DNA from: an uncultured archaeon | GTDB taxonomy: Archaea; Iainarchaeota; Iainarchaeia; Iainarchaeales; 1-14-0-10-31-34 | Direction: 5' to 3' | Length of the DNA: 64,000 nucleotides | Assembly: GCA_964608675.1 (NCBI GenBank) | Contig: CAZSOZ010000005.1 | Coordinates: 1 to 64,000 of the forward strand | Shown: in pieces, positions 1 through 64,000 of the stretch | How the letters are laid out: every line of letters begins with the position of its first letter | Position numbering within the stretch: position 1 is the first letter of the stretch | Position numbers and translations under genes: made by a program | Notes under the pieces: model-generated | The model's input: only the letters and a program-made list of their open reading frames with translations | Told to the model about the DNA's origin: nothing | Databases searched by the model: none

Positions 1-46
1 TATTTTTTAATTTAATTTCTTTTTTTTTTCTCATTTTTTGTTTTTT

Positions 47-616
47 TTAATTTTTTTTTTTTTGGTTTATTCTGCTGTTTTCTGCTCCGGTTATTTTGAA
101 GTATTTTGCGTTTTTCTTTTTTCCGTAAGGAATATCGCATTCTGAAGTCAGGGTATCCAGAGTAAGTCTGGCAATTTTTATTCCAGGTCTGATTATAATT
201 GGAATCTTTGAAATATTGCTTATTTCTAAAGTAGGGTTTCCTTCAAATCCTGGATCAAAAGCTGATGCAGTTGAATGCACTATTAACCCAATTCGCCCTA
301 AACTGCTTCTTCCATCCAGCCTTCCAGCTAAATGGTTTGGAATCTTAATGTATTCTTTTGTTGTTGCCAAAATTAATTCTCTTGGGTGAACAACAAATTT
401 TTTTCCGTTTTCAACTTTAATTAATTCAGTTAAGTTTTCAGGAACTCCTTCTTTTACGTCAATATGGCTTATTTCTGAATTCCTGAAAATCCTGAATTTG
501 TTTCCCAAACTTAAGTCAACTGAAGAACAAGAAATTTCTTCTATTTTTATCCCGCTTATTTCAAGCATATTTTCTTTTATTGCTTTTTTTAAGTCTTTAT
601 CTGATAATACAGCCAT
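47..616 (-). CDS. dcd: dCTP deaminase
   Basis: LSDKDL N-terminus, SVDLSLG, GRSSLGRIG and FDPGFEG motifs. Confidence 0.92.
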   Translation of the reverse strand: MAVLSDKDLKKAIKENMLEISGIKIEEISCSSVDLSLGNKFRIFRNSEISHIDVKEGVPENLTELIKVENGKKFVVHPRELILATTKEYIKIPNHLAGRLDGRSSLGRIGLIVHSTASAFDPGFEGNPTLEISNISKIPIIIRPGIKIARLTLDTLTSECDIPYGKKKNAKYFKITGAENSRINQKKKN

Positions 617-677
617 GTTTTGAATTTAGTGTGCAAACATTTTTTATCTTTTTGATGTTCAGTTCTTTTGGTTTCAA

Positions 678-1403
678 ATGGAATTCAAATCAAAAATACT
701 GGAAATAAAAAAATGTGAAGATGAAGAAAATTGTTTTAGAATAATTAAATTTGAAAAACCTGAAGATTTTTCTTTTCAGTCCGGACAGTTTGTAATGATT
801 GCTTCTCTGGATTTTAAAATGAAAGACAACCCCGAAAAACTGAAATGGAGTTCTTTTTCTGTTGCAAGTTCTCCTCACCAAAAGCATTTAGAGTTGTGTA
901 TTAGAATTTATGAAACAGGAGGCTTAACCCAGCATTTAAGGGACACAAAAAAAGAAGGAGACACAGTACTAATCAAAGGTCCTTTTGGAAATTTTACTTT
1001 AAATAAAGACTTCAAAGAAATTTCTTTTGTTGCTTTAGGCACAGGAATTGCCCCGATGATTTCAATGATCAGAACTTTACTGCATGAAAAAGATGAAAGA
1101 CCAATTAATTTGTTTTACGGCTTTAGGAACAGATGCTGTTTTTTGTACCATGAAGAACTGCTTGAACTCCAGTCAAAACACAGAAACTTTAATTTGAATT
1201 TCATTCCAAGCGATCCTGAAGAAGACTGGGATGTCCCAAAAGGATATGTTCAGGAATTAATTGAAAAAGCTGAATTTTCTATTCCAAAAAATGAAGTGGA
1301 TTTTTATATGTGCGGTCCGCCAAAAGCCTTGGAGTCAATCAAAGAGTTTTTGATTGAAAAAGAATTCAGTAAAGACAGAATTTTCTACGAAAAATGGGGA
1401 TAA
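678..1403 (+). CDS. FAD/NAD(P)-binding oxidoreductase (ferredoxin-NADP reductase-like)
   Basis: F..GQF, GPFG, GTGIAP and YMCGP motifs. Confidence 0.85.
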   Translation: MEFKSKILEIKKCEDEENCFRIIKFEKPEDFSFQSGQFVMIASLDFKMKDNPEKLKWSSFSVASSPHQKHLELCIRIYETGGLTQHLRDTKKEGDTVLIKGPFGNFTLNKDFKEISFVALGTGIAPMISMIRTLLHEKDERPINLFYGFRNRCCFLYHEELLELQSKHRNFNLNFIPSDPEEDWDVPKGYVQELIEKAEFSIPKNEVDFYMCGPPKALESIKEFLIEKEFSKDRIFYEKWG

Positions 1404-1414
1404 ATTTTTTCTTA

Positions 1415-1483
1415 AAAGGTTTCAGAACTCATAATCTTAATCATTGCTTGCGCTCATTTCAGCCTGGTTCATCATTAACCTTT
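1415..1483 (-). ncRNA. box C/D guide sRNA, predicted target elongator tRNA-Met C34
   Basis: Minus strand: 7-bp terminal stem AAAGGTT/AACCTTT, box C ATGATGA (1469-1475), D' ATGA, C' ATGATTA, box D CTGA (1422-1425); both guides complementary to the tRNA-Met at 43243-43359. Confidence 0.85.
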
Positions 1484-1529
1484 AAACAAAAGCTGAATAA
1501 TAAAAAGCTGAAAAAAAATTAAAATGTTT

Positions 1530-1862
1530 TTATTTCCATTTGTGTTTCGGATTTCTTGGAATAACAATCCATGCAATTATGTATAATATTATTCCTGTTC
1601 CCCACATTAAAGTTAGTGCAACCCAAAACAATCTTATTAACACTGGGTCAACTTTAAGGTATTCTGCTATTCCCCCGCAAACACCGCCTAAAATTTTTTT
1701 GTTTCCTGAACGGTAAAGCCTTGGAATTTTTTTGAAATCTTTTTCCTCTGAAAGCGTTTCCTCAACTTTTTTTCCTGCTTTTTTTCCAAGCATTTCAACT
1801 TCTTCTCCAAAGTCATTCATTCTTTTCTCAAATTTTTTTTCTAATGGCTCTTTTTTTGGCAT
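1530..1862 (-). CDS. PspC domain protein
   Basis: RLYRS...LGGVCGGIAEY..VDPVLIRL...LYIIAWIVIP PspC signature. Confidence 0.88.
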   Translation of the reverse strand: MPKKEPLEKKFEKRMNDFGEEVEMLGKKAGKKVEETLSEEKDFKKIPRLYRSGNKKILGGVCGGIAEYLKVDPVLIRLFWVALTLMWGTGIILYIIAWIVIPRNPKHKWK

Positions 1863-1873
1863 TGAAATTCCTC

Positions 1874-2905
1874 CTATGGAATTAAAACTATTTTCCCGCA
1901 GTTGCCGGTGTTAATTAAATCAAATCCTTTTTCAAATTCCTCTAATTTGAATTTATGTGTTATTATTTTGCTTAAGTCAATTCCCTGTTTCTGGAGTTCT
2001 TTTACTTTGTCCCATGTTTCAAACATTCTTCTGCCGTTAATTCCTCTTACAACAGCAGACTTGAATGTAATTCCATTGTTTACATCAAGTTTCACTTCAT
2101 CAGGAAACACTCCAAGAATTGCTGCTTCTCCTCCGCCTCGCAAAGCGTTGAATCCTTTTTTAAGTGAATCAGGGTGCCCTGACATTTCCAAAAAAACGTC
2201 TGCTCCTCTGCATGTTTCTTTTAATATGACTTCATCTGATTTTTCTTTTTTTGCGTCAATAACTTCTGCCCCCAGTTTTTCTGCTATATTAAGCCTGAAA
2301 TCATTTACGTCTACTGCAAAAATTCTTTCTGCTCCAATTTTTTTGAGTATCATAACCGCGTATAGCCCAATCGGCCCGCATCCAAAAACTGAAACAGTTT
2401 TTCCTTTAGTTTCCTGTGCAAAAACCGTATGAACTGCGTTTCCGAAAGGCTCCTGAACAGAAGATGTTTCATGAGAAATTTTTTTGTCATTAATTATTGC
2501 GTTCTGCCATGGAAGAGTCAAATATTCTGCAAAACTTCCGTTTACATCAACCCCCAAAATTTTTAGGTTTTCACAGATGTGTGCATTTCCTATTCTGCAC
2601 TGAAAACAAGTAAAATCAGCTAAATGCGTTTCTCCTGAAACAAAATCTCCCAATTCAACTTTTTCTGTTTTGTTTCCTTTTTCTATTACTTCCCCTGAAA
2701 ACTCGTGGCCAAAAATCATCGGAGGCTTAATTCTTGATTCACTCCATTTGTCCCAGTTATAAATGTGTTTGTCTGTCCCGCATACTCCGCATGCTTTTAC
2801 TTTAATCAGCACTTCGTTTTCTTTCGGTTTAGGAATGTCTGCTTCCTTTAGTTCAGCCCCTGCTTTTGGTTCAGTTTTCCATAATGCTTTCATTTTTCTT
2901 TCCAT
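1874..2905 (-). CDS. tdh: L-threonine 3-dehydrogenase
   Basis: CGTDKHIY.WD.W, GHEFSG, GCGPIG, GRRMFETW; divergent from kbl. Confidence 0.9.
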   Translation of the reverse strand: MERKMKALWKTEPKAGAELKEADIPKPKENEVLIKVKACGVCGTDKHIYNWDKWSESRIKPPMIFGHEFSGEVIEKGNKTEKVELGDFVSGETHLADFTCFQCRIGNAHICENLKILGVDVNGSFAEYLTLPWQNAIINDKKISHETSSVQEPFGNAVHTVFAQETKGKTVSVFGCGPIGLYAVMILKKIGAERIFAVDVNDFRLNIAEKLGAEVIDAKKEKSDEVILKETCRGADVFLEMSGHPDSLKKGFNALRGGGEAAILGVFPDEVKLDVNNGITFKSAVVRGINGRRMFETWDKVKELQKQGIDLSKIITHKFKLEEFEKGFDLINTGNCGKIVLIP

Positions 2906-2972
2906 AAAACCCCTCTTTTATTATTTAAGCACAATAAAAATAAAAACTTGTAAGAAGTAATTTTTTTGGCTT

Positions 2973-4163
2973 TTGGAGGAAAAAAAAATGACTGCACTTG
3001 ATTTTATGAAAAAAGAAGTAAATGAATTAAAAGAAAAAGGCTTGAACTGGAAGCTGAGGGTTCTGGAAACAAAGTCTGTTCCACATTCAGTGGTTGACGG
3101 AAAAAAAACTTTAATTTTATGTTCCAACAATTACTTGAATTTAAGTTCTCATCCTAAATTAATTGAAGCTTCAGTGAAAGCAGCAAAAGAATTTGGTGCA
3201 GGAAGCGGTTCAGTTCGTGCAATTGCAGGAACAATGAAACTGCATGTTGAATTAGAAAAAAAAATTGCTGAATTCAAGGAAACAGAAGACGCATTATATT
3301 ATCAGACAGGTTTTGCAGCTAACGCAGGCTTAATTCCTGCTTTAGCAGGAAAAAATGATTTAATTATTTCAGATGAATTAAATCATGGAAGCATTATTGA
3401 CGGAGTAAGGCTTACAAAAGCTGAAAGAAAAATTTTTCCTCACCGCAATACAGATGTTTTAGCAGAACTTTTAGAGGAAACAGAAAAAAAATTCGAAAAA
3501 ATTTTTGTTATTACAGATGGAGTTTTTTCTATGGATGGAGATATTGCTCCTTTAAATAAAATTTCTGATTTATGCTTAAAACATAATTCAGTTTCATATG
3601 TTGATGACGCTCATGGAGATGGTGTTTTGGGAAACGGAATAGGAATAGTTCATCATTTTAATTTAAAACAAAAAATTGATATTGAAATGGGAACTTTTTC
3701 TAAGGCTTTTGGAGTAGTCGGAGGCTATATTTCTGGTTCAACTGATTTAAAGGAATTTGCTTTTAATAAAAGCCGTACTTGGCTTTTGTCTGGAAGTGCG
3801 CCTCCTGCAACTGCTGCTGCATGCATTGCTTCTTTGAATGTAGTTAAAAATGAACCAGAGCACGTAAAAAAATTATGGGAAAACACTGATTACTGGAAGA
3901 AAGGCTTGAAAAAAACAGGTTTTAATACAGGTGAAAGCGAAACTCCAATTACTCCTGTAATGCTTAGAGAAAGCCTTACTGCACAAAAGTTTTCTCAAAA
4001 ACTTTTGGATAAAGGAATTCTTGCTTTACCTATTGTTTTTCCTATGGTTGCAAAAGATAAAGCCAGAATCAGAACAATAATGAATTCAGGTTTAACTAAA
4101 CAGGATTTAGATTCTGCTTTAGAAAAATTTGAAGAAATAGGAAAAGAATTAAAAGTAATTTAA
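2973..4163 (+). CDS. kbl: 2-amino-3-ketobutyrate CoA ligase (glycine C-acetyltransferase); start may be ATG 2988
   Basis: SNNYL, SDELNHGSIIDG, DGVFSMDGD, DDAHG, GTFSKAFG; adjacent to tdh. Confidence 0.85.
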   Translation: MEEKKMTALDFMKKEVNELKEKGLNWKLRVLETKSVPHSVVDGKKTLILCSNNYLNLSSHPKLIEASVKAAKEFGAGSGSVRAIAGTMKLHVELEKKIAEFKETEDALYYQTGFAANAGLIPALAGKNDLIISDELNHGSIIDGVRLTKAERKIFPHRNTDVLAELLEETEKKFEKIFVITDGVFSMDGDIAPLNKISDLCLKHNSVSYVDDAHGDGVLGNGIGIVHHFNLKQKIDIEMGTFSKAFGVVGGYISGSTDLKEFAFNKSRTWLLSGSAPPATAAACIASLNVVKNEPEHVKKLWENTDYWKKGLKKTGFNTGESETPITPVMLRESLTAQKFSQKLLDKGILALPIVFPMVAKDKARIRTIMNSGLTKQDLDSALEKFEEIGKELKVI

Positions 4164-4168
4164 TTAAA

Positions 4169-5221
4169 TTATTTTTTCATGATTGAATAAGTAGGATAAG
4201 CAAATTCTATTTTTTCTTTTTCGAATTCTTTTTTTATTCCTAAATTTATTTCCTGCTGGGCATCCATATACACATTGTAATCCTGTGAATCCAAATAATA
4301 AATTACTTCATAGTTTAATGAAAAGTCCGCGAATTTTTTGAAGTGAACTCTGTCTACTCTTGTTTTTGGAACTTTTTCTATTATTTTTTTTACTATTTCA
4401 GGAATTTTTTTCATTTTTTTTATTGGAGTCTCGTATGTAATTCCAAAACCAAATTCTATTCTTCTGTAATTCATTTTTTTAAAGTTATGAATCCTTGAAT
4501 TAATTAATTCATGGTTTGACATTACGAGTTCTTCTCCTCTTAATGTCTTAAGCCTTGTTGATTTTAATCCGATTTTTTCAACTGTTCCTAAATCGTCTCC
4601 GATTATTAAAAAGTCGCCTTCTACAAACGGTTTATCAAAATAAATTGTGAAAAAATAAAATATATCGCTTAAAATATTCTGCAAAGCAAAAGCTATTGCC
4701 AGTCCTGCTATTCCAAATCCTGCAATCAAAGTATTAATATTAAATCCCATGTTTGAAAGCAAAACAAGCAATGCTATAAGCCATAACAATACTTTTCCGA
4801 ATCTTGCAAGATATTCCAATGCCCTTGGAGTTCCTTTTTCTTTTACTTCCTGTTTTTTTTGGTATTCTTTTACAAAAAAATCAAGTGAAACCTGCATTAT
4901 TTTTACAATATAATAAAGCACGGCAATTAACAGCAAATAATAAATGCCATCTCCGATTTCTTTCGGCAAAACAATAAACCAGGAAGCAATATACAAACTT
5001 AAAATCAAATAAAAAGGATATTTAATTGATTTAATTATGCTGATTATTAAGTCGTCGTATTCTGTTTTTGTCCTTACACTGATTTGGTGAAGCAAATACA
5101 AAACATATTTTTTGAATCCAAAAATAATTAAGTTAACTAAAACAAATACTCCTAAAGCAATCAAATATTCTTCAACTGTATTCCCAAAATAACTTGAAGA
5201 AAGAATGTCCTCTAAAGCCAA
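4169..5221 (-). CDS. small-conductance mechanosensitive channel (MscS family)
   Basis: GIAGLAIAFALQ..LSD, KPF..GD, GTVEKIGLKST, IEFAYPT. Confidence 0.9.
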   Translation of the reverse strand: MALEDILSSSYFGNTVEEYLIALGVFVLVNLIIFGFKKYVLYLLHQISVRTKTEYDDLIISIIKSIKYPFYLILSLYIASWFIVLPKEIGDGIYYLLLIAVLYYIVKIMQVSLDFFVKEYQKKQEVKEKGTPRALEYLARFGKVLLWLIALLVLLSNMGFNINTLIAGFGIAGLAIAFALQNILSDIFYFFTIYFDKPFVEGDFLIIGDDLGTVEKIGLKSTRLKTLRGEELVMSNHELINSRIHNFKKMNYRRIEFGFGITYETPIKKMKKIPEIVKKIIEKVPKTRVDRVHFKKFADFSLNYEVIYYLDSQDYNVYMDAQQEINLGIKKEFEKEKIEFAYPTYSIMKK

Positions 5222-5373
5222 TTATTTCACCTTTAATATAATAAATTCCCTTGTTTATTTAAAGATTCTTTTTTTTCTTTTTTAAAAATTAAGCAAATTA
5301 ATTACTTAAAAATCTTCTTTTTTTTAATTTTTTTTCTGAAGCATTTATTAGAAGAAAAAACCCTTTTTTATAC

Positions 5374-6045
5374 ATGAAAGAAATCAAGGCAAACACAGTT
5401 ATTTTTGATATGGATGGCGTAATCATTGATTCAATTCCATTGCACAAAAAAACTTATTCAGAAATCTTCAAAAAAATGAATGTTCCTTTTTCTATTGAAA
5501 AATTTGATGAAATTAACGGCCGGCATATTGAAGATGCATTTAATTACATTAAAGAAAATTACGGCGGAAATTTTAACGTAAATAAAGCAGTAAAAAAAAA
5601 GAAGGAAAAAAACATTGAGATTTCAAAAAAAGCTCATTTAATGAAGGGAACAAAAAAATTAATTAAAATTCTTGCAGACAAAAACTTTAATTTAATTCTT
5701 GCTACTTCTGCAACAAAAAAGGAAGCAGAAAACGTTTTTAAAAGATTTAATTTAAATCAATATTTTGACTGTGTTATAACCGGAGAAGACGTTGAACACA
5801 GCAAGCCCAACCCAGAAATTTTTGTTTCATGCATAAAAAAACTTAATTTAAACAAAAAAAATTCTGTTGTAATTGAAGATTCGCCTAAAGGAATTAAAGC
5901 AGCAAAAAAAGCAGGAATGAAATGCATTGCTTTAACATCAACTCACAAAAAAACTCAATTAAATGAAGCAGACGCTGTTGTTGAAAACCTTAACGAAATT
6001 TCTTCAATTTTAAAATTTAATAACCAAAAAAGAAAAGGAGGATAA
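5374..6045 (+). CDS. HAD-superfamily phosphatase (beta-PGM-like)
   Basis: FDMDGVIIDS, KPNPEIF, IEDS..GI.AA..AGM. Confidence 0.88.
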   Translation: MKEIKANTVIFDMDGVIIDSIPLHKKTYSEIFKKMNVPFSIEKFDEINGRHIEDAFNYIKENYGGNFNVNKAVKKKKEKNIEISKKAHLMKGTKKLIKILADKNFNLILATSATKKEAENVFKRFNLNQYFDCVITGEDVEHSKPNPEIFVSCIKKLNLNKKNSVVIEDSPKGIKAAKKAGMKCIALTSTHKKTQLNEADAVVENLNEISSILKFNNQKRKGG

Positions 6046-6046
6046 A

Positions 6047-7045
6047 ATGAAGAACCCTTTTTCAATTCTTTCTTCTTCAGAAAAAAAGAAAATAAAAAAG
6101 AAATCTTTTCCTGATTTTGTTAAACCAATGCTTGCTGTTTTAACTAAAAACCATTTTTCTTCTCCTGACTGGATTTATGAAAGAAAACTTGACGGAGAAA
6201 GATGCCTTGCATTCAAAAAAGGAAGCAAAATAAAATTAATGTCAAGAAACAAAAAAAACATTTCAAAAACTTACCCTGAATTAATTGAGCTTCTGGAAAA
6301 ACAAAATCACACTTTTGTTGCTGACGGAGAAATTGTTGCTTTTCAAGGAAACACTACAAGTTTTTCCCGCCTTCAAAACAGGCTTGGATTAAAAGACGAA
6401 AAAAAAATAAAAGAAACAGGAATAAAAGTTTATTTTTATTTGTTTGATTTAATTCATTTGAACGGATTTGATTTAAGCGAACTCCCTTTAATTAAAAGAA
6501 AAGAACTGCTGAAAAAAAGCATTAAATTTGACGAACCTCTGCGTTTTACTGAACACAGAAACAAAGAAGGAAAAAATTTTTTGGGTGAAGCCTGCAAAAA
6601 AGGATGGGAAGGATTAATTGCTAAAGAATCAGAAAGCGTTTACAAACACAAGCGTTCAAAGAAATGGCTTAAATTCAAGTGCGGAAACCAGCAGGAATTT
6701 GTTATAGGAGGATTCACTGAACCTAAAGGAAGCAGAATAAATTTTGGAGCGCTTTTAATAGGATACTATAAAAAAAACAAATTTAAGTTTGCAGGAAAAG
6801 TCGGAACAGGATACAGCGATGAAACTTTAAGAGAATTAGGAAAAAAACTTAAATCAATTGAAATAAAAAACAAGCCTTTTGATGAAAAAGTAAAAGAAAA
6901 AAAAGTTCATTGGGTTAAACCCAAGCTTGTTGCAGAAATTGCTTTCACTGAATGGACTAATGAACGAAAATTAAGGCATCCAAGGTATCTGGGTTTAAGA
7001 AGAGACAAAAAACCCAAAAATGTTGTAAGGGAGAAGCCAAAATGA
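6047..7045 (+). CDS. ligD: ATP-dependent DNA ligase, LigD ligase-domain type
   Basis: ERKLDGER, DGEIV, EGLIAK, WLKFK, EFVIGG, GKVGTG, LRHPRY.G.R.DK. Confidence 0.88.
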   Translation: MKNPFSILSSSEKKKIKKKSFPDFVKPMLAVLTKNHFSSPDWIYERKLDGERCLAFKKGSKIKLMSRNKKNISKTYPELIELLEKQNHTFVADGEIVAFQGNTTSFSRLQNRLGLKDEKKIKETGIKVYFYLFDLIHLNGFDLSELPLIKRKELLKKSIKFDEPLRFTEHRNKEGKNFLGEACKKGWEGLIAKESESVYKHKRSKKWLKFKCGNQQEFVIGGFTEPKGSRINFGALLIGYYKKNKFKFAGKVGTGYSDETLRELGKKLKSIEIKNKPFDEKVKEKKVHWVKPKLVAEIAFTEWTNERKLRHPRYLGLRRDKKPKNVVREKPK

Positions 7046-7911
7046 AAAAAAAATTCGGAAAACACAAAATCAAGCTTTCAAATCAAGATAAAATTTATTT
7101 TCCTGAAAAAAAAATTTCCAAAGGAGAATTAATTGAATACTATGAAAAAATTGCAGACAGAATGCTTCCTCATTTAAAAGACAGGGTTATTACAATGAAA
7201 AGATATCCTGACGGAATAAAAAAACAAGGGTTTTTTCAAAAAGAAGTTTCTGATTATTTCCCTGAATGGATTAAAACAGTTAAAGTAAAAAAAAAGCAGG
7301 GCACAGGAAACCAATTAGTCTGCCAAAACAAGGAAACCTTAATGTATATTGCCAATCAAGGATGCATTACTCCCCATATCTGGCTAAGCAAAATCAGCAA
7401 GCTTGAAAAACCTGATAAAATTGTTTTTGATTTGGATCCTTCAGAAAAAAATTTTTCTGACGTAAAAACCGCGGCTTTTGATTTAAAAAAAGAAACTAAA
7501 AAAATGAAGCTTAATTCTTTTGTTATGACCACAGGCTCCAGAGGACTGCATGTAATTGTTCCAATTAAATCTGAAACTTCTTTCAAGAAAGCAAGAGCTT
7601 TTGCAAGAAAAACAGCTGAAAAAACCGCAGAAAACAATCCTGAAAAATATACTGTTGAACAAAGAAAAAACAAAAGAAAAGGAAGAGTTTTTCTTGATTT
7701 TTTAAGGAATTCTTATGCTCAAACAAGTGTTGCTCCTTATTCTGTGAGAGCAAGAACAGGAGCGCCTGTTGCAGTACCAATTGAATGGAGTGAATTAAAA
7801 AACAAAAACATTAAACCTCAAACCTTTAACATAAAAAATTTGTTTAAGAAAAAAAAGAAGGATTCATGGAAAAAAATTTACAGGAAAGCAAAGACTCTTC
7901 CCGTTGATTGA
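7042..7911 (+). CDS. LigD polymerase/primase domain protein (Prim-Pol)
   Basis: RYPDG...FFQK, PD.IVFDLDP, TTGSRGLHV, FLDFLRN...T.VAPYSVRAR..APVAVPIEW. Confidence 0.88.
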   Translation: MKKKFGKHKIKLSNQDKIYFPEKKISKGELIEYYEKIADRMLPHLKDRVITMKRYPDGIKKQGFFQKEVSDYFPEWIKTVKVKKKQGTGNQLVCQNKETLMYIANQGCITPHIWLSKISKLEKPDKIVFDLDPSEKNFSDVKTAAFDLKKETKKMKLNSFVMTTGSRGLHVIVPIKSETSFKKARAFARKTAEKTAENNPEKYTVEQRKNKRKGRVFLDFLRNSYAQTSVAPYSVRARTGAPVAVPIEWSELKNKNIKPQTFNIKNLFKKKKKDSWKKIYRKAKTLPVD

Positions 7912-8078
7912 AAATGAAAAAATTTATTGGAACTTCCGGCTGGAATTATTCTCACTGGAAAAAAAATTTTTATCCGGAAAACCTTTCAAAAAAAGACTGG
8001 TTTAAATTTTATTCAAAGAAATTCAAAACCGTTGAAATAAATTATTCTTTTTATAAATGGCCAGACAAAAAAACTCAA
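7908..8078 (+). pseudogene. DUF72 N-terminal fragment
   Basis: IGTSGWNY.HW...FYP...Y...F.TVEINYSFY.WP, after which similarity ends. Confidence 0.8.
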
Positions 8079-8274
8079 AAAAATTTTCATTGCAATGAGA
8101 AGAGTTTTAAAAACAGCAATCAGAAACAATGCTGACCCAAAAAAATTTCCTTTTTCTTATCTGATTCCAAAAAGAGAAAAAGGTGAAAAATGCCCTAAAG
8201 GAAAAACCAAAATAAAGCAAATAAAAATTTCAGGGCGTTCAACTTATTTTTGTCCAAAACGCCAAAAACTTTAA
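8079..8274 (+). pseudogene. C-terminal fragment of an Fpg/Nei DNA glycosylase (H2TH end plus zinc-finger region)
   Basis: Manual translation KIFIAMRRVLKTAI...CPKGKTKIKQIKISGRSTYFCPKRQKL*. Confidence 0.72.
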
Positions 8275-9032
8275 TTAAGCAGGCTTAAAGTTATTCCCAT
8301 TACAATGCTTCCTAAAAGAAAACCAAAAGTCATTAAATGAGCGTTTCCTTTGCAGTGATTCATTGCTGTTGGAAGCAGTTCATCAAAGCAAATGAAAACC
8401 ATTATTCCTGCAACAAACGCAAGGCTTGCGCCAATTAATGCTTCTGAAAGAAACGGCAAAAGAACTAACGCTCCGATTAATGCTCCAATTGGTTCAGCTA
8501 TTCCTGATAAAAAGGAAACAAAAAACGCTTTTCTTTTCTTTTTTGTTGCAAAATAAACAGGAATTGAAACCGCTATTCCTTCAGGAATATTATGCATTGC
8601 AATAGCTATTGCCATAATTATTCCTAATTCAAGAGATTCAAGGTTTCCTGCAAAAACAGCAAACCCTTCAGGAAAATTATGTATTGCTAAGCCCAAGCCT
8701 ACAAACAAACCAGTTTTCAAAAGTTTACTGTTTTTTCTTTTTTTTGAAACTTTTTCCATTATATATTCATGTGGAATAAAATAATCAATTAAAAAAACAA
8801 CTGTTGCTCCGCCAAAAAATAAGAACAATGCATTACTGTAGCCTATTGTTTGAATTCCTTCAGGAAGCAGTTCAATAAAAGAAACAGTAATCATTACTCC
8901 TGTTGAAAAAGCCAAAGAAAAAGTCAAATAAGAACTTTTCATTTCTTTGATAAAAAAAACTACAGCGCTTCCGATTACTGTTGAAATTCCTGCAAAAAAA
9001 GCTAGAATTAATCCAACAAATACCGGATCCAT
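8271..9032 (-). CDS. zupT: ZIP-family zinc/metal transporter ZupT
   Basis: AIHNFPEG and AMHNIPEG motifs, ~8 TM segments. Confidence 0.88.
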   Translation of the reverse strand: MDPVFVGLILAFFAGISTVIGSAVVFFIKEMKSSYLTFSLAFSTGVMITVSFIELLPEGIQTIGYSNALFLFFGGATVVFLIDYFIPHEYIMEKVSKKRKNSKLLKTGLFVGLGLAIHNFPEGFAVFAGNLESLELGIIMAIAIAMHNIPEGIAVSIPVYFATKKKRKAFFVSFLSGIAEPIGALIGALVLLPFLSEALIGASLAFVAGIMVFICFDELLPTAMNHCKGNAHLMTFGFLLGSIVMGITLSLLN

Positions 9033-9082
9033 AAAAGAAATGAAATAAGATAAACAAATAAAAAGGTATGCCTAACTTTGTT

Positions 9083-10054
9083 TTATCCGCATTCTTGATT
9101 ATGTAATTCCTGCAATTTATTTGCAGTGGATTCATATTCTTTTGCTTTTGTCTGGTTTTCTTCAGTCAAAGAATGGTATCTGTATCCTTGGTATGAAACA
9201 AACACGTAATCGCATAACTCTTGAATGCCTGTACACAAGTCAGTGTTTTCGCATGCCTGGAACTGCCAGCTTTCTCCTTCAGGATGAATCCATACAATCC
9301 TGCATCCATTTATTGTTTCGCATGAATCAAGCTTATCGCAGTAAGAACAGCATCCGGGACTGCATTTACTGCATTCTTTTGGTTCAAACATTAATGTTTC
9401 GCATAATTCTTTTTCACAAAAATTTTCAGAGCAGTATTCAATGCATGCATTTCTGTTTTGAATTTTTTCACAGTATTCTGAATTAAATTCTGAATCCCAT
9501 TCACAGAATTCCTGCCATTCCTCACATTCAAAACTATTTTCTTCCATGCATTCTGCTTTCTTTTTGCTGCAGTCTTCTTTAAGGTCATCAAAACTAAACG
9601 GGTTTTCCACATGTTTTTTTAGTACATTAATTATTTCTGTTTTAACTTTATCAAATGCATCCACATTAGTGTTAACTACATTAACTGTCTTGTTTTCGCC
9701 TTCTGCAGTAATTGAAATTTTTGAAAAGCCTCCGTCCATTATACTTGGATCATCATAATTGTTATTTAATCCAAAAAAACTGTTCACTATAACTGCGTCA
9801 TAAATTTTTTTTCTTTCTTGTTCGCTTACTTTGAATTCGTGTTCTTTTGTTAAATTCATTCCCATACTTTTTTTGAATACTCCGTTGCCTTTTGAATCAA
9901 TGCTTAATTCGTAATGCCCCCATTCCAAGTGCATTGCTCCTGATTCATATTCCACTGAAAAATCTGATGGAAGTGTTTCAGGAGGCTGAGGCGGATTAGG
10001 GCATCCTGCGAACATTAATACAGCCAAACAAATAAACAAAACTGTTTTTTTCAT
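9083..10054 (-). CDS. secreted lipoprotein with Cys-rich C-terminal region
   Basis: Lipobox-like LMFAGC; many Cys in the C-terminal half. Confidence 0.65.
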   Translation of the reverse strand: MKKTVLFICLAVLMFAGCPNPPQPPETLPSDFSVEYESGAMHLEWGHYELSIDSKGNGVFKKSMGMNLTKEHEFKVSEQERKKIYDAVIVNSFFGLNNNYDDPSIMDGGFSKISITAEGENKTVNVVNTNVDAFDKVKTEIINVLKKHVENPFSFDDLKEDCSKKKAECMEENSFECEEWQEFCEWDSEFNSEYCEKIQNRNACIEYCSENFCEKELCETLMFEPKECSKCSPGCCSYCDKLDSCETINGCRIVWIHPEGESWQFQACENTDLCTGIQELCDYVFVSYQGYRYHSLTEENQTKAKEYESTANKLQELHNQECG

Positions 10055-10093
10055 TTTAATTACTAATAAGAATTAGTTATATTTAATTGTTAT

Positions 10094-10147
10094 TGTCTGT
10101 TCGTTGGTCTTTTTTCTGGAGAAAAATTCCCTCCTCACGGATTCGCA
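10094..10147. repeat. 54-bp direct repeat of the tRNA-Tyr 3' end plus downstream flank (att-like)
   Basis: Ungapped 44/54 match to 12641-12694. Confidence 0.8.
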
Positions 10148-10187
10148 AAAAGGTTTTTGGTTAGAAGAAGGAAGTTTGCAGTCCATT

Positions 10188-10472
10188 TTATTTCCTCTTG
10201 TAAATGTTGTCGTGGTGGTCAAACTTGTCAAACAATATGTGTTTTTCTTCTTTTATGACTTTGAAAAGCAGGACAAAACTTTTTGCGATATGAACTCTTT
10301 TGTATTCTTTTAGCTCATTTCTCAGGTTTTTGTAGTGTTTTATTGTTGTTTTATCTGAATTAATTATTTGCTTGATTTTTTTGTTTAGTATTTCAACAGT
10401 TTTTTTGTCTCTTTTTGCAACAACTTTTATTGTCGCTTTAACTTCATCTGACAGGTCAAAAGAAAAAGACAT
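10188..10472 (-). CDS. RelE/YafQ-superfamily toxin
   Basis: YKNLRN.LKEYKRVHI..SFVLLF...FDHHDNIY; directly downstream of the antitoxin. Confidence 0.78.
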   Translation of the reverse strand: MSFSFDLSDEVKATIKVVAKRDKKTVEILNKKIKQIINSDKTTIKHYKNLRNELKEYKRVHIAKSFVLLFKVIKEEKHILFDKFDHHDNIYKRK

Positions 10473-10733
10473 TTATTCTCCTCTGCATATTTTGTCCAGT
10501 TCTTTTATGCTCATTTTCCTGAAGCCATATTTTTTTATGTGTCTGTTGCAGGATTCAATTACTTCTTTTATAACCTCTTCCTTAACTTCAGGTTCAACAA
10601 ACTCTTCGCCATACATTTCAGCGAATTTATCCATGGCGTCTCCTTTGTCTTTTAAGCCGTATTTTTCTTTTACTACGCCTAAAACTCTGTTGGTATAGTC
10701 TTTTACTTTAAGGTTTACAGTAACTTCTCCCAT
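10473..10733 (-). CDS. antitoxin (DUF2683-like)
   Basis: NRVLGVVKEKYGLKDK..A...EPEVKEE pattern; adjacent to the toxin. Confidence 0.7.
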   Translation of the reverse strand: MGEVTVNLKVKDYTNRVLGVVKEKYGLKDKGDAMDKFAEMYGEEFVEPEVKEEVIKEVIESCNRHIKKYGFRKMSIKELDKICRGE

Positions 10734-10798
10734 ATAATTTCACCTAATATAAAATTAGTTCAACTAATTTATAAATGTTTCTTTTAATCCGCTCGGCG

Positions 10799-10853
10799 TG
10801 CAGTCCAGCTTTATGCTGGACGTTTTGGCAACTTGCCTTTTTTTAAAAGGCAG
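10799..10853. repeat. double-hairpin repeat module (GTCCAGC-TTTAT-GCTGGAC plus GCCTTTT..AAAAGGC)
   Basis: Degenerate copy at 43503-43559; first hairpin inverted at 49566-49588. Confidence 0.7.
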
Positions 10854-10897
10854 ATTCCCACCTCCCAGCCTTGCTCTACGGGTGCAATTCCCGCCGG
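10854..10897. repeat. 44-bp inter-cassette repeat (tRNA-Tyr 3' end plus T-arm-like hairpin)
   Basis: 39/44 identical to 11460-11503. Confidence 0.85.
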
Positions 10898-10901
10898 ATT
10901 T

Positions 10902-11030
10902 TTATAATTCTGCTAATTGTGCATAAAAGTCTTTGTATTTTTTTAGGTCTGCTTTGACTATGCCTTTGATGTCTTTCCATTCTGCCATTGTTATTGGCTC
11001 TCTTTTCCCTTTAATTTTTATTGTTTTCAT
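10902..11030 (-). CDS. 42-aa putative Doc antitoxin (missing from the ORF track)
   Basis: MKTIKIKGKREPITMAEWKDIKGIVKADLKKYKDFYAQLAEL*, starts 5 nt after the doc stop. Confidence 0.6.
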   Translation of the reverse strand: MKTIKIKGKREPITMAEWKDIKGIVKADLKKYKDFYAQLAEL

Positions 11031-11035
11031 TTTTT

Positions 11036-11398
11036 TCAGTCCTTTCTTGTGTGGTTTGCAATCCATGTAACTATTTCATTTAATTGTGTTTTTGGTTTAA
11101 CTGACCATATCACTACATTAAATCTTGATGTTTCGCCAACCTTTAATTCTTTTCCGTTCAGTTTCAAAAAAGCAGTCATTGCCTGGAATGCTGTTCTTTT
11201 GTTTCCGTCTGCGAAAGCGTGCCTTCTTGCAATATCCATTAATAAAGTGGCTGCTTTTCTGTCTATTCCCCTTGTGTTTGCCACTTTGTAAACAATATGG
11301 TCTATTTCTCCTTCGCTTCTAATTATTCCTTTGTCAAATTGTTTGTTTATTTCAATTATTGCTTCTTTTGAAAGTGTTTTTGCATAAATCCTTGCCAT
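11036..11398 (-). CDS. Fic/Doc family toxin
   Basis: HAFADGNKRTA Doc motif. Confidence 0.88.
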   Translation of the reverse strand: MARIYAKTLSKEAIIEINKQFDKGIIRSEGEIDHIVYKVANTRGIDRKAATLLMDIARRHAFADGNKRTAFQAMTAFLKLNGKELKVGETSRFNVVIWSVKPKTQLNEIVTWIANHTRKD

Positions 11399-11453
11399 GC
11401 ATTAATTCTGTAAATTACAGAATTTAAACATATTGTTTTCTGCTTGCTAAAAT

Positions 11454-11503
11454 AGAAAAATTCCCGCCTCCCAACTCTGTTCTACGGGTGCAATTCCCGC
11501 CGG
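11454..11503. repeat. inter-cassette repeat containing the tRNA-Tyr 3' end
   Basis: AGAAAAATTCCCGCCTCCC is 18/19 to 12667-12685; the rest matches 10854-10897. Confidence 0.85.
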
Positions 11504-11527
11504 TTTATGTTGCAAGTTCCTTGTTTT

Positions 11528-11917
11528 TTATAATTCGTATAGTTCTTTTATTTTTTGTTTTACTTCTTTTAATTTTTGGCTGGAAATTTTTCCAGCTTTT
11601 TCTGTAATTACGCTTTTTTCTATTGTTGTGGGAAAATCAGTTAAGATTTTACTGTCAACTCTAAGTTCGCCTTTTACCAAATCTTTATTGGTTAATTTTA
11701 AGTCATATTTTTCCTTTGGTTCTGTGGAAGAAATGCTTAATACAATCAAGTCTTCAGATTTTCTATTATAATTTGAGTTGCTTATTACAAGAACAGGTCT
11801 TCTTTTGAATCCAACTTGTTGAGAATAAAGAATGTTTGCGATTATTATATTTCCTTGTTCAAAATTTGAATAACTTTTCTGCATCCTCTCCCTCTTCAGC
11901 AAGTCTCCTGTAGGCAT
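11528..11917 (-). CDS. MazF/PemK toxin (true start probably the downstream MQKSY)
   Basis: QGNIIIA...[13 protein letters not shown]....DLIVLSISS. Confidence 0.85.
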
Positions 11918-12065
11918 AAACTCTCAAGCGATCTTTCTCAATTGCTTCAAGAAGCTTAGCTTTTTCTTCTATTGCTTTTCTTGCTACTTCAGTCCACTTA
12001 ATTTCAGAATGCTTTTTCATTATGTCGTGAAGTTCTTTTGGAATTGCCATAGTCATATTAACCAT
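11859..12065 (-). CDS. ribbon-helix-helix antitoxin
   Basis: [30 protein letters not shown]; overlaps the toxin start. Confidence 0.75.
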
Positions 12066-12150
12066 TCAATCACCTTAAATAAGTAAGATAAGTAAACTTA
12101 TTAAATTTATGTTTTGTTGTTTGTGGTTGGAGGTTTGGAGTTCATAAGAG

Positions 12151-12387
12151 TCACAGATATTCTTCAAATTCTTTTCTGCTGATTTTTAGTTCGTGCTTTA
12201 TTATTTTGTTTAGCAGTCCTTTTGGAATTTCTTTTCCTTTGTGGAAGGGAATTGTTAATACTCTTCCGTCTGGATTATAGAATGATTTGTGTGAGCTTTT
12301 TTGTCTTTTTTCTTCAAAACCCATTTTTTGTATTATTTTAATTAGTTTTTCTGGTTTTATGGGTTTGAGTTTAGGCATAAACAGCAA
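12151..12387 (-). CDS. hicA: HicA toxin
   Basis: GF...RQKSSH......G..LTIPFH..KEIPKGLL..I. Confidence 0.85.
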   Translation of the reverse strand: MLFMPKLKPIKPEKLIKIIQKMGFEEKRQKSSHKSFYNPDGRVLTIPFHKGKEIPKGLLNKIIKHELKISRKEFEEYL

Positions 12388-12604
12388 CTTTTTTTATTGC
12401 AATGAATTTTGGTTCTTCTTCTTTTTTGACTTCTTTTAGTGTTTCCAAATGCAATTCAATTGCTTCTTTAATGTTTTTCATTAGTTCTTTTTCTGTTTTT
12501 CCTTGTGAATAGCATCCATGCAGTTCTGGAACTGAACCAATAAACCAGCCGTCTTCATCTTTTTCTACTAATACATCAAATTCTTTTGCTTTCAACTCTT
12601 TCAC
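12371..12604 (-). CDS. hicB: HicB antitoxin (short form)
   Basis: EKDEDGWFIGSVPELHGCYSQG.T..E...NIKEAIELHL. Confidence 0.85.
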   Translation of the reverse strand: MKELKAKEFDVLVEKDEDGWFIGSVPELHGCYSQGKTEKELMKNIKEAIELHLETLKEVKKEEEPKFIAIKKVAVYA

Positions 12605-12674
12605 CTAATAACATATTAGTTCAATCTGAATAAAAAGATTTGTCTGGTTATCGGTCCTTTTTTTGGAGAAAAAG

Positions 12675-12845
12675 TCCCGCCTCCCGGATTTGCACCGGGG
12701 ACCTCTCGGTGTCCGCTTACCTGCTTCTGTGCGGGTGGAACGGCGCAGTACTTCGCTTTGCTCAGTACAGCTGTCACTCCTAACACCTTTTTCAGTGTTT
12801 GCAAAAAATCTACAGCCGAGCGCACTACTACTATGCAAAGGCGGG
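12675..12845 (-). tRNA. tRNA-Tyr(GTA) with 99-nt intron (12711-12809) at position 37/38
   Basis: CCCGCCT/AGGCGGG acceptor, CTCGG-CT-GTA-G|A-CCGAG anticodon arm, BHB (CTGT/GCGG, bulges AGA and ACA). Confidence 0.9.
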
Positions 12846-12893
12846 TTCCTGTGATTAAGAAAAATTTGTTTAATTAAAGTTAAAAGCTTATTA

Positions 12894-13778
12894 TTAAACT
12901 TGTTTTGAAGGATTTAAAGCTTTTTCGTATAAAACCGGCACAATAACTGAAACCCATAATCCTAAAAACATCATTAAAATAAATTGAATTGGGTCAGGCA
13001 AACTGTATGGCCTTAAAATTATTGGAAAAGTAATTAATCCCATTCCCATGAATCCAATCACTGTTTTTGTCAGAACATCTCTTCTTGAAATTCTTTTCTG
13101 TTGGAAGTCAATTTCTCTCATAAAAAAGAAGCCTCCATAATAACCAAAAAATAATCCTAAATAAACTAATTGAGGGGTTAAAATAAACAAAACAATTGCT
13201 CCTATAACCATTAAGGCAACTAAAATTTCATCCTGTATTCTGCTTAATTTTAAACTGTAATTATCAAATTTTTGTATGAATTGTTTGCTTGTTAACCCAA
13301 TTAATGTTCCTAAAACCACTCCTACTATTACATCTGAAGGAAAATGTGCTCCTAAGTAAACTCTTGAGTATGCCACTAAAATTGTTGCTATTCCCAAACC
13401 AAAAACAATTAGTTTATTTTTGTGGTTTAAAAAATAACCAAAAATTGCTGCAATAGTTGTAGAGTGCCCTGAAGGAAAACTAAAGCCTCCAAATCGTTCA
13501 TAAACTAAAACTCTGAATCCTTGTTTAACTGAAGGCCTTGGTTTATGAAAAAACTCTTTTGCTGCTCCAACAATTAAAACAGAAAAAACGATTAAATTCA
13601 TTAAATGAAATGATTCTTTTTCTTTTCCTTTCCAGTAAAAAAATCCCACTAAAAAAAACCATAAAAGAGGGCTTCCTAATTCAGTTAATCCTCTTACTAA
13701 ATAATCCATGTAATATACTGGAATAGGGTAAAAATTTTGTACTGCTTGCAGTATTGTTGTGTCAGAAAATTCCAGCAT
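12894..13778 (-). CDS. PAP2-family membrane phosphatase
   Basis: K....PRP, FSFPSGH, SRVYLGAHFPSDV. Confidence 0.88.
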   Translation of the reverse strand: MLEFSDTTILQAVQNFYPIPVYYMDYLVRGLTELGSPLLWFFLVGFFYWKGKEKESFHLMNLIVFSVLIVGAAKEFFHKPRPSVKQGFRVLVYERFGGFSFPSGHSTTIAAIFGYFLNHKNKLIVFGLGIATILVAYSRVYLGAHFPSDVIVGVVLGTLIGLTSKQFIQKFDNYSLKLSRIQDEILVALMVIGAIVLFILTPQLVYLGLFFGYYGGFFFMREIDFQQKRISRRDVLTKTVIGFMGMGLITFPIILRPYSLPDPIQFILMMFLGLWVSVIVPVLYEKALNPSKQV

Positions 13779-13781
13779 AAA

Positions 13782-14219
13782 TTAAACCTTTGTTTTTTTT
13801 GTTTTTTTCATTCCTGGAATTTCTATTTCAGAGTAATCAACTCTTATTTTGTTTTCTCTTAAAGCTTTTCTTGAAGCATAAACTTTCAGAAATTCAGCCA
13901 TTTCTTTTTTTTCTTTTTTTTGCCATTCAGGTTTTTCTACTAATTCATTTACAACTGAACTGATTTTTCTTCCGTTTACTGCTTGAATTATTTCTCCTGG
14001 ATTTTTTCCTGTTTCATTCATTATTTCTTCTAATACAGAATTAAGTTTATTTATTTCAACTATTTTTTCCAGATTTTCTTCTATTTTTCTGTCTATTCCT
14101 GTTCCTAATGAAGCCAGAAATTCCATTACACTTTTTGGATCAGTTTTTTCTGTTACCTTTAATTTTTTTACTGCAATCCATCCTTTCATGTTTGCTATAA
14201 ACTGAATTACTTCTTCCAT
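13782..14219 (-). CDS. conserved archaeal protein (DUF2666-like)
   Basis: IQFIA..KGW.AVKKL.V....P..V.EFLAS pattern. Confidence 0.55.
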   Translation of the reverse strand: MEEVIQFIANMKGWIAVKKLKVTEKTDPKSVMEFLASLGTGIDRKIEENLEKIVEINKLNSVLEEIMNETGKNPGEIIQAVNGRKISSVVNELVEKPEWQKKEKKEMAEFLKVYASRKALRENKIRVDYSEIEIPGMKKTKKTKV

Positions 14220-14305
14220 TCAATCACCTGACAAAAATAAGTTTGTTTTAATATAAATAGTTTTTCTTTAAAAATTGAAGAAAAAAAATTTAAAAAGAAA
14301 AAGTA

Positions 14306-14330
14306 AAAGCACGCTTTAAAGCGTGTTTTT
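14306..14330 (-). terminator. hairpin plus U-rich tract downstream of the micro-ORF
   Basis: GCACGCTTTAAAGCGTGT palindrome followed by T-runs on the minus strand. Confidence 0.4.
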
Positions 14331-14342
14331 AAGGAGAGTTAT

Positions 14343-14366
14343 TTAATGACAGTCTATTCCTGCCAT
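14343..14366 (-). CDS. putative 7-aa micro-ORF MAGIDCH
   Basis: ATG GCA GGA ATA GAC TGT CAT TAA, with TATA box ~26 nt upstream and an operator-like palindrome. Confidence 0.35.
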   Translation of the reverse strand: MAGIDCH

Positions 14367-14373
14367 AAAATTA

Positions 14374-14387
14374 TTAGGGGTGCCTAA
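14374..14387. promoter_or_regulatory. DtxR/MntR-like operator TTAGG-N4-CCTAA
   Basis: TTAGGGGTGCCTAA; related sites upstream of feoA and zupT. Confidence 0.55.
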
Positions 14388-14407
14388 GTTTAAATAGTTT
14401 TTGTTTT

Positions 14408-15379
14408 TTATTCATTTTTTATTTGAAACGGCCCTTTATTTTCAGAGTATTCTCTGTAAATCTGTGATATTTCGTATAAATGGAATTTGGCTTTGAATTT
14501 TTTTTTGAATTTTTCCATTACTTTTCTTAAGTATTCGTTGCTTCTTAAATTTAATTCTATAGTTAAATCGTATTGTCCTATAATTTTTCTTGCAGAACTT
14601 GCTTTGTTTGTGTTGTCAAAAAATCCCAGCATTGAATTGATTTCTTTTGGGTCTGTTATCATAAGGCTTATTTCGTATGAATTTAATCCCATTTTATTGT
14701 AGTTTTGCAGAATAGTGTATGCAAAAATTACTCCTTTTTTTTCCAGTTTTTTTATTTTATATGCAACTGTTTTTGGGTTTGCATTAAGTTTTTTTGCTAT
14801 TTCTGTAAACTTTATTTTGCTATTTATTGAAAGAAAATTAATTATTTTTTTGTCAAGTTTGTCTAATTTTATTTCATTTTTTGTTGACTGGACAAAGCTT
14901 TCTCTTGTTTTTTCCTGTTTTTTAAAGAATCTTTTGTTCATTTGATAGGTTTCGATTATTAAGTCTATTTGTTTTTCATGTATTGATTCTCCAAATTTTT
15001 CTTTGAACTCATCAAAAAATTGATCTAACTCTTTTGAATTTTTCACTAAAATAACAAAATCTAAATCGTAATTACTTCCTTCAGTAAGCCTTACATTTAA
15101 ACAAAGTTTGCTGTTTCGAAGATAATTTATTATTTCTTTTTCTTTTACAGGAAAAAGATAATCAAGTTTTAGATAAATTAAATAATATTTGTAGCCTAAT
15201 TTACTCATGTCAAAAACAGTGTTAAATCTTCTGATAAATCCATTTTCTTCCAATTTTTTTATTCTATAATTGACGGTTTCTTTTGATGACCCGACTTTTT
15301 TTGCAATTCTTTTTGAAGGAGTCCTTGAATTTATGCTTAGTTCATTTATTATTTTTTTATCCAGTAAATCAAGTTTCAT
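14408..15379 (-). CDS. tandem-duplicated Lrp/AsnC transcriptional regulator
   Basis: Two LD.LDKKII..LSINS...IAKK...V.Y.IKKLE..G HTH units. Confidence 0.85.
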   Translation of the reverse strand: MKLDLLDKKIINELSINSRTPSKRIAKKVGSSKETVNYRIKKLEENGFIRRFNTVFDMSKLGYKYYLIYLKLDYLFPVKEKEIINYLRNSKLCLNVRLTEGSNYDLDFVILVKNSKELDQFFDEFKEKFGESIHEKQIDLIIETYQMNKRFFKKQEKTRESFVQSTKNEIKLDKLDKKIINFLSINSKIKFTEIAKKLNANPKTVAYKIKKLEKKGVIFAYTILQNYNKMGLNSYEISLMITDPKEINSMLGFFDNTNKASSARKIIGQYDLTIELNLRSNEYLRKVMEKFKKKFKAKFHLYEISQIYREYSENKGPFQIKNE

Positions 15380-15535
15380 TTCTTTTCATATTTATTTTTA
15401 TGCAACCTAATTTTAAATCTTTTTAATCAAAAAAACAAAAAATTCGGTTTAATTTTCCTTTTTTTTTAAAAAAAATCAAAAACCTTTATTAGATTTCAAA
15501 GCCGTTTTTTTATTAAATGAAAAAGGAGGGATTTT

Positions 15536-16003
15536 ATGACTGAAATTGTTTATAGAAATAAAACAAAAGAAGAAACAATTGAAGCAGATAACATTAAAGG
15601 ACAAAAAGTTTTGGATGTAAAAGGAAACGAAATAGGAAAAATTAAGTCACTTCATGTTGATCCTGTTTCACTTTCAGTGGAAGCAATCACTATTGATAAC
15701 GGTTTATTTAAAGGCAGTGATTATGTAGGAAAAAATTATATTTTTTCTTTGACTGACAAAGCAGCAGTATTAAGCGTTACACCTATTACACAGTTAATTG
15801 GTTTAACAGTTTATGATTCTGAAGGAAAAGAATTAGGCAGAGTAAAAGAAGTTTACAGAGTTCATAAAACAAACAGTATTTTGTCTTTGATTGTGGACAG
15901 AGGAATTATGAAATCTGATTTAATTGTCTATGATGATGAAATAAAAGAACTTGGAAAAAACATAATTTTGAATGAGTCTTTTAAAGAACCTAAGGAGGAA
16001 TGA
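15536..16003 (+). CDS. double PRC-barrel protein
   Basis: G.KV.D..G.EIGKI motif twice; SD GGAGG. Confidence 0.78.
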   Translation: MTEIVYRNKTKEETIEADNIKGQKVLDVKGNEIGKIKSLHVDPVSLSVEAITIDNGLFKGSDYVGKNYIFSLTDKAAVLSVTPITQLIGLTVYDSEGKELGRVKEVYRVHKTNSILSLIVDRGIMKSDLIVYDDEIKELGKNIILNESFKEPKEE

Positions 16004-16004
16004 T

Positions 16005-16613
16005 ATGCAAAAATATGTTTTGCCTGAACTTTCATTTAATTTTTCTGACTTAAAGCCTTATATTTCTGACAAACAACTTGAACTGCATTACGAAAAACAC
16101 CATAAAAGTTATGTGGATAAAGCTAATGCAATTCTTGAAAAAATAGAGAACGCAAGAAAAGGAGGGCTTGAATTCGATGTCAAGTCAACTTTAAAGTCTT
16201 TGTCTTATAACATTGGCGGGCATGTGCTTCATTCCTTATTTTGGGAAAACCTTGGTTCTGAAGAAAAAACTTTAGATAAACCAAATAATTCTTTAAAAGA
16301 AGTGATTGACAGGGAATTCAGCAGTTTTGAAAGATTCAAAAAAGAGTTTTCTGAAACTGCTTTAAGTATTGAGGGTTCAGGCTGGGCTGTTTTAGCTTAC
16401 TGTAAAAAAACTAACAGGCCTTTGCTGATGCAGATAGAAAAACATAATCAAAACATTTATCCGGGCTTTAACCTTTTGCTTGTTTTGGATATGTGGGAGC
16501 ATGCATATTATCTTGACTACCAAAACCAGAAAAAAAAGTTTGTGGATTCTTTTTGGAAAATTGTGGACTGGGAAGAAGTCAGCGACAGGCTTGAGGAAAC
16601 AATAGAGGAATAA
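16005..16613 (+). CDS. sod: Fe/Mn superoxide dismutase (start likely ATG 16005)
   Basis: LHY.KHH..YV, GHVLHSLFW, GSGW, DMWEHAYYLDY. Confidence 0.92.
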   Translation: MQKYVLPELSFNFSDLKPYISDKQLELHYEKHHKSYVDKANAILEKIENARKGGLEFDVKSTLKSLSYNIGGHVLHSLFWENLGSEEKTLDKPNNSLKEVIDREFSSFERFKKEFSETALSIEGSGWAVLAYCKKTNRPLLMQIEKHNQNIYPGFNLLLVLDMWEHAYYLDYQNQKKKFVDSFWKIVDWEEVSDRLEETIEE

Positions 16614-16626
16614 AGGAGGTAATATA

Positions 16627-17097
16627 ATGGATTTAAAAATTTCAGATAAATTTGAGGAAGCAAAACAAAGAATGAATGAAATTTTTGACGATATTTTAAG
16701 CGAAAGAAAAACAAATTTTCAGACAAGGCTTCCTGCATGGAAGCAAAATAAATCAATAAAGGAAGATTTTGTTTCTCCTTTGGCTGATTTCTGGGAAACA
16801 GACAAAGAATTTAAAGCAGAAATTGATTTGCCGGGAATAAACAAAGAAGACCTTGAAATAAACGTTTATGGAAACAATCTTGAAATAAAAGCAGAAAAAA
16901 GCCATGAAGAAAAAAAAGAAGAAAACGGAAGCTTCAGACAGGAAAGATATTACAGCGGTTTTTACAGGCAGATTCCTTTGCCTGAAAAATCTGATCCTGA
17001 TTCTGTTAAGGCAGAATACGAAAACGGAGTATTAAAAATTTCTGTTCCCAAAACAGAGGAATTAAATTCAGATAAAAAGAGAATTGAATTAAAGTAA
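16627..17097 (+). CDS. small heat shock protein Hsp20
   Basis: DLPG..KED, ER.Y..F.R.I.LP, AEYENGVL.I.VPK. Confidence 0.92.
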   Translation: MDLKISDKFEEAKQRMNEIFDDILSERKTNFQTRLPAWKQNKSIKEDFVSPLADFWETDKEFKAEIDLPGINKEDLEINVYGNNLEIKAEKSHEEKKEENGSFRQERYYSGFYRQIPLPEKSDPDSVKAEYENGVLKISVPKTEELNSDKKRIELK

Positions 17098-17146
17098 AAA
17101 TATTTTTTTTACTTTTTTTCAATTAAAAAAAAAGGAGGCGGTTTTT

Positions 17147-17359
17147 TTGATGAAAAACCATTTATATAATTTGATGATTCAACTGGTTACTGAACACAAA
17201 AGCCTGTGGAGAATAAAAAACATGTATAAAAAGGATGCAGAAAACTGTTCTCAGTGTATTGAATTCTGGAAGAAAACAGAAACAGAAAAAGAACGACAAA
17301 TAAGTGAATTCGAAGAAATAATAAAGGATCATTATATTATTGCAAAGGAAGGGGAATAA
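17147..17359 (+). CDS. small hypothetical protein in the stress operon
   Basis: ORF with SD GGAGG; NHLYNLM.QL..EHKSLWRIK..Y..DA..C..C. Confidence 0.6.
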   Translation: MMKNHLYNLMIQLVTEHKSLWRIKNMYKKDAENCSQCIEFWKKTETEKERQISEFEEIIKDHYIIAKEGE

Positions 17360-17878
17360 ATGAAAAAAATTGCAGTAATTTTAGAGAACTGGTTTGAAGA
17401 CATAGAATTCACTGCTCCTGTTGATGCCTTTAAAGAAAAAGGGCATCAAATAATAGTTATTGGACTGCAGGCAGGAAAAACACTTAAAGGAAAAAAACAG
17501 GGAATTGAAGTGCAAACCAATAAATCTTTTGATGAAGTTTTGGTTTCTGATTTTGATGCCCTGCTGATTCCTGGAGGGTATTCTCCTGATAAATTAAGGG
17601 CTGATTCAAAAGCAGTTGAATTCACTAAAAATTTTACTGAAAGCGGAAAACCGGTTTTTTCTATCTGCCACGGCCCCCAGCTTTTGATTTCAGCTGATGT
17701 CTTGAAAGGAAAAAAAATTGCCGGCTGGAAATCAATTATTCAGGACATAAAGAATGCTGGAGCAGAATTGGTTGACGAAAAAGTTGTTGTTGATGGAAAC
17801 ATTGTTTCAAGCAGGAACCCTGATGACCTTCCTGCTTTTATTCAGGCTTCACTTCAAAAACTTGAAAAGGAGGTTTAA
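17360..17878 (+). CDS. pfpI: PfpI/DJ-1 family protease/deglycase
   Basis: FED.E, IPGGYSPD.LR, ICHGPQLL, VVDGN.VSSR.PDDLPAF. Confidence 0.9.
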   Translation: MKKIAVILENWFEDIEFTAPVDAFKEKGHQIIVIGLQAGKTLKGKKQGIEVQTNKSFDEVLVSDFDALLIPGGYSPDKLRADSKAVEFTKNFTESGKPVFSICHGPQLLISADVLKGKKIAGWKSIIQDIKNAGAELVDEKVVVDGNIVSSRNPDDLPAFIQASLQKLEKEV

Positions 17879-17881
17879 TTT

Positions 17882-18349
17882 ATAGCTGACGTTGGAATAA
17901 GAAACTTAAATAAATCTGTTCAAAAAACAAAAGAATGGTTTAAAGACATACAAAATTTAGTTGAAATAAAAGATGAAAATCTTGTATATTCTATTGCAGG
18001 AAGTGTTCTTCAAACTTTAAGGGACAGATTAACTGTTGAGGAAGCAATTCATTTAGGAAACCAATTGTCTTTGGTTATGAAAGGAATTTATTATGAAAAT
18101 TATGTTCCTTCAAATAAACCAAAAAAATTAAAGAAAAATGAATTTCTTGCAGAAGTAAATAAAAAAATAAATAATCCTTCTTTGATTGACTCTGAATCAG
18201 CTTCAATTGCAGTTTTTTCAATGCTGAAAAAAAGGGTTTCTGAAGGAGAAATGAAGGACGTTAAAGCAACTCTTCCTAAAGACCTGCAGAATTTTTTCAA
18301 AAAAGGAGGCAAAAAAAATGAAGATAATGGATTTAGACAGAGTGCCTGA
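17882..18349 (+). CDS. DUF2267 family protein, apparent ATA start
   Basis: The frame of 18065..18349 extends 61 codons upstream (..KTKEWF...VLQTLRDRLTVEEAIHLGNQL..) to an ATA 7 nt after GGAGGT. Confidence 0.7.
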   Translation: MADVGIRNLNKSVQKTKEWFKDIQNLVEIKDENLVYSIAGSVLQTLRDRLTVEEAIHLGNQLSLVMKGIYYENYVPSNKPKKLKKNEFLAEVNKKINNPSLIDSESASIAVFSMLKKRVSEGEMKDVKATLPKDLQNFFKKGGKKNEDNGFRQSA

Positions 18350-18584
18350 TGGAGGCCAGCCTTTTAAAACAATTAAACAACTTCCTGAAATAGTGAAAAA
18401 AAAGCTTCCTTCGGAAGCACAAAAACATTGGATGAGAGAATTTAATGAAGCTTGGGAAAGATATCCTGCTCCTGGAAAAAGAAAAACCGGTTTATCAAGA
18501 AAAAATCGTGCTTGGAAAGCAGCATGGTCTCAGTTAAGAAAAAAATACAAAAAAATTAATTCAGGAAACTGGATTAAAAAATAA
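18318..18584 (+). CDS. ChaB family protein
   Basis: LP..VK..LP..AQ..W...FN.AW..Y...A...AW.....KY.K...G.W.KK. Confidence 0.78.
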   Translation: MKIMDLDRVPDGGQPFKTIKQLPEIVKKKLPSEAQKHWMREFNEAWERYPAPGKRKTGLSRKNRAWKAAWSQLRKKYKKINSGNWIKK

Positions 18585-19460
18585 TTAAATTTCTATATTA
18601 AAGTAAGTTCTTACGATGAAGCCGATTGCAAACGAAATTAATGCTACTCCTAAACTTATTGAAGCCATTTCTGTGAATCTTTTTTTGAACGAAAACCCTT
18701 TCACTACTGAAATATAAAAATTAAATACTGCAATTACAATTACTGCTGTAATTAAAGTTAAAATTAATGCAATTGCTTTTTCTTTTAAAATAAAGAAAGG
18801 CAGAACCAAAAGAATTACTGTTGCAAGGTAAGCTGTTCCTGTATAAACTGAAGCCCGTAAAGTTTTGTGTGTTGATTCTCCTTCTGATTTAATTGAAATG
18901 TATTCTGATGCAGCCATTGAAAGCGAAGCAGAAATTCCTGTAATTAAGCCTGCTGTGGCAATAATTAAATTGCTTTTAAATACAAAAGTGAAGCCTGCCA
19001 GCGCTCCAGTTAATTCAACTAAAGCATCATTTAAGCCTAATACAATTGACCTTATATGTTTTAGTTTTTCTTCGTCAATTAATTTTATTAATTCTTTTTC
19101 GTGTTCGTGTTCTTCGTCTATTACTTTTTTTGAGTCAGGAAATTTTTTTTCAAGTTTTCTGTAGGTTTGCTGTGCTTTTTCTTCTCTTTCTTCCATTAAC
19201 TTTAATCCAAAAACTAATCCGAAAATTCTTGCAATCCAGTAATAAAACCATATTTTGAATTTATTTGGCTTCACTTTTTTTTCTGTGTATTTTTCCCAGA
19301 AATGATAATGATTTAATTCGTCTTCAGCTATATGCTGTAATATTTCTTTGTTTTGTTTTTCTTTTATTGTTTTTGCAAGATTTTTATAAATATAGTGTTC
19401 TGTTATTTCATTTTTTTGTATGTTTAATAAGGTTTTCAGTGTTTTTTTGTCAAGTTTCAT
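18585..19460 (-). CDS. rubrerythrin-like domain fused to a VIT1/CCC1 transporter
   Basis: EITEH.IY..LA, E..H motifs; IVLGLNDALVELTGALAG, SMAASEY. Confidence 0.85.
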   Translation of the reverse strand: MKLDKKTLKTLLNIQKNEITEHYIYKNLAKTIKEKQNKEILQHIAEDELNHYHFWEKYTEKKVKPNKFKIWFYYWIARIFGLVFGLKLMEEREEKAQQTYRKLEKKFPDSKKVIDEEHEHEKELIKLIDEEKLKHIRSIVLGLNDALVELTGALAGFTFVFKSNLIIATAGLITGISASLSMAASEYISIKSEGESTHKTLRASVYTGTAYLATVILLVLPFFILKEKAIALILTLITAVIVIAVFNFYISVVKGFSFKKRFTEMASISLGVALISFAIGFIVRTYFNIEI

Positions 19461-19633
19461 TCTAATACCTTTGAAGTTAATAATTCTTTTGCAGTTAAAT
19501 GTTTTACAATGCTGGTAATAAATAATTTTTTTCTTTCAATTTTGTTTTCTTTTAAAACTTCATTCAAAAATTTTCCTGCTTTTCTTACAAAAGGTTTTCC
19601 TGTTTTGTTTTCTTTTTTTCCTTTTATTTTTTC
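19457..19633 (-). pseudogene. family-4 uracil-DNA glycosylase fragment
   Basis: Start-less frame GKKENKTGKPFVRKAGKFLNEVLKENKIERKKLFITSIVKH. Confidence 0.6.
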
Positions 19634-19720
19634 TCACTAAATAATGCGTATCGCACTTAGTTAAAAACTAATTAAAAGTATACTCTAAAATTTATTTTTT
19701 AATACGATTTTTTTGTTTTT

Positions 19721-20818
19721 TTATTCAAGTTGGTGTATTGGAGTATTGTTTCTTTCGCTGATTTCTTTGAGTATATCGTATTCCATTAAGTTAGCACAAA
19801 AACTTATTGCTTTTCCTGTTTTTCCCTGTCTTGCAGTTCTTCCTATTCTATGCAAATAAGCTTCTGTTTCTTTTGGAAAATCAAAGTTAACTACGTTTCC
19901 TATGTCATCAACATGAATTCCTCTGGCAACAACATCTGTTGCAATTAATATTCCGTCTTTTGATCTCTTGAATTCTTCTATTATTTTGTTTCTTGCTCCT
20001 TGTTTTTTGTCTCCATGGATTGCCAAAGTTTTAATTCCTTTTTTTGATAATTGTCTTTGAAGCCAGTCAACAGATTTTTTTGTTCTGCAGAAAACCAAAG
20101 TTTTTGAGTTATCTGTTGCCAAAAGCCTGTATAATGCATTGAGTTTTTCTTTACTGTTTACCATTATATAGTATTGCTGTATTTCTTGTACTGGGGCATT
20201 ATCTGTGCTTAAATCAAATACTATTTTGTCTTTTTTTAAGTGTATTTCAATTAATTCAAGTATTTCTCTTGGCATGGTTGCAGAAAAAAGCATTGTGTGT
20301 TTTTCTTTTGGAAGAAAAGAAATTATTCTGCTTACGTCGTCCCTGAAACCCATATCAAACATTTTGTCTGCTTCATCCAAAACCAAATATTTTGTTTTGT
20401 TTAAATATAAAACTTTTCTTGAATTTAAATCCAAGAGTCTTCCTGGTGTTCCAACAATTATTTGCGGTTTTCTTTTAAGCAAATCAATCTGCCTTTTAAT
20501 GTTTTGTCCGCCAAAAACTGCTATTACAAACACGTTAGTGTTTCTTGCAATTGAAGCAATTTCTTCTTTTACCTGCAAAGCTAATTCTCTTGTTGGGACC
20601 ACAATTAAGGCATAATCGTTTTTTTCTTTTATTTTTTGTATTAAGGGTATTGCAAATGCAGCTGTTTTTCCTGTTCCTGTTTTTGATTTTCCTACAATAT
20701 CTTTTCCTTTTAGTATTTCAGGAATTACTTTTTCCTGTATTTCTGAAGTATTTTCAAAGCCTTTTTTTTGAAGTGCATTTTGTATGCTGTCATCTATGTT
20801 TAGTGTATTAAATTTCAA
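19721..20818 (-). CDS. DEAD-box RNA helicase
   Basis: TGTGKT, PTRELA, GTPGRL, DEAD, SAT, HRIGRTAR. Confidence 0.95.
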   Translation of the reverse strand: MKFNTLNIDDSIQNALQKKGFENTSEIQEKVIPEILKGKDIVGKSKTGTGKTAAFAIPLIQKIKEKNDYALIVVPTRELALQVKEEIASIARNTNVFVIAVFGGQNIKRQIDLLKRKPQIIVGTPGRLLDLNSRKVLYLNKTKYLVLDEADKMFDMGFRDDVSRIISFLPKEKHTMLFSATMPREILELIEIHLKKDKIVFDLSTDNAPVQEIQQYYIMVNSKEKLNALYRLLATDNSKTLVFCRTKKSVDWLQRQLSKKGIKTLAIHGDKKQGARNKIIEEFKRSKDGILIATDVVARGIHVDDIGNVVNFDFPKETEAYLHRIGRTARQGKTGKAISFCANLMEYDILKEISERNNTPIHQLE

Positions 20819-21450
20819 TTAAATCATTCTCCTTTTAAAAAAGAAATAAAAAAAATAACGCTATTTTAATTCAGTTTATTTAAACTGAAATCAAATATTT
20901 TTCACTTAAGAAAAAAAATAGAGTTATTAAACATTTTTTCTTTTTTTATTAAATATAATTGTAAACAAAAAGATTTTTAAATACGGTTTTCATTTTAATT
21001 TTAAAGGGGAAACAACATTTCTTCTTATAAATCGTTAATTGCTTTATCAATTCTTTTGTACCCTGCTTGTGTTATTTTTTTCATTTTGTTTTTAATTTCA
21101 TTTTTGTTGTTTGAAAAGTACAAAAAAACGTAACCTCCTTTGAAAAGATTTTTTTGTTTTCTTTTACATCTATACTTTAATTTCTGTTTTATTGTTTTTT
21201 TCTTTCATTTCATTACTTTTTTTGTTTCTTCAAAGTTAATTACATCTCTGAAAAATTGGGTAAATAGGCACTAATAGTTTGTTTGCCATTATTTTAATTC
21301 TTTTTTGGGGTAGTGACTCAAAAGGGATTTAAAAATCACAACTGAAATTAAAATAAAATAATTTAAATTACAGCCAAGCTTTTTTTTCATAAATTTTTAG
21401 GATAGAATTTCTTTTTCTTTTTTTATTTTTTTTGCTGTTTAGTTATTTGA

Positions 21451-21678
21451 ATGAAAAATGGTTTGTCGGGCTTATTTTCTTTTTTGAATAAAAAGGAACT
21501 GCCTAAATGTGCTTGGTGTGAAAAAGAATCAGATAATTTTCCTTTTGTTAAAATAAAGGATAAAAAGGAATATTTTTTTTGTTCAGAGGAATGCAAAAGA
21601 AATTTTAGAATAAACTATAACAAAAAAGCAAAGAACCGCACTTGTTCAGCTTGTTTACTAAAAAAAATAAAGCGTTAA
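21451..21678 (+). CDS. small TRASH/YHS-like metal-binding protein
   Basis: CAWC...YFFCSEECK..F plus a C-terminal CxxC. Confidence 0.55.
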   Translation: MKNGLSGLFSFLNKKELPKCAWCEKESDNFPFVKIKDKKEYFFCSEECKRNFRINYNKKAKNRTCSACLLKKIKR

Positions 21679-21853
21679 TTTTTTTTGTAAATTTTGTTTT
21701 TTTTTAATTAACGAAATCCCTCTATTTTTTTAATGTTGATTTAGGGTTTGAGTGAAATCTACAGTGCCAAAAATTATGTGCTTTGGTTTCTAATCTGTGG
21801 TTTTTGGATGCTTTCTTGTAAATAAGAATTAATTAACTTGAAATTTTTTTTTA

Positions 21854-22729
21854 TTAAAAAATTTTGTTGATTATTTCTTCAAAAATTTTTTTTGTTTCAG
21901 GCTTAAAAAGGATTATTGGAGTAAGGTTCACTAAAGCATCAGTAAAACTTTTGTCATAAGGTATTTTTGAAAGAATTTTAACTCCTTTTTTTCCTGCAAA
22001 TTTTTCTATTTCTTTTGTTGCTTTTTGGTTAAGATTAAATTTGTTTATTATTATTCCATAAGGTATGTTGAAATGATTTACCATTTTCAAGGCTCTTTTT
22101 AAGTCTGAAATTCCTGATGGAGTTGGCTCTGTTACTGCTACAACAAAATCGCTTCCTGAAACAGATGCAATTACTGGACAGCCTATTCCAGCTGAAGCAT
22201 CAATAAGCATTATTTCTGCTTCACTTTCTTTTTCTTCTGCAATGCTTTTTACTTTTGCAACAACTTTTCCTGAACCAGATTCCCCTATTTCAAGTTGGCC
22301 CGAAACAATGCTGAACCCATACTTTGTTTTTCCATAGCCAATTCTTGCGTTTTCAATTTTAATCAACTCAATTGCTTTGTATGGGCAAATCATTGAGCAT
22401 ACCTCACAGCCTTCACAGGAAAAATTATCAAAAATTGGCTGGTTTTTTTCTTTGTCCCAAGAGATCGCATTAAAATAACAGCTTTTCAGGCATTTTTTGC
22501 AGCCTTTACATTTTTTTTCATTTAATTTTGCTTTTTCGTTTGTTGAAATTTTTTTCCATTCCAAGAAATCTTTTTCTTTTAAGCCAAAAACTAAAGCCAG
22601 ATTTGATGCGTCAACATCGCAGTCAGCGCAAACTATTTTGTGTTTTTCTGACAACGCGATTGCAAGTGAGGCAGTAATGCTGCTTTTTCCTACTCCTCCT
22701 TTTCCGGAGAGAACAGTTATTTTTTTCAT
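21854..22729 (-). CDS. MinD/ParA-superfamily P-loop ATPase with inserted 4Fe-4S domain
   Basis: SGKGGVGKS, DCDVDA, two CxxCxxCxxxC motifs, VTEPT. Confidence 0.88.
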   Translation of the reverse strand: MKKITVLSGKGGVGKSSITASLAIALSEKHKIVCADCDVDASNLALVFGLKEKDFLEWKKISTNEKAKLNEKKCKGCKKCLKSCYFNAISWDKEKNQPIFDNFSCEGCEVCSMICPYKAIELIKIENARIGYGKTKYGFSIVSGQLEIGESGSGKVVAKVKSIAEEKESEAEIMLIDASAGIGCPVIASVSGSDFVVAVTEPTPSGISDLKRALKMVNHFNIPYGIIINKFNLNQKATKEIEKFAGKKGVKILSKIPYDKSFTDALVNLTPIILFKPETKKIFEEIINKIF

Positions 22730-23565
22730 TTGACAACTAACTCCCTTATTTTTTCTATGCTTTTATCTTTGATTGGAATTCCTTTGCTGTAAGCCTCCAT
22801 TATTTCTTTTTTGTAAGGAATTCTTGCTTTAATTTCTTTTCCTTGTTTTTGGGCGGCTTCTTCAATTAAATTGGATTTTCCTTCTTCAAACCTGTTCAAA
22901 ACGATTTCAAAATTAATTTTAAGCTTTTTTATTAACTGCATTATTAATTTCAAATCATGTTTTCCTAAGGGAGTTGGCTCTGTTACAGCTAAAGCAAGAT
23001 CTGTTTCTTTTAAAGCTGAAATCACATCACAATGTGTTCCTGCTGCAGTGTCAACCAAAACAAAATCAAATTTTTTTTTGATTTTATTTACTTCTTCTTT
23101 TAGTGCGCCAACAACAAATTCTGAAACTGCTTCGTTTACCTTTAATTCACCTGAAAGAAAGTTAATGCCGTGTTTTTTTCCTTTAAAGATGGTTCCAATT
23201 TCTTTTTTATTCCCCCATGTTATTGCTTTTGCAGGGCAACTTAAAGCGCATGCCCCGCATCCATTGCATTGCTCAGGCAAAAAAATTGGTTTTTTTCCTT
23301 TAACAGCAAAAATTGCATGCGTTTTGCATACTTCTCCGCATTTTCCGCATTTAATGCATTTTTGAAAATCCAATTTTGGGGTTCTCTGCCAGACAAGCCT
23401 TATTTTTTCTCTTTTTATTCCAAGCAGTAAATGGTCATTTGGGCAGTCAGTGTCAGCATCAACCAAAAGAACTCTGTATTTTTTGCTTAATGAAACTGCC
23501 AGAGCGGTTGCAACAGTGCTTTTTCCTGTTCCTCCTTTTCCTCCAGTGATTGCGATTTGCTTCAT
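22726..23565 (-). CDS. MinD/ParA-superfamily P-loop ATPase with inserted 4Fe-4S domain
   Basis: GGKGGTGKS, DAD.DCPN, two ferredoxin motifs, VTEPTP. Confidence 0.88.
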   Translation of the reverse strand: MKQIAITGGKGGTGKSTVATALAVSLSKKYRVLLVDADTDCPNDHLLLGIKREKIRLVWQRTPKLDFQKCIKCGKCGEVCKTHAIFAVKGKKPIFLPEQCNGCGACALSCPAKAITWGNKKEIGTIFKGKKHGINFLSGELKVNEAVSEFVVGALKEEVNKIKKKFDFVLVDTAAGTHCDVISALKETDLALAVTEPTPLGKHDLKLIMQLIKKLKINFEIVLNRFEEGKSNLIEEAAQKQGKEIKARIPYKKEIMEAYSKGIPIKDKSIEKIRELVVK

Positions 23566-23582
23566 TTTATTTACCTTTTTAT

Positions 23583-23762
23583 TTATTCATCAAGTGTTTC
23601 CACAGTGAATTTTACTTTTCTTTTCATTCCTATTTCCGGCACAAAAGAAACAAGAAATTCTTCAAAGGATTCGTTTTCTCCTTCACAGCCAACATGATTG
23701 AATTTCTTGTTTCCAAGCAATTCAATTCTATTAAATAATCTGCCTTTAATTTTTTTTTTCAT
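23583..23762 (-). CDS. 59-aa hypothetical protein (missing from the ORF track)
   Basis: MKKKIKGRLFNRIELLGNKKFNHVGCEGENESFEEFLVSFVPEIGMKRKVKFTVETLDE*, SD GGGAG, fills an operon gap. Confidence 0.55.
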   Translation of the reverse strand: MKKKIKGRLFNRIELLGNKKFNHVGCEGENESFEEFLVSFVPEIGMKRKVKFTVETLDE

Positions 23763-24348
23763 TTTTTTGTCTCCCCTGCTTTTTTTTGAAATTTAAAATA
23801 CACCCTTTATTTAAGTAATCATTATGGCTTATTAAACCACAATACTTTTTTTCAAAACAAAAACCATTGTTTTCTATTTCTCGTATAATGTCTTTTTCAC
23901 ACATGTTTTTCAGGTTTTTTAGAGGCTGATCTAATTTGTTGTGTTTTGGATACAAAGAAAACAAGCCGTTTTCTTGCAAAACACGATGAATTTCTTTGTA
24001 TAATTTTTTCCTGTTTTCAATTAAATGCAGGACATCGTAAACCAAGGCAACATCAACAGAATCATTTTTCAATTCAATTTTTGTATTGCCATTAGATTTT
24101 ATTATTGAAATATTCGTTAATTCCTGTTTTGCTTTCTTTGCTTTTAATTCTTTTAATGGTTCATTGATTTTATCTAAAGCAAAAACTTTTCCTTTGCTTC
24201 CGACAATTTTTGATAGAGGAACAGAATAATGCCCTGTTCTTGCCCCAAAATCAAGGACTTTTTGTTTTGGCTTGATTCCAATTCTTTTTAGGAATTCAAT
24301 TCCTTTTGTTTTTTCCCATTCAGTCATTTCTTTATTCGTGTTTAACAC
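23746..24348 (-). CDS. class I SAM-dependent methyltransferase
   Basis: VLDFGARTG, VFALD, SVDVA..YDVLH. Confidence 0.8.
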   Translation of the reverse strand: MLNTNKEMTEWEKTKGIEFLKRIGIKPKQKVLDFGARTGHYSVPLSKIVGSKGKVFALDKINEPLKELKAKKAKQELTNISIIKSNGNTKIELKNDSVDVALVYDVLHLIENRKKLYKEIHRVLQENGLFSLYPKHNKLDQPLKNLKNMCEKDIIREIENNGFCFEKKYCGLISHNDYLNKGCILNFKKKQGRQKNEKKN

Positions 24349-24418
24349 CTTTTAAAACATATAATGTAGCGTTTTTTTTTTATTGTTTGAAACAAAAATT
24401 TTGTTGCCTCCTTTAAAT

Positions 24419-25186
24419 TTATATTTCAGGTCGCCTGAAAAGGGTTTCCTTTAAATCCAAGACTTCAACTGATGGCTTTTTTATTTCATAAATTGAAATT
24501 GCATTCAATTCTTTGAATTCTTTTTTAATTGAAACCAATTCTTTTTCTGTTAATGGATTCACTGGAGAGCGCCTTAAAGGCGTGTCAATTTGAATTTCAT
24601 CAGGTTCAATTTCCTTTGCAATATAAAAAATTTCTTGTGCGTTATTCTTATTTTTTTCAATGAACATACATTGTAATGCAAATTTTTTTCCTGTAAATTC
24701 TTTTCTCATTTTTTTAATGCCTTCAAGGATTTTCTTGAATTCAATTTCTTTTGCAGGCTTGTTTATTTCTTCAAAGAGTTCTTTGTTTGGTGCATCAATT
24801 TTTGCTACAATGACATCAAGTTTGTTCAGGGCTTTTTTCACTTCCTTCAAATAAAACATTGAGGAATTTGTCAGGATTCCCACAGGCAAATCAGTTAATT
24901 CTCTTGCAGTGTCAATTAATTCGCTTAAATTTTTTGCAAGAGTTGGTTCCCCGCTTCCTGAAAAAGTTATGATATCTGCTTTGGCTTTCTTTAAGCTTTC
25001 CTTTAATTCTTTTTCAAGTTCAAAGTTTTCCACAAAGTTTTTTTGCTCAAAACTTTTATTTTGTGTTTTTCCCAGCTGACAGTAAACGCAGTCAAAACTG
25101 CATGTTTTGTTTTTCCTGCAAACAGGGTCAATTCCAAGGCTTCTTCCAAGCCTTTTTGAAGGAACAGGCCCGTAAACTATTTTCAT
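24419..25186 (-). CDS. radical SAM protein (COG0731-like)
   Basis: YGPVPSKRLGRSLGID, CSFDCVYCQLG, SGSGEPTL. Confidence 0.85.
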   Translation of the reverse strand: MKIVYGPVPSKRLGRSLGIDPVCRKNKTCSFDCVYCQLGKTQNKSFEQKNFVENFELEKELKESLKKAKADIITFSGSGEPTLAKNLSELIDTARELTDLPVGILTNSSMFYLKEVKKALNKLDVIVAKIDAPNKELFEEINKPAKEIEFKKILEGIKKMRKEFTGKKFALQCMFIEKNKNNAQEIFYIAKEIEPDEIQIDTPLRRSPVNPLTEKELVSIKKEFKELNAISIYEIKKPSVEVLDLKETLFRRPEI

Positions 25187-25203
25187 TTTAATTCTCCTTT
25201 AGT

Positions 25204-25578
25204 TTATTCATGTTTGTCTTCTTTTTTTATTCCATATCCTTTTCCATTTCCTGGCAGGCAAATATTTTTTTCTGTTTTAATTTTTCCTTCAATAAAATCT
25301 TTTAAAACTGTTTTGATATTGCCTGAAACCCCCCAAATTAATTTTATTTCATATTCTTCAAAGAGTTTTTGTGCTTTCCGACCAACCCCTCCAACAACCA
25401 TTATGCTAATGCCTTTTTCATGAAAAAATTTTGGCAAAAATCCAGTGAAATGCCCTGGATTTTCTATTACTTCTTTTTTTATTACTTTTCCTTTTTCAAT
25501 TTCAAGTATAGTAAATTGAGGGCATCTTCCAAAATGCTCTGCTACTTTTCCAGAATCATTTGAAATTGCTATTTTCAT
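25204..25578 (-). CDS. NifB/NifX-family protein
   Basis: MKIAI...VAEHFGRCP.F, GG.G..A. Confidence 0.85.
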   Translation of the reverse strand: MKIAISNDSGKVAEHFGRCPQFTILEIEKGKVIKKEVIENPGHFTGFLPKFFHEKGISIMVVGGVGRKAQKLFEEYEIKLIWGVSGNIKTVLKDFIEGKIKTEKNICLPGNGKGYGIKKEDKHE

Positions 25579-25599
25579 TTCAATCTCCTTTTTTTTTAA

Positions 25600-25989
25600 T
25601 TAAATTTTTTTGTTTGCAGTTAACCCAAAATGGCCTGTGGCTGAATTAATATTGGTTTCTTTTAGTTTTCCTTCACTGAATTGTTGTATTGCATCTTCCA
25701 CGCTTAATTCAGAAACCTGGTAAACTTTTATTTTGCTTTCATGTAAAACCCTAAAAGCATTTGGCCCGATATTTCCTGAAATAACTGCTTTTATTCCTTG
25801 GTTTGCAATTGTTTGTGCTGCTGCAATTCCTGCTCCCATTGCACCATCTTTTGCTTTATTTTCTATGAATTCCTTTTTTTTAATTTTTTTTCCTTTAACT
25901 TCAATTATAAGGAAGCCAGGGCATCTCCCAAAAACAAAGTTAACTTTTTGTTTTAAATCATTTGATGCTACAGTAACAGCTATTTTCAT
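25600..25989 (-). CDS. NifB/NifX-family protein
   Basis: FGRCPGF, GAGIAAAQ, GNIGPNAF. Confidence 0.85.
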   Translation of the reverse strand: MKIAVTVASNDLKQKVNFVFGRCPGFLIIEVKGKKIKKKEFIENKAKDGAMGAGIAAAQTIANQGIKAVISGNIGPNAFRVLHESKIKVYQVSELSVEDAIQQFSEGKLKETNINSATGHFGLTANKKI

Positions 25990-26240
25990 TCAGTTTCCTC
26001 CTCTTCCATTTCTTTTTTTAATGCAATTCCTTGTCCTTTGTATCCAATATAAATTAAGGGAACAGAAAAAACAATCAGCAACGAAGCAAGGGTATTTTGC
26101 CAAACAATTATTCCAATGCATAAAACCATTATTGGAACAACATATCTTCTGTAAACGCATTCTTTTAATGTCCTTGTATAAACAAAAAAAATTGAAAAAA
26201 CGAATATTACAAAACTAATTAAATTAATTGTTTCTTCCAT
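25986..26240 (-). CDS. small membrane protein
   Basis: Three hydrophobic segments; translationally coupled within the operon. Confidence 0.55.
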   Translation of the reverse strand: MEETINLISFVIFVFSIFFVYTRTLKECVYRRYVVPIMVLCIGIIVWQNTLASLLIVFSVPLIYIGYKGQGIALKKEMEEEETE

Positions 26241-26265
26241 TTAATTCCTCTTTAATACTTTTTTT

Positions 26266-26421
26266 TTATTCTCTAGTCAGGGGAGAGCCGCATTTTGGGC
26301 ATTTCCTGCTAGTGCAAGGCAACCCTATATTGTGTGGTACTTTGTTTCCGCAATAAGTGCAAACACAGTTTCCGCCAGGACCTAATGCTGAGCCTCCCAT
26401 TCTTCCTCTTCCATTCGGCAT
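26266..26421 (-). CDS. 51-aa Cys-rich zinc-ribbon protein (missing from the ORF track)
   Basis: MPNGRGRMGGSALGPGGNCVCTYCGNKVPHNIGLPCTSRKCPKCGSPLTRE*, SD GGAGGT; resembles the C-terminus of 38036..38443. Confidence 0.75.
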   Translation of the reverse strand: MPNGRGRMGGSALGPGGNCVCTYCGNKVPHNIGLPCTSRKCPKCGSPLTRE

Positions 26422-26451
26422 TTTTTTTACCTCCTAATCAACAACCTCTAA

Positions 26452-26467
26452 ATGAATTTATATTCAT
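26452..26467. promoter_or_regulatory. operator ATGAAT-N4-ATTCAT
   Basis: Just downstream of TATA box TTTAAATA (minus strand); twin at 37707-37722. Confidence 0.6.
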
Positions 26468-26537
26468 AATATATTTAAACTTTGCTTTAATTTCTGGGCA
26501 GTTTTTCTCTGAATAAATTATTCTTAGGAAGATTTTT

Positions 26538-26559
26538 AAAGTTAGCTAAACCTAACTTT
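26538..26559. promoter_or_regulatory. DtxR/MntR-like operator upstream of feoA
   Basis: AAAGTTAG-CTAAAC-CTAACTTT perfect 8-bp inverted repeat next to the TATA box. Confidence 0.6.
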
Positions 26560-26579
26560 TTACAGTTTTAATTTAATTT

Positions 26580-26834
26580 TTGTTGATTGTAATGCCTAAA
26601 ACGTTTTTTTCTTTGCTTATTTTGTCTTCTGAAAAGAAGGGGTTAATTGTCTTTTTAGATGGAGGTTTTGGCTTTCAGCAAAAACTTGCTTCTTTAAACA
26701 TCAGGGTTGGAAAAACAGTCACTAAAATAACTTCCCAGCCTTTTTCTGGTCCTGTAGTTATTTTGGTTGACAACACCGAAATAAGTTTGGGAAGAAAAAT
26801 TGCTTCCAGGATTTTTGTGGAGGAACTCGAATGA
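26580..26834 (+). CDS. feoA: ferrous iron transport protein A
   Basis: KLASLNIRVG...GPVVI.VDN.EISLGRKIA..I.VE; overlaps feoB. Confidence 0.85.
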   Translation: MLIVMPKTFFSLLILSSEKKGLIVFLDGGFGFQQKLASLNIRVGKTVTKITSQPFSGPVVILVDNTEISLGRKIASRIFVEELE

Positions 26835-28525
26835 AACTGCTTTTAATGGGCAACCCAAACGTAGGCAAAAGCACTTTTTTTTCAAGGTTAACTGGAATAA
26901 ATGTAATGATTTCAAATTATTCTGGGACAACAATTGAATTAAAGAAAGGAAAAATGAAGTTTAATAATAAATTAATTGATGTTATTGATGTTCCTGGAAT
27001 TAATACTTTAGAGCCTTTATGTAAAGCAGAAGAAGTTGCTGTTAAAATGCTTAAAGAAGGAGACTTAATAATTAATGTAGTTGATGCAACTAATTTAGAG
27101 CGAAGTTTGTATTTGACTTTTCAGTTAATGGAAAAAAACATTCCTATTGTTGTGGCTTTAAATTTTTGGAATGAAACCAAACATAAAGGAATTGAAATTA
27201 ATATAAAAAAACTTGAAGAACTTTTAGGCATTCCTGTAATCCCAACTGTTGCTTTAACCGGAGAAGGAATAAAAGAAGTTGTTTTTGAATTAAAAAAGAA
27301 ACCTTTGCCTCTAAAAAAACATTCAGAAGAAAAATGGATTGGAGTAGGCAAAATTGTTAAAGACACTCAAAAAATCAAGAATAAAGAGCATTCTTTTTTG
27401 GACAGGCTTGAAGATTTAAGCATTAAACCTTTAACTGGAATTCCTTTGGCTTTCTTGATTTTATTTTTTTCTTTTTATTTGGTTTGGTTTATTGGGGAAA
27501 CAATTATTTATTTTATTTTTGGTCCTTTGTTTGAATTTTATTTTCCTTTTCTTGTTTCTTTAAGTAATTTTTTGGGTCCAGGTTTTTTTCACGATATTTT
27601 AATTGGTTCTTTAATTAATGGTAAAATTGATTTTGTGCAGTCAATGGGTTTGCTTTCTACCGGATTGTTTGTTCCAATTGCAATGGTTTTGCCTTATGTT
27701 TTTTCTTTTTATTTTGTTTTAGGTTTTTTGGAGGATAGCGGTTATTTACCTAGACTTGCAACTTTAATTGATAATTTAATGCATAGATTTGGAATGCATG
27801 GCTTGGCTGTGATTCCGATGCTTTTGGGTTTAGGTTGTAATGTTCCGGGGGCATTAGCTGTAAGAATTTTGGAGACAAAAAGGCAGAGGTTTATTGCTGC
27901 AACTTTGATGGCTATTTCTGTTCCTTGCATGGCCCAAATTGCAATGATTTTTGGGTTGCTTGGTTCTTTTGGAGTTAAAGGTTTGATTATTGTTTTTGGA
28001 ACTCTTTTTATTGTTTGGATTACATTAGGGTTTTTTCTTAATAAAGTTATGAAAGGGTTGACTCCTGAAACTTTTATGGAAATTCCGCCTTATAGAATGC
28101 CTTATTTGAATTCTTTAATTAAAAAATTGTGGATGAGACTAAAAAATTTTTTAACTGAAGCAATTCCCTTTGTTTTTTTGGGTGTTTTAATAATAAATTT
28201 TTTGTTTGTTTTTGGAGTAATTGATTTTATAAGCAGAATTGCTTCTCCTTTGGTTGTCGGGGTTTTAGGTCTTCCAAAAGAAGCAGTTATTTCTCTTGTT
28301 ATTGGTTTTTTAAGGAAAGACATGGCAATAGGATTATTGTTGCCTTTGAATTTAACTTTAAAGCAATTAATTATTTCAAGTGTTGTATTAACAATGTATT
28401 TTCCTTGTGTTGCAACTTTTGTTGTTTTATTTAAAGAGCTTGGATTAAAGGATTTAATTAAATCAACTTTGTTAATGATTTTTTTATCTTTTTTGGCGGG
28501 CGGAATCCTTAACTTAATTCTTTAA
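26831..28525 (+). CDS. feoB: ferrous iron transport protein B
   Basis: GNPNVGKS, NY.GTT, DVPG, LEDSGYLPR, LGCNVP, YFPCVAT. Confidence 0.93.
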   Translation: MKLLLMGNPNVGKSTFFSRLTGINVMISNYSGTTIELKKGKMKFNNKLIDVIDVPGINTLEPLCKAEEVAVKMLKEGDLIINVVDATNLERSLYLTFQLMEKNIPIVVALNFWNETKHKGIEINIKKLEELLGIPVIPTVALTGEGIKEVVFELKKKPLPLKKHSEEKWIGVGKIVKDTQKIKNKEHSFLDRLEDLSIKPLTGIPLAFLILFFSFYLVWFIGETIIYFIFGPLFEFYFPFLVSLSNFLGPGFFHDILIGSLINGKIDFVQSMGLLSTGLFVPIAMVLPYVFSFYFVLGFLEDSGYLPRLATLIDNLMHRFGMHGLAVIPMLLGLGCNVPGALAVRILETKRQRFIAATLMAISVPCMAQIAMIFGLLGSFGVKGLIIVFGTLFIVWITLGFFLNKVMKGLTPETFMEIPPYRMPYLNSLIKKLWMRLKNFLTEAIPFVFLGVLIINFLFVFGVIDFISRIASPLVVGVLGLPKEAVISLVIGFLRKDMAIGLLLPLNLTLKQLIISSVVLTMYFPCVATFVVLFKELGLKDLIKSTLLMIFLSFLAGGILNLIL

Positions 28526-28824
28526 TGCATAAAAAACCAGCTTTTATTTTTTTTTATTTCAATTAAATTATGTTTATTTAATCAAACAAATTCCACTAAT
28601 TTTTAATGAGTGGTTTAATTTTTATGGGGAATTTGTAACATCAAAAATCATTCATGCCACCGGTCTCTGTTCAGTGGTTTTTGACTTTTTTGTTTTTCTA
28701 AAAAAATAAGAAAAACTGAATTAATTTACGAAAGCTTTCAGGGTAATTCAAAAATTTGTCTTGTTTTCCTGAAAATTTGTTTGTTGGGCAGTGCATTCTG
28801 TTAACAATGTCTGGCTTAAAGCTT

Positions 28825-29631
28825 TTAATTAGCTGAAAATTTTGACAGCAAAACAGATGCCATGTAAATAAAAGAGATTATTAAAACTATTATTGGTCCT
28901 GTAGAAAAATTAAGGTAATATGAAACGAATAATCCTGTAATTGTTGCAGTCAGTGTTATTGCAGTTGAAGTTATCATGATTTTTTTTATGGTTTTGTGAA
29001 AAAGTTGTGCGCTTGCTGCAGGAATTGTCAGAATTGCAATCATCAAGACTATTCCTACAACCCTTATTGTTGCAATAATTGTTAATGCAATTAAACCGAA
29101 TAATATTATGTTAATTAAAGTGGTTGGAGTGTTCCTTGTTTCAGAGTATTCTTCATCAAAGGTTACTGAAAGAAATGAATTGAACATTAAAAAGACTATT
29201 GCAAGTATGACTGCATCTAATGCAAGTATCATTAACAAGTCTGCTTCTGAAACAAGCAGTATGTTTCCAAATAAATAAGTAAATAAATCTGTTGCATATC
29301 CTGGAGTAAGAAAAATAAAAACCAGTCCTGTTGCCATTCCTGTGGCCCATAAAAAGCTGAGTATTGTGTCCAGCCTGTTTTCTGTGCTTTTTTTAAGAAA
29401 AGCAATGATGAATGCTGAAAGCAAACTAAATACAATTCCTCCTGCAAGAGGATTAAAATTAAGATAATAGCTTATTCCTAAACCACCGAATGCCGTGTGA
29501 GCAATGCTTCCTGAAATCAGTGACATTCTTTTTACTACAATGTATGTTCCTATTATTCCTGAAGCCAGTGAAGCCAGCACTGCAATAATTAATGCGTTCT
29601 GGAAAAACTGGTATTGAAGTATTTCAAGCAA
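28825..29631 (-). CDS. znuB: Zn/Mn ABC transporter permease
   Basis: IAHTAFGG, YLFGNIL, VVGIVL. Confidence 0.85.
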   Translation of the reverse strand: MLEILQYQFFQNALIIAVLASLASGIIGTYIVVKRMSLISGSIAHTAFGGLGISYYLNFNPLAGGIVFSLLSAFIIAFLKKSTENRLDTILSFLWATGMATGLVFIFLTPGYATDLFTYLFGNILLVSEADLLMILALDAVILAIVFLMFNSFLSVTFDEEYSETRNTPTTLINIILFGLIALTIIATIRVVGIVLMIAILTIPAASAQLFHKTIKKIMITSTAITLTATITGLFVSYYLNFSTGPIIVLIISFIYMASVLLSKFSAN

Positions 29632-30328
29632 TGCACATCTCCTTCATTTTAAGTGAACTGGTTTTATGGTACTTTATTGTGTTTGTGTTGCATTTGTTGA
29701 TGCAGACAACTTCTTTGGCGTATTTTGAAAGCATTTCAAGATCGTGGTCAACAATCACAATAGCTATTTTTTTGTTTAATTCTTTTAAAATTTTATAGAA
29801 TTCTTCTTGGATGTGAATGTCAAGGTTTGACATTGGTTCGTCCAGCAAAAGAGCTTTTGGTTCATTGGCTACTGCTCTTGCAACAAAAACTCTTTGTTTT
29901 TCTCCTCCTGAAAGCTCGCATAGTTTATTGTTTCTTAAATGCCAAATGCCAAGGCTTTTTAGGGTTTTTTCAGCCATTTTTCTGTCTTCTTCAGAGTATT
30001 GCTTGAACAGTTTTTTTCCAACTCTACTCAAAAGCACAATCTCTTGGGCAGTTATTGGAAAATTAAAGTCAATGTCTTTGAATTGAGAGAGATAACCAAT
30101 TTGTTCTCTTCCTTTTTTTGGGGTTTTCCCAAACACTTTGATTTTGCCTTTTTTTGGTTTCAGCAATCCCAGAATCAGTTTCAGCAAAGTAGTTTTGCCT
30201 CCTCCGTTGGGGCCAACAACCCCAAGAAAATCTTTTTTGTAAATTGAAAGATTAATGTTTTTTAAGAAATCTTCTTTTGAATAACTAAAGCATACATCAT
30301 TTAATTTGATTATTTCCTTTCTGTTCAT
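29624..30328 (-). CDS. znuC: Zn/Mn ABC transporter ATPase
   Basis: GPNGGGKT, LSGGEKQR, LLLDEP. Confidence 0.88.
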   Translation of the reverse strand: MNRKEIIKLNDVCFSYSKEDFLKNINLSIYKKDFLGVVGPNGGGKTTLLKLILGLLKPKKGKIKVFGKTPKKGREQIGYLSQFKDIDFNFPITAQEIVLLSRVGKKLFKQYSEEDRKMAEKTLKSLGIWHLRNNKLCELSGGEKQRVFVARAVANEPKALLLDEPMSNLDIHIQEEFYKILKELNKKIAIVIVDHDLEMLSKYAKEVVCINKCNTNTIKYHKTSSLKMKEMCIA

Positions 30329-30340
30329 AGTACTCAGAAA

Positions 30341-31216
30341 CTATTTTTTTAAGTTTTCAGTGATAGTTATTGCTACATTTCTTAGATTGCTTATGTAATT
30401 CTCAGAAAGAGGGTCAATTGAAACAACAACAGCATCAATTTCTTCGGCGATTGATTCAGCTATATCTTTATTGAATTGTGATTGAACGAATATTACTTTA
30501 ATGTTTTCTTTTTCAGCTTCATCAATTAGTTCCTGCAATTGCTCTGCTGTCGGTTCTTTTCCGGATTGCTCTATAGCTACTTGTTTAATATCATATTCAT
30601 CAGCAAAGTAACCCCAAGCTGGATGGAATACCATGAGCTTGTCTGTTTTCAGTTCCTTGAATTTGGATTCAATTTCATCATGCAGTTCATCAAGCTGTTT
30701 TTTGAAATTCTCTGCATTGCTTTTGTATGCGCCAGAATTTTGTGGATCTTTTTGTGACAATGATTCTGCAATCACATCAACCTGCTTTTTGGCCTGTAAA
30801 GGTGAAAGCCAGATATGCGGGTCAATTCCTTCCTGTTTACCAAAATACCTGAGTTTTACATTAATTGAAGTGTCCACTATCAACATATTTTTATTCAATT
30901 CAGCAAATTTATTGGTATGAGACTTTTCAAAAGCAATATGGCCTACCCTAAAATAAATGTCAGCGTTTTCAACATTAGCCAGATCACTTGGCTTTGGTTC
31001 ATATGTTGCAGGGCTTGCCCCTAAAGGAATTAATTCCTTTACATTAACGTGTTCTCCTCCAACTGCTTTTACAAAAGCTTTTTGAGGTAAAATGCTTACA
31101 ATCACATTTAATTTTTTGCTTGATTCTTTTTCAGGGTAATTAATGCAGCCAGAAAACAAAAATAATATAATAACTAATGCAAAAAACAACTTGCTGGTTT
31201 TCATTTTTTTTTTCAC
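30341..31216 (-). CDS. znuA: Zn/Mn ABC transporter substrate-binding lipoprotein
   Basis: Lipobox FSGC, YEPKPSD, DPHIWLSP, FHPAWGYFA. Confidence 0.88.
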   Translation of the reverse strand: MKKKMKTSKLFFALVIILFLFSGCINYPEKESSKKLNVIVSILPQKAFVKAVGGEHVNVKELIPLGASPATYEPKPSDLANVENADIYFRVGHIAFEKSHTNKFAELNKNMLIVDTSINVKLRYFGKQEGIDPHIWLSPLQAKKQVDVIAESLSQKDPQNSGAYKSNAENFKKQLDELHDEIESKFKELKTDKLMVFHPAWGYFADEYDIKQVAIEQSGKEPTAEQLQELIDEAEKENIKVIFVQSQFNKDIAESIAEEIDAVVVSIDPLSENYISNLRNVAITITENLKK

Positions 31217-31250
31217 CTTAATATTTTATAAACAATGCAGTATAAATATG

Positions 31251-31273
31251 TTATTGATTGTAATTATCAATAA
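31251..31273. promoter_or_regulatory. Fur/Zur-type operator
   Basis: TTATTGAT-TGTAATT-ATCAATAA palindrome between divergent znuA and zur. Confidence 0.65.
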
Positions 31274-31282
31274 GGTTGTGTT

Positions 31283-31672
31283 GTGGCAAAAAAAAGAAGC
31301 ACCAAACAAAAAGAATTTCTTCAAAAAAAATTAGAGGAAATTGATTCTTTTTTTAGTGCAGAAGACTTGCTTGCATTAGCCGGCAAAGAAAAAAAAAGAA
31401 TTGGGGTTGCCACTGTTTACCGGTTTCTCAATGAACTGAAAAAACAAAACCTTTTGTATTCTTATAAGTGCAACAGGAAAACAGTTTTTTCCAGGCAAAA
31501 TAACAGTCACTGCCATTTTGTTTGTGAAAGCACTGGCAAAATAACTCATTTCAATATTGATTCTCTGGATTTCCTTAAAGACAAAATTCCTGGTTCAATT
31601 AAAAGCTTTCAGCTTGAAGTCAGGGGCGTCAGCAACGGAAAACCTAAAACCTGCTGTAAAAAAACCAATTAA
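31283..31672 (+). CDS. Fur-family regulator (Zur-like)
   Basis: SAED...IGVATVYRFL, HCHFVCE..GKI. Confidence 0.82.
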   Translation: MAKKRSTKQKEFLQKKLEEIDSFFSAEDLLALAGKEKKRIGVATVYRFLNELKKQNLLYSYKCNRKTVFSRQNNSHCHFVCESTGKITHFNIDSLDFLKDKIPGSIKSFQLEVRGVSNGKPKTCCKKTN

Positions 31673-31707
31673 AAAAGACAATCAGAAAAACCGGACTTAA
31701 TATGCCG

Positions 31708-31719
31708 AAGCCTCTAGGG
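31708..31719. repeat. att-like copy of the tRNA-Thr(TGT) 3' end, AAGCCTCTAGGG
   Basis: Identical at 32680-32691 and 36080-36091; 11-bp core equals 36731-36741. Confidence 0.8.
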
Positions 31720-31873
31720 CGAGAAAAACAAATTATTCAAAGCCTGACATGCTTTTTGATTTACTATAAAATTATAGTATATAAAACTAGTTAAAAACAG
31801 GTCGAGTAACCAAAAAAAGGAAATTAATTTTAATAGAATGAATTAATTACTTTTTTAGTTTTTTATAGTTTAA

Positions 31874-32608
31874 TTATCCGATGTATCCTGCAGGTGCTAA
31901 ACCACCATGACTTAAGAAAGTACTTATAATTGAAAAAAACAATTTCCATAAAACATAAAAAGCGCCAAAAATTATAATCCATTGCACTAAATTTGTTATT
32001 AGAGCTATTACGGCACTTTTAATTAAGCTTTGATTATGTGCTTCTCTTGTAGACAAAATTGACCAGTATAAATTAATTAGTGATAGTAAAATTAGTAAAT
32101 AAGTTATTGGGTTATAAATTATTGAATCAAGTGAAGAAATATTGCCTTCTGTGGGATAACTTGCAAACCATAATACTGCTAAGTCATGCGTGAATGAATT
32201 AGCGGCAATGGTAACTAATATTGTTGATATAAGCCATAAAACAGGATATAATGAAGTTAAATAAAATTGTTGTGTAAAAGTTGCTTTGCCGCCTAAAAAT
32301 TTCATTATATAATGTGCTATTAAATTAGAAAGAATTACTGCAAAAAACAAAAGAATACATAAAGGGATAATAAGCAAAACTTCAATAACAACTGCAACAA
32401 ATATTGCATTACCCATACTTGAGATGCCATGAGCTAAGATTCTTTCAATAACTATATAGCAAAAACTGATTAAGGGTGACAATAAAAGAAAAAATATTGC
32501 ATAGTTAACCAATGCTTTCTTTAATGAAGCTTTTGGTTTCTCTTCAGTAAAAGTTTTCTTTGGATGAATTAATGCATTAATCCATATTCTGATTCTTTCC
32601 GTAACCAT
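31874..32608 (-). CDS. Yip1-domain membrane protein
   Basis: LIHPKKTF.EE, KFLGGKATF, REAH.QS..KS; multiple TMs. Confidence 0.7.
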   Translation of the reverse strand: MVTERIRIWINALIHPKKTFTEEKPKASLKKALVNYAIFFLLLSPLISFCYIVIERILAHGISSMGNAIFVAVVIEVLLIIPLCILLFFAVILSNLIAHYIMKFLGGKATFTQQFYLTSLYPVLWLISTILVTIAANSFTHDLAVLWFASYPTEGNISSLDSIIYNPITYLLILLSLINLYWSILSTREAHNQSLIKSAVIALITNLVQWIIIFGAFYVLWKLFFSIISTFLSHGGLAPAGYIG

Positions 32609-32679
32609 GTGTTTTATTGTAGTTTTAAGTAATATTTATTATTTTGCTAAAGCCTTTGTTATATGAATTTCAACGACCT

Positions 32680-32691
32680 AAGCCTCTAGGG
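32680..32691. repeat. att-like copy of the tRNA-Thr(TGT) 3' end
   Basis: AAGCCTCTAGGG. Confidence 0.8.
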
Positions 32692-32757
32692 AAACCAATC
32701 CCCAAAGTGTGAAGCCTACACAACATTTTTCATAACTTATATTTTAATTTTTCGGTT

Positions 32758-35466
32758 TTAAATAATCTCTATTTCATCATCGTATTCTTCTTCATTTTCA
32801 TCAGAGTCTGTTGTTTCTTCTACTTTTCTTGCTTTTTTATTGTAATGTGGGCAAAATGCTGCAAAAGCACATTCTCTGACTTGTTTGCAATTATTTGGAT
32901 TAGGCGTAAATTCTTTATTTTTTATTTTAGGTATTATATTTTGTATATCAAAAGTTATTTGTTCAGTTAAATCAAAACATATTTTTTTCCCGCCTTTTCC
33001 AAAAAAATAAATAATTCCTTTTTTAATTGAAGGGTCTTTTATTGCCCAAGAATATAACTTAATTTGTCTTTTGGCTTGGTCTTCAGTAAAATGATTGTGG
33101 GCTCCTGACTTAAATTCAACAATTGTTTTTTCTCCATTTTCGTCTGTTAAAACCAAATCAATTCTTCCTCTTATTAAACAATCTGATATCGTAGTTTGAA
33201 AAGGCATTTCAGGGTTTATTTTTTGATTTTTCAACTCTTTTTCAAAAGATTTGAAGTATTTTTCTAAAGCGTTTTTATAAATATAAGGCCTTAAAGGAGC
33301 AAACTTTGGTAATTTTTCTTCAATTAGCTCATCTAAATCAACTGTTAATTTATCTGAAAAAAACTGTTCGCCTTTTAAATTTGAGATTTTTAAGTTTAAA
33401 TGATATAATAAAATGTGAAATACTGTTCCATAAGTTAATGAAGAATAATTATTTCTTGGAATAGCAAAATTATTGTAAAAACGCAACTTATATGAATAAG
33501 GACACTTCAAAAATTCTTCTATTTTATGATGAGACAATTCAAGAATTTCTTGTTTTTTGGCGTTTGGGCGTATAGAAAGGTCTTTTTGGTTTTCATAAAG
33601 AGTTACCAAATTCGCAGCATTAGGATCTTCCACAAGAATTAAGGCTGTATTTTTAAGGATTTTTTTTATGTCTTCCGGCATGTAATTTATTTTAGTATAA
33701 GAAAGAATTAATTCGTCTTTAGCACGAGTAATGCCAACATATTTTGCTCTTAAAAAATCTTCATTTGGATCATACTGCTCAAACAAATCATGTAAAGGAT
33801 CTGATCTTTTGCTTGGCATAAAATTTTTTTGTATTTCTGGGATTATTACTATTGGAAACTCTAATCCTTTTGATCTATGAAAAGTTAATAGTTTAACAGA
33901 ATCATCTAAAAATTCAATTGGTTGTTCTGTATCAAGAAAATCTTTCTTTGTTTGAGATATGTATTCAAATATTTTTTCAGAAGGAGTATCAAACATTGTT
34001 AGATTTGTTTCTAAAATTTTTGAAAATTTTGCAAGATTGAAAATTACTTTTTCTTCATTATCTCTAATTTTTTTTTTGAGGTATTTTGAATGACGAATTA
34101 TTTCATAAAATGCTGATAAAGGATTTCTATTGTATAAAATAGCTTCTGTCGGTAATTTTAATTCTAACAATGTGTTTTCGATTTCTTTTTCTTCTTTCCA
34201 TTCCTTAAATACATTAAGTATCTCGTTCATATAATCTATTTGTAAAAGACCTCCGTCTCCAATAACTTCAAAAGGAATGTTAGCTTCTTCTAATGCCTTT
34301 ACAAACTCTTGCGAGTTGTATTTCACGCTTTTAAAAAAAATGCCTATATTGGAGTAATTCTGAACAATTTTTTTGCTATGTAAATCTTTAATATATTCGA
34401 TAGTGTTTTTTATTTCTTCATCTTCTGAAAAAAATTTTTTCACTTTTATTTTCACTCCGTCATTAGTTAATTCTCCGTCTTCTTTATCAAAATTTCCAAT
34501 TATTTCTTTTTCTTTTTCAAGATTTAAATATCTGTTGGAAAAAGTGATTATCTTTTTTGTAGAGCGATAATTTTTCCTAAGCATGTATTCTTTTGAATTT
34601 GGAAAAGATTCACAAAACCTATCAAATATTGTGACATCACTTCCTCTAAATCCATAAATGCTTTGGTTTCTGTCGCCAACAACCCAGATTTTTGTTTTTT
34701 CACTTAAAAATAATTTTAGTAAATCTTCTTGAATTCTATTAACATCTTGGTATTCATCAGCAAAAATATAATCAAACTTATTTTTCGCAAATTCACTTAA
34801 TTTTGGGTTGTTTTTGATTTCTTTTATTACTGTGTGTATTAGATCTCCAAAATCAAAGCTTCTTTGTTCAAGCAACATGTTGCAGTATTTAATGTAAGCT
34901 TCTTCTAATGGAAAATCTTTTTCTTTTAATTCTTCTAAATAATAATTGTCTTTTATCCTCCCAAAAAAATTATTTAGATCTGAGATGTTGGATTGTGTTT
35001 CATTATTTCTAATTGTGTTTGAAAATTTTAATAAAAACAAAAATTGAGAATATTCATCTAATGCTTTAAAACCCTTGTAATCCTTAAAAAATAGAAGATT
35101 TTCTTTTATGAATCTTGCACAAAATCCATGAAAAGTAGAAACATAAAACTTTTTTTCATTGGGAAATCTTGAAATAATCTTACTTAATAGATCTTCAGCA
35201 GCTTTATTAGTATAGGTTATTAGCAAAATTTTATTTGGATTTACTCCGTTACTAACAAGATTAACAACTTTTTCTATTAACAAAGTTGTTTTTCCAGATC
35301 CGGGGCCTGCAGTGATCTTAATGTTATGTTCAGTATCTGATAATATTAACTGTTTTTCTTTGGAAAGTTTCACTTTTATCACACATTCTTTTAGGTAATG
35401 AGAATTTAATACCAATTGTCTTTTTTGTGAGTTTTGTCGTGTTTTTTTTGGTTGTTGAATACCCAT
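32758..35466 (-). CDS. UvrD/PcrA-like SF1 helicase fused to a C-terminal PD-(D/E)xK nuclease (true start likely GTG ~35382)
   Basis: AGPGSGKT, DEYQD, VGD.NQSIYGFRG, TFHRSKGLEF, YVGITRAK, CPY.Y, GRIDL..IVEFKSG, C-terminal Cys cluster. Confidence 0.88.
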   Translation of the reverse strand: MGIQQPKKTRQNSQKRQLVLNSHYLKECVIKVKLSKEKQLILSDTEHNIKITAGPGSGKTTLLIEKVVNLVSNGVNPNKILLITYTNKAAEDLLSKIISRFPNEKKFYVSTFHGFCARFIKENLLFFKDYKGFKALDEYSQFLFLLKFSNTIRNNETQSNISDLNNFFGRIKDNYYLEELKEKDFPLEEAYIKYCNMLLEQRSFDFGDLIHTVIKEIKNNPKLSEFAKNKFDYIFADEYQDVNRIQEDLLKLFLSEKTKIWVVGDRNQSIYGFRGSDVTIFDRFCESFPNSKEYMLRKNYRSTKKIITFSNRYLNLEKEKEIIGNFDKEDGELTNDGVKIKVKKFFSEDEEIKNTIEYIKDLHSKKIVQNYSNIGIFFKSVKYNSQEFVKALEEANIPFEVIGDGGLLQIDYMNEILNVFKEWKEEKEIENTLLELKLPTEAILYNRNPLSAFYEIIRHSKYLKKKIRDNEEKVIFNLAKFSKILETNLTMFDTPSEKIFEYISQTKKDFLDTEQPIEFLDDSVKLLTFHRSKGLEFPIVIIPEIQKNFMPSKRSDPLHDLFEQYDPNEDFLRAKYVGITRAKDELILSYTKINYMPEDIKKILKNTALILVEDPNAANLVTLYENQKDLSIRPNAKKQEILELSHHKIEEFLKCPYSYKLRFYNNFAIPRNNYSSLTYGTVFHILLYHLNLKISNLKGEQFFSDKLTVDLDELIEEKLPKFAPLRPYIYKNALEKYFKSFEKELKNQKINPEMPFQTTISDCLIRGRIDLVLTDENGEKTIVEFKSGAHNHFTEDQAKRQIKLYSWAIKDPSIKKGIIYFFGKGGKKICFDLTEQITFDIQNIIPKIKNKEFTPNPNNCKQVRECAFAAFCPHYNKKARKVEETTDSDENEEEYDDEIEII

Positions 35467-35630
35467 AAATTGCTTGGTCTGTTGTCTGATTTATCTCTGT
35501 TAATATGATGAACTACTTCTCCATCTTCTAAACTTCTTCCTATTCTTTGTTCAGCAGCCCATCTGTGAACAGGTGTTCCGGAATCAGAAAACCGTCTGTA
35601 TCCTTTTTTATCTTTAAACCATTGAGCCAT
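35406..35630 (-). CDS. small HNH endonuclease
   Basis: VHRW.AE...VVHHINRDKSDNRPSNL. Confidence 0.82.
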   Translation of the reverse strand: MAQWFKDKKGYRRFSDSGTPVHRWAAEQRIGRSLEDGEVVHHINRDKSDNRPSNLWVFNNQKKHDKTHKKDNWY

Positions 35631-35646
35631 ATTTTAACCTCCTTAA

Positions 35647-36006
35647 TTACTTCCATTTTAATTTAAATTTCTTTAAATCTTTTCTTTTCATTGCGCATTT
35701 TTTGCACAATAATTCTTTTATGTGAGCGTCTATACTTGTAGGGTTGTCAAAATCAATATCTCCGTTATCTTTTCTGTAATATTTCATAATAGATAAAGAG
35801 TTTGTAAAATGAGGTTCGTTTTCTTTTATTTCTTTATCACACTTATAACAAGTAAGTATTTCTTCTGTATCCTCATAGGCTTTAGATTGAATAATTTCTC
35901 TTAAAAGTCTTGAAGGTTTTTTGCCTTTTTCTTCAGCAAATATAACAAACTTTTTTGCAAGTTCTTTTGGGACTTTAGTGCTAATAACAACAAATTCTTT
36001 TACCAT
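35647..36006 (-). CDS. RHH DNA-binding domain plus zinc finger
   Basis: VISTKVPKEL...SRLLREII; CYKC...CKKC. Confidence 0.6.
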   Translation of the reverse strand: MVKEFVVISTKVPKELAKKFVIFAEEKGKKPSRLLREIIQSKAYEDTEEILTCYKCDKEIKENEPHFTNSLSIMKYYRKDNGDIDFDNPTSIDAHIKELLCKKCAMKRKDLKKFKLKWK

Positions 36007-36079
36007 AATAAAATAAGTAGACCAAAATGAATATAAAAGTATTACTAAAAAGTTGCTAGGGATTTATACTTTGATTATT

Positions 36080-36091
36080 AAGCCTCTAGGG
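36080..36091. repeat. att-like copy of the tRNA-Thr(TGT) 3' end
   Basis: AAGCCTCTAGGG. Confidence 0.8.
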
Positions 36092-36132
36092 TCCTAACAA
36101 CGGTTAGTTTGATATAATAGGGGCTTCTGTTT

Positions 36133-36660
36133 TTAGATTTGGTCTACTAAGTTTCCATATGCAGTGTTATATCCAAATGAAGCCAAACAACAGAATTCTT
36201 TGCAAGAATCAGGACAGCTCATTTTAGAGCTATCGTGGAAAGGAAGCGTCCCTTTTTCTTTAGCTTGACAGGTAATATAAAAGCTTGTGCTGGTTTGTTC
36301 GTTGAATTTTATTGAATCTTTTTTTAATGAATCAGTATATTGCACTGAAGTTATTTCAGGAGAGAAATCAATTTGAATGCATTTTTCTCCTATGTTTAAA
36401 ATGTTTGAAAACTGTTTTGAACTAAAAGTTTGGTCTTTTTGGATTACTATGGTTTTTGTTGCAAAAGTTTTTCCATTTGGGCTCATTGATGCTTTTTTCA
36501 AAGTGTCTTCAATTGATTTTGAATAAGGAGAATTTACTTTTTGATTTCCACACCACCACATTATTTCACAGAAAAAAAAATATCCTCCGATTAATAGTAC
36601 AACTAAAACAATTATTGCACTAATTACAAAACTGGAAAATGCGCTTCCTTTAAATTTCAT
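36133..36660 (-). CDS. membrane-anchored/secreted Cys-containing protein, possible class III (pilin-like) signal
   Basis: MKFKG|SAFSSF followed by a hydrophobic helix. Confidence 0.55.
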   Translation of the reverse strand: MKFKGSAFSSFVISAIIVLVVLLIGGYFFFCEIMWWCGNQKVNSPYSKSIEDTLKKASMSPNGKTFATKTIVIQKDQTFSSKQFSNILNIGEKCIQIDFSPEITSVQYTDSLKKDSIKFNEQTSTSFYITCQAKEKGTLPFHDSSKMSCPDSCKEFCCLASFGYNTAYGNLVDQI

Positions 36661-36730
36661 AAGTTAAATATTGTTTTAACTACTATTTATTTTTTTCCAA
36701 AGCCCCTGTTATCCAAAACTAATCATTTAG

Positions 36731-36998
36731 AGCCTCTAGGGGGATTTGAACCCCCGGCCTACTGATTACTCGGTTCCGCCCGAGTGTGACGGTGCACGCC
36801 GTAAAGGCGTGCTAGCACTGCTTTATGCAGTGCTTCGGCACTCACGCTCGAAAGCGTGACGGTGCAGGACATTCACTTTGTTCAGTCCAGCTGCCAAAGC
36901 ATGACAGCCCTGTCGAGCTGAAAGCGAAGACAGTGCTCCGTGTTAAACCGGCGGAACGGTTTTACAAGTCAGTCGCTCTGCCACTGAGCTATAGAGGC
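36731..36998 (-). tRNA. tRNA-Thr(TGT) with 196-nt intron (36767-36962)
   Basis: GCCTCTA/TAGAGGC acceptor, ACTGA-CT-TGT-A|A-TCAGT, CTTG/CGAG helix with TAA bulge, GGTTCAAATCC. Confidence 0.92.
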
Positions 36999-37044
36999 AA
37001 AAAAAACTCTGTTTTTAAAGCTTTTAAGCAATAAATATTTTTTA

Positions 37045-37698
37045 ATGGAATCAATTAAAAGTATTTGCTCTAAATGCACTGAATGCTGTAAAAAATACAA
37101 TATAACTCTGCTTCCAGAAGAAAGCAAAAGAATATCTCAATACATGAATTTAAATGAAAAAGAATTTATTGAAAACTATTGTGATTTACTGCTTCAATTT
37201 TTTCCTTCATTTAAATCAAATAATCCGTTTGTAGTTCATTACACAGAAATCCCAAAAAAATTATACAAAAAATTTCAAGAGCATTCTGAAAAAGATTATT
37301 TCTTTGTTCTCCCAAATATAAGTTTAAAAAAAACAAACAAATGCATTTTTCTTGAAAACGGTTTATGCACAGTACAAGAAGTAAAACCAGAGCAATGCAT
37401 TTTATTTCCTTTTATAATAATCAACGAAGAAACAAAAATAAAAGAAAAATATTTGTTCTGCAAATTATTAAAACAAGGAATTAAAGCAGATGAAAACGCA
37501 AAAGAAAAATCCTTAAACCATTACACAAAAGTAAAAAACTATTTTGAGTTAATAAAAGAAAAAGGCTTTCAGCAAGAATGGAAAGAACTTCCAAAAAAAG
37601 GAGCAATTTTTTTAGAAGAAAAGCAAATTCAAAAAATAACGCAAAAAGACTTCTTAAAACTCATAAACTTATTCAAAGTTTCCGACCAAAACCTTTAA
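37045..37698 (+). CDS. YkgJ/CxxCxxCC family protein
   Basis: CSKCTECC, CIFL..GLC.V...KPEQC.LFPF. Confidence 0.8.
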   Translation: MESIKSICSKCTECCKKYNITLLPEESKRISQYMNLNEKEFIENYCDLLLQFFPSFKSNNPFVVHYTEIPKKLYKKFQEHSEKDYFFVLPNISLKKTNKCIFLENGLCTVQEVKPEQCILFPFIIINEETKIKEKYLFCKLLKQGIKADENAKEKSLNHYTKVKNYFELIKEKGFQQEWKELPKKGAIFLEEKQIQKITQKDFLKLINLFKVSDQNL

Positions 37699-37706
37699 AT
37701 AAAGTT

Positions 37707-37722
37707 ATGAATATATATTCAT
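37707..37722. promoter_or_regulatory. operator ATGAATATATATTCAT
   Basis: Perfect 16-bp palindrome 5 nt after TTTAAATA. Confidence 0.62.
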
Positions 37723-37743
37723 TATATAATTTAAGGGAGGTAA

Positions 37744-38034
37744 TTGATTATGCCTTATTTTGATAGAACTGGTCCTGATGGAAGAGGTCCTTTAACTGGA
37801 AGAGGTTTTGGTTATTGTTCTGGAAGGCCTTTTAGAAGAGGTTATGCCAGAGGAAGAAATCGAAGTTTTGGAAGAGGTTTTGGCTTTAGAAGAGATTTCC
37901 CGGATTTTTGTGAAATGCCTTTTGAAAGACCCTTAACTAAAACTGAAGAAAAAAAAATTTTAGAAGAAGAACTAAAAGACTTAGATGAAGAAAAAAAAGC
38001 AATCCAGGAAAAATTAAAAGAATTAAAGGGTTAA
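37744..38034 (+). CDS. DUF5320 family protein
   Basis: MP.FDRTGP.GRGPLTGRGFGYC plus coiled-coil tail. Confidence 0.8.
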   Translation: MIMPYFDRTGPDGRGPLTGRGFGYCSGRPFRRGYARGRNRSFGRGFGFRRDFPDFCEMPFERPLTKTEEKKILEEELKDLDEEKKAIQEKLKELKG

Positions 38035-38035
38035 T

Positions 38036-38443
38036 ATGCCAAGACCAAGAAGATTCAGAAGGGTTTTTTCTGAACCCAATATAACTTACTTTAAGCCGGC
38101 TGGCATTAGAATGGTTGACTTAGAGGAAACAGTTATTTCTGTGGATGAATTTGAGGCTGTGAGACTGAAAGATTTTGAAGGATTAGAACAGTCAGATTGT
38201 GCTAAAAAAATGAATGTTTCTCAGCCTACCTTTCACAGATTAATTTTAAATGCAAGAAAAAAGCTGGCTGAAGCAATAGTTAAAGGAAAAGCAATTAAAA
38301 TTGAAGGCGGACATTTCAGGATTTCAGGCAACCCTAAAAAATGTGTTTGCAGTAAATGCGGTTATTCTTTGCCTAAAGAAAGAGGGGTTCCTTGCAATTC
38401 AGTTAATTGCCCTGAATGTAATGCTTTAATGGTAAGAGGATAA
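38036..38443 (+). CDS. DUF134 DNA-binding protein with C-terminal zinc ribbon
   Basis: MPRPRRFR, FKPAG, DEFEAVRL.D, MNVSQPTF.R. Confidence 0.88.
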   Translation: MPRPRRFRRVFSEPNITYFKPAGIRMVDLEETVISVDEFEAVRLKDFEGLEQSDCAKKMNVSQPTFHRLILNARKKLAEAIVKGKAIKIEGGHFRISGNPKKCVCSKCGYSLPKERGVPCNSVNCPECNALMVRG

Positions 38444-38444
38444 A

Positions 38445-38888
38445 ATGAATGAAAAAAACCAGCAAAATAAAAATGATTTGAAATGTGTTTTGTTGAGGAC
38501 CGGGAAAGGCTTGCTGAATAGAATTCCTTTTCTGTTTCCGACAATTTTATTGATTGCTTTGGTTAATTCTTTGATTCCAAAGAGCTTTTATTCAACTGTT
38601 TTTAAAGGAAACCTGTTTGTTGATTCTTTTATTGGAAGCATTGTTGGAAGCATTTCAGCAGGAGACCCTTCTTCAAGTTATGTGCTTGGAGGAGAGTTTT
38701 TGAATCAAGGAGTTAATTTGATTGTAGTTACTGCTTTTCTTGTTGCATGGGTTACAGTCGGAGTAATCCAGTTGCCTGCTGAAATTTCTTTTTTAGGAAA
38801 AAAATTTGCTTTAATCAGAAATCTTACTGCGTTTGTTTTTTCTATTTTGGTTGCACTTACAACAGTTTTTTTGTGGAGCGTGTTCTAA
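38445..38888 (+). CDS. predicted permease subunit (DUF318-like)
   Basis: GSISAG.P..SY.LG, WVTVG..QLPAE. Confidence 0.7.
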   Translation: MNEKNQQNKNDLKCVLLRTGKGLLNRIPFLFPTILLIALVNSLIPKSFYSTVFKGNLFVDSFIGSIVGSISAGDPSSSYVLGGEFLNQGVNLIVVTAFLVAWVTVGVIQLPAEISFLGKKFALIRNLTAFVFSILVALTTVFLWSVF

Positions 38889-38889
38889 A

Positions 38890-39405
38890 ATGAAATTAAA
38901 GAATTTTTTATTTCAATTTGGTTTTCTTGCTTTAATGGTTTTAATTTACATTTACTTGTTTTTTTTTGAAAAAAAACGGTTTTTTTCTTCAATTGATTTT
39001 TTCCTGAAAATTTTAGTTAATTTGATTCCTGTTTTTGCTTTGATTTTTGTTTTAATGTTTTTGATTAATTTTTTTGTTTCAAAAAAAACGGTTTCAAAGT
39101 ATGTTGTTTCTTCCGGAAAAAAAGGATGGTTGTTTGCGGTTGTTGCAGGAATTCTTTCAATGGGTCCGATTTATATGTGGTATCCTTTTTTGCAGGATTT
39201 AAAAGAAAAAGGATTTAATGAAGGCTTGATTTCAGTTTTTTTGTATAATCGTGCAATCAAAATCCCTTTTATTCCTTTAGCAGTATTTTATTTTGGCTTA
39301 AAGTTTGTTTTTATTTTGGCTTTTGTTATGATTGTTTTTTCGGTTATTCAAGGATTAACTGTAAATAAACTGATAAAAATAAAAACTTTTTCTGTAAATA
39401 ATTGA
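38890..39405 (+). CDS. predicted permease subunit (start likely ATG 38890)
   Basis: GILSMGPIYMWYP, FLYNRAIKIP. Confidence 0.7.
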   Translation: MKLKNFLFQFGFLALMVLIYIYLFFFEKKRFFSSIDFFLKILVNLIPVFALIFVLMFLINFFVSKKTVSKYVVSSGKKGWLFAVVAGILSMGPIYMWYPFLQDLKEKGFNEGLISVFLYNRAIKIPFIPLAVFYFGLKFVFILAFVMIVFSVIQGLTVNKLIKIKTFSVNN

Positions 39406-39410
39406 GGTGA

Positions 39411-40523
39411 ATGAAAGTGAAATTTAAGTTTTTTGTCTTGCTTTTTTGTTTTCTATTTTTGTTTTCTTTAGTTTCAGCTCAAGAAGACAAAAAAGTTGAA
39501 GTAAAATTTTTTTATAGTTCTTCTTGTCCTCATTGCGCTGAAGCAAACGAAAAATTAATTGAATTAGAATCAAAATATGCTTTTTTGGAAATTGACAGGC
39601 TTGTGATTTCAGAGAACACTGATTATTTAATGCAGCTTTATCAGGAATATGGTGTTCCTTCAGATAAATGGGGGCATGTTCCAATTCTTTTTGTTGGAGA
39701 AAAATATTATATTGGAGACATTCCAATAATTCAAAATATTGAATCAGATGTAATTGAATTGCATGAACAAATTCCAGTTGATTCTGAGCCTAATTTAAAC
39801 CCTGAACCTAAACTTAAACCTGAAACAAAAGTTTCTTTAATTCAGCTTTTAGGTTTGGCTTTGGTTGATGCAGTTAATCCGTGTGAGTTAGCTGTTTTAA
39901 TTATTTTGATGACTGCAATTCTTTCAAGGTTTCCAAATCGAAAAGATAAGGCATTAAAGGCTGGCTTGGCTTTTACTTCAGCAATTTTTTTAATGTATTT
40001 TTTGTTTGGTTTTTTGATTATTCTTGGATTCAAAACTTTAGTGGGTTTGGCTGACATTCAGTCTTTGTGGTTTTATAAATTGCTTGCAGGACTAGCAATA
40101 ATTCTTGGATTACTAAACATCAAGGATGCAGTTTGGTATGGCGGAGGCGGATTTATAATGGAAGTCCCTCAAAGATGGCGTCCAAAAATGAAAAGCATTA
40201 TTAAAGGAACAACTTCTACTGCAGGAGCTTTTGTTGCAGGAATTATTGTAAGTTTTTTTTTGACTCCTTGTACTGCAGGACCTTATTTTGTTTTTGGAGG
40301 AATTCTCTCCAACATGGCTTTTATTGAAACACTTCCTTATTTGTTTCTTTATATGCTTGTTTTTATTTCTCCGATGATTGCAATTACTTTGATTACATAT
40401 TTTGGTTTTATGGTAATAGGCGATGTTGCCGGCTGGAGGGAAAAAAACATTAAAACTTTACATTGGATTGCAGGGCTTTTACTTCTTGTTTTAGGTATTG
40501 CAATGCTGTTGGGCTGGATTTAA
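39411..40523 (+). CDS. thioredoxin-like domain fused to a CcdA/DsbD-like membrane domain
   Basis: CPHC; DAVNPC; TPCTAGPY. Confidence 0.8.
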   Translation: MKVKFKFFVLLFCFLFLFSLVSAQEDKKVEVKFFYSSSCPHCAEANEKLIELESKYAFLEIDRLVISENTDYLMQLYQEYGVPSDKWGHVPILFVGEKYYIGDIPIIQNIESDVIELHEQIPVDSEPNLNPEPKLKPETKVSLIQLLGLALVDAVNPCELAVLIILMTAILSRFPNRKDKALKAGLAFTSAIFLMYFLFGFLIILGFKTLVGLADIQSLWFYKLLAGLAIILGLLNIKDAVWYGGGGFIMEVPQRWRPKMKSIIKGTTSTAGAFVAGIIVSFFLTPCTAGPYFVFGGILSNMAFIETLPYLFLYMLVFISPMIAITLITYFGFMVIGDVAGWREKNIKTLHWIAGLLLLVLGIAMLLGWI

Positions 40524-40576
40524 TCATTAATTTAATAAAGATAATTAACTATTTTTTTTTGTGGAGGTTGAAATAA

Positions 40577-40861
40577 ATGTTATCAAAGATTCCGATTGAT
40601 TTAAATAAAGTGGAAGAAAACGATTTAGATAAAGAAATTTTGAGGGCTTCAATTATTGCTGAATTGGATGCAGTTAATTTGTATGAACAGATGGCTGCAT
40701 TAACTAAAAGCAGTAAATTGAAGAAAATTCTTTTGGATGTAGCCAGAGAAGAAAAAACACATGTAGGAGAATTTCAGGCACTGCTTTTGCAAATCGATGA
40801 AGAACAGGTAAAAGAATTAGAGGAAGGAAAAAAGGAAGTCGAAGAAGAATTATCTGAATAA
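40577..40861 (+). CDS. short ferritin/rubrerythrin-like protein
   Basis: AELDAVNLYEQ...EEKTHVGEF. Confidence 0.78.
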   Translation: MLSKIPIDLNKVEENDLDKEILRASIIAELDAVNLYEQMAALTKSSKLKKILLDVAREEKTHVGEFQALLLQIDEEQVKELEEGKKEVEEELSE

Positions 40862-40937
40862 TTTTCTTTTTTTTTCTTTTTTAATTTTTTTTATCATATA
40901 ATAACTTTTTTATTTTTGTTGCAGTTGTTTTTTATTC

Positions 40938-42086
40938 ATGCATACTTCTAAGATTATTTTGAATAAAACAAATTACAGGAAAAACATTGATTTCATTAAG
41001 AGACTGGTAGGAAAAAAAGTTTTGGTTTCTTCTGTTGTTAAAGCAAATGCTTACGGCCATGGAATAAAAGAATTTGTTCCTGTTGCAGAAGAAGCAGGAA
41101 TAAATCATTTTTCTGTTTTCAGCCAAAATGAAGCTTTTGAAGTAAAAAAATACTGCAAAAACAATCCTACAATAATGATTATGGGGGTTGTTTCGCTTAA
41201 ACATTTTGATTGGGTTGTAAAGAATGACATAGACTTTTATGTTTTTAATTATACTCGCCTTCTTTCAGCTTTAAAAATTGCCAAAAAATTAAATAAAAAA
41301 TTAAGGATTCATATTGAAGTTGAAACAGGATTAAATAGAACAGGGTTTGCTGAAACAGAACTGCAAGACCTTTTTAAAATCCTTAAAAAAAACAAAAAAT
41401 ATATTAAAATTAAAGGTTTGTGTACTCATTTTGCCGGAGCAGAAAATATTGCAAACTATTACAGAATAAAAAAACAAAGAAAAAGGTTTAAAGAGTATAT
41501 TTCTGTTTTTAAAAAAGAAGGAATTACTCCTGAATTAATTCATGCTGCTTCTTCTGCGGGCATGATTACTATGCCTGAAACAAGATTTAATTTGGTTAGA
41601 GTGGGAGTAATGCAGTATGGTTTTTGGCCCAGTGGAGAAACCAGAATGTTTTATTTTGCTAAGAAAAAAAGAAAGGAAAACCCTTTGCATCCAATTTTGT
41701 CATGGGAATCAGAAATAATGAGCATTAAAACAGTTAATGCAGGGGATTATATTGGTTATTCAAATAATTATCAGGCTTATGATGAAATGAAAATAGCTAC
41801 GGTTCCTGTTGGTTATTCTCAGGGTTACAGCAGAAGGTTAAGCAATAATTCTTGGGTAATAGTTAACGGAGAATTTGCAGAAGTTATAGGAATAGTTAAC
41901 ATGAATTTGTTTCAAATTGATGTAACTCATTTGCCTGAAATTAAAATTGGAGACAAAGTAATTTTGATTGGAGAAGACAGCAACAAAAAAATAAGTTTTG
42001 CTTCTTTTAGTGACAGAAAAAATTCTTTAAGTTATGATATTCTTACAAGAATTCCTGAAGATATTCCGAGAAAAGTAATACATTAA
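40938..42086 (+). CDS. alr: alanine racemase
   Basis: VVKANAYGHG PLP-lysine motif, VETGLNRTG, THFA, VRVG..YG, GYSQGY, IVNMN. Confidence 0.88.
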   Translation: MHTSKIILNKTNYRKNIDFIKRLVGKKVLVSSVVKANAYGHGIKEFVPVAEEAGINHFSVFSQNEAFEVKKYCKNNPTIMIMGVVSLKHFDWVVKNDIDFYVFNYTRLLSALKIAKKLNKKLRIHIEVETGLNRTGFAETELQDLFKILKKNKKYIKIKGLCTHFAGAENIANYYRIKKQRKRFKEYISVFKKEGITPELIHAASSAGMITMPETRFNLVRVGVMQYGFWPSGETRMFYFAKKKRKENPLHPILSWESEIMSIKTVNAGDYIGYSNNYQAYDEMKIATVPVGYSQGYSRRLSNNSWVIVNGEFAEVIGIVNMNLFQIDVTHLPEIKIGDKVILIGEDSNKKISFASFSDRKNSLSYDILTRIPEDIPRKVIH

Positions 42087-42091
42087 TTGCA

Positions 42092-42166
42092 TGCTCCGGC
42101 CGGGATTCGAACCCGGGTCAATGCCTTGAGAGGGCATTATGCTTAACCGGACTACACTACCGGAGC
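42092..42166 (-). tRNA. tRNA-Glu(CTC)
   Basis: GCTCCGG/CCGGAGC acceptor, ATGCC-CT-CTC-AA-GGCAT, GGTTCGAATCC. Confidence 0.93.
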
Positions 42167-42170
42167 AAAC

Positions 42171-42299
42171 GTTTCGCCGTTTGAGCACGATGCACGACAT
42201 AAAGTCGTGCTAGCACCGCTTTACGCTGTGCCTCGTTGCAACCAGCCGAAACTGGTTCAGGACATTTGTTTCACTCAGTCCAGCTGTCTCAAATGGTTG
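42171..42299. repeat. multi-hairpin element in the tRNA-Glu 5' leader, homologous to the tRNA-Thr intron
   Basis: Same four hairpins in the same order as 36794-36895, with compensatory changes. Confidence 0.8.
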
Positions 42300-42346
42300 A
42301 TTAAGATTCTTTGAAGACAAATAATTAAAAAGAATTTTAATGAAAA

Positions 42347-43261
42347 ATGAGATTACCGGCAATGAGCTGCCTAAAAGAACTTATTCAAGAAAAAACAGTT
42401 TTTTCTATGAATTCTTATTTTGATATTAGTTTGTTGAATGATAAATCTGATTCAAAACACACTTCATTACACGCTGAAATAGTCAATCTTACTCAAGAAG
42501 ATATTGATTTGAAAAAGGCATTAAATTTAGGTTATTCTCTTTCTTCAGTTGAAGATTGGATAAAACAAAGACACAGTGTTCCAATAAATGTTTTGAACAA
42601 TATTGATTCTATTTCTCCTCAAGTAAAATTTTTAAATTATAGAGGATCAAAAATAAAAGTAAAACTTCCTGAATTAGATAATAATCTGTTTTACTTTGCA
42701 GGAGTTGTGTTTGGAGATGGTCATGTTAGCGGTGTTATTAGACCAAAAGGCTATCGTAGTTATCGAGTTAAAATAGAGAAAAGCAAATCTGATTTTTCAC
42801 AGTATTTTATCTCACAACTAATTGAAGAACTGTTTGGTTTTAAACCAAGAATTTATTTCTGGAAAAGAAAAAGTGAATTAGTTAATATTATTGTAAACTC
42901 TAAAGTTGTTTCAAGGATTTTGACAAATGTTTTTGGTTTTTCGTATGGAAAGAAATCAGATAAAGTAATTGATTTTGTTAAACAGTTTCCAGAAGAATTG
43001 CAATTGTATTTCATTACTGGCTTGTTGGATACTGACGGAGGAATTTCAGCAAGCTCTTTTTCTTTTTGTAATTCATCAAAAAAGACAGTTTTGTTTGTAA
43101 AAGATTTTATGGAAAAACAAAATCTTGCCACTAAATTTTATGAACAATCTAAAGAGAACTTTAAATGGTATCAAGTTAGAATTCCATTAAAAGATAAAAA
43201 TAAGTTTCTCAAAACTTTTCCTTTGAAAAATAAAAGAAAGTATGCCGGTGGAGGGATATGA
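42347..43261 (+). CDS. free-standing double-motif LAGLIDADG endonuclease-like protein
   Basis: YFAGVVFGDGHV and FITGLLDTDGGI motifs. Confidence 0.82.
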   Translation: MRLPAMSCLKELIQEKTVFSMNSYFDISLLNDKSDSKHTSLHAEIVNLTQEDIDLKKALNLGYSLSSVEDWIKQRHSVPINVLNNIDSISPQVKFLNYRGSKIKVKLPELDNNLFYFAGVVFGDGHVSGVIRPKGYRSYRVKIEKSKSDFSQYFISQLIEELFGFKPRIYFWKRKSELVNIIVNSKVVSRILTNVFGFSYGKKSDKVIDFVKQFPEELQLYFITGLLDTDGGISASSFSFCNSSKKTVLFVKDFMEKQNLATKFYEQSKENFKWYQVRIPLKDKNKFLKTFPLKNKRKYAGGGI

Positions 43262-43359
43262 GCCCTCGACCTTCAGATTATGAGTTTCGCCTCCAAAACA
43301 ATTCATAAATTAAAAAATCGCTTGGAACTGACGCTCTAACCAGGCTGAGCTACACCGGC
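43243..43359 (-). tRNA. elongator tRNA-Met(CAT) with 42-nt non-canonical intron (43286-43327) at position 30/31
   Basis: GCCGGTG/CACCGGC acceptor; TCAG|A-CT-CAT-AA-TCTGA; strict BHB GAG-CGTC-AG|T-TCCAA / TTGGA-GGCG-AA|A-CTC. Confidence 0.88.
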
Positions 43360-43559
43360 GTACGAAAAGCTCTTTTGTTAAAGCAATAAGAATTAGCAAG
43401 TGAAAGCATTTTAAACAATTAGTTTTAAGGTTGAGCTACACCGGCAAAAAAGCAGTAATATTTTCTTTAAGGAAAGCATTTAAAGGATTAACAATTCATT
43501 TTTGCAGTATGGCTTTACACAGTATGTTTTGGCAACGTGCCTTTTTTTTTAAAAGGCAG

Positions 43560-44228
43560 TTATTCTTTGCCTATTCTGCTTTTCACTTCTATTTTTCCGT
43601 CGCATAAAATTATTCTGTCTGCGTAACCAACAAATAATCCTGTTTCTAGTACTCCGGGAATTTCTTTTGCTTGAAATTCAAATTCTTCTGGAGAAGGAAT
43701 TGAATCAGTTAAAACATCAATAATGTAGTTGCCTGACTCAGTTTTTGTAATGTTTTCTTTTTGTTTTCTTTCTTTTGCTGCTCCAAACGATTCCAACTGC
43801 ATTTTTGTTCTTTTCCACCAGAAAGGGCTTGTTTCAAAGGGAACTACTCCAAACATTTTTGAAACAAGATTCTTTTTTTCTGTTATTACAATTAAGGTTT
43901 CTGCGCTTTGTGCAATCATTTTGTCTCTTACAAAGCTTTTTGATTTTCTTTTAATATAATTATAGTTGTGGTCAACTAAATCAGCAAATTCTACTGCTAC
44001 ATCAACTTCTTTTTCATTTAATGAAATCATTTCTAAATTCAATTGCTTTAAAATTAAAGTCATTTCAGCTGAAGTAGGAACAATTTTTAATTCAAGGCCT
44101 TCAATTTCTTTTCTTAAAGCCATTTTTTTTAAAAACTTTATTCCTAGTTCACTTGAACCTATTCCAATTGTTTGCCCGTGCTTAATGTATTTTTCTATGA
44201 GTAATTCAATCTGGTCTTCTGGAATCAT
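43560..44228 (-). CDS. rpiA: ribose-5-phosphate isomerase A (divergent)
   Basis: IGIGS, IVPTS, TESGNYIID, IPGVLETGLF; catalytic motifs divergent. Confidence 0.72.
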   Translation of the reverse strand: MIPEDQIELLIEKYIKHGQTIGIGSSELGIKFLKKMALRKEIEGLELKIVPTSAEMTLILKQLNLEMISLNEKEVDVAVEFADLVDHNYNYIKRKSKSFVRDKMIAQSAETLIVITEKKNLVSKMFGVVPFETSPFWWKRTKMQLESFGAAKERKQKENITKTESGNYIIDVLTDSIPSPEEFEFQAKEIPGVLETGLFVGYADRIILCDGKIEVKSRIGKE

Positions 44229-44334
44229 TCAAATCAGTTATAATACGCTTTTCTGATTAAAAAAACTACTGCTTTTATAAAAAAGGTTTTTTCTGGAACC
44301 CTTAAAATGTTTTTGGTTTTTTTTATTTTATTGA

Positions 44335-44955
44335 ATGTATTCTGATAGTCCTTCTTGGGATTTGCATTGGAAGGAAATAAATAAATTTCTTTTTTTTTAT
44401 GAAAGAATTCAAGAAAACCAGTTTAAAATGTATAAGAAATTAATTGGAAACAAGATTTCTTCTAATTCAAAGATTCTTGAATTAGGCGGAGGAAGCGGAA
44501 TTTTAAGCAGTCGATTAGTCAATGAATATGATTGTGATTCAGTTATAATTGATAATTCATTTAAAGCAAAACAAATTTTTGAAAAAAAACAGCCAAACAA
44601 AAAAATTAATTACAAGTTAATGAATGCATTTGAATTAAATGAAAAAAACAAGTATGATTTAGTTTTTTCTGATGGATTAATAGAACATTTCACTGGAAAA
44701 AAACAAGAAAAATTAATTGAAATGCATAAGAGTGCAGTCAAAGATTCCGGCAGTATTATTTTGGTTGTGCCAAGAAAATCCAAAAGATATTTTATTTTAT
44801 CAAATTTAATGAAGTTTTTTGGTTTATGGAATTTTGGATTTGAAAAACCTTTTTCTTTAATTGAACTAAGAGGATTGTGTACAAAAAACGGTTTAATGGT
44901 TCATAAAGATTTTAAGGGAATTTGGGAAATTGCAGTTATTTGCTCCAAGCTTTAA
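44335..44955 (+). CDS. class I SAM-dependent methyltransferase
   Basis: ILELGGGSG, YDLVFSDGLIEHF. Confidence 0.82.
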   Translation: MYSDSPSWDLHWKEINKFLFFYERIQENQFKMYKKLIGNKISSNSKILELGGGSGILSSRLVNEYDCDSVIIDNSFKAKQIFEKKQPNKKINYKLMNAFELNEKNKYDLVFSDGLIEHFTGKKQEKLIEMHKSAVKDSGSIILVVPRKSKRYFILSNLMKFFGLWNFGFEKPFSLIELRGLCTKNGLMVHKDFKGIWEIAVICSKL

Positions 44956-45809
44956 ATTAAAAGCAAAACCAATCCAAGAACAGAAACAATTATTGCTAAA
45001 TATTTTGTTTTAGATAATTTTTCTTTTAAAAAAATTCTGGCTAAAACTGAAGTCAGAACAGGAGTTGGAGCAACAACTATTGCAGTTAAGGAAGCCCCAA
45101 TTAATGCAATAGAAAAATTATATGCAATTGAACCAATAACCAATAAAACTGCAGAGCCAAACAATAACAGATTGGCTTGTTTTTCCTTTAATTTGATTTC
45201 TTTTTTTGTTAACAAAGAATAAATTAATATCATGAAAAAAATAGCGGACTCCAAAAACATTGAAGCATTAAATGGATTTAATTCTAATACAATCGGCTTA
45301 ATTAAAGCAAAATATGTTCCCCACCCAAAAACTGTCAGCAAAGCAAAAATCGTTCCTTTTTCTATTAAAAATTTTTTTTCTTTTCTTTCCAATGAAAGCA
45401 AAATTAAAGCAGAAATTATCATTAAAACTGCAATCCATTGAAGAAAAGAAAGGCTTTCATTGAATAATATAACTGAAATTGCTATTGTAACTAAAAAATA
45501 GTTTTTTGCTATTGCGGTAGCCAAACTAACAGTGGTTTGCTCCATTGCCTTAAAGAAAAAAATTATTGCTGCGCTTCCGATAACACAAGTAAATAAAAAG
45601 TATGGAATCATTGTGTTTGGAAGAAATTTTATTTCAGTGAAAATCAGTGCAGCAAAAATCACCAGAAAAAAAACAAAAAAATACCTTATACTTAAAGCAT
45701 TGAATGCCTTCAGTTTTTTGAGCGCGCTTTTGTCAAAAATTCCTTCTGCTCCCCAAGAAAAAAAGGAAATTAATGCATACATTGCTTGAATCATTAAATT
45801 AATAGGCAT
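44952..45809 (-). CDS. EamA/DMT-family transporter
   Basis: ~10 TMs, two EamA repeats (LFNE.L, FLKEKL). Confidence 0.82.
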   Translation of the reverse strand: MPINLMIQAMYALISFFSWGAEGIFDKSALKKLKAFNALSIRYFFVFFLVIFAALIFTEIKFLPNTMIPYFLFTCVIGSAAIIFFFKAMEQTTVSLATAIAKNYFLVTIAISVILFNESLSFLQWIAVLMIISALILLSLERKEKKFLIEKGTIFALLTVFGWGTYFALIKPIVLELNPFNASMFLESAIFFMILIYSLLTKKEIKLKEKQANLLLFGSAVLLVIGSIAYNFSIALIGASLTAIVVAPTPVLTSVLARIFLKEKLSKTKYLAIIVSVLGLVLLLI

Positions 45810-45833
45810 TAACTGTATTTATTTTTTAGGGAA

Positions 45834-45905
45834 AGCCTCCGGCGGGAATTGAACCCGCGACCTTATCCTTACCAAGGATACGCTCTACCACTGAGCCACG
45901 GAGGC
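45834..45905 (-). tRNA. tRNA-Thr(GGT)
   Basis: GCCTCCG/CGGAGGC acceptor, TATCC-TT-GGT-AA-GGATA, GGTTCAATTCC. Confidence 0.94.
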
Positions 45906-45987
45906 CTAAAAGAAAGAACTGAGTGAAAAAAAGTTTATTAAGTAATTCGCTGTAAAATTAAGTTTGTTTCATTAATATTGCTTTATG

Positions 45988-46015
45988 ATATACGTATATA
46001 AATTTTTTGTACGTA
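45988..46015. promoter_or_regulatory. putative vapBC autoregulatory operator
   Basis: ATATACGTATAT and TACGTA palindromes flanking a TATA-like box. Confidence 0.4.
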
Positions 46016-46034
46016 TATTTGTATTGGTGGTTTT

Positions 46035-46277
46035 ATGGGGCGTGTTACTGTTTCATTAAAAAAAGAAGATGAAGATGAATTAAGAAAGATTGCTGAAATT
46101 AAGTATAAGAGCAGAAAAGGCGCCATGGCAAAAGTTTTAGGAGAGTCAATTAAACTGCTTTCAAGGCAATCTGCTAGGAAGAGAGCAATGAACAGGCAGT
46201 TTAAATGGATGGAAAAAGGATTTAATTTAGGAAAAATAAGTGTAAAAAAGAGAGAAGACATTTATGACCGAATATGA
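46035..46277 (+). CDS. VapB-like antitoxin (RHH)
   Basis: RVTVSL....E..LR; KGFNLG...REDIYDR tail; overlaps vapC. Confidence 0.72.
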   Translation: MGRVTVSLKKEDEDELRKIAEIKYKSRKGAMAKVLGESIKLLSRQSARKRAMNRQFKWMEKGFNLGKISVKKREDIYDRI

Positions 46278-46695
46278 AGAATTAAACCTTATTGACTCAA
46301 ATATTTTGGTTTACGCTTATGATAAAAGTGAACCAAAAAAACATTCTAAAGCAAAAGAGGTACTGAAAAACAGTTGGATAAAAAAAAATGCAGTTTTAAG
46401 TATGCAGAATTTAGCTGAATTTCATTCAGTGATAACAAAAAAAGCAAAAAAGCCTGTTTCTTTAGACAAATCTAAGCAAATAATCTTAGACTTAACTGGT
46501 GGCTTTGAAATATTAAAATATTCTGAAAGTACAATAGTTAATGCAATAAACAATCAGGCCATATACAAAATGCCTTTTTGGGATGCGCTAATTGTTTCCA
46601 CAATGGAAGAAAACAGTATTGATTCAATAATAACTGAAAATACAAAAGATTTCAAAAGAGTAAAATGGCTGAAGGTAATTAATCCATTTAAATGA
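46264..46695 (+). CDS. PIN-domain (VapC) toxin
   Basis: IDSNILVYA, LAEF, FWDALI, TEN.KDF. Confidence 0.88.
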   Translation: MTEYEELNLIDSNILVYAYDKSEPKKHSKAKEVLKNSWIKKNAVLSMQNLAEFHSVITKKAKKPVSLDKSKQIILDLTGGFEILKYSESTIVNAINNQAIYKMPFWDALIVSTMEENSIDSIITENTKDFKRVKWLKVINPFK

Positions 46696-46697
46696 AT

Positions 46698-47543
46698 TCA
46701 CTTAACAAATCCCTTAATTTTTCTGGCTGAATTGTTTTCTGCAAGCAAAACCGATTCAGTTAATTTCACTTTAAATCCTTTTGATTTCAGGAAACCAATT
46801 AAAAAAAGCATGTTGTTTTTTCTTTCATCAAGGTTATGGCATTCCATTGCAATTCTCTTGATTTTTCTGAAGCATGAATCAGGAAGTCTGTAAAGAACTT
46901 TGTATTCAGCTCCTTCAATATCAATTTTAAGGAAATCGCAGTAACTTATTTTATTTAATTTAAATATTTCATTCAGAGTAACTGAATTAACTTCAATAAA
47001 ATTTTTTTTGTTAAACCCTTTTGACTTAATAAACTGGTTTGTATATTTATTTTTGTTTTTTTCTTCAAAACCGTAAACTGAATGGCCTCCGGAATGGTTT
47101 TCAGACAAAAAAATTCTTTCTTTTCCTTTTTTGTCTGAAACCGCCAGATTAAAAGGAAAAATTTTGTCTTCAAGATTATTTGATTCAATGTTTTTTTTCA
47201 GAATTTTAAAGTTTTCTGCCACTGGTTCAAAAGAAAACACTTTAACTGCTTTTTTTGATGCAAAAACAGAAAAAAATCCTGCTTGTGCACCCAAATCAAT
47301 TACCACAGAACCTGATTCAATGATGTTTATTCCGTACTGGTCTTCTAAAACTGTTTCTGTAAACAAATATTTATCCACTGTTTTTGTGCGCATTGTGAAT
47401 AAAAGCCCGTCTTTCATTTTAAGATTCAAAGGTTTTTTTTTGGTTAACTCTAAATAGTTGAAGAAATAATCCTGCCAGTTTTTTATTAATTTGATTACAG
47501 TTATTCCGCGCTTAATTTCTTCAATTAAAAAAGCTCCTTTCAT
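46698..47543 (-). CDS. FkbM-family methyltransferase
   Basis: IDLGAQAG.FS, FEPV..NF, LKIDIEGAE. Confidence 0.85.
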   Translation of the reverse strand: MKGAFLIEEIKRGITVIKLIKNWQDYFFNYLELTKKKPLNLKMKDGLLFTMRTKTVDKYLFTETVLEDQYGINIIESGSVVIDLGAQAGFFSVFASKKAVKVFSFEPVAENFKILKKNIESNNLEDKIFPFNLAVSDKKGKERIFLSENHSGGHSVYGFEEKNKNKYTNQFIKSKGFNKKNFIEVNSVTLNEIFKLNKISYCDFLKIDIEGAEYKVLYRLPDSCFRKIKRIAMECHNLDERKNNMLFLIGFLKSKGFKVKLTESVLLAENNSARKIKGFVK

Positions 47544-47556
47544 TCAAACACTTGCT

Positions 47557-48852
47557 TTATTTTAAAACATTTTTAATTTTCTCTAAATCAGAAAACTTTA
47601 TTTTAATTTCTTTTCCTGTTTGCATGTTTTTCAGGGAAAATTCTTTTGCCGTGAATTCTTTTTCCCCTAAAACAACAGCAAAAGGAATCCCTTGTTTAGA
47701 GACAAAATCCAAATTCTTTGAAATGCTTCTGTTAAGCAAATCCATTTCAGTTTTAATGCCCAAACCCCTGATTTTTTCAGCTAAACTAACTGCATTAACT
47801 GAATTATTAATTGGAATTACAAATATTTTGGTTACTGTTTTCTTGCTTTCAATTCCTTTGTTTTCTAATTCATCTAAAATTCTTTCCAAGCCAAAAGAAA
47901 TTCCTACAGCAGGAAATTCTTTGTCTTTTCCAGAAATCAATCCAATCATTTTATTGTATCTTCCGCCGCCGCCAACAGAACTTTTAATTTTTCCTTTTTT
48001 TAAAAGGATTTCAAAAATCGGGCCTGTGTAATACGCCAAACCGCGAACAAGATTCGGAGTTATGTATAAGTTAGTTATTTTGTATTGTTTTGACAAGTCT
48101 AAAATTTCTTTTAATTCTTTTATTCCTGTTTTTCCTTCTTCTGATTTAACTTTTTTTTCTAATTTTTTTAGTATTTCTTCATTGCTTGCTTTCAATTCAA
48201 TTAATTCAAATATTTCTTTCATTTTTTTTTCTTCAATGCCTTTTTCTTTTAACTCTTTTTCTATTTCTTTTTTTGGCTGTTTATCCAGTTTATCTATTGC
48301 CAATAAAACAGGCAGAACTTTTTCTTTTTCTATTCCAATTTCTGTCATTAATCCATTCAATAATTTTCTGTTGTTTAAACGTATTTCTACCTCCAGTTTC
48401 AGTTCTTTAAAAACTTTTTCAGCTATTTTAATTATTTCTATATCTGCCTGCATTGATTTTGTTCCAATTATATCGGCATCACATTGATAGAATTCCCTGT
48501 ATCTTGCGGTTGTTGTTGGCCCGTCTCTAAAAACTCTTTCAATTTGGTATCTTTTAAAAGGCATTCTTAAATTTGAATTCATTGCAATTACTCGTGCTAA
48601 TGGAACAGTCAAATCATACTTTAATCCTAATTTTCTTTTTCCTTGGTCTTCAAACGAAAAAATTTCTTTTAGTATTTCTTCTCCTCCGGCATACTTTGAA
48701 TTTAATACTTCAAATCTTTCAAATACAGGGGTTTCTATTGGGGAATAACCATATAATTCAAATACTTTTTTTATTTTTTCAATTATTTCCTGTTTCATAA
48801 TTTGTTTTTCCGGCAGGAAATCTCTTGTTCCTTTTGGTTGCATTAATTCCAT
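47557..48852 (-). CDS. hisS: histidyl-tRNA synthetase
   Basis: PKGTRDF, YDLTVPLAR, REFYQCD, RGLAYYTG, GGGRY; next to tRNA-His. Confidence 0.95.
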   Translation of the reverse strand: MELMQPKGTRDFLPEKQIMKQEIIEKIKKVFELYGYSPIETPVFERFEVLNSKYAGGEEILKEIFSFEDQGKRKLGLKYDLTVPLARVIAMNSNLRMPFKRYQIERVFRDGPTTTARYREFYQCDADIIGTKSMQADIEIIKIAEKVFKELKLEVEIRLNNRKLLNGLMTEIGIEKEKVLPVLLAIDKLDKQPKKEIEKELKEKGIEEKKMKEIFELIELKASNEEILKKLEKKVKSEEGKTGIKELKEILDLSKQYKITNLYITPNLVRGLAYYTGPIFEILLKKGKIKSSVGGGGRYNKMIGLISGKDKEFPAVGISFGLERILDELENKGIESKKTVTKIFVIPINNSVNAVSLAEKIRGLGIKTEMDLLNRSISKNLDFVSKQGIPFAVVLGEKEFTAKEFSLKNMQTGKEIKIKFSDLEKIKNVLK

Positions 48853-48936
48853 GTCAAATCACTTTTTTTGTTTTTGCATAACAAAAACCTTTCTTTTGAA
48901 CAGCTTGCATTTTTCTTTTTGAAAGAAAAAGAGCAG

Positions 48937-49010
48937 GGCCGCGACCGGGATTCGAACCCGGCTCTGGGGATCCACAGTCCCCTATCCTAAACCACTGGAC
49001 GACCGCAGCC
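48937..49010 (-). tRNA. tRNA-His(GTG) with encoded G-1
   Basis: G-GCTGCGG/TCGCGGC-C, GGGGA-CT-GTG-GA-TCCCC, GGTTCGAATCC. Confidence 0.93.
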
Positions 49011-49184
49011 ATTAATTGAATGAATTTTAAGCTGGAAAAATTTTTTATTTGGATTGCATTCTGGAAAGTATTTAAATAATTAGCAGAATAATTGTCTGTT
49101 ATGAACTCGATCACTTTTCATGGCAATCAATAATATTTGAGTTATGTAGTTATTAAAAAGCCTTTGTCTGCGTTTTTTATTTAT

Positions 49185-49294
49185 GGCTCCATGGTGTAAT
49201 GGATTAGCATCACAGCTTGCGGTAAACTTTTAGAAAAAGTTTAATCAAAAGTTGCAATAAGCTGTTGGCCAGGGTTCAATTCCCTGTGGGGCCG
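49185..49294 (+). tRNA. tRNA-Arg(GCG) with 37-nt intron (49223-49259)
   Basis: ACAGC-TT-GCG-G|A-GCTGT; BHB TTGC/GCAA with GGT and TAA bulges. Confidence 0.88.
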
Positions 49295-49353
49295 TCCGAG
49301 CTGCTTCTCGGAAGGGAGCGCACCATTTCGCTTTGCTTATGGCACTGCAATAA
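49295..49353 (+). repeat. tRNA trailer element copy 1
   Basis: TCCGAGCTGCTYCTCGGAAGGGAGCG + hairpin + ACTGCAATAA; copy 2 at 49541-49592. Confidence 0.8.
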
Positions 49354-49456
49354 GCTAATTATTTTTAAATTCAATTGAATTAAGTTTTTTTTATGCAGTT
49401 CGGCTGAGTGCAAGCGAATGCCGTGCTCTGTGTTAAACCGGCGGAACGGTTTTTTT

Positions 49457-49540
49457 GCAGGAGTAGCGAAGCGGTCAAACGTGCTGGCTTCAGGGGCCAG
49501 TGGCTTAGTGCCTTCGGGGGTTCGAATCCTCCCTCCTGCA
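49457..49540 (+). tRNA. tRNA-Leu(CAG)
   Basis: GCAGGAG/CTCCTGC acceptor, CTGGC-TT-CAG-GG-GCCAG, long variable arm. Confidence 0.93.
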
Positions 49541-49592
49541 TCCGAGCTGCTCCTCGGAAGGGAGCGTCCGGCATAAAGCCGGACTGCAATAA
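49541..49592 (+). repeat. tRNA trailer element copy 2
   Basis: First 26 bp are 25/26 identical to 49295-49320. Confidence 0.8.
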
Positions 49593-49687
49593 AATGCATT
49601 AAAGTTTTATTTAATGCATTTCTTTTGTGTTATTCTGTCTGTTCGCGATGTAGGGCATGCTGTTTGTTTTATTTGATAGCCATTGCA

Positions 49688-50674
49688 TTATCTGTTAACT
49701 GCCATGCTGTAAACTTGTTCAATTATTAGTCCATACACTATTGTAAGAACATAAAAAATTGTGTTTGACAACAAAAGGAAAACTGAAAAAACTGCAAAAC
49801 CCATCATTAACCATAATAAGTCTGTTATTATTCCAAATAAAGGCATTTGTTGTTTTACTCCTTCTAACACGCTTTCTAGTTGTTCGTTTGATAAATCTTG
49901 TTCTTTTTGTATTTCTTGTTCTACTAATTTTTTGTATTCTTCTGAATCAAGGTAGTCTTTTTGTATTAATACTGCCTGATAAAATAAAATTGCGTTTGGG
50001 TCTGAAGAATTTTCTAATGCCTGAAATTGAGGTAATTCAATTATTTGTTTTGCTGTTTGTTTTTGGGTTTTAATTATTGCTTCTGTAAACATGTCTGTTA
50101 ATTGCTGGGTTGTTTGTTCTCCTCCGGCTATTTTTAGTAATTGTTCGTCAATTTGTTTTTCGTACATTTCTTGGTTGTTGTAAACAGTTAAGGCTGTAAT
50201 CAAAAAAAACCCTAATGCAAGTATTGTTCCGGTTTTATGAATTCCTGTTCCAAGAAGCCTTATTGAAACATATTTTTTTAATTCAAGTTTTTTTACGTGA
50301 ATTAATTCAACTGCTAACGCTAAGCCAATTAAATAAAATATTCCTGCAAGGAAGTATTCCTGTAAACCTGAAAATAAAAGCATTGAAATAATTAATCCTG
50401 TTATTGTTCCTCCTAAAGAAACAATAAATGAATTAAGTTTGTTTTCTTCTGTTTTTGCATGAATTGCAGTTAATGCAATTGTTATTGGAAAAAGAAAAAC
50501 AAAAAACAGGAATTCACTTGTTTTTAAAATTGAAATCACTTGATTTATTTCATTTAAATCAAGGATTTTTGTAAGAGTTAATCCTGATGCATTAAGAAAA
50601 TAACTCCATAAAATAACACTTAAAAGTATTCCTGCCATGAAAGCAAAATTTTTTTTAGTTAAATTTAATTTCAT
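49688..50674 (-). CDS. hypothetical polytopic membrane protein
   Basis: Several TMs with a helical extracellular loop; coupled to the upstream gene. Confidence 0.6.
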   Translation of the reverse strand: MKLNLTKKNFAFMAGILLSVILWSYFLNASGLTLTKILDLNEINQVISILKTSEFLFFVFLFPITIALTAIHAKTEENKLNSFIVSLGGTITGLIISMLLFSGLQEYFLAGIFYLIGLALAVELIHVKKLELKKYVSIRLLGTGIHKTGTILALGFFLITALTVYNNQEMYEKQIDEQLLKIAGGEQTTQQLTDMFTEAIIKTQKQTAKQIIELPQFQALENSSDPNAILFYQAVLIQKDYLDSEEYKKLVEQEIQKEQDLSNEQLESVLEGVKQQMPLFGIITDLLWLMMGFAVFSVFLLLSNTIFYVLTIVYGLIIEQVYSMAVNR

Positions 50675-53124
50675 TTTTGTTCTCCCTCTTTTTTGTTTAA
50701 TATTATGGTAATTGCAATTAATAGGATTAAGATATTTATAAAGTTTGTTTCCGGAACTTTTATCTGCTGCATTGCCTGTTCATTGTAATTAAAGGTTGTT
50801 CTTCTGGTGTTCATAGAAGTATTTATTTCTCCTTGTGCTTTTGCTGTAGCATACACCCAGTAATTTTTTTGTCCTTCTAAGTTTGTCTGTAAGTCAGCTG
50901 AAGACACAACTAAAACAAAATCTTTTCTTCCTTCTCCTTGTGAATAAGGAAGAATCTGCTGGTTTACTAATTCCAGTCCTGGAATTAAATTTGGCTGTTC
51001 GTTTATGTTTGAATCAGGAACATTTTCTTTTATTTCAAAATAAATATTAAAGTCTTGCACTTCATTTGTTGCGTTTTCTATTCTTGCTGTTATTTCAAGG
51101 TTTTCTTCTTGTTTTATTATTTCAGGATTTACAGATAATTTTGCTATATTAATTAAATCTTTTATTTGAATTTGATTTATTTTTATTTCTGCTGAATCAG
51201 AGTTTTCTGCTCCATAATTGTCTTTTACTGTTAATGTTGCTGATGCAGTTCCTGCTTGACTGCAAGTTATTACAGGGTTTTCCTGTATTAGAGTTTGTTG
51301 TATGCAGGGAGTTCCTTTTACATTAATTATTTTCCATTTGTATTCAACTATCATTCCTTCATCTGTGCTTCCAGTTGAATTAAGCGTTATGTTTTCTCCT
51401 TTTACAGCAGTGTATGGTCCGTTTGCTTCTGCTTTTGGAAGAAAGTTTCCTGACAATGAAACATTTATTTCTTTTGAGTCTTGTGCTGTATTATTGAGTA
51501 CATCTGTTATTCTTATTTTTGGATTATGTTTTCCTGCATTGTAAGTGTAAGTCATCCAGTTTTTTGGAGAATTAGTTGTTGTATCAATTGTTCCGTCTCC
51601 GTCAAAATCCCATTCAAATACATATGGGGGAATTCCTGAACTGCATTCACTCCAGTCTCCGCAAACCCAGTCTTCACTGCAAAAGCAGTCTTCATCTATT
51701 TGTTTATTGCAGTTGTCATCTAATGAATTTCCGCATACTTCTTCTGCATTTGGGTTTATTGATGGATTTAAATCATCACAGTCTGTTCCTGAAGAGCAGT
51801 CTGTTGGATGAAATCCATTAAATCCATCTGAATCTAAATCAGAGCAGTTTTCACTTGAATCAATTGTTATTTCTATTTTTGTTGTTTGTTTTGATGGAAT
51901 TGCTGTGTTTTCTGGAATGTAATCTACAAAAAACTCGTATTTGTCTCCAATGTTTCCTGTCGGCATTACATGCCAAGTATTAATGCAGGTTTCTCCTGCA
52001 AGCATATTTGAACAAGTCTGTGGATTTAAATCAGTTGTATAAAAAGGGTTTCCTGAATTCATTGGAATAACTCCTTTTGGAAGAAACTCTGAATAAGTAA
52101 TTATTAATTTAGGTCTTTGATTTGAGCTTGAAGCTTCTTTTGAATAAAATCTAATGTTTCCCATTCCATCATAGTTGTAATATTTCATCATTAATCCATG
52201 ATTGTCTGCTGAATTATTAACCCAGTTTTGAATTAGGTTTGTTATTTCAACTAAATAAGTGTTTGCTGTTGAATTGTTGTCTGGAATAAAAATTGTTTCG
52301 TATGCTGATTCATAATCTGTTCCTGCATTCATGTTTATTGCATCCCATGCAGAAGTATTGTATTCTGCATAATATGCGTTTGCTCCTCCTGCACTATTCC
52401 AGCCTGATGTTGTTTCCCCCCATTCTTTATGTATTTGATGAATGCTTATTGGATCGCCTCCTCTCCATGCAGAAGTTGTTCTTATTTCTAGAAAAGCTTC
52501 AGTTATAATTGTTCCTGTAGGAATTGATGAGACATCAAATTTCATTAAAATCCTGCTGTTTTCATTTATTAATGATAGTCCATCGCTTGTTCCGTAATGC
52601 TGTTCGTTTTCAGCCAAATAAGTGTCTTTTCCTCCTGAATCAATTGAAATTGTTTCTGTTGGATCTAATACTGCCTGTATGTTTCCGCAGTCAAAGTCAT
52701 TGCATTTAACGCTTGTTTGGAATGTAAATAACTGGTTTTGAACTACATTAATGTTTTGAAATGGAAGAAGCTGGTTTATTGTTATTGTTGCTTGTGTTGC
52801 AGGACATGAATCAGGGATGTCTACACAGAAACCCCATGTTCCTGAATTACAGGTTTGAATTCCTGGACAGCCTTCACTTGTACTGCAATTTAATGTGTCT
52901 CCGTCAGTGCATGTCCCGCATGCCTGCAGGATTTCAGGTTTATTGTTTGTTGTTCCGCATTCATTTTTGTCAGTGCATTCTCTTGATTGTATTCCCTGTA
53001 GAATGTTTGCATTTAAATTTACGTCTAATGGTTCATTTCCTGTGTTTGTATTTAAGTCAAGCTGGACTTCTATTGCATGAACCGAACAACAAAATAAAAT
53101 TATTGCAAGCAAAATTTTTTTCAT
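50671..53124 (-). CDS. surface protein: PKD domains, DNRLRE-like domain, Cys/Asp-rich repeats, C-terminal VPETN-TM anchor
   Basis: Signal peptide, WDFDGDG, DTYL..RILMKFD, DCDD.NPSINP.A.E.C. Confidence 0.78.
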   Translation of the reverse strand: MKKILLAIILFCCSVHAIEVQLDLNTNTGNEPLDVNLNANILQGIQSRECTDKNECGTTNNKPEILQACGTCTDGDTLNCSTSEGCPGIQTCNSGTWGFCVDIPDSCPATQATITINQLLPFQNINVVQNQLFTFQTSVKCNDFDCGNIQAVLDPTETISIDSGGKDTYLAENEQHYGTSDGLSLINENSRILMKFDVSSIPTGTIITEAFLEIRTTSAWRGGDPISIHQIHKEWGETTSGWNSAGGANAYYAEYNTSAWDAINMNAGTDYESAYETIFIPDNNSTANTYLVEITNLIQNWVNNSADNHGLMMKYYNYDGMGNIRFYSKEASSSNQRPKLIITYSEFLPKGVIPMNSGNPFYTTDLNPQTCSNMLAGETCINTWHVMPTGNIGDKYEFFVDYIPENTAIPSKQTTKIEITIDSSENCSDLDSDGFNGFHPTDCSSGTDCDDLNPSINPNAEEVCGNSLDDNCNKQIDEDCFCSEDWVCGDWSECSSGIPPYVFEWDFDGDGTIDTTTNSPKNWMTYTYNAGKHNPKIRITDVLNNTAQDSKEINVSLSGNFLPKAEANGPYTAVKGENITLNSTGSTDEGMIVEYKWKIINVKGTPCIQQTLIQENPVITCSQAGTASATLTVKDNYGAENSDSAEIKINQIQIKDLINIAKLSVNPEIIKQEENLEITARIENATNEVQDFNIYFEIKENVPDSNINEQPNLIPGLELVNQQILPYSQGEGRKDFVLVVSSADLQTNLEGQKNYWVYATAKAQGEINTSMNTRRTTFNYNEQAMQQIKVPETNFINILILLIAITIILNKKEGEQK

Positions 53125-53143
53125 TTGATTAAAAAAGGTTTTT

Positions 53144-54526
53144 TTAATTTAAAAGTCTATCCTTTTTGTTTTTTTTTCTGCTGAATTCAAATATCATTAA
53201 AACAGAAATTAATATAACCATTATTCCAATTAAATTTGTTTCAGGAATCTGAAGTTCTTTTACTCCAAAATAATTAAAGATTGTTCTTCTTGTATTCAAT
53301 AAAGTGTTTGCTTCTCCTGAAGAAACAGCTGTAGCATACACCCAATAATTTTTTTGGGTTTTTAGGTTTGCCTGTAAGTCAGCTGAAGAAATCGTGAAAC
53401 TGAAATCTTTTTGTCCGTAAGCAGTATTTATTGTCAGACTGTTTATTGAATCTGAAATTAATTCCGGCAAAGCAGAAATGTTTTTATCAGAAACATTTTC
53501 TTTAATATAATATTTTAAATCAAATGTTTGAGGAACATTTGTCATGTTTCTTGCTTTTACAATTACTGTTAAGTTGTCTCCTGTTTTAATTATTTCTGGT
53601 TCAACTTTAATTTTTGCTATATCCACTTTATTTTCTCTGTAAACAGGCTGGACATTCAATTGAGTTAACGCAAAAGCTCGCCCTCCTCTGTTGTCTCTTA
53701 CTATTAAATAAATCACAGTATTTACAGGATTAATGCAGACAATTTCAGGATTTTTTTTTGTTGAAGAAAAAGGATGGCATGTTCCTGCACCCGGAATGAC
53801 CCAATGATAGTGTGTAATTATTCCGTCAGGATCATAGCTTGCACTTGCATCTAAAGTAAACGGGATTCCTGGTTCTCCAGAATAAGGTCCGCTTGGATCG
53901 GCTACAGGGAGAACGTTTGCTCCAGGAGAATGAACTGTAATCTCTTTGATTGTTTCTTTTTCTTTCATTCTTGTATCCGTTACTTTTATTTTTGCGTTGA
54001 ATACTCCTGGATTTGAATAAGTATGATTCACTGTAATTGAATCAGGGGAATTAAGTGTTGTATCAATTGTTCCGTCTCCGTCAAAATCAACTTCAAATAC
54101 ATATGGTGCTGAACCATTTATGGCTGTTGCATTAAAAATAACAGGCAGTGGAGCAGTTCCTTCTGCTGGATCAGGGTTTGTTGTTGTTGAAAGAGTTAAA
54201 TTATAAACTTTTATTGTTTTAACTGCATTTCTTGTTTCGCTTGCATCTGTTACAGTTAATTTTGCATTAAATTGTCCTGCATTGATGTAATCATAAAATT
54301 CATTGCTTGTAGTTTCCGGATCATTTATTGTTGTTCTTTTATCAATTGTTCCGTCTCCGTCAAAATCCCATTCAAATACATAAGGTCCTGTTCCATTTGA
54401 AACAATTCCTGTGAATTCAATTGTTTCTCCTGCTTCTGCAATTAATGGATTTGCACTTAAATCAATTGTTAAACTATAAGCATTTGAAATAATAAGCAAA
54501 ATAAATAATGCAATTATTTTTTTCAT
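53144..54526 (-). CDS. surface protein with three PKD domains and IPETN-TM anchor
   Basis: Signal peptide, WDFDGDG/VDFDGDG, LDASASYDPDG. Confidence 0.8.
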   Translation of the reverse strand: MKKIIALFILLIISNAYSLTIDLSANPLIAEAGETIEFTGIVSNGTGPYVFEWDFDGDGTIDKRTTINDPETTSNEFYDYINAGQFNAKLTVTDASETRNAVKTIKVYNLTLSTTTNPDPAEGTAPLPVIFNATAINGSAPYVFEVDFDGDGTIDTTLNSPDSITVNHTYSNPGVFNAKIKVTDTRMKEKETIKEITVHSPGANVLPVADPSGPYSGEPGIPFTLDASASYDPDGIITHYHWVIPGAGTCHPFSSTKKNPEIVCINPVNTVIYLIVRDNRGGRAFALTQLNVQPVYRENKVDIAKIKVEPEIIKTGDNLTVIVKARNMTNVPQTFDLKYYIKENVSDKNISALPELISDSINSLTINTAYGQKDFSFTISSADLQANLKTQKNYWVYATAVSSGEANTLLNTRRTIFNYFGVKELQIPETNLIGIMVILISVLMIFEFSRKKNKKDRLLN

Positions 54527-54570
54527 TCTGCAATAAAAAAGGTTGTTCTTCTTTAAATTCTTTGCTTTTG

Positions 54571-55464
54571 CTATTTTGTTGTAATTTTTATTTCTTCTTC
54601 AAATGCAATTATTGTATGTTCTGCCTGGCTTACAAGAATTTCTTTGTCTTCTTTTAGTACTGGATGAGCTTTTAATGCTTCTTTTGAAATTAATTCCCGC
54701 AAAGCTATTTTTGTTTTTGTTTCTCCAAATTCTTTTGTCAGCCATCTTTCTGCAAAAGGAAGCCCTTTGAATTCTTCAATTGATTTTTCAAGTATTTTTC
54801 TTGCATCCATGTTTCTTAATGGAATTGCTTTGCTGAATTCAAAGATTTCTGTTTTTGCTCCTTCTTTTATTCTTCCGTTTCCTGTTGAAGCAAAAGGCTC
54901 TATTGCATAAGCATTTCCGTCTTCTATTTTTCTTGGATCGTTTTTTGAAATATTGGGTATTGCTGGAGGAGCATGCGCTATGTATTTCATTAAACCGTGT
55001 CCTGTTAAATTTTCAACAGGCTTAAATCCAAATCCTTCAATTGTTTTTTCTATTTCTTTTCCTATTTTTCCTAATTCTGTTCCTATTTTAATTAAACTTA
55101 ATGCGTTTTCTAATGCCTGTTCTGAAGCTTCAATTAATTTTCCATTTTCTTTTGAAAAATCCAAGGTAATGCTTGAATCCGCAATAAAGCCTTCAATATG
55201 AACTCCAATATCAATTTTTAAGACATCTTTTTTTTCAATCACTGTCTTGTCATCAAATGAAGGAGTATAATGTGCAGCAAAATTATTCAAAGACAAATTT
55301 ACAGGAAAAGCCATTCCTGCTTCTGCTTCAATTATTTCTTTTTCTATGCTTTCAGCTAAATCCAGTAATTTCATTCCAATTTTAGCTTTTTTTACTGCAT
55401 TTGCTTTAACCTGCTTTAAAACTTTTCCGGCTTTAATATATTTTTCAAATTCTTTTTTTTCCAT
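54571..55464 (-). CDS. map: type II methionine aminopeptidase
   Basis: AAHYTP, KIDIGVHIEG.IADS, NLTGHGL, AIEPFA, SQAEHT. Confidence 0.93.
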   Translation of the reverse strand: MEKKEFEKYIKAGKVLKQVKANAVKKAKIGMKLLDLAESIEKEIIEAEAGMAFPVNLSLNNFAAHYTPSFDDKTVIEKKDVLKIDIGVHIEGFIADSSITLDFSKENGKLIEASEQALENALSLIKIGTELGKIGKEIEKTIEGFGFKPVENLTGHGLMKYIAHAPPAIPNISKNDPRKIEDGNAYAIEPFASTGNGRIKEGAKTEIFEFSKAIPLRNMDARKILEKSIEEFKGLPFAERWLTKEFGETKTKIALRELISKEALKAHPVLKEDKEILVSQAEHTIIAFEEEIKITTK

Positions 55465-55473
55465 TAATATCCT

Positions 55474-57864
55474 CTACCCAAAAGCGCTTAAATTACTTTG
55501 TTTTCCTCCGTGAATTAAATCCTGTTCTGTGTAACCTAATTCCTGCACTATTTTAATTACTGCAGGAATAACCTGATGAGAAATATAATACTCTGAATCA
55601 TAGTTTCCTTCTTCTATGAATTCTTCTAATTCTGCTTTATCTGAAATGCTTTTTCCTGTTTTTGTAATAACATAACCTATAATACTTCCTGTTCCCAGAA
55701 TTTTTCCTTTTTTTATTGCTTTTTTTGCTGCAGCAACATGCGGGCCTATTGAATCATATCCTGCAATAGGTTTTTTGATTTGACTGAAAATAATTAAATC
55801 TTCTTTTTTGGTTTTTCCTGTTTTGAGTTCTTCTATTACTTTTTTAATTTCTTTTACTGCTTTTTCTGGTTTTCCTTCTTTTAAAATTAATTCCAAAACC
55901 TTTTTTTGTGTTTTTTTTGCTATTCCGCTCCAGTCTCTTCTAACATATTCAAAGCCGACTATTTTTATTTTGTTTTCTTCGTCAATTAGCGCATACCTTT
56001 TTTTTGCTGCTTTAATTCCTTCTTTTTTTGTTACAAAAATTCCTCTTTTAAAAAATCCTTCTAATTCTAATTCCATTACTCCCGGCAGGCTTTCGTTTGT
56101 TTTTTTTACGAATTCAATTACTTCTTTTTTGTTTTTGTTTTCAGGAATTTTAATGAAAGCTGAATCAGTGTCTCCTCCTATTACTCTGAATCCTTTTTCT
56201 TCTGCTTTTTTTGCTATTTCTTTTACGTAATACCTGCTCCATGCAGTTACTGCTTTTGCTGATTCAAATGAATACCATCTGCTTCTTTCATATCCTAAAT
56301 AACCATAAAAACTGTTCAATAAAATTTTGAGTGCATGCTGTCTTGCATTTAATTGAATTTTTTTTGCTTGATTTTTTTCTTCTTTTAATTCTTTTTTTAA
56401 TTGAGTTCTTTTTTCAAGCAGTTCTTTTTGCACTAACGGAAGGAAGCCTTTTTTGTTTTCACAAAACCATGTTCCTTCAGGAGAAACATGTTTTCCGTTT
56501 TTACAGCATTTACAATTCAAGGTTTCAGGGGAAACATTGTGTGAAATCATTATGCTTGGATGCAGGCTTCTGAAATCCAAAACCGCAATATTTTCATGCA
56601 GTCCTGCAGTGGGTTCTCTTACAAACCCTCCTTTAAATGATTTCATCATTCTTTCTTTTACTTCTTCTTCTTTTGGTTTATTGGGAAACAAAATTCTTTC
56701 TTTGAAGCTTTTGTCCATTAAAAGTTTTTCAACCATGTCGCTGGCTGAACTCCGGTTTACTCTGAATAAAGTTTGTTTTGTTAGTTTTCCTAATTCAGTC
56801 ATTAAAGGCATGAAGTCTGTTGCCAGTTTGTAAGTGTAATAAGAATCCTCATAATTGTATTCAAGCAATTTTTCAAGGTTTTTTTCGTCTTTCCAGATTC
56901 TTGTTATTTCTTCTGCAATAATTTTTTCTTTTTGTATTCCATAAACCGAATTAACTACTGTTTCCAAGTCATATTTTATGGAATTAATTATTCCGAATCT
57001 TGAAAGCATGCTTACTAATCTGAATGCATCAAAATGCTGTATTCCTTTTATTTTTGTTGCGTTGTACATTCCTTTTCTTTGAATTAAAGGCTCGCTTTCG
57101 TCAATTCCTATATTGAATCTTGTTTTTAGTTTTCTTGCTCTTTCTTTTAAGTAAGGCAAATCAAAGGAGTCTCCGTTGTATGTAATAATTACATCTGTTT
57201 TCTTTTCTTTTATTTTTTCTTTTAGTTTTTCTATTATTTCTTTTTCGTTTTCCACCAGCAAAACATGGCTTCCTTTTTTTGTTGTAATAATTTGTGTTTT
57301 AATGGAATTTTTTTCAGAAAAAGTTATTGCACACATTAATATTTCGTTTTTTTTTGGGTCGCTGAATAATTCTTTTGAAGAATAAGTTTCCAAATCCAAA
57401 GCAAAAGAATTCAAGTCTGTTTTCATTTCAGTTTTTTTAACTGAAATCACTTGATTGTTTTTTGTTTCTATTTCTATTCCGTTTAACGGCTCTAATTGTT
57501 TGTCAATCAAATACCTTTGAGTAAAAATCAAGTCAAATTCTCTTTTTTCTTTTATTTCAGGTATTTCTTTTATTTTTTGTCTTGCAGTAACTAAATCTGC
57601 TGTTGAATTAAAGTACACTTTAATGTAATTTTTCCATTCTTTTGCTTTAACTGCTTTAACTGTTTTTCCGCTGTCTTTGAATTCTGTTTCCATTATTTTT
57701 TTTAATGCTTTTTCTTTGCTGTCTGTTTCAACAAAAAAGTAAGGCAGAAAATTTTTTTCTGTAAATATTTGTATTTTTTTTTCTGTTTTTACATACAGTT
57801 TTATAACTGTTTTTTCGTTTTCCTGAATGGAATCAATGTCTAAAAGTATTCCTTTGATTTTCAT
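55474..57864 (-). CDS. polB: family B DNA polymerase
   Basis: DLET, YNGDSFD, DFRSLHPSI, KILLNSFYGY, GDTDS, KKRY. Confidence 0.95.
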   Translation of the reverse strand: MKIKGILLDIDSIQENEKTVIKLYVKTEKKIQIFTEKNFLPYFFVETDSKEKALKKIMETEFKDSGKTVKAVKAKEWKNYIKVYFNSTADLVTARQKIKEIPEIKEKREFDLIFTQRYLIDKQLEPLNGIEIETKNNQVISVKKTEMKTDLNSFALDLETYSSKELFSDPKKNEILMCAITFSEKNSIKTQIITTKKGSHVLLVENEKEIIEKLKEKIKEKKTDVIITYNGDSFDLPYLKERARKLKTRFNIGIDESEPLIQRKGMYNATKIKGIQHFDAFRLVSMLSRFGIINSIKYDLETVVNSVYGIQKEKIIAEEITRIWKDEKNLEKLLEYNYEDSYYTYKLATDFMPLMTELGKLTKQTLFRVNRSSASDMVEKLLMDKSFKERILFPNKPKEEEVKERMMKSFKGGFVREPTAGLHENIAVLDFRSLHPSIMISHNVSPETLNCKCCKNGKHVSPEGTWFCENKKGFLPLVQKELLEKRTQLKKELKEEKNQAKKIQLNARQHALKILLNSFYGYLGYERSRWYSFESAKAVTAWSRYYVKEIAKKAEEKGFRVIGGDTDSAFIKIPENKNKKEVIEFVKKTNESLPGVMELELEGFFKRGIFVTKKEGIKAAKKRYALIDEENKIKIVGFEYVRRDWSGIAKKTQKKVLELILKEGKPEKAVKEIKKVIEELKTGKTKKEDLIIFSQIKKPIAGYDSIGPHVAAAKKAIKKGKILGTGSIIGYVITKTGKSISDKAELEEFIEEGNYDSEYYISHQVIPAVIKIVQELGYTEQDLIHGGKQSNLSAFG

Positions 57865-57928
57865 TTTGTCTCTTTATTAATCCAAAAAACAAAGTTTATT
57901 AAAACAGAAAAGCCTTATATTTAGCGTT

Positions 57929-58399
57929 ATGCCGCATAGAAGACCGTCTAAAGGCAAAAGTTCTACTTATTCGATTGAAGATCTTGTAAGAGACATTAAA
58001 GCATTAAACAGTTCTGTTCTTTTGTTGAGCCAGAAAATGAATTATCTTGTAAGAAACGAAAAAATTTTAGGCAGAAATTTTATTATTTTAAACAAAAAAT
58101 TAAAGGCTTTAGAGCAAAGAAAGCCTTCTTCTTCAGGAAGCAGTTCTGTACCTGAAGATTTGTCTGATGAATTAGCTGAACTCCAGGAAAAAACAAAACA
58201 AAATGAATTCATGCTCAATGAAGTTAAATCTGATTTAAGCAAATTTAATTCTGTTTATGCGAAAGCCGAAGAAGTAAAGGAATTAAAATATATAGTTGAA
58301 GCAATTAATCCTTTGGAGTTTGTGACTTTAGATCAAGTAAAAGATTTAATTAAAGAAAACCCCTCTGCAAAAACAAAAAAATCAAAAAAGAAAAAATAA
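57929..58399 (+). CDS. hypothetical coiled-coil protein
   Basis: Heptad-rich; ELKYIVEAINPLEFVT motif. Confidence 0.6.
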   Translation: MPHRRPSKGKSSTYSIEDLVRDIKALNSSVLLLSQKMNYLVRNEKILGRNFIILNKKLKALEQRKPSSSGSSSVPEDLSDELAELQEKTKQNEFMLNEVKSDLSKFNSVYAKAEEVKELKYIVEAINPLEFVTLDQVKDLIKENPSAKTKKSKKKK

Positions 58400-58408
58400 T
58401 GTTTTTTT

Positions 58409-59908
58409 TTATTTTTCTTCGCAGGAGCTTAAGCCCGGTCTTAATTTGATTCTGAACTGCTTGCTTTTTGCTACTTTTACTCCTACATCGTTTCTGTCAA
58501 TCAAAAATATTTCTGCTTCAGATATCTTCATTACTTCTTTTCTTAAATCTATAGGCCGGTCTGAACTTAAAGCAAAAGCAACCCCTGTTGCCTTGAGTTT
58601 GTCCAGCAATTCAATGATTTCTGTTGCAAGAATTGAGTTTTTTTTTGAGCCAATTATTTCTTTTATTTCAGGAAGAAGTACAGCTGAATTTATTCCTTCT
58701 TTATTTTTGCTGTATTCTAAAAGTATTCCTTTCAAAATATTGTGAATCAATAAAGTTGAAACTGTTTCATCTAATCCTTCCATGTGAATTATTCCTGCTC
58801 TGCCTATTGATTTCCCCCAGTTTTTTGAGATTTCTTTGATTTCATTTTTTCCTCCAAACAATCCCTTGTATTTGTTGTTAATTAAATTGAGTATTCTTAT
58901 TGTACGGTATTTGTTTGTTATTTTTGATTCATCTCTTAATTCGATTTTTTTTGCTGATGAAATTAATTCTTCCATTGACTGAGGTTTTTTGTCTTTTATT
59001 AATTTTGAAATCATTTGTTGTTCTTCTCCTTCTTTCATTCCAATTAATTCAAGGAGACCTTTTACTGTAATTAAATTCAAATCTATATGCAATTCATCTC
59101 TTGTAAAATGTTTTATTGGAAAACCTATTGGTTCAAAATCTACTTTGTAGTCTTTTAAAATTTTTTCTTCTGGATTAGGTTTATTTAAGCCTATAAAACT
59201 TTTATCCCAGTCAAATATTACTGCAGGAACGCTGTTCATTAATGCTCCTTCTGCTATCAGATGAATTACATGTTTTCTGTCTTTTGGAGTAGACCCAAAA
59301 ATTGTTGTTTTCATCATTAATTTTAATGGTTCGTTTATTATTGTCCCTGCTTTTGTTAATCCCATCATTACTGCACCTTTTCCGCTTTTTTGTGTAGGAA
59401 TTTCTGTTTTTTCTCTTCCGGGCATTTCTTCTGGAGCAAGCACAGGAACAATTATTGGATGAGAAAAAAACGAGCTTTTAATTCTTTCAGGAGCATCATT
59501 TAATTCTGTTAACTGCAAATCGTATGCTTTTGAAAAATCTTTCATCATTGAACTTGTTGTTTCAACTTTTTCCATTAATTGTTCTGCTTCATCACAGAAA
59601 GCATTTTCTTCATATTTAACATAACTTGGAGAAGAACTTACAAGCAAAAATTTTGTTGTTTCTTTTGGTTCATGTTTGAATAAAATTACTGCTTCTTTTG
59701 GAAGCGTTTCAATAAAATCTTCTGTGCTTCCTTCAGCAAAAAAAACTTTGAATATTTCTATTACTGCGCCTTGTATTTCTTCGTTTTCTTTTTCAAGAAC
59801 TATAACTAAAATTAATCCGTTTGGATTTGAATTCATTTCCACTTGGAATCCTTCAAGGTTTCCAGAAAAAATTTTTTCCCATGGCCCTTCTCTTATTCGG
59901 AAATCCAT
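58409..59908 (-). CDS. degenerate HerA/FtsK-like P-loop protein
   Basis: TTIFGSTPKDR (decayed Walker A), IAEG....VPAVIFD, F.IKLRP.LS. Confidence 0.55.
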   Translation of the reverse strand: MDFRIREGPWEKIFSGNLEGFQVEMNSNPNGLILVIVLEKENEEIQGAVIEIFKVFFAEGSTEDFIETLPKEAVILFKHEPKETTKFLLVSSSPSYVKYEENAFCDEAEQLMEKVETTSSMMKDFSKAYDLQLTELNDAPERIKSSFFSHPIIVPVLAPEEMPGREKTEIPTQKSGKGAVMMGLTKAGTIINEPLKLMMKTTIFGSTPKDRKHVIHLIAEGALMNSVPAVIFDWDKSFIGLNKPNPEEKILKDYKVDFEPIGFPIKHFTRDELHIDLNLITVKGLLELIGMKEGEEQQMISKLIKDKKPQSMEELISSAKKIELRDESKITNKYRTIRILNLINNKYKGLFGGKNEIKEISKNWGKSIGRAGIIHMEGLDETVSTLLIHNILKGILLEYSKNKEGINSAVLLPEIKEIIGSKKNSILATEIIELLDKLKATGVAFALSSDRPIDLRKEVMKISEAEIFLIDRNDVGVKVAKSKQFRIKLRPGLSSCEEK

Positions 59909-60010
59909 TTTTTAATCACTTTAAACTAAATTGTAAACTAATATAAATAAGTTCTTCATATTATAAATGGAGTATTGTTTTAAAATAAAAACTTTTTTCA
60001 GCAGGGATTT

Positions 60011-60601
60011 TTGATGGTTAACAAGGAAGTTGTAATTAAAACAATAAAGAAAATGCTTGATTCTGGTATTGAAGACAAAGTAATTCTTAATACTTTGTCT
60101 GATTTGGGTTTGTCTGAAGATGAATCAAGTGAACTTCTTGAAAAAGCAAAAGAGGAATCCTCTGAAACAAACGAAATTTCTGAAGATTCCGAAAAAACCG
60201 AAAATGAAACTGAAAATGAAACCGAAGAACAAGAAGAGCCTTCTGATATTGATTCAGGAAACGATTATGATATTGATTCTGTTATAAAAAATACTTCAAA
60301 TAAAATAAAAGAACAGTTAGCGGAAAAAGAATCTTCTGATTCTGTAAAAGAACAAGCCACTCATATGAAGCTTAACGAACATCAAGAAAAACTTGATGAA
60401 ATCCATAAAAAAGTTGATTCATTGCAGGGAAGCATTAATTCTGATGATTTAAATGAATTAAATAAAAAAGTTTCTTTGATTGAAAAAAGTGTTTCTGAAA
60501 TTAAATCTGATTTAAAGGATTCTAAAGCAAGAATTAATGCAATGCATGACATCATGAAAAAAATTCTTGAAACAAACAGAAAAATTTTAACTAAAAAATA
60601 A
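60011..60601 (+). CDS. acidic coiled-coil hypothetical protein
   Basis: Glu/Ser-rich linker, C-terminal coiled coil. Confidence 0.6.
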   Translation: MMVNKEVVIKTIKKMLDSGIEDKVILNTLSDLGLSEDESSELLEKAKEESSETNEISEDSEKTENETENETEEQEEPSDIDSGNDYDIDSVIKNTSNKIKEQLAEKESSDSVKEQATHMKLNEHQEKLDEIHKKVDSLQGSINSDDLNELNKKVSLIEKSVSEIKSDLKDSKARINAMHDIMKKILETNRKILTKK

Positions 60602-60602
60602 T

Positions 60603-60977
60603 TTATTTTCTGAAAATCCTGCTTAATCCCTTCCAAAAATTTTTTGCTGCCTGCCCCATGTTTTTCCAAAAATTTTTGTTTTTGTAAGTATAGTCTTCTG
60701 GTGCAAGAGCTTGTCCTGACTGCCTTCCTGTTTCTTTTACTATTTCAGTTAAATATTCTTTTGAAGGAGGTTTTGGTTGCGCTTCCTGCATTTTTGTTTC
60801 AATGTCTTTTGTTAATTCTTTTGCTCCTGCTTTTCCGATTTTGGCTGTTCCTTCAATCAATTTTGCAGTAATTGAAATCAATATTAAAACTCCTGTTATC
60901 CATGCAATTAAATGCGGTCCATTAAAATAAAACCAAAAAAACAGCAGAGTTAATAAAAGAATGTGAACTAATTTCAT
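60603..60977 (-). CDS. small membrane protein
   Basis: Two N-terminal TMs plus an amphipathic tail. Confidence 0.6.
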   Translation of the reverse strand: MKLVHILLLTLLFFWFYFNGPHLIAWITGVLILISITAKLIEGTAKIGKAGAKELTKDIETKMQEAQPKPPSKEYLTEIVKETGRQSGQALAPEDYTYKNKNFWKNMGQAAKNFWKGLSRIFRK

Positions 60978-60978
60978 T

Positions 60979-61284
60979 TTACATTCCTTCCATTAATCCT
61001 CCGAAGCCTCCTGGAGAAAACATTTCAGGTTGTTCTTCGTCTGCTTTTTTTCCCATAATTAAAGCAAGCAGAATTAATCCTATTATCACAAATAAAGCGT
61101 ATTCCTGCAAATTGTCTTTGATTAAATACATTGCTCCTGCTGCAACCAATAAAATTAAAGTTGATTTAATGTCTTTCATTGCAACTATGAGTATTGCCAG
61201 CATTAATACAATAAGCCATGTGTCCCCCCATTGGGTTGCCATCATCAAAAAAATTATTGCAAGAATTAAATTAAATAAATTCAT
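60979..61284 (-). CDS. small membrane protein
   Basis: ~4 hydrophobic segments. Confidence 0.6.
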   Translation of the reverse strand: MNLFNLILAIIFLMMATQWGDTWLIVLMLAILIVAMKDIKSTLILLVAAGAMYLIKDNLQEYALFVIIGLILLALIMGKKADEEQPEMFSPGGFGGLMEGM

Positions 61285-61536
61285 TTAAGGCGCCTCGTAA
61301 ACCAAAACTTTTTCAAGTAATTCTTTTCCGAATGTTGCAAGCAAAAACAATATTACTCCAAGCCAGATTAATTCTCTGTGCTGGCTTACTGTAAGGTAAA
61401 CTATTATTGCAGCAAAAATTATTGCAAGTTTAGGGCTTCCAAGGTTTCCTTTTGCCCATGAATAAACCCATACAAGAAAAAACAAGGAAATAGCTATTTC
61501 TAAATCCAATGCCAGAGAAAAAATCATTGCATTCAT
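61285..61536 (-). CDS. small membrane protein (true start ATG 61536)
   Basis: MNAMIFSLALD...KGNLGSPKLAII; the upstream extension overlaps the next gene. Confidence 0.6.
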   Translation of the reverse strand: MNAMIFSLALDLEIAISLFFLVWVYSWAKGNLGSPKLAIIFAAIIVYLTVSQHRELIWLGVILFLLATFGKELLEKVLVYEAP

Positions 61537-61547
61537 TTTTTTTTCAC

Positions 61548-61880
61548 TTAATGTTTTCTTCCAAATTTTGTCATAAAAAAACTTGTTCCCCAAATCAACA
61601 TTGAACTGACTCCAATTTGGACAACCAGTATGTAAACATATGCTGCAGATGAAACTGCAGGATACTTTATTACTAAAATATATATTAGCAGGCCTGTAAT
61701 TATTAATGTTAATGGCCCTGAACCAAGGTATCCTCTTACTGTAGTGTATAATGCAAACACTAAAATCAATTGAACTAATATTTTTGCTTGAGGAATAAAA
61801 GTCATTAAAACCCAGGGAAGCAATCCTACTAAAATAAATAAAGCAAAAATTAACAGAATTAATCCGCCTTTTTGGTTCAT
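61548..61880 (-). CDS. small membrane protein
   Basis: VRGYLGSGPLTLII motif, ~4 TMs. Confidence 0.62.
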   Translation of the reverse strand: MNQKGGLILLIFALFILVGLLPWVLMTFIPQAKILVQLILVFALYTTVRGYLGSGPLTLIITGLLIYILVIKYPAVSSAAYVYILVVQIGVSSMLIWGTSFFMTKFGRKH

Positions 61881-62227
61881 TAATGCATCCCTCTTTTAGG
61901 CACATTGTGGCTTGGAATATGGCTCATTTGCTGTTGCATTTGGCTTTCATCAGGAGCATGCTGTGCAACAAAAAAGAAGTCTACAAGCAAATGCCCTAAT
62001 CCAAAAAAGAACATTACATACAGAATGTAGATTCCTCCAAATAGTTTCCATTGATCAAATATTACAAAGTATGATGCTAAAGCCATTAAAATTACTGCAA
62101 AAGGCCCTGTGCCTAAATTGCCTTTAATGAATGAAACTATTGCCAGCAAAACAAAAATTTTTAAAGCTAAAGTCATGTCTGCAAAAAACTCGCTGATAAA
62201 AAAGAATGCAATTAAATTTAATTCCAT
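61880..62227 (-). CDS. small membrane protein
   Basis: IKGNLGTGPFAVI motif, 3 TMs. Confidence 0.62.
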   Translation of the reverse strand: MELNLIAFFFISEFFADMTLALKIFVLLAIVSFIKGNLGTGPFAVILMALASYFVIFDQWKLFGGIYILYVMFFFGLGHLLVDFFFVAQHAPDESQMQQQMSHIPSHNVPKRGMH

Positions 62228-62279
62228 AAACTAAATTAATGTTTTTTCTGCTTTAAAATCATTTTGTTTTTTTGGTTTT

Positions 62280-64000
62280 TCAGTTAATGCAGTTTTCTCC
62301 TGCTTCAAGAGTGTTTTCAAATTCATTTATGCTTTGATTTAATTCTCCTTGAGTTTGATATAAGTTTGCTTCATTCCAGTAAACATTCATTGAAACATCA
62401 TTCTGCATTATGCATGCTTTTCCGTTTTTAATTAATTCAAATACTGTTTGAATATTCCTTAAATAATCTGAAACAGCGTATTCATCTGCGTTATTGTACT
62501 GCATTCCGCTTATTCCATTCAGCCTTACGTTGGGTGAATTTTTTATGTCTGCGTTGCTTAAGCTTCCTTGTTCTTCTCTGAACATTTTTAATTCAATGTT
62601 TCTTTCAGTAGGAGTATAAAAAATTGTTTTAAAATAAGTGTTTCCTTCTTTCACTGCATTATTCCATGAAACTTTATATAAGTTTGGCATTTCTGTCTGG
62701 CCGGCTTTTTCGTCCCATTGCCTGTAATTTTGTACAAACCTTCCTTCAAAGTCCATGCATGCTCCTAATCCTTTCCAGTAAGCAAGTCTTTCTGTTCCTG
62801 CAGTTAAAGGCACTCCTTGTTCTGTCATTCCATAATAATATGAAAATCCTTCATTTGGGCTTTCTTTATGATACATGTTTAATACAACCGGAGTTGCTTT
62901 GTTTGAATAAAACTTTAAATTCATTTCATTTAAAGAAGAATCAAGGTAATTCATTCTGAGAATGCTTCCTCTGGTATCTGCATCTGAATTCATTTTCTGC
63001 AGTGAATCAATTTTTTCTATTTCTATTTCTTTTAATGGGCTGCTTCCTTCAAGTGTCGGCCCTAAAACTGTTTGGTTGTTTATTTTTATTTCTTCCAAAC
63101 CTAAATTTTGGTAGCCTGCTCCATATCCAATTCTTTGATAACCTAAATTTGTTTCTCCTATTTTTCCGTCAAACGGCAGATAATAAAAAATTGAATTTGG
63201 TTCAGGAGTATCTAATCTTGTGAATTCAATTCCTATTTCTGCGTTGGGTTTTCCGTCGACAGCAAACAAGCTCCATCTGTCATTTTTATAGTTTATAGTT
63301 AAATCAATTCTATACAGTCCTGGACCTGAAAGCTGTTTTTCATTTGAATGTTTTACTTTGAATTCCATTAAATCTTCTTTGTTATAATAAACTGACATTT
63401 CGTTTTCGGTTGTATTTGGATTATTGTCGGTAAACCATACAGGCGAATTCAAAAAAGTGTTTTCATAGTAGTCAGCGAAATCTGATTTAAAGTCTTGTGT
63501 AAAGCCGTCTTCAATTAAATAAGCATTAAAATGACTTAATTCTTTTATGTAATTCACTGCATTTTTTATTTCCTGGTCGTTGGTTAAAACTTCTCTTCCG
63601 TTAAATTTAATTTTTTCTTGAATAACATTTTGTCCTGTTTTTGGGTCAAGTTTGTTTAAATAATATTCTAGTGGAAAAATTCCTGCTGAATCAATTGTTG
63701 ATGTTCCAATCCAGCATTTGCTTTCATTTTGGTTTCTTAAATTCAAATTAAATGCATATGAATTATACAGCGGTTTCTGTATTGGGTTAATGCTGTCTGC
63801 TAAGTTATCAGACAAATGCCGTATTTCTGCTTTATAAACTTCTTTTGTTTCTGTTATTGAAAACTCGCATGAAAATTCTTTAGTGGAATTTCCTGAAACA
63901 CTGTCTGGTTTACTGCAGATTTCTTCTTCTAAATCTGAGTTTTCAGGAGGAATCAATTTTACTGTAAATGCAACAGGCAGAGACTGGCTTGTTTTGTTTT
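62280..64000 (-). CDS. C-terminal part of a large hypothetical (probably secreted/surface) protein
   Basis: Frame stays open to the window edge; Asn/Tyr-rich. Confidence 0.6.
   Translation of the reverse strand, partial: NKTSQSLPVAFTVKLIPPENSDLEEEICSKPDSVSGNSTKEFSCEFSITETKEVYKAEIRHLSDNLADSINPIQKPLYNSYAFNLNLRNQNESKCWIGTSTIDSAGIFPLEYYLNKLDPKTGQNVIQEKIKFNGREVLTNDQEIKNAVNYIKELSHFNAYLIEDGFTQDFKSDFADYYENTFLNSPVWFTDNNPNTTENEMSVYYNKEDLMEFKVKHSNEKQLSGPGLYRIDLTINYKNDRWSLFAVDGKPNAEIGIEFTRLDTPEPNSIFYYLPFDGKIGETNLGYQRIGYGAGYQNLGLEEIKINNQTVLGPTLEGSSPLKEIEIEKIDSLQKMNSDADTRGSILRMNYLDSSLNEMNLKFYSNKATPVVLNMYHKESPNEGFSYYYGMTEQGVPLTAGTERLAYWKGLGACMDFEGRFVQNYRQWDEKAGQTEMPNLYKVSWNNAVKEGNTYFKTIFYTPTERNIELKMFREEQGSLSNADIKNSPNVRLNGISGMQYNNADEYAVSDYLRNIQTVFELIKNGKACIMQNDVSMNVYWNEANLYQTQGELNQSINEFENTLEAGENCIN

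Follow-up and report, generated by a model that had tools for sequence, protein, structure and literature searches.

Behind the tRNA-Tyr gene of an uncultured archaeon of the order Iainarchaeales, eight small genes and a set of short tRNA-derived sites form a single array, which we analyzed in a 64,000-nt window (positions 1 to 64,000 of contig CAZSOZ010000005.1) of a 1.2-Mb, 94% complete assembly. The tRNA-Tyr(GTA) gene (12674-12845, on the minus strand, as are all genes and sites of this locus described below) was recovered as a clean cloverleaf with a 99-nt intron by ARAGORN with introns allowed, and was missed both by default ARAGORN and by Rfam. It is the single tRNA-Tyr gene detected in the whole assembly with introns allowed; a second ‘Tyr’ call (36730-36998) was reassigned to Thr(TGT) on account of its anticodon loop, CTTGTAA. 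The upstream neighbor of the tRNA is a PAP2 phosphatase gene (12894-13778; PF01569), which is present in 36 of the 41 related genomes that we compared (designated by G numbers below) and, as a conserved upstream neighbor, anchors the tRNA-Tyr locus across the order. Beyond the array lies a DUF6438 lipoprotein gene (9083-10054; PF20033). The 3′ end of the tRNA-Tyr gene is the predicted primary attachment site of the array, and all genes and sites of the array are co-oriented with it.

Reading away from the tRNA, the array opens with a HicB-like antitoxin (77 aa, 12371-12604; PF15919, E=1.5e-10) and a HicA toxin (78 aa, 12151-12387; PF07927, E=1.7e-18), family matches that bear out the HicAB pair named in a first-pass annotation of the sequence. 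The second pair, labeled MazF/RHH at that stage, contains a clear MazF/PemK toxin (11528-11917; PF02452, E=2.4e-17) and a 68-aa putative RHH/VapB-like antitoxin of MazF (11859-12065) whose match is weak (NF050799, E=2e-4); the two are kept together in G001, G002, G004 and G007. The third toxin is Doc, a 120-aa protein with a Fic fold and the motif HAFADGNKR (11036-11398; PF02661, E=4e-8; TIGR01550, 51.6 bits, above the cut-off). The mini-antitoxin proposed to accompany it is less certain: this 54-aa ORF (10902-11066; 42 aa from an inner ATG) matches no Pfam or NCBIfam family and is a putative antitoxin by position only, and it is conserved in G002 and G003. The last pair had been described as RelE/DUF2683-like. 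Its toxin is indeed of the YafQ/RelE type (94 aa, 10188-10472; TIGR00053, E=7.7e-17, below the cut-off; RelE_StbE, E=4e-4; weak Pfam YafQ/YhaV matches), and its comparison with PDB sequences gave nothing better than an E-value of at least 0.1, whereas the 86-aa partner (10473-10733) matches neither DUF2683 nor any other family in Pfam or NCBIfam and is a putative antitoxin from position only; they are kept as a pair in G002, G003, G005 and G006. Known type II toxin families (HicA/HicB, MazF, Doc and YafQ-type) are therefore each found with an adjacent small partner gene, as predicted toxin-antitoxin (TA) modules. When the array genes were scanned against a defense library, Doc alone matched candidate families, via its Fic fold; in a relative, the ∼310-aa Fic cassette gave matches to SoFic and PDC-S04. 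The gene families suggest that the array may have an antiviral or stress role.

The eight genes are bracketed by a direct repeat of 55 nt (10093-10147 and 12640-12694; 45/55 matches, 82%), essentially the 54-bp repeat seen in the first pass. Shuffling 9500-13500 60 times with dinucleotides preserved gave best ungapped 55-nt pairs with 34.2 ± 0.8 matches (maximum 37), far below the 45 observed. The repeat takes in the tRNA from the T-loop to its end (21 nt) and 34 nt of downstream flank, which is T-rich in the proximal copy (12640-12694) and continues in the distal copy (10093-10147) into a promoter/leader common to G005 and G004. Within the proximal copy, at 12675-12685, lies the core GGGAGGCGGGA, which is the last 11 nt of tRNA-Tyr and the reverse complement of the motif already recognized as a tRNA-Tyr 3′-end copy. 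An inner repeat pair (10845-10900 and 11451-11506; 56 nt, 82%) holds two more sites, one at 11460-11508 with an exact core at 11462-11472 (nhmmer E=4e-14) and one at 10854-10902 with a core carrying one mismatch at 10856-10866 (nhmmer E=1.7e-12); the first separates MazF from Doc, and the second separates the small ORF that follows Doc from the next pair. At the end of the array, a site at 10128-10182 (class A profile, E=1.3e-4) combines a CA-rich arm and a T-loop half with the decayed core GTGAGGAGGGA (10128-10138), which has two mismatches to GGGAGGCGGGA. Each of the last three of the four gene pairs is thus followed by an att-like site with the tRNA-Tyr 11-nt core, and the claim that internal copies fall exactly between modules stands for the copies near 10856 and 11462. 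It fails at the HicA/RHH-MazF junction, where there is no tRNA-core copy and just a core-less arm (12111-12142), CA-rich on the minus strand, without the T-loop and core part, identified by eye against class A arms and not scored by the class A profile. Homology to the MazEF cassettes of relatives stops at 12106-12145, and the arm appears to mark an old HicBA/MazEF cassette junction whose core has since been lost.

These copies are specific to one locus. In the whole assembly, the pattern TTCCC[GA]CCTCCC occurs in the two inner copies and nowhere else, and the exact 11-mer occurs at 11462-11472 and in tRNA-Tyr, with no third place. A genome-wide scan of the 48 tRNAs (E<0.01) revealed no further 3′-end duplication comparable to this one, at tRNA-Thr or elsewhere, which speaks against the earlier idea that the same logic operates at tRNA-Thr. 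Rfam gave no relevant match in 9500-13500.

Across the related genomes, we counted 70 exact copies of the 11-mer, spread over 28 of 41 genomes, compared with 7 of the reversed control. In 15 of the 41, copies on the same strand of a single contig are clustered, ∼0.46–3.2 kb apart except for two wider gaps (6.3 and 11.4 kb). The tRNA-Tyr core is itself a cluster member in 11 of the 15 (beside PAP2 in 10 of the 11), and clusters also lie on contigs without tRNA or PAP2 in G002, G003, G004 and G016 (C3/C4); all comparisons use metagenome-assembled genomes, in which many contigs end at the sites and several cassette contigs are short (3.6–4.8 kb) and could be misbinned.

The core copies fall into two conserved site classes, distinguished by the arm preceding the core, and both arms are conserved even beside unrelated cargo. 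Class A sites have a CA-rich arm and the T-loop half GCAAATCC before the core, and this half matches the tRNA of the same genome in G035 (GCAAGTCC) and G037 (GCAACTCC). Class B sites, which include the two inner repeats of the window, have a ∼35-nt arm, GGCGGGAGTTGCAC...GTT, before the core. RNAalifold predicted 0 pairs and no consensus fold for 25 class B sites, a result that applies to class B only. We rejected a copy of the tRNA-Tyr intron tail as the general origin of class B arms, as same-strand local alignment beat 300 shuffles (p<0.01) in only one of six arms. Among named genome records, the strict class B pattern was found in 8 archaeal MAG records and no others, two of them being Candidatus Iainarchaeum and Candidatus Micrarchaeota. 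A virus or plasmid carrier of the site was sought with a 16-nt pattern and rejected, all nine of the nine viral-contig matches lying in unrelated contexts of 55–67% GC; an 18-nt junction pattern used for near-identical strains in metagenome contigs returned 12 matches, all 12 attributable to chance. Among nine public sequencing runs listed, one contained every sampled word and is possibly the source, and another contained 0.56 of them; these shares do not bear on excision or strains.

The content behind tRNA-Tyr differs in all five of the five same-genus relatives, and the modules of the window recur in relatives in other orders and contexts, with the shared sequence beginning at the 11-bp core. 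The order in the window is HicBA, MazEF, B, Doc, B, YafQ pair, A (where A and B denote sites), and in G002 (C20) it is radical-SAM, B, MazEF, A, YafQ pair, A, Doc. Doc is found behind a class B core in the window versus class A cores in G004 (C128), G003 (C39) and G002 (C20), with homology starting from the core, and the Fic cassettes of G006 and G016 align from the first core base, one of them following a class B site and the other the tRNA itself. Relatives also carry some cassettes in inverted orientation. On the other side, Doc is followed by a class B arm in the window but by a short tRNA-like site in G002, where homology ends at the stop codon, and MazEF is followed by class B in the window and by class A in G001, G002 and G004. 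A given cassette is not always accompanied by the same 3′ arm, which a simple one-site-per-cassette model does not predict. In G005, tRNA-Tyr runs directly into the sequence found after the distal repeat of the window, and its own cassettes lie behind degenerate class A sites; one of these, detected by the profiles just after the first gene (E=3e-8), makes G005 doubtful as an ‘empty site’.

Several cassettes are more similar between genomes than the chromosomes that carry them. Doc is 91.7% identical to its counterpart in G002 and 90.6% to that in G004, and HicA(B) is 93.1% identical to G004, positions 12158-12402 in this cassette matching a cassette contig of a same-genus relative at 93%, whereas identity is 72–85% in chromosomal blocks of same-genus relatives and 75–77.5% along the backbone of the same G002 contig. 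Fic proteins are 91% (G001/G006), 77% (G006/G016) and 65–66% (G019 versus G001 and G006) identical, compared with 33–44% for PAP2 in the same genome pairs, and both members of the 91% pair are on contigs that also carry PAP2. These identities indicate that the Doc, HicA(B) and Fic cassettes have been laterally exchanged between lineages. The YafQ pair and MazEF have diverged from relatives (71–78%) to the same degree as the backbone, so half of the array may have been long static. The comparison of tRNA-Tyr 3′ flanks suggested in the first-pass annotation, which expected invariant content and breakpoints away from the repeats if its proposal were wrong, gave variable content with breakpoints at the core repeats; its description of the array as a swappable module bank is therefore a fair one.

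The island itself contains no integrase. PF00589 matches in the assembly are on contigs C1, C36 and C52, with none on the contig of the window, and the assembly has no close homolog of the tRNA-Tyr-type integrase described below, the best match being a Xer-like gene on another contig (E=2e-14). The earlier statement that no integrase is present nevertheless holds for this genome only, as in 4 of 41 relatives (G007, G002, G024 and G038) the immediate neighbor of tRNA-Tyr is a tyrosine integrase, the candidate cognate enzyme. In G007, a PF00589 gene (E=1e-24) abuts tRNA-Tyr and belongs to an 11.4-kb element with the tRNA core as one boundary and, as the other, a class A site with 26 nt of identity. 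The homolog in G002, of the same genus, also abuts tRNA-Tyr (78% over 102 aa) and is cut by the contig end, while those in G024 and G038 are intact and abut tRNA-Tyr; further homologs abut tRNA-Cys, Asn, Glu or Ser. In the arrays of relatives, 0 of 139 ORFs scanned contain a PF00589 domain or fragment.

We consider it probable that the array is a tRNA-Tyr integration hotspot, in which an integrase acting in trans has assembled and reshuffled cassettes that lack one, through site-specific recombination within the 11-bp core. The window holds three to four such small cassettes: HicBA fused to RHH-MazF, Doc with its small ORF, and the antitoxin with the YafQ/RelE-type toxin. A tRNA-Tyr-specific tyrosine integrase would recombine site-carrying circular DNA with the tRNA or with an internal site, with strand exchange placed inside the core. 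Integration would restore the tRNA and put the newcomer beside a core while older cassettes move outward, and recombination between two directly oriented cores would excise or shuffle cassettes. Since no close homolog of the integrase is present here, the array could change only when one arrives in trans. TA pairs may dominate because they are resistant to loss, and may also give abortive-infection defense. The 34 nt by which the outer repeat extends beyond the tRNA are not expected from simple serial insertion at the core, and the incoming circle would therefore already have carried that flank.

The presence of an 11.4-kb integrase-bearing element at the same site in G007 also fits a different history, in which successive large elements of this kind decayed at tRNA-Tyr, addictive TA pairs survived as scars, and the small units were never mobile. 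Loss of integrase genes from integrated elements, as well as tandem integration, has been described in archaea (PMC8371274), the divergence of the YafQ pair and MazEF equals that of the backbone, and one junction (HicA/MazEF) lacks a core, all of which would agree with such decay. We nonetheless regard it as unlikely, because similarity between species and families is far higher for the ∼0.6–1.1 kb Doc, HicA(B) and Fic cassettes than for the backbone, and no array ORF scanned retains an integrase domain or fragment. The same 5′ core boundary also appears in different arrays, and independent decay to identical boundaries in several lineages is hard to expect.

A dedicated integrase would not be needed if the ∼50-nt sites served as portable homology, with general recombination of the host swapping cassettes after uptake or cell contact. 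The arms are conserved across cassettes, left arms are not always tied to the same cassette, no integrase was found in this genome, and the outer repeat with its non-tRNA flank resembles a Campbell insertion through longer homology. However, shared cassettes are homologous from the 11-bp core whether they lie behind class A, class B or the tRNA itself, so only 11 bp are common on that side, which is too little for general recombination; together with the cognate integrase family at tRNA-Tyr in relatives, this makes the explanation quite improbable. The co-orientation of the eight genes and all sites with the tRNA could also mean that a long transcript from the tRNA promoter is cleaved into cassette mRNAs, with the tRNA-like pieces serving as processing signals. 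We find this scarcely credible: the copies represent only the 3′ strand of the acceptor/T stem, which makes a tRNA-like fold impossible, the 25 class B sites have no consensus structure, an apparent A/T-rich TATA-like box precedes each cassette, and the variable content would be left unexplained.

The proposed integrase-driven hotspot has several relatives among known systems. As in tRNA-integrating elements generally, the inserted DNA lies between direct repeats derived from the tRNA 3′ part. Tycheposon islands of Prochlorococcus are described as products of serial integration at one tRNA that leaves partial tRNAs and pushes older elements outward (10.1101/2020.12.28.424599), and the array resembles them in its attachment site at a tRNA 3′ end, the partial tRNAs between modules, the presumed outward displacement by newcomers, the integrase-less remnants and the content that varies between close relatives. 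It differs in its DPANN-type archaeal host, its units of mostly 0.5–1.5 kb with one or two genes, its two conserved site classes with the 11-bp core alone in common, and the integrase beside tRNA-Tyr in 4 of 41 genomes, with no replication or packaging genes seen. Tandem integration has been described in archaea (PMC6563490, PMC8371274), including for elements with non-partitioning (pNOB8-type) integrases at tRNA genes (PMC9897764, PMC8371274, PMC6563490). Such elements, for example PYG1 at tRNA-Gln, share with this locus the direct repeats of the tRNA 3′ part and the integrase beside the tRNA, intact in G007, G024 and G038 and cut by a contig end in G002. They are single, 10–40 kb long and encode their own integrase, whereas here a mini-cassette array lacks one. 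In streptococci, tandem accretion occurs with integrase-less, cis-mobilizable elements. The pdif modules of Acinetobacter plasmids are, like the units of this array, small, often toxin-antitoxin, bounded by short sites and dependent on a recombinase encoded elsewhere. These modules use inverted XerC/XerD sites, in contrast to the direct tRNA-derived repeats of the array, at whose modules no dif-like inverted 11-6-11 site was seen by eye.

Like chromosomal integrons (the Vibrio superintegron, and archaeal integrons, PMC9668308), the arrays contain co-oriented small cassettes rich in toxin-antitoxin, acetyltransferase and defense genes, with one recombination site per cassette, an order shuffled between relatives and lateral cassette exchange. 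The likeness to superintegrons drawn in the first pass does not extend to membership: the array lacks an adjacent IntI as well as attI/Pc, a tRNA gene serves as the primary site, the cassettes appear to bring promoters of their own, and class B sites, the class that was folded, are, unlike attC, neither imperfect palindromes nor conserved in their fold. The main text of the archaeal integron paper (PMC9668308) makes no mention of tRNA. A broader reading, possible but held tentatively, is that the arrays form an integron-like capture platform in DPANN archaea, with tRNA-Tyr as acceptor, two ∼50-nt site families and cassettes moved by visiting integrases in trans. One- to two-gene cassettes (toxin-antitoxin, SoFic-like defense, acetyltransferases) would pass between families of the order, and tRNA-Tyr-specific integrases would arrive on larger elements, the site families and the tRNA having the 11-bp core alone in common. 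At the level of titles and abstracts, we found no description of such arrays in DPANN archaea. These genomes are tiny and their gene acquisition is little understood, and a conserved docking site behind tRNA-Tyr would give accessory genes a concrete way in; the toxin-antitoxin and defense-type cassettes that it stocks have demonstrably passed between genera and families. If true, it would be a second, independently evolved answer to the problem that integrons solve in bacteria, with compact, testable parts: an 11-bp core, two arm types and a candidate integrase.

Elsewhere in the window, downstream of tRNA-Thr(GGT), the segments 44951-45572 and 43566-44284 are conserved in G005, with 77% and 82% identity.

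Behind tRNA-Tyr, the window carries an array of cassettes that lack an integrase and are bounded by att-like sites. The source assembly (1.2 Mb, 32% GC, 53 contigs, with the window on contig C5) contains 48 tRNA genes when ARAGORN is run with introns allowed, and 22 of these have predicted introns of 28–478 nt. Neither default ARAGORN nor Rfam reports a tRNA near the array, as both miss intron-bearing genes, while allowing introns gives a clean call of tRNA-Tyr(GTA) on the minus strand at 12674–12845, with a 99-nt intron. A second 'Tyr' call, at 36730–36998, is shown by its anticodon loop (CTTGTAA) to be a Thr(TGT) gene, leaving 12674–12845 as the sole tRNA-Tyr found. The same setting labels the tRNA-Tyr of several relatives Asp or Asn.

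Downstream of the tRNA are eight small genes, all in one orientation: HicB with HicA, a weakly VapB-like protein of 68 aa with MazF, Doc with a small ORF, and an 86-aa protein without a family match paired with a YafQ/RelE-type toxin. The PAP2 phosphatase gene lies upstream of the tRNA and a DUF6438 lipoprotein gene past the array end. The leaders of the YafQ-pair cassette (10738–10763) and HicB (12599–12624) have in common a 26-nt stretch (88%) that includes a GGTGA ribosome-binding motif and may be a shared promoter/operator module.

The direct repeat reported in the first-pass annotation as bracketing these toxin-antitoxin pairs is present, with 45 of 55 nt identical between 10093–10147 and 12640–12694, where the best of 60 dinucleotide shuffles reached at most 37/55. 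It comprises the final 21 nt of tRNA-Tyr, from the T-loop onward, and 34 nt of downstream flank. An inner repeat (10845–10900 and 11451–11506, 82%) holds the final 11 nt of the tRNA, GGGAGGCGGGA, which we call the core. The annotation had also proposed the same capture logic at tRNA-Thr, which is not borne out: across the whole assembly, none of the other tRNAs among the 48 has its 3′ end and flank duplicated outside a tRNA gene at E<0.01.

Comparison with 41 related genomes of the order showed that the array occupies a variable locus. PAP2, found in 36 of the 41, is conserved beside tRNA-Tyr, and the sequence downstream of the tRNA is different in each of the five same-genus genomes. In G001 it holds a ∼450-aa gene without a known family, a membrane protein with MazEF, and a Fic gene, with copies of the tRNA end between them; in G004, glycosyltransferases; in G002, an integrase; and in G005, a secreted protein followed by the YafQ pair, while in G003 the contig stops 66 nt past the tRNA. 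Exact copies of the 11-mer number 70, spread over 28 of the 41 genomes (reversed control, 7), with same-strand clusters on a single contig in 15 of the 41, mostly spaced by 0.5–3 kb. Many of the relatives' contigs end at, or within tens of bases of, an 11-mer copy, as expected for repeated or strain-variable DNA.

The sites fall into two classes that share the core and differ in the arm. Class A consists of a CA-rich arm, then GCAAATCC, then the core, and its T-loop half agrees with each genome's own tRNA-Tyr (GCAAGTCC in G035, GCAACTCC in G037). In class B the core comes after a conserved arm that reads GGCGGGAGTTGCAC(C/T)C..AGA..GTT. Both inner repeats of the window are class B, and the distal copy, taken with the preceding 35 nt, matches the class A profile (E=1.3e-4). 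Profiles also found degenerate sites overlooked by the 11-mer search, one in G005 (E=3e-8) and two on G002:C20, and neither profile matched the window's assembly outside the array locus. Among named genome records, the strict class B pattern matched eight archaeal MAG records and nothing else; two are titled Candidatus Iainarchaeum and Candidatus Micrarchaeota, which places the feature in DPANN archaea. No consensus fold was found in class B sites, which are therefore not attC-like, and the array, which the first-pass annotation likened to superintegrons, is not an integron. Read on the other strand, the class B arm is CGGGTGCAATTCCCGCCGG (10880–10899 and 11486–11505), matching by eye 18 of 19 positions at the T-arm/acceptor end of tRNA-Thr(GGT) (45833–45906), and its 7-nt loop is similar to the T-loop of tRNA-Tyr, inverted. 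This Thr(GGT)-like arm may reflect a second attachment specificity or an inversion.

Each block of the array recurs elsewhere: the YafQ pair (∼10127–10800) in G002, G003, G005 and G006, the Doc cassette (10901–11472) in G002, G004 and, as a remnant, G003, MazEF (11525–12145) in G001, G002, G004 and G007, and HicA(B) (12158–12402) in G004. Module order on G002:C20 differs from the window, running radical-SAM, B, MazEF, A, YafQ pair, A, Doc. Where the window has a class B core ahead of the Doc cassette, other arrays have class A cores, and homology begins at the core. Doc and HicA(B) are 90.6–93.1% identical to same-genus relatives, chromosomal blocks being 72–85% identical; on the G002 contig bearing the 91.7% Doc cassette, the backbone is at 75–77.5%. 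Cargo was scanned in the ORFs of at least 55 aa that lie in or next to arrays (139 of 222), and separately in G007. The commonest cargo across families is a ∼310-aa Fic cassette (10, plus one Doc-like, among the 139 ORFs), which in one relative matched the SoFic and PDC-S04 defence models; the rest includes PIN (7), MazF (4, and one further in G007), HicA (2), GNAT (2), methyltransferases and an IS transposase (1). Identity between Fic proteins is 91% for G001 and G006, 77% for G006 and G016, and 65–66% for G019 against either G001 or G006, and PAP2 in these genome pairs is 33–44% identical; Fic of G003 and G032, compared for Fic only, is 67% identical. In the G006/G016 pair, nucleotide homology starts at the first core base; the site ahead of one cassette is class B, and the other cassette follows the tRNA itself. 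Since the same cassette is joined to arms of different classes precisely at the 11-bp core, strand exchange most likely occurs within it.

None of the 139 array ORFs carries an integrase domain. In G007, a 287-aa tyrosine recombinase (PF00589, E=1e-24) directly adjoins tRNA-Tyr within an 11.4-kb element whose ends are the tRNA core and a class A site. In this order the 3′ end of tRNA-Tyr is established as an attachment site. Homologs adjoin tRNA-Tyr in G024, G038 and the same-genus G002, where 78% identity extends over 102 residues up to the contig end, and others adjoin tRNA-Cys, Asn, Glu and Ser. In the window's own genome the best match is to a Xer-like gene located on contig C1 (E=2e-14). 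Further tyrosine integrases of that genome, one of them next to a tRNA-Phe, are on contigs C36 (1.6 kb) and C52 (1.0 kb), which could be fragments of mobile elements that failed to assemble, or noise from binning.

Several features do not fit a simple model of insertion: the 3′ arms do not stay with their cassette, one junction has no core, the 34-nt flank is duplicated along with the outer repeat, and two cassettes are as old as the backbone. Serial integration at one tRNA is already known, as tycheposon islands that leave partial tRNAs are described (10.1101/2020.12.28.424599), as are archaeal tandem integrations and attR-type tRNA fragments (PMC6563490, PMC8371274, PMC9897764). Archaeal integrons are attC/IntI systems, in an account whose main text does not mention tRNA (PMC9668308). 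Abstract-level searches of the literature turned up no account of mini-cassette arrays behind the tRNA-Tyr gene of DPANN archaea.

On G003:C39 (L047, 2887–4288), pgk and gap, which abut directly in the window's genome (C1:267041–269212), are separated by a class A site, the remnant of a Doc cassette and two small genes, so this cassette set landed away from tRNA-Tyr. On G003:C61 (L036, 3008–9286), two class B-type sites enclose a 6.3-kb block with MoxR ATPase, DUF58, VWA and Na+/H+ antiporter genes; the window's genome has its homolog of the antiporter on a different contig (C4). In G002, G003 and G005 a DEAD-box helicase gene forms the border at the array's far end, and on G004:C125 it adjoins a single class B site; in the window it lies at 19719–20987, ∼7 kb off and on the opposite side of the tRNA, which means that the locus has undergone rearrangement around the array. 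On G006:C2 (L029, 1917–2792), an IS-type DDE transposase (rve) has inserted immediately behind tRNA-Tyr, before the cassette array.

Follow-up and report, generated by a model that had tools for sequence, protein, structure and literature searches.

A tRNA-Thr(UGU) gene in the 64,000-nt stretch of archaeal DNA analysed here (the window) is followed by three further copies of its own 3' end, which raises the question of what lies between these copies and how it came to be there. An exact string count finds AGCCTCTAGGG four times on the plus strand of the window, at 31709, 32681, 36081 and 36731, and 0 of 100 dinucleotide-preserving shuffles of the window yielded any match to it. Reverse-complemented, this 11-mer gives the final 11 nt of the minus-strand tRNA gene (36731-36998), which cover 3 nt of the T stem, all 7 nt of the acceptor strand and the discriminator base. 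The copy that forms the tRNA 3' end is an 11-nt identity block, core0 (36731..36741; minus strand, as are all the cores). Core1 (36081..36091), core2 (32681..32691) and core3 (31709..31719, the distal end of the array) are exact copies of it, and all three are perfect and intergenic, as the preliminary description had reported. Core3 lies 37 nt beyond the stop of a convergent fur gene (a Fur-family regulator by family match; 31283..31672, plus strand), which forms the chromosomal flank of the array. Contigs from run X2 span core1 (with 0 differences), core2 and core3, reproducing all three internal junctions of the array. Across four runs from one study, the low-depth contigs (~2-7x, too thin for rare forms) contained no core joints, circles or empty sites.

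The repeat is confined to this locus. The assembly to which the window belongs (G000; 1,206,741 bases in 53 contigs) holds five copies of the 11-mer in total, one of them on a 2.6-kb contig, C25, that is most likely a binning contaminant because its GC content is 57%, compared with 29-32% on the main contigs C1-C9. All four copies on the low-GC contigs fall inside the 5 kb from 31709 to 36741, so that the genome-wide count that had been proposed for the 11-mer shows it not to be common elsewhere. When all tRNA tails of G000 were checked, no other one was repeated nearby. Among 151 genomes of the order, 148 have 0 or 1 copy; more than one copy is found only in G000 (5), G002 (2) and G004 (2, both at contig ends).

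The tRNA gene itself is interrupted. Read from the sequence, it consists of two exons on the minus strand (~36962-36998 and 36731-36765) separated by a GC-rich intron of ~196 nt at position 37/38 (~36766-36961). ARAGORN in default mode and Rfam both missed the gene; with introns allowed, ARAGORN returned c[36730,36998], but labelled it Tyr. An intron-less 72-nt ortholog in G005, with anticodon TGT, confirms the identity as tRNA-Thr, and the gene at the end of the array is complete and matches this ortholog. In a contig from run X4, 36764 and 36963 are linked through 26 other letters. On the 5' side of the tRNA lies a CxxCxxCC-domain gene (37045..37698, plus strand; family match and comparison) that is conserved in all relatives.

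Successive cores are spaced 650, 3400 and 972 nt apart, in agreement with the three units of 0.65, 3.4 and 0.97 kb first described, and each unit has an exact direct repeat of the tRNA 3' end on either side. Unit 1 (36092..36730, 639 nt, minus strand, between core1 and core0) holds one gene (36133-36660), whose Cys-rich 175-aa product has an N-terminal hydrophobic segment and no family match; relatives carry homologs of this protein, 46-49% identical, away from any tRNA. Unit 2 (32692..36080, 3389 nt, minus strand, between core2 and core1) holds three, encoding a 119-aa protein with no family match (35647-36006), a 74-aa HNH_3 endonuclease (35406-35630) and a 902-aa UvrD helicase fused to a PD-(D/E)XK/Cas4-like nuclease (32758-35466). 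The single gene of unit 3 (31720..32680, 961 nt, minus strand, between core3 and core2) encodes a 244-aa multi-pass membrane protein (31874-32608). Of the gene labels proposed earlier, those of the UvrD helicase, the PD-(D/E)XK nuclease and the HNH endonuclease stand, and the Yip1 label of the unit-3 protein is weak, at 19 bits against a cut-off of 28.6. Two others, "RHH-Zn" and "pilin-like", drew no support from Pfam, NCBIfam, PHROGs, PADLOC or PDB.

The co-orientation of the cargo was borne out: all five unit genes in the window read in the direction of the tRNA, as do 11 of the 12 unit ORFs when the units of relatives are included. In each window unit, the first gene starts 70-74 nt past the unit's core. 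Composition does not distinguish the units, which have a GC content of 26-31% compared with ~31%. The helicase-nuclease is patchily distributed, with copies 58% and 49% identical in two other families of the order, and none was found in five same-genus genomes. Its homologs in G063 and G069 do not lie within comparable arrays, and homologs of the HNH gene in relatives are not beside tRNAs.

We compared the locus across six genomes of the genus and one metagenome contig (L021). In G005 and G003 the site is empty: gene A (DUF2666) directly follows tRNA-Thr. G002, G001 and G004 carry different units at the same tRNA-Thr site. Related genomes thus differ in their units, and homology breaks off exactly at the core, the comparison that the preliminary description had proposed. 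The G002 array has four units, with exact cores at 9230 and 11998 and cores with one mismatch at 9495 and 10295; its unit 1 is a gene-less stub of 254 nt. One unit is common to G001 and G002 (79.6% identity over 1147 nt), and the homology ends 2 nt past the core. Distal cores beside gene A have decayed to 8/11 matches in G001 and 5/11 in G002, and in both G001 and G004 a contig break falls at the end of the tRNA. Nine distinct units are seen altogether: three in the window, four in G002, one more in G001 and one in G004. In the window, gene A with its upstream region (13782..14272, minus strand; homology to G005 and G003) is separated from the array by a 17.4-kb block of ordinary genes (14272-31708). 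The homology around gene A stops at ~14272 without a core copy, and no core is present at the gene-A border in the window or in G004.

Outside this set, the pattern of arm plus core was found only in G002 across 185,579 species genomes, and viral contigs gave no match to two DNA patterns, the three unit proteins or the L021 integrase; neither search returned an autonomous relative of any unit. A metagenome scan with the neighbour protein (the CxxCxxCC-domain gene) returned a single locus, L021. The tRNA-Thr(UGU) loci of other genera (four loci, 1.5 kb of flank each) contain no repeats.

The similarity between units extends beyond the 11-mer into flanking arms, which are kept in register with the core between units of unrelated genes. 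Set against a null derived from the genome (99th percentile, 25), the P arm of unit 3 (31720-31825) scores 76 with that of G002 unit 2 and 38 with that of G002 unit 1, the genes being different; the same arm matches the end of a G002 unit of another kind at 83% identity. On the tRNA-proximal side, the P' arm of unit 1 (36673-36730), which is common to unit 3 and to contig C43 of G004, scores 44 against the resembling P' arm of unit 3 (32622-32663) and 49 against G004. Across the low-GC contigs, the P' motif ATAACARRGGCTTT has just two occurrences, each of them 17 nt past a core. The arm that adjoins the core in L021 has no similarity to any window arm. Conservation of the arms around unrelated single genes suggests that the units may be non-autonomous by design.

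Which enzyme could have acted on these sites? A profile search for PF00589 on contig C5 gave no match, and a Pfam scan of 67 window ORFs, through which alone DDE transposase families were covered, found no integrase or transposase family; the earlier statement that the window lacks both therefore holds. All nine distinct units are without an integrase or a fragment of one (tblastn at E<=10 returned only noise, E>=1). A search of G000, which is 94% complete, for tyrosine recombinases, another step suggested at the outset, left XerA as the only recombinase on its low-GC contigs, on a contig other than that of the array. Because only XerA is there, the putative integrase is taken from another organism, and a candidate is in L021. 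This metagenome contig has the same 11-mer, a neighbour gene that is 59% identical and an intron that is 85-95% identical, and in it a 382-aa tyrosine integrase starts 62 nt after tRNA-Thr. Since a tyrosine integrase directly follows the tRNA in a relative whose tRNA end is identical, the trans-acting recombinase postulated by the preliminary description is a reasonable inference.

The L021-type integrases form a family present in 67 of the 151 genomes of the order (E<=1e-25). They are 380-450 aa long, have a C-terminal zinc ribbon and are encoded directly behind tRNA genes in the order. The elements of this family are 6-9 kb in length and bounded by 14-nt tRNA-end repeats. In G110, tRNA-Thr(TGT) is followed by an integrase and a 14-nt repeat 6.25 kb away; in G130, tRNA-Met is followed by an integrase, a 14-nt repeat 9.2 kb away and then a second integrase. 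In five classical elements, the integrase starts 59-68 nt past the core. Classical elements of tRNA plus integrase were found in G110, G130, G003 and L021.

Our preferred reading, in which we place a little under even confidence, is that three non-autonomous mini integrative elements stand in tandem here, at an attB formed by the tRNA-Thr(UGU) 3' end. They would have been stacked by site-specific recombination, with the integrase either supplied in trans or lost. Each unit would consist of a tRNA-proximal P' arm of ~60-70 nt that includes the promoter region, one to three cargo genes in the direction of the tRNA, a distal P arm of up to ~105 nt and one copy of the 11-nt core CCCTAGAGGCT. The likely enzyme would be a tyrosine integrase of the 380-450-aa zinc-ribbon family, such as the one behind tRNA-Thr in L021. 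It would recombine a unit in circular form (P-core-P') with the end of the tRNA, such that the core of the incoming unit restores the tRNA while the previous end moves outward as a direct repeat; after repeated rounds, the newest unit would adjoin the tRNA. The crossover probably falls in the right-hand part of the core, given that both variants in G002 (core positions 1 and 6) sit on the P side. The order in which the units were inserted is likewise presumed, and they may still be mobile. Counting against this reading are the lack of any integrase but XerA on the low-GC contigs of G000, the dissimilar arm of L021, the 17.4-kb block that separates the array from a core-less gene-A border, and inverted repeats that reach significance in just two of six units.

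The strongest rival explanation, possible though on balance unlikely, is that each unit is the remnant of a 6-9-kb integrase-bearing element that had entered tRNA-Thr and then shed its integrase and most genes through deletions; in this view, no unit was ever moved in trans and none is mobile now. The classical elements of the order all have an integrase beside the core, and integrase-less integrated archaeal elements are presumed, in the account given in PMC8371274, to have lost theirs after integration. Likewise CIMEs, as the relevant part of PMC5704250 defines them, are decayed elements that retain attL and attR. Decay would also suit the degenerate distal cores of G001 and G002, the gene-less stub of G002 and the set of regulator, HNH and helicase-nuclease genes in unit 2, which resembles a mobile-element module with a patchy distribution; the unit-2 genes and the stub could equally be debris of larger elements. 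However, none of the nine units retains a trace of an integrase, whereas both arms are retained, in register, between units with unrelated cargo. In addition, the cargo genes begin nearly as far from the core as integrases do in classical elements, which random deletions would not repeat, and the three internal cores of the window are all perfect.

It is conceivable, albeit doubtful, that this genus of small-genome archaea keeps miniature non-autonomous integrative elements that are moved in trans by the integrases of co-resident elements, the tRNA-Thr 3' end serving as an integron-like but unrelated capture array. The corresponding class of miniature elements, which we put forward just as tentatively, would measure 0.25-3.4 kb and have modular att arms, a built-in promoter and zero to three cargo genes in the integrase slot. 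Such elements would be the integrative-element counterpart of MITEs.

Very unlikely, by comparison, is a true integron-like platform in which a host recombinase (XerA or an unrecognised one) captures cassettes with the tRNA as the equivalent of attI, a scenario that includes an IMEX/pdif-like hijacking of Xer. The attC sites of integron cassettes have a GTTRRRY-type core and an imperfect palindrome that folds as a hairpin at the cassette end. Single-strand folding of seven unit ends gave z values of -1.16, 0.71, -0.11, 1.60, -2.55, 0.01 and 0.30 relative to shuffles, and attC-like hairpins were rejected with only one of the seven beyond z<-2. XerA, the sole candidate for an IntI, scores 281 bits on the XerA model but only 210 bits on the integron-integrase model, below its cut-off of 265. 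The host platform could draw on XerA, which every member of the genus keeps and which has no other recombinase beside it on the low-GC contigs; G005 and G003 nevertheless have XerA and an empty site. The units are indeed small and co-oriented and carry their own conserved site, with a P arm common to units of unrelated genes, but they have arms at both ends, unlike attC cassettes. Xer sites would be recognised as two ~11-bp inverted arms around a ~6-bp spacer, going by the description of dif in PMC2958812; no such 11-6-11 dyad was found at 11 junctions, where the best candidates matched at 5-7/11 and the mode in 2000 random AT-rich flanks was 6. Integrons do exist in Archaea, as reported within the scope of PMC9668308. 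In the strict sense, then, the term "integron-like" used in the preliminary description found no support in these comparisons.

Transposition with target-site duplication, in which the units would be casposon- or IS-like non-autonomous elements with one preferred 11-bp target, has slim prospects. Casposons, in the treatment that PMC6563490 gives them, hit tRNA 3' ends, duplicate their target and stack tandemly, and two units of the window have inverted repeats near both ends. In unit 1, a subterminal copy within the P' arm (36700..36722) pairs with a distal one (36104..36126) at 19 of 23 positions, a score reached by 1.1% of the pairs in a genome-derived null; unit 2 has imperfect inverted repeats of ~50 nt that lie 7-11 nt inside both cores, and 3.5% of null pairs score as high. 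However, these repeats begin 7-12 nt inside the cores rather than abutting them, and inverted repeats are absent or insignificant in the remaining four of six units. Integrase-bearing elements in G110 and G130 have short inverted matches at the same offsets (13/15 and 10/11, not significant alone), so the feature fits an attP architecture just as well. G000 contains no Cas1, Y1 transposase, TnpB or serine recombinase/resolvase, and the casposon, IS200/IS605 and serine-recombinase routes were rejected on this ground.

Finally, a functional signal without any recombination (a tRNA-like processing site in a long transcript or a regulator binding site, reused between genes) is barely credible. In its favour, all copies are intergenic and in one orientation, with the next start codon 70-74 nt downstream, and at 36081, the one unit end where a tRNA-like minihelix could be seen by eye, the upstream AGCCCCTA can pair with the core. 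Shuffled sequences fold just as well, however (z -0.11), and the other sites have no complementary acceptor strand. The motif is also absent from every other intergenic region of the genome, and in relatives the 11-mer marks precisely where homology between differing gene sets stops, which would not be expected of a signal.

Neither islands arrayed in tandem at tRNA genes nor remnants without an integrase are unfamiliar. The novelty would lie in one- to three-gene units that retain their two arms, in forms common to unrelated cargo and to different species, with the cargo in the integrase slot. If the units are moved in trans, they would offer a cheap route of gene exchange to archaea with ~1-Mb genomes and would accomplish, by a second and independent means, what integrons do for bacteria; should they be no more than debris, this is an ordinary hotspot of integration. 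With a candidate integrase (that of L021), an 11-nt crossover block and the arms defined, the idea is directly testable.

How does the array compare with known systems? Like integrons and CALINs, it is made up of small, co-oriented, mostly single-gene units that have their own conserved site, the newest being expected next to a fixed site. Unlike them, it has no IntI, no attI and no GTTRRRY-type core, hairpins at just the one unit end and arms on both sides, and its fixed site is a tRNA gene. Modules of the pdif/IMEX type consist of one to three genes without a recombinase of their own, bounded by short sites and dependent on an enzyme encoded elsewhere. The units share this small, recombinase-less build of one to three genes between short sites, but pdif/IMEX sites are dif-like 11-6-11 dyads, and no such dyad is present at the window junctions.

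The array also resembles archaeal elements of tyrosine recombinases in its target. These elements, as the portions of PMC6563490 and PMC8371274 that deal with them relate, also use tRNA 3' ends, have short repeats and reuse one site in tandem, and PMC6563490 mentions att sites as short as 8 bp in Thaumarchaeota. The elements described there, however, are several kb long with the integrase beside att, the smallest having four genes including the integrase, whereas in the window units a cargo gene occupies the position in which that integrase would be.

The ssrA islands of Dehalococcoides offer a further parallel. In the description provided by PMC3146451, they stand in a row downstream of a tRNA-like gene, are bounded by 20-bp repeats of its 3' end and vary in number by strain, with a conserved motif just upstream of each repeat that has no match to the RNA gene; some lack an integration module and are proposed to be cis-mobilizable. 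The array has in common with them its tandem units bounded by tRNA 3'-end repeats. Those islands are bacterial, depend on the serine recombinase DsiB and in 16 cases have an integration module, according to the same description; the array is archaeal and probably the work of a tyrosine integrase, with an 11-nt core, units of 0.25-3.4 kb that hold zero to three genes and an integration gene in none of the nine.

Comparable too are the streptococcal CIMEs, which are att-flanked and integrase-less and lie one after another at the 3' end of the gene they target, and whose accretion in ICE/IME systems proceeds by repeated integration into the att site that holds the end of the gene, as outlined in the part of PMC5704250 devoted to them. 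The units here likewise retain attL and attR and have no integration or transfer genes. CIMEs are characterised in that account as decay products that move in cis with a functional neighbour, whereas the array contains no functional neighbour. All in all, the array is closer to a tandem accretion of integrase-less, att-flanked elements of the CIME kind than to an integron.

The 11-nt block AGCCTCTAGGG, hereafter the core, starts at 31709, 32681, 36081 and 36731 in the window, and none of 100 dinucleotide-preserving shuffles of the window contained a match to it. At 36731-36741 it corresponds, as reverse complement, to the 3' end of tRNA-Thr(UGU), which occupies 36731-36998 on the minus strand and carries an intron of ~196 nt at position 37/38. 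Default-mode ARAGORN and Rfam missed this tRNA, and allowing introns recovered it under a wrong label; it can be read directly in the sequence and agrees with the 72-nt intron-less ortholog of a same-genus relative, G005. The whole genome (G000; 1.21 Mb in 53 contigs) holds five copies of the 11-mer. The fifth is on the 2.6-kb contig C25, whose GC content is 57%, against 29-32% in the main contigs C1-C9. Numerous short high-GC contigs of this assembly, C25 among them, look like binning contaminants, and therefore all four genuine copies, on low-GC contigs, lie within 5 kb. Among 151 genomes of the order, only G000 and its same-genus relatives G002 and G004 had more than one copy, the remaining 148 having none or one. 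No tail of any other G000 tRNA checked was found repeated nearby.

The tRNA-Thr intron itself (36766-36961) is GC-rich, and its length differs between relatives: it is absent (0 nt) from G005, measures 26 nt in a relative from sequencing run X4, and reaches ~100 nt in G003 and ~155 nt in G002. Fragments of the intron recur elsewhere in the window (42187-42286 and 49409-49453) and at numerous sites in G001-G004, a pattern resembling the spread of an intron-borne repeat. On the low-GC contigs of G000, ARAGORN placed introns of 28-180 nt in ~17 of 46 tRNA calls, and it mislabeled several intron-bearing tRNAs, including one as 'Pyl' and two as 'Tyr'. At another intron-bearing tRNA, tRNA-Met (43243-43359, minus strand), either inside or next to it, lies the end of a 304-aa ORF (42347-43261, plus strand) that carries a LAGLIDADG-like domain.

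The cores delimit three units, all on the minus strand. Unit 1 (36092-36730) holds one 175-aa gene; unit 2 (32692-36080) holds three genes, of 119 aa, 74 aa (an HNH_3 endonuclease) and 902 aa (a UvrD helicase fused to a PD-(D/E)XK/Cas4-like nuclease); and unit 3 (31720-32680) encodes a single 244-aa membrane protein. The preliminary description had proposed a repeat present at four places exactly between genes, three co-oriented units, and no integrase or transposase in the units or elsewhere in the window. All of this held: the three internal copies are intergenic, the five genes between cores are all oriented as tRNA-Thr, and a scan of 67 window ORFs found no integrase or transposase family. 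Its gene labels fared less evenly, as UvrD-nuclease and HNH were upheld, the Yip1 match of unit 3 stayed below threshold, and the 175-aa and 119-aa genes had no family match. The helicase-nuclease is patchy in the order, with copies 58% and 49% identical in two other families and no match found in the five same-genus genomes. Its longest ORF reading overlaps the HNH ORF by 61 nt (35406-35466); because the helicase domain begins only at residue 36, the true start may lie further inside.

In the five same-genus genomes compared (~75-80% DNA identity in shared genes), a CxxCxxCC gene lies at the 5' side of tRNA-Thr in every case, and the downstream side is variable. G005 and G003 have no units: tRNA-Thr is followed directly by a DUF2666 gene (gene A) and then a PAP2 gene, a pair found in the window at 12894-14219, 22.5 kb from tRNA-Thr. 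In G002 a separate array consists of four units, with two exact cores and two carrying one mismatch; one unit is a 254-nt stretch lacking genes, two hold single genes of 217 aa and 484 aa, and one holds a rhodanese gene plus an ORF in the opposite orientation. The 484-aa unit is shared with G001 (79.6% identity over 1147 nt), and the homology ends two bases past the core, with unrelated sequence beyond. The G001 and G004 contigs end at, or a few bases from, the tRNA-Thr 3' end. Decayed cores lie beside gene A in G001 (8 of 11 positions) and G002 (5 of 11); none was found there in the window or in G004.

The window array ends at 31709 against a fur gene, not gene A. Between them, 14272-31708 (17.4 kb) holds ordinary stress and metal-homeostasis genes (SOD, Hsp20, PfpI, DEAD helicase, FeoB, ZnuABC and Fur) at the position of the relatives' tRNA-Thr/gene A junction. 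This block is bordered by the distal core on one side and by no core on the gene-A side, where its border falls within a few bases of the point at which the tRNA-Thr end abuts gene A in G005. The DNA was likely rearranged here, at the core or close to it. Within the block, an AT-rich stretch of ~115 nt between feoB and znuB (28573-28687) has 79-91% identical copies at several sites in G001-G004 and could be a small repeat element or small RNA gene. Elsewhere in the window are an ATP-dependent DNA ligase adjoining a LigD-type primase-polymerase, an end-joining pair (6047-7911), and a MazF/PemK toxin gene adjoining a Fic/DOC-domain ORF (11036-11917).

Sequences beside the cores (arms) form families whose position relative to the core is constant. 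Over its final ~105 nt, unit 3 matches the end of G002 unit 2 at 83% identity despite unrelated genes, and G002 unit 1 shares the final 35 nt. The first 28 nt past tRNA-Thr are common to unit 1 and the G004 insert, and a 41-nt stretch from 18 nt past the core is common to units 1 and 3. Arm pairs scored 33-76, against a 99th percentile of 25 for random genome segments. ATAACARRGGCTTT is not a general promoter element, because the low-GC contigs contain just two copies, located in the unit 1 and unit 3 arms. In each window unit, 70-74 nt separate the core from the start of the first gene; the corresponding distance for integrases in five classical elements is 59-68 nt.

Of three PF00589 matches in G000, two lie on contaminant contigs; the third is clearly XerA, scoring 281 bits on the archaeal XerA model and having P. 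abyssi XerA as its closest relative of solved structure. No resolvase, Cas1, Y1 transposase or TnpB was found in the genome. Contigs C10 and C16-C52 are short, contaminant-like and of 40-68% GC against 31% for the genome; bacterial-type integrases lie on C36, beside a bacterial tRNA, and C52. Classical elements (tRNA, ~60 nt, integrase) do occur in relatives, at tRNA-Cys and on C5 in G003 and at tRNA-Leu in G001. The decisive locus was L021, a relative's contig and the sole metagenome locus found with the neighbour protein. It has the same 11-mer and a homologous intron, and a tyrosine integrase (382 aa, zinc ribbon at the C terminus) begins 62 nt past tRNA-Thr. This integrase family is present in 67 of the 151 genomes. 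Two relatives provide clean cases of the order's classical elements: in G110 (L064, C26) a member lies behind tRNA-Thr(TGT) with a 14-nt tRNA-end repeat 6.25 kb away, and in G130 (L063, C9:15000-34999) one follows tRNA-Met, the 14-nt repeat being 9.2 kb distant and directly followed by a second integrase. The lineage therefore offers documented examples of short repeated tRNA ends, of tandem reuse and of an integrase for this site, and the window locus differs from these elements by its missing integrase. G110 also has a third integrase, behind tRNA-Tyr.

Together, these data indicate a stack of att-flanked, integrase-less units built by site-specific recombination at tRNA-Thr. We tentatively favor, as the most likely reading, that the units would be non-autonomous mini-elements on which an L021-type integrase would act in trans. 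That they are debris of full elements is the main alternative, somewhat less likely; a tblastn search with five integrases against all arrays returned only noise. Assembled contigs of four runs of one study contain parts of the locus at low depth only; those of run X2 cross the three internal cores with no differences, and no joints at cores were seen, at a depth where none is expected. The preliminary description had invoked a trans-acting recombinase and an integron-like tRNA array, an interpretation that is partly right, as the att-flanked integrase-less units stand. A host-run integron-like platform is improbable, as attC-like folding occurred at one of seven unit ends (z<-2 versus shuffles) and dif-like 11-6-11 dyads did not exceed chance at 11 junctions. 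Transposition would draw on inverted repeats 7-12 nt inside both cores of units 1 and 2 (null pairs scored as high in 1.1% and 3.5% of cases; none significant near the ends of the other four units tested). It is quite improbable, since these repeats do not abut the direct repeats and weak inverted matches stand at the same offsets in the integrase-bearing G110 and G130 elements; an attP architecture would account for them no less well than transposon ends. That the 11-mer is an RNA or regulatory signal is highly improbable, an acceptor-like partner being absent at most sites.

In searches of open-access text, we found no description of archaeal tRNA loci with integrase-less units of one to three genes that share arms. 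Integrons exist in Archaea (PMC9668308), but the array lacks their defining features. Among archaea there are precedents for short att sites, for integration in tandem and for loss of the integrase (PMC6563490, PMC8371274), and CIMEs with accretion provide a general frame (PMC5704250). The nearest described case comes from Dehalococcoides, where ssrA islands stand in a row with 20-bp repeats of the RNA gene's end and a conserved motif beside each repeat; some islands have no integration module and are proposed to be cis-mobilizable (PMC3146451).

Follow-up and report, generated by a model that had tools for sequence, protein, structure and literature searches.

What accounts for the same hairpins standing, in the same order, inside the intron of one tRNA gene and ahead of another? 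The question is raised by two loci of the window (the whole stretch of 64,000 nucleotides that we analysed), which comes from an uncultured archaeon with 30% GC (genome G000, 94% complete); all the genomes compared here are metagenome assemblies. The four hairpins of the preliminary description were all recovered, in identical order, in the intron of tRNA-Thr(UGU) and in front of tRNA-Glu(CUC) (Table 1). Both genes are on the minus strand, so that the Glu block is a true 5′ leader. That the two blocks differ by compensatory changes agrees with the covariation of the family overall, but not with the second Glu hairpin (RNA loop GUAAA), where the change is uncompensated and leaves one mismatch, which reads C-T on the + strand and A-G in the RNA. 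Hairpins 1 and 2 are a single type in two orientations, the loop reading RTAAA in one and TTTAY in the other. With introns allowed, aragorn calls the Thr gene Tyr(gta), a call that we rejected; after in-silico splicing at 37/38 it gives a tRNA-Thr(tgt) of 73 nt. In the minimum free energy fold of the intron, a central helix of 4 bp (CUUG/CGAG) is accompanied by bulges of 3 nt (3′) and 7 nt (5′), by which the junction is predicted to be a relaxed bulge-helix-bulge.

Table 1. Positions in the window of the tRNA genes, element copies and accessory hairpins (CM R1, covariance model of the element).
Feature	Position	Strand	Details
TTTAT-loop hairpin	10803..10821	+	7 bp; within unannotated GC-rich island 10787-10899
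tRNA-Tyr(GUA) gene	12674-12845		
Hairpin A module, tRNA-Tyr(GUA) intron	12719..12783	-	intron 99 nt; CM R1 32.1 bits
tRNA-Thr(UGU) exon 2	36730..36766	-	37 nt
tRNA-Thr(UGU) intron	36767..36962	-	196 nt; canonical 37/38 position; all element modules
Thr intron hairpin 1	36794-36812	-	+ strand GCACGCC-GTAAA-GGCGTGC; minus-strand RNA loop UUUAC; 7 bp
Thr intron hairpin 2	36815-36833	-	7 bp; RNA loop AUAAA
Thr intron hairpin 3	36842-36859	-	6-bp stem; RNA loop UUUCGA
Thr intron hairpin A module (earlier module 4)	36857..36903	-	CM R1 35.5 bits
Thr intron hairpin A, GGAC-loop-GTCC	36867-36888		then AGCTG up to 36893 (+ strand)
Thr intron complete element (hairpin A, linker, pseudoknot)	36895..36962	+	antisense to tRNA
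tRNA-Thr(UGU) exon 1	36963..36998	-	36 nt
tRNA-Glu(CUC)	42091..42167	-	aragorn; Rfam tRNA 65.7 bits
Glu(CUC) 5′ leader	42168..42296	-	CM R1 match 42225-42296, 34.3 bits
Glu leader hairpin A	42260-42281	-	first in RNA order; then AGCTG up to 42286 (+ strand)
Glu leader hairpin 3	42240-42257	-	second in RNA order
Glu leader GUAAA hairpin	42213-42231	-	third in RNA order
Glu leader UUUAU hairpin	42192-42210	-	fourth in RNA order
Glu leader linker and pseudoknot stem	42167-42191	-	last in RNA order; end at tRNA -1
LAGLIDADG ORF	42347-43261	+	304 aa; between tRNA-Met and Glu leader; 19-nt overlap with tRNA-Met 3′ end
tRNA-Arg(GCG) gene	49184-49297		
Degenerate mirror-orientation element, 3′ trailer of tRNA-Arg(GCG)	49304..49357	-	CM R1 21.1 bits, E = 0.0046
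Canonical element, 5′ leader of tRNA-Leu(CAG)	49386..49452	+	CM R1 67.5 bits, E = 4e-16
tRNA-Leu(CAG) gene	49456-49543		
ATAAA-loop hairpin, 3′ trailer of tRNA-Leu(CAG)	49566..49584	+	7 bp

The four-hairpin block had been taken for the element itself. Its hairpins are real, but the conserved unit is an element of ca. 65 nt made up of hairpin A, a conserved linker (GUGCACGCAUGUC) and an H-type pseudoknot, and hairpins 1 to 3 are accessory modules nested inside this core unit. In hairpin A a stem of 4-5 bp leads to an internal loop of tandem G-A (5′ (U)GA / 3′ GAA(U)), beyond which come a covarying mini-stem of 2 bp and a 3-4-nt loop. In the pseudoknot, S2 has 6 bp (AACUG/CAGUU type) and S1, of 3 bp, joins the linker with the S2 loop. 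The accessory hairpins (with RUAAA/UUUAY or UUUCGR loops) and a family of AT-rich hairpins nest in or beside the core, and the modules nest within one another. The Thr intron holds one complete element (61.3 bits, E = 2.3e-14), whose pseudoknot end adjoins exon 1 and which forms a head-to-head pair with a hairpin A module lying sense to the tRNA; 31 nt of this element match the inverted Leu(CAG) leader at 97% identity. The Glu(CUC) leader of the related genomes G001 and G005 consists of plain hairpin A and pseudoknot.

The structure is supported mainly by covariation. Among 12 copies of G000 itself 93% of the cells are paired (30-50% in slid controls) and both sides change in 10 of the 14 pairs; among 56 copies from 12 other genomes the figures are 95.4% (controls 28-55%) and 14 out of 14, and the covariation proposed at the outset is thus borne out. 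The three pairs of the pseudoknot helix, absent from the covariance model, are 94% paired and covary as well, one of them occurring among the 56 copies as GC (14), UA (13), CG (12) and AU (9). Folding energy is more variable evidence: none of 200 shuffles folds as well as the Thr block (z = -4.5) and five do for the Glu leader (z = -2.3), but for the canonical Leu-CAG leader z is only -0.4, with 62 of 200 shuffles folding as well. The real support therefore lies in the covariation and in the E-values of the model, down to 1e-18.

At E < 0.01 CM R1 finds 25 copies in G000, 19 of them inside or next to tRNA genes; these genes, flanks of 100 nt included, make up 1.2% of the main contigs (binomial P = 8e-32). 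The idea that the element hides in the removed segments of tRNA transcripts holds for these 19 copies but is too narrow for the family, as there are copies in intergenic DNA, in frame within a leader peptide, and outside the 23S processing stem, where one ends 3 nt ahead of the 5′ strand. Orientation follows a rule: sense at tRNA 5′ ends, mirror-inverted at 3′ ends and in introns, with the pseudoknot end toward the tRNA in all four trailer copies and in both full intron copies of G000. Other predicted copies were also confirmed, namely module 4 in the Tyr intron (12748-12768), the TTTAT hairpin and its inverted ATAAA counterpart. In a census of perfect 7-bp hairpins with 5-nt loops and at least 3 G/C in the stem (main contigs, n = 50), six had RTAAA/TTTAY loops, five of these inside a tRNA gene or within 25 nt of one. 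At tRNAs devoid of the GC element an AT-rich hairpin is often found in the same place. An RNase P RNA is present in the genome.

The family belongs to a group of tiny AT-rich archaea. CM R1 matched 30 of 61 related genomes (E <= 0.001), with all five other genomes of the genus carrying 24-43 matches each and all eight of the family matched, and 35 of the 121 genomes of a wider draw (E <= 1e-5). Loops and linker are conserved across the clade, in a genome of 30% GC, and orthologous leaders are kept across genus and family with compensatory changes, i.e., those of Ser(GCU) (in G000, G003 and G005), Ile(UAU), Glu(CUC) and Leu(CAG). This looks like purifying selection, and host function and continuing homing fit it equally well. 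The element could accordingly be read as a cis-acting RNA module of the host, a selected part of pre-tRNA and pre-rRNA transcripts that assists the processing enzymes (RNase P, RNase Z or the splicing endonuclease), either because a stable helix stacks beside the site of cleavage or because the G-A motif recruits L7Ae, or that shields the folding tRNA from its AU-rich flanks; copies found elsewhere would have been duplicated by accident. Besides the retained leaders and a sequence conservation extending over many families, this reading is favoured by how tightly the element abuts its neighbours: it ends at tRNA -1 in seven full-length leaders of G000, 20 of the 56 copies in relatives adjoin a tRNA 5′ end in sense (gap <= 3 nt), and one copy abuts the 23S processing stem. 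The leaders are presumably cleaved, since RNase P RNA is present, and the AT-rich hairpin would replace the GC element at other tRNAs. Nevertheless, we consider such a role unlikely, if worth serious attention. Both orientations occur (7 of the 56 copies in relatives adjoin a tRNA 3′ end in antisense, gap 0, and one lies antisense in an intron), and the G-A loop motif stays with the strand of the element also in trailers, in which the tRNA transcript would bear the complement. In some copies a plain tetraloop hairpin substitutes for hairpin A, presence of the element at a given tRNA differs between genomes, about 70% of the searched genomes are without it, and further copies are intergenic or in frame within a protein leader peptide.

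The composition of the stems is also difficult to reconcile with an RNA role. Element stems contain 7 G-U and 7 A-C among about 700 pairs (small counts, in copies chosen by the model), compared to 34 and 2 among 540 pairs in 45 tRNAs from this genome, counted over acceptor and T stems (Fisher P = 9e-4, on small counts). This near-absence of G-U, from stems that are almost purely Watson-Crick, points to selection at the level of DNA or of both strands and not of an RNA made in one orientation; of the earlier notion of a structured-RNA element, the covarying structure stands and the single-orientation RNA becomes less likely. For the same reason it seems quite improbable that the leaders and introns are independent small RNAs, freed by tRNA processing, stable and possibly circular, bound by L7Ae and acting in trans (e.g., as guides), with tRNA genes as their expression platform. 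There are precedents in the C/D RNA of the tRNA-Trp intron and in the tRNA-linked sRNAs of Nanoarchaeum; the fold is compact, covaries and includes a tandem G-A motif, and tRNA processing would provide defined ends. However, no C/D or H/ACA box arrangements were found in the elements, the pseudoknot consumes the candidate guide linker, antisense copies would give a different RNA and one copy is in frame within a coding region. Rfam was empty even at E <= 1 to 5, so this is not an already described Rfam family, and our literature search found no published description of it.

Mobility is directly supported by three orthologous sites that are filled or empty within the genus, and together with the covariance model and the covariation they uphold the proposal of a modular, non-autonomous element family. 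At C4:30682-30748 the element is present only in G000 (a metagenome assembly), flanked by a perfect 27-bp direct repeat spanning the 3′ end and stop codon of an ORF; in G001, G002, G004 and G005 this sequence is single and the element absent. At C3:29816, between two ORFs, G000 and G003 have the GC element, G001, G002 and G004 have AT-rich modules, and in G005 the site is empty, with the stop directly followed by ATG. The third site, C6:22608, is occupied in three genomes (G000, G001, G005) and empty in the other three (G002, G003, G004). A clean target duplication is seen at one of these three intergenic sites (the 27 bp) and at neither of the others; a further relevant case in G001 has an imperfect duplication of ca. 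28 nt. In the Thr intron, a 10-nt direct repeat, GTGACGGTGC, on either side of the three-hairpin block (36786..36795 and 36856-36865) has the look of a target duplication. The copy at C1:187656 lies in frame inside an ORF, in a leader peptide preceding RGQ|(I/V)(T/S)AEF that measures 4 aa in G003, 28 in G004, 30 in G000, 47 in G005 and 96 in G002; every one of these frames is open, and element modules make up the added length. We take the product to be prepilin-like, from a motif of G, then E at +5 and a hydrophobic stretch; its TadE match is sub-threshold (E = 0.054). Intron content turns over within the genus too: tRNA-Ser(GCU) has no intron in G000 and module-built ones of 79 nt in G003 and 74 nt in G005, and tRNA-Leu(CAG) has gained one of 138 nt in G005.

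New copies thus arise at the DNA level, and copies persist where the extra sequence is later discarded. We believe that the family probably represents short, non-autonomous, structured mobile DNA elements, tolerated where processing removes them. The places of persistence are pre-tRNA 5′ leaders (with the element ending at -1), 3′ trailers (in mirror orientation), 37/38 introns, the DNA flanking the 23S processing stem and the leader peptide at the N-terminus of the prepilin-like protein. Removal by RNase P, RNase Z, splicing endonuclease and prepilin peptidase would make the insertions nearly neutral. Random insertion plus tolerance does not explain the exact ends at tRNA -1 and at the 3′ end. 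The fold may be recognised, in either strand, as single-stranded or cruciform DNA by an enzyme of the host or of the element, which would attach the pseudoknot end at the base of a stable stem. Elements in such cut-away stretches may offer a view of how archaeal tRNA introns arise.

A co-occurring nuclease or transposase had been anticipated, but the searches found no mobilising enzyme and no transposase that correlates with the elements. The LAGLIDADG ORF next to the Glu leader brings up the possibility that the modules are footprints or non-coding scaffolds of homing-endonuclease cassettes, as with mobile archaeal rRNA introns: free-standing LAGLIDADG genes would enter tRNA flanks and introns, and the modules would be their flanks, or remains after ORF loss, spread by co-conversion as breaks are repaired. 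Between the same tRNA-Met and tRNA-Glu, G001 and G005 have nothing but an inverted element pair, and a comparison of coordinates across the genus places at least 8 free-standing LAGLIDADG ORFs (<400 aa) no further than 1 kb from listed CM matches. We still regard this origin as improbable. LAGLIDADG_3 is found in 52 of 61 genomes whether or not elements are present (G015, G039, G052 and G058 have 12-14 matches and zero elements, G005 two matches and 27 elements), and most matches are in long frames that look like inteins. Moreover, the 65-nt elements far outnumber the free-standing ORFs, and the 27-bp target duplication is not a product of homing.

The REP/MITE-like nature suggested in the preliminary description fared worse. 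As REP/BIME-type repeats, or palindrome-associated elements derived from IS200/IS605 (PATE, omega-RNA-like), the copies would be mobilised by a Y1 transposase (RAYT/TnpA) or retained by TnpB. The structured 5′ part followed by flanking sequence does superficially resemble a scaffold and guide, and bacterial REP/BIME (REPINs) are likewise short, multi-copy, non-coding palindromic repeats that conserve structure and occur in both orientations, often as inverted pairs. Neither Y1_Tnp nor TnpB was found in G000 (94% complete). One of the six genus members has Y1_Tnp, as have 5 of the 14 genomes that carry five or more elements and 6 of the 31 that carry none; the GTAG/CGTC tag is absent from alignments A1 and A2, and there are no terminal inverted repeats. 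This reading, already disfavoured, we hold to be very improbable indeed. The element also differs from REP/BIME in its pseudoknot and second hairpin, its archaeal host, and its tie to tRNA boundaries and introns instead of mRNA 3′ ends.

Other known systems come closer in one respect or another. Rickettsia palindromic elements (RPE) are small palindromic mobile elements tolerated in frame in protein genes and in RNA genes; their sequence and host are unrelated, and for ours in-frame insertion was seen in a single gene family, within a segment whose cleavage is predicted. The K-loop or box C′/D′ motif is bound by L7Ae, and hairpin A resembles it in having CUGA 5′ and G(U/C)GAA 3′, i.e., tandem G-A/A-G pairs. 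Unlike that motif it lacks the 3-nt bulge and has a covarying 2-bp stem beside the G-A pairs, with neither terminal C and D boxes nor guide spacing. The GC clusters of yeast mitochondria and fungal double-hairpin elements are GC-rich mobile hairpin mini-elements of very AT-rich genomes, with no transposase of their own, polymorphic in presence and often beside tRNA genes. To our knowledge they show neither a covarying pseudoknot nor mirror-symmetric abutment of tRNA ends. Double-hairpin elements of fungal mitochondria are the subject of PMC4478555. Our element shares with both the GC-rich hairpins in an AT-rich genome, the polymorphic presence and the proximity to tRNAs, in another domain of life. 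Among archaea, tRNA introns have reportedly transposed in the Thermoproteales. A model in which integration of mobile elements leads to gain of archaeal tRNA introns has been put forward (Sugahara et al., 2012; PMC3293823), and an Asgard census preprint deals with archaeal tRNA introns (10.64898/2026.10.13.758758). With models of intron gain and transposition our case shares bulge-helix-bulge introns at 37/38, gained and lost among close relatives, and 5′ fragments of tRNAs duplicated upstream (here tRNA-Met and tRNA-Asp). The difference is that the material inserted here is an identifiable family of repeated elements, which is also found outside introns.

All four hairpins reported for the Thr intron and the tRNA-Glu leader are present, both tRNA genes lying on the minus strand and the Glu block being the 5' leader of tRNA-Glu(CUC). 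The compensatory changes described between the two blocks also hold, except in hairpin 2, where the Glu copy has one uncompensated mismatch, and hairpins 1 and 2 are a single hairpin type in two orientations (loop RTAAA vs. TTTAY). The conserved unit, however, is not the four-hairpin block of the preliminary description. In the Glu(CUC) leader of the source genome (G000), hairpins 3, 2 and 1 lie between the fourth hairpin (hairpin A) and a linker plus pseudoknot. The same tRNA carries the plain unit in two (G001 and G005) of the other five genomes of the genus (G001 to G005), and in G005 other modules are nested inside the loop of hairpin A, so the block is a composite. Alignment of the G000 leaders revealed a GC-rich sequence of ~60 nt, common to many of them and ending at tRNA position -1. 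Its first part is hairpin A, in which a 4-5-bp stem leads to a 2-bp mini-stem, set between (U)GA on the 5' side and GAA(U) on the 3' side, and to a loop of 3-4 nt. The conserved linker GUGCACGCAUGUC comes next, and then a 6-bp 3' hairpin (AACUG/CAGUU type) that has RGCGUGA as its loop.

Covariation was seen for each of two overlapping folds of the 3' part; combined, they make an H-type pseudoknot, three bases of the linker pairing with three of the loop (helix S1). The alternative fold of the 3' hairpin (CACGC/GCGUG) was rejected as a competitor, being the pseudoknot partner. With the full structure, 12 G000 copies were 93% paired and 10 of 14 pairs changed on both sides; slid controls on the same copies were 30-50% paired. 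A covariance model (R1) built from the two hairpins alone, with S1 absent, retrieved 56 copies from 45 loci in 12 other genomes. Among these, 95.4% of cells were paired and 14/14 pairs changed on both sides, which bears out the covariation claimed for the hairpin family. Helix S1 was 100% paired in 12/12 G000 copies and, though unmodelled, 94% paired in the 56 relatives' copies, with changes on both sides at 3/3 pairs and one pair occurring in four Watson-Crick types. Some of the relatives' copies have a plain CUGC-UGAA-GCAG hairpin instead of hairpin A. Folding energy was unusual in the Thr block (z = -4.5), less so in the Glu leader (z = -2.3) and ordinary in a canonical leader (z = -0.4), so the case cannot rest on energy alone. 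A strict pattern for hairpin A gave nine hits, three of them AT-rich chance hits, and was superseded by nhmmer and then by the covariance model.

In G000 R1 found 25 copies at E < 0.01, which we classified against listings of tRNA genes and flanks: 11 in 5' leaders, four in 3' trailers, four in introns (Thr twice, Arg-CCU and Tyr), one upstream of 23S and five elsewhere. The expected enrichment near tRNAs is thus strong, as 19 of the 25 fall in 1.2% of the main contigs (genes plus 100-nt flanks; P = 8e-32). The 23S copy stops 3 nt short of the 5' strand of the 23S processing stem, whose 3' strand directly adjoins an AT-rich hairpin module. Among the relatives' 56 copies, which are the best listed hits and not a random sample, positions relative to aragorn tRNAs were as follows: 20 abut the tRNA 5' end in sense (gap of 3 nt or less), four lie 24-90 nt upstream, seven abut the 3' end in antisense (gap 0), one is 44 nt from a 3' end, one is antisense in an intron and 23 have no adjoining aragorn tRNA. 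The rule is mirror-symmetric, the tRNA being faced by the pseudoknot end of the element. At E <= 0.001 R1 matched 30 of 61 relatives, including 5/5 from the rest of the genus (24-43 matches per genome) and 8/8 from the family. In a wider draw (E <= 1e-5) 35 of 121 genomes had matches, with a patchy distribution: 14/20 in family f10 and 3/4 in f24, and no match in f2 (0/13), f27 (0/11) or f30 (0/15).

Spacers between tandem tRNAs consist of an inverted pair in which the trailer copy precedes the leader copy. The Thr intron is built in precisely this way: exon 1 is directly adjoined by a full antisense element, which stands head-to-head with a sense hairpin A, and hairpins 3, 2 and 1 come next. 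A processing stem formed by leader and trailer was rejected, since the stems differ between the leader and the trailer of one tRNA. G000 also has another family of modules, which is AT-rich and made, in order, of a hairpin (AACCUUUUU-loop-AAAAGGUU), the stretch (U/A)AUCAAAAA and a further hairpin. Genome-wide, this family occupies most long introns and several trailers and also lies just 5' of tRNAs that have no GC element. The trailers of two tRNA-Ser genes are identical over at least 110 nt while their leaders differ, which suggests recent gene conversion or co-transfer of the trailer module.

Coordinates of features in the window and on other contigs (C numbers) of the source genome
Feature	Contig	Position (strand)	Remark
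Thr intron	window	36767-36962	196 nt
Antisense element in Thr intron	window	36895-36962	
LAGLIDADG-type ORF	window	42347-43261 (+)	304 aa, free-standing
tRNA-Met(CAU)	window	43243-43359	
Duplicate of first 14-17 nt of tRNA-Met	window	43429-43445	86 nt upstream of gene
tRNA-Asp	C14	787-970	
Duplicate of first 14 nt of tRNA-Asp	C14	~723-738	64 nt upstream of gene
GC-rich island	window	10787-10899	
aragorn tRNA-Pyl(cta)	C2	13940-14146	129-nt intron
Intergenic copy	C4	30682-30748	63-nt element
Intergenic copy	C3	29816	between two ORFs
Intergenic copy	C6	22608	
Conserved block	C6	22745-22880 (-)	~135 nt
Copy within coding sequence	C1	187656	
AT-rich module	window	49184-49297	Arg-GCG intron
AT-rich module	C1	152278-152433	
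AT-rich module	C2	36448	trailer
tRNA-Ser(GGA) trailer	C2	7779-7890	
tRNA-Ser(GCU) trailer	C6	13002-13113	

G000, of which the window is contig C5, is a metagenome-assembled genome (1.21 Mb, 53 contigs, 94% complete) whose large contigs have a G+C of ~30%. Three features mark it as archaeal, namely an archaeal RNase P RNA (101 bits), tRNA introns and a 16S-tRNA-Ala-23S operon. Contigs C10 and C16-C53 are short, with 40-68% G+C against the 30% of the genome, and are probably bin contamination; C28 and C30 each carry a reverse-transcriptase ORF, and C39 a spurious "tRNA" whose intron is 478 nt long. About 14 of the tRNA genes listed with flanks have introns of 70-196 nt. The Thr gene of the window was missed by default aragorn and by Rfam, and was named Tyr by aragorn once introns were allowed; a cut at 37/38 takes out the intron and leaves a canonical 73-nt tRNA-Thr(UGU). 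Archaeal bulge-helix-bulge introns have two 3-nt bulges with a 4-bp helix between them, and the minimum free energy fold predicts for the Thr intron a 4-bp helix with a 3-nt 3' bulge and a 7-nt 5' bulge. As a warning for annotation, element-bearing tRNA genes are missed or misnamed by default tRNA callers. The tRNA-Pyl(cta) call, with a TTTAT hairpin inside its intron, is probably a different tRNA with a misplaced intron call. A GC-rich island of the window, with two hairpins (one TTTAT, one AT-rich) and a 3' end resembling a T arm (GGGTGCAATTCCC then GCCGGA), has no call from aragorn or Rfam and may be an odd or intron-bearing tRNA.

Mobility was assessed at three intergenic G000 copies by comparison with G001 to G005, using assemblies throughout. 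At the C4 site the element lies between perfect 27-bp direct repeats that correspond to the last codons and stop of an ORF. In G001, G002, G004 and G005 the 27-bp sequence is single and followed by an AT-rich spacer, and R1 detects no element at the orthologous position. G003 has there a 1-kb insert with a 304-aa ORF, which from its motif we take to be Fic-like, and no transposase was recognised in the insert. The C3 site is empty in G005, where the ATG comes right after the stop; it holds the GC element in G000 and G003 (two tandem pseudoknots in the latter) and AT-rich hairpin modules in G001, G002 and G004. An imperfect ~28-nt duplication of the ORF start surrounds the G001 insert, and no target duplication is present in G000. 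Three genomes (G000, G001, G005) have a filled C6 site and three (G002, G003, G004) an empty one, with no target duplication seen. These filled and empty orthologous sites within the genus, with one 27-bp duplication, agree with the mobility first suggested for the element family.

Near the filled C6 site, a block 79-91% identical in 5/5 other genomes of the genus, at a varying distance from the neighbouring gene and with no Rfam match, may be a new RNA gene or a gene end. The 5' ends of tRNA-Met and tRNA-Asp are duplicated upstream of their genes; each duplicate begins exactly at tRNA +1, and they may be insertion or integration footprints.

Introns also differ within the genus. The tRNA-Ser(GCU) gene has no intron in G000 and introns of AT-rich modules in G003 (79 nt) and G005 (74 nt), and a 138-nt intron in tRNA-Leu(CAG) is found only in G005. 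DNA contigs from three runs of one study showed no indel within the source organism. In a low-depth contig (X3, depth 2.4) the Thr exons are joined by 26 other letters instead of the intron, a weak hint that is probably a shorter intron from another organism.

One copy, on C1, lies within a coding sequence. The protein has a basic leader, the motif RGQ↓(I/V)(T/S)AEF and a hydrophobic stretch, and may be prepilin-like; class III signal peptides have a G before the cleavage site, E at +5 and a hydrophobic helix. Its leader before the RGQ motif measures 4 aa in G003, 28 in G004, 30 in G000, 47 in G005 and 96 in G002, and the frame is open in every genome compared. The extra leader DNA is made of element modules: hairpin A, a UUUCGG hairpin, RUAAA/UUUAY hairpins and pseudoknot-like ends. 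In Pfam the sole match of the G003 protein was TadE, below the cut-off (E = 0.054), and there was nothing in NCBIfam.

The co-occurring nuclease or transposase that had been anticipated did not emerge. No match to the Y1 transposase (PF01797) or to TnpB (PF07282) was found in G000, nor was Cas1, and RVT_1 was confined there to two short contigs (49-58% GC) that are probably contaminants. Y1 is present in 1/6 genomes of the genus and in 5/14 element-rich genomes, with no correlation with the element; GIY-YIG was not found in the genus (0/6), and LAGLIDADG_3 occurs in 52/61 genomes irrespective of the element and is non-discriminating. In the window, the interval from the Glu leader to tRNA-Met(CAU) holds a LAGLIDADG-type ORF with motifs LFYFAGVVFGDGHV and YFITGLLDTDGGI, whose final 19 nt overlap the 3' end of tRNA-Met on the opposite strand; in G001 and G005, tRNA-Met and tRNA-Glu are neighbours with just an inverted element pair between them. 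We keep this ORF as a lead for the mobiliser.

Known families were compared as well. An IS200/IS605 PATE or TnpB omega-RNA has a scaffold of ~100-250 nt and is accompanied in its genome by TnpB or TnpA; this was rejected, as neither TnpB nor Y1 was found in G000 and the element measures ~65 nt. REP/BIME palindromes carry a conserved GTAG or CGTC tetranucleotide at one end (PMC3733652). The ends here are (A/C)AGC ... CAGTT(G) in both alignments, of G000 copies and of relatives' copies, so the suggested REP-like nature did not hold, and REP/BIME with RAYT was rejected for the missing tag and the lack of a co-occurring Y1 (HUH) transposase. The MITE-like alternative fared no better, since in the same alignments the ends are not inverted repeats of each other and no parent element was found from which a MITE with terminal inverted repeats could derive. 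MITEs also show target duplications of one fixed length; the cases seen here are the perfect 27-bp one, the imperfect ~28-nt one of G001, two G000 sites with none, and the 14-17-nt duplicates of tRNA 5' ends. Box C/D sRNAs have a C box (RUGAUGA) and a D box (CUGA) at their ends, with guides of 10-12 nt, and H/ACA RNAs a pocket and an ACA. The element carries only an internal CUGA...GYGAA, and on inspection C/D, H/ACA, hammerhead and other ribozyme identities were rejected for hairpin A, the boxes being unconserved or out of register. Comparison with Rfam 15, for the window at gathering threshold and for leader and intron loci by E-value, returned tRNA alone and no family for the element, the limits being E <= 1 for four leader loci and E <= 5 for the Thr locus. 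Full-text searches of articles turned up no account of the element.

Is the element selected as RNA or as DNA? Its stems (13 pairs in 56 copies) are nearly all Watson-Crick, with seven G-U and seven A-C, whereas the acceptor and T stems of 45 G000 tRNAs have 34 G-U and two A-C (Fisher P = 9e-4). As a covariance model should prefer G-U to A-C, the equal counts are conservative. The G-A loop motif keeps to the strand of the element, including at places where its complement would be in the tRNA transcript. This strand symmetry fits selection on both DNA strands, or single-stranded DNA of either polarity, and RNA of one orientation matches it less well.

The most economical explanation is that the family is non-autonomous mobile DNA whose fold is the recognised feature. 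Its recognition as DNA, like the way in which it is joined to its sites, is what we infer. Copies persist in leaders, trailers, introns, a pre-rRNA flank and a putative signal peptide, segments that the cell would later discard, presumably with RNase P, RNase Z, splicing endonuclease and prepilin peptidase as the enzymes of removal. The other explanation is a host function of the element in pre-tRNA processing. Orthologous leaders are long retained with compensatory change, copies abut position -1 exactly, no enzyme was found and the case for mobility relies on assemblies, all of which make it a serious rival, although we consider it unlikely. If true, the element would be a new conserved pre-tRNA leader structure. 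The mobile-DNA and host-function explanations are compatible, not exclusive.

Following the mobile-DNA explanation further, we would tentatively propose, as a possibility less likely than not, that archaeal tRNAs gain introns by way of these elements, which would be mobile DNA defined by structure and joined by a structure-specific activity of the host, not by a transposase. The element, read on either strand, would be attached at the base of stable stems and also inserted in the anticodon loop, and would survive wherever RNA or protein processing removes it. If this is true, one parasite colonises leaders, trailers, introns and signal peptides, and long bulge-helix-bulge introns are born from it. 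The element bears directly on the unsettled origin of archaeal tRNA introns. A 2026 Asgard tRNA census reports repeated intron gains and offers no general arrival route (10.64898/2026.10.13.758758), and integration of mobile elements is the model in PMC3293823. The long-intron material here is an identifiable repeated element, and because species of one genus differ in whether sites of this element are filled or empty, intron gain becomes directly testable. The family is also a clean natural experiment on which places tolerate extra sequence, namely segments removed by RNase P, RNase Z, splicing endonuclease or signal peptidase, and it adds a hairpin and pseudoknot motif that is widespread, structured, unannotated and missing from Rfam.

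Set against what defines REP/RAYT, IS200/IS605 derivatives and MITEs, the element falls outside all three; we place it among the miniature structured mobile elements. Its unusual features are the pseudoknot, the mirror-symmetric docking at tRNA ends, the building of introns and the in-frame copy in a leader peptide. In the way it works it is like the REP/BIME elements, the Rickettsia palindromic elements and the mitochondrial GC clusters.
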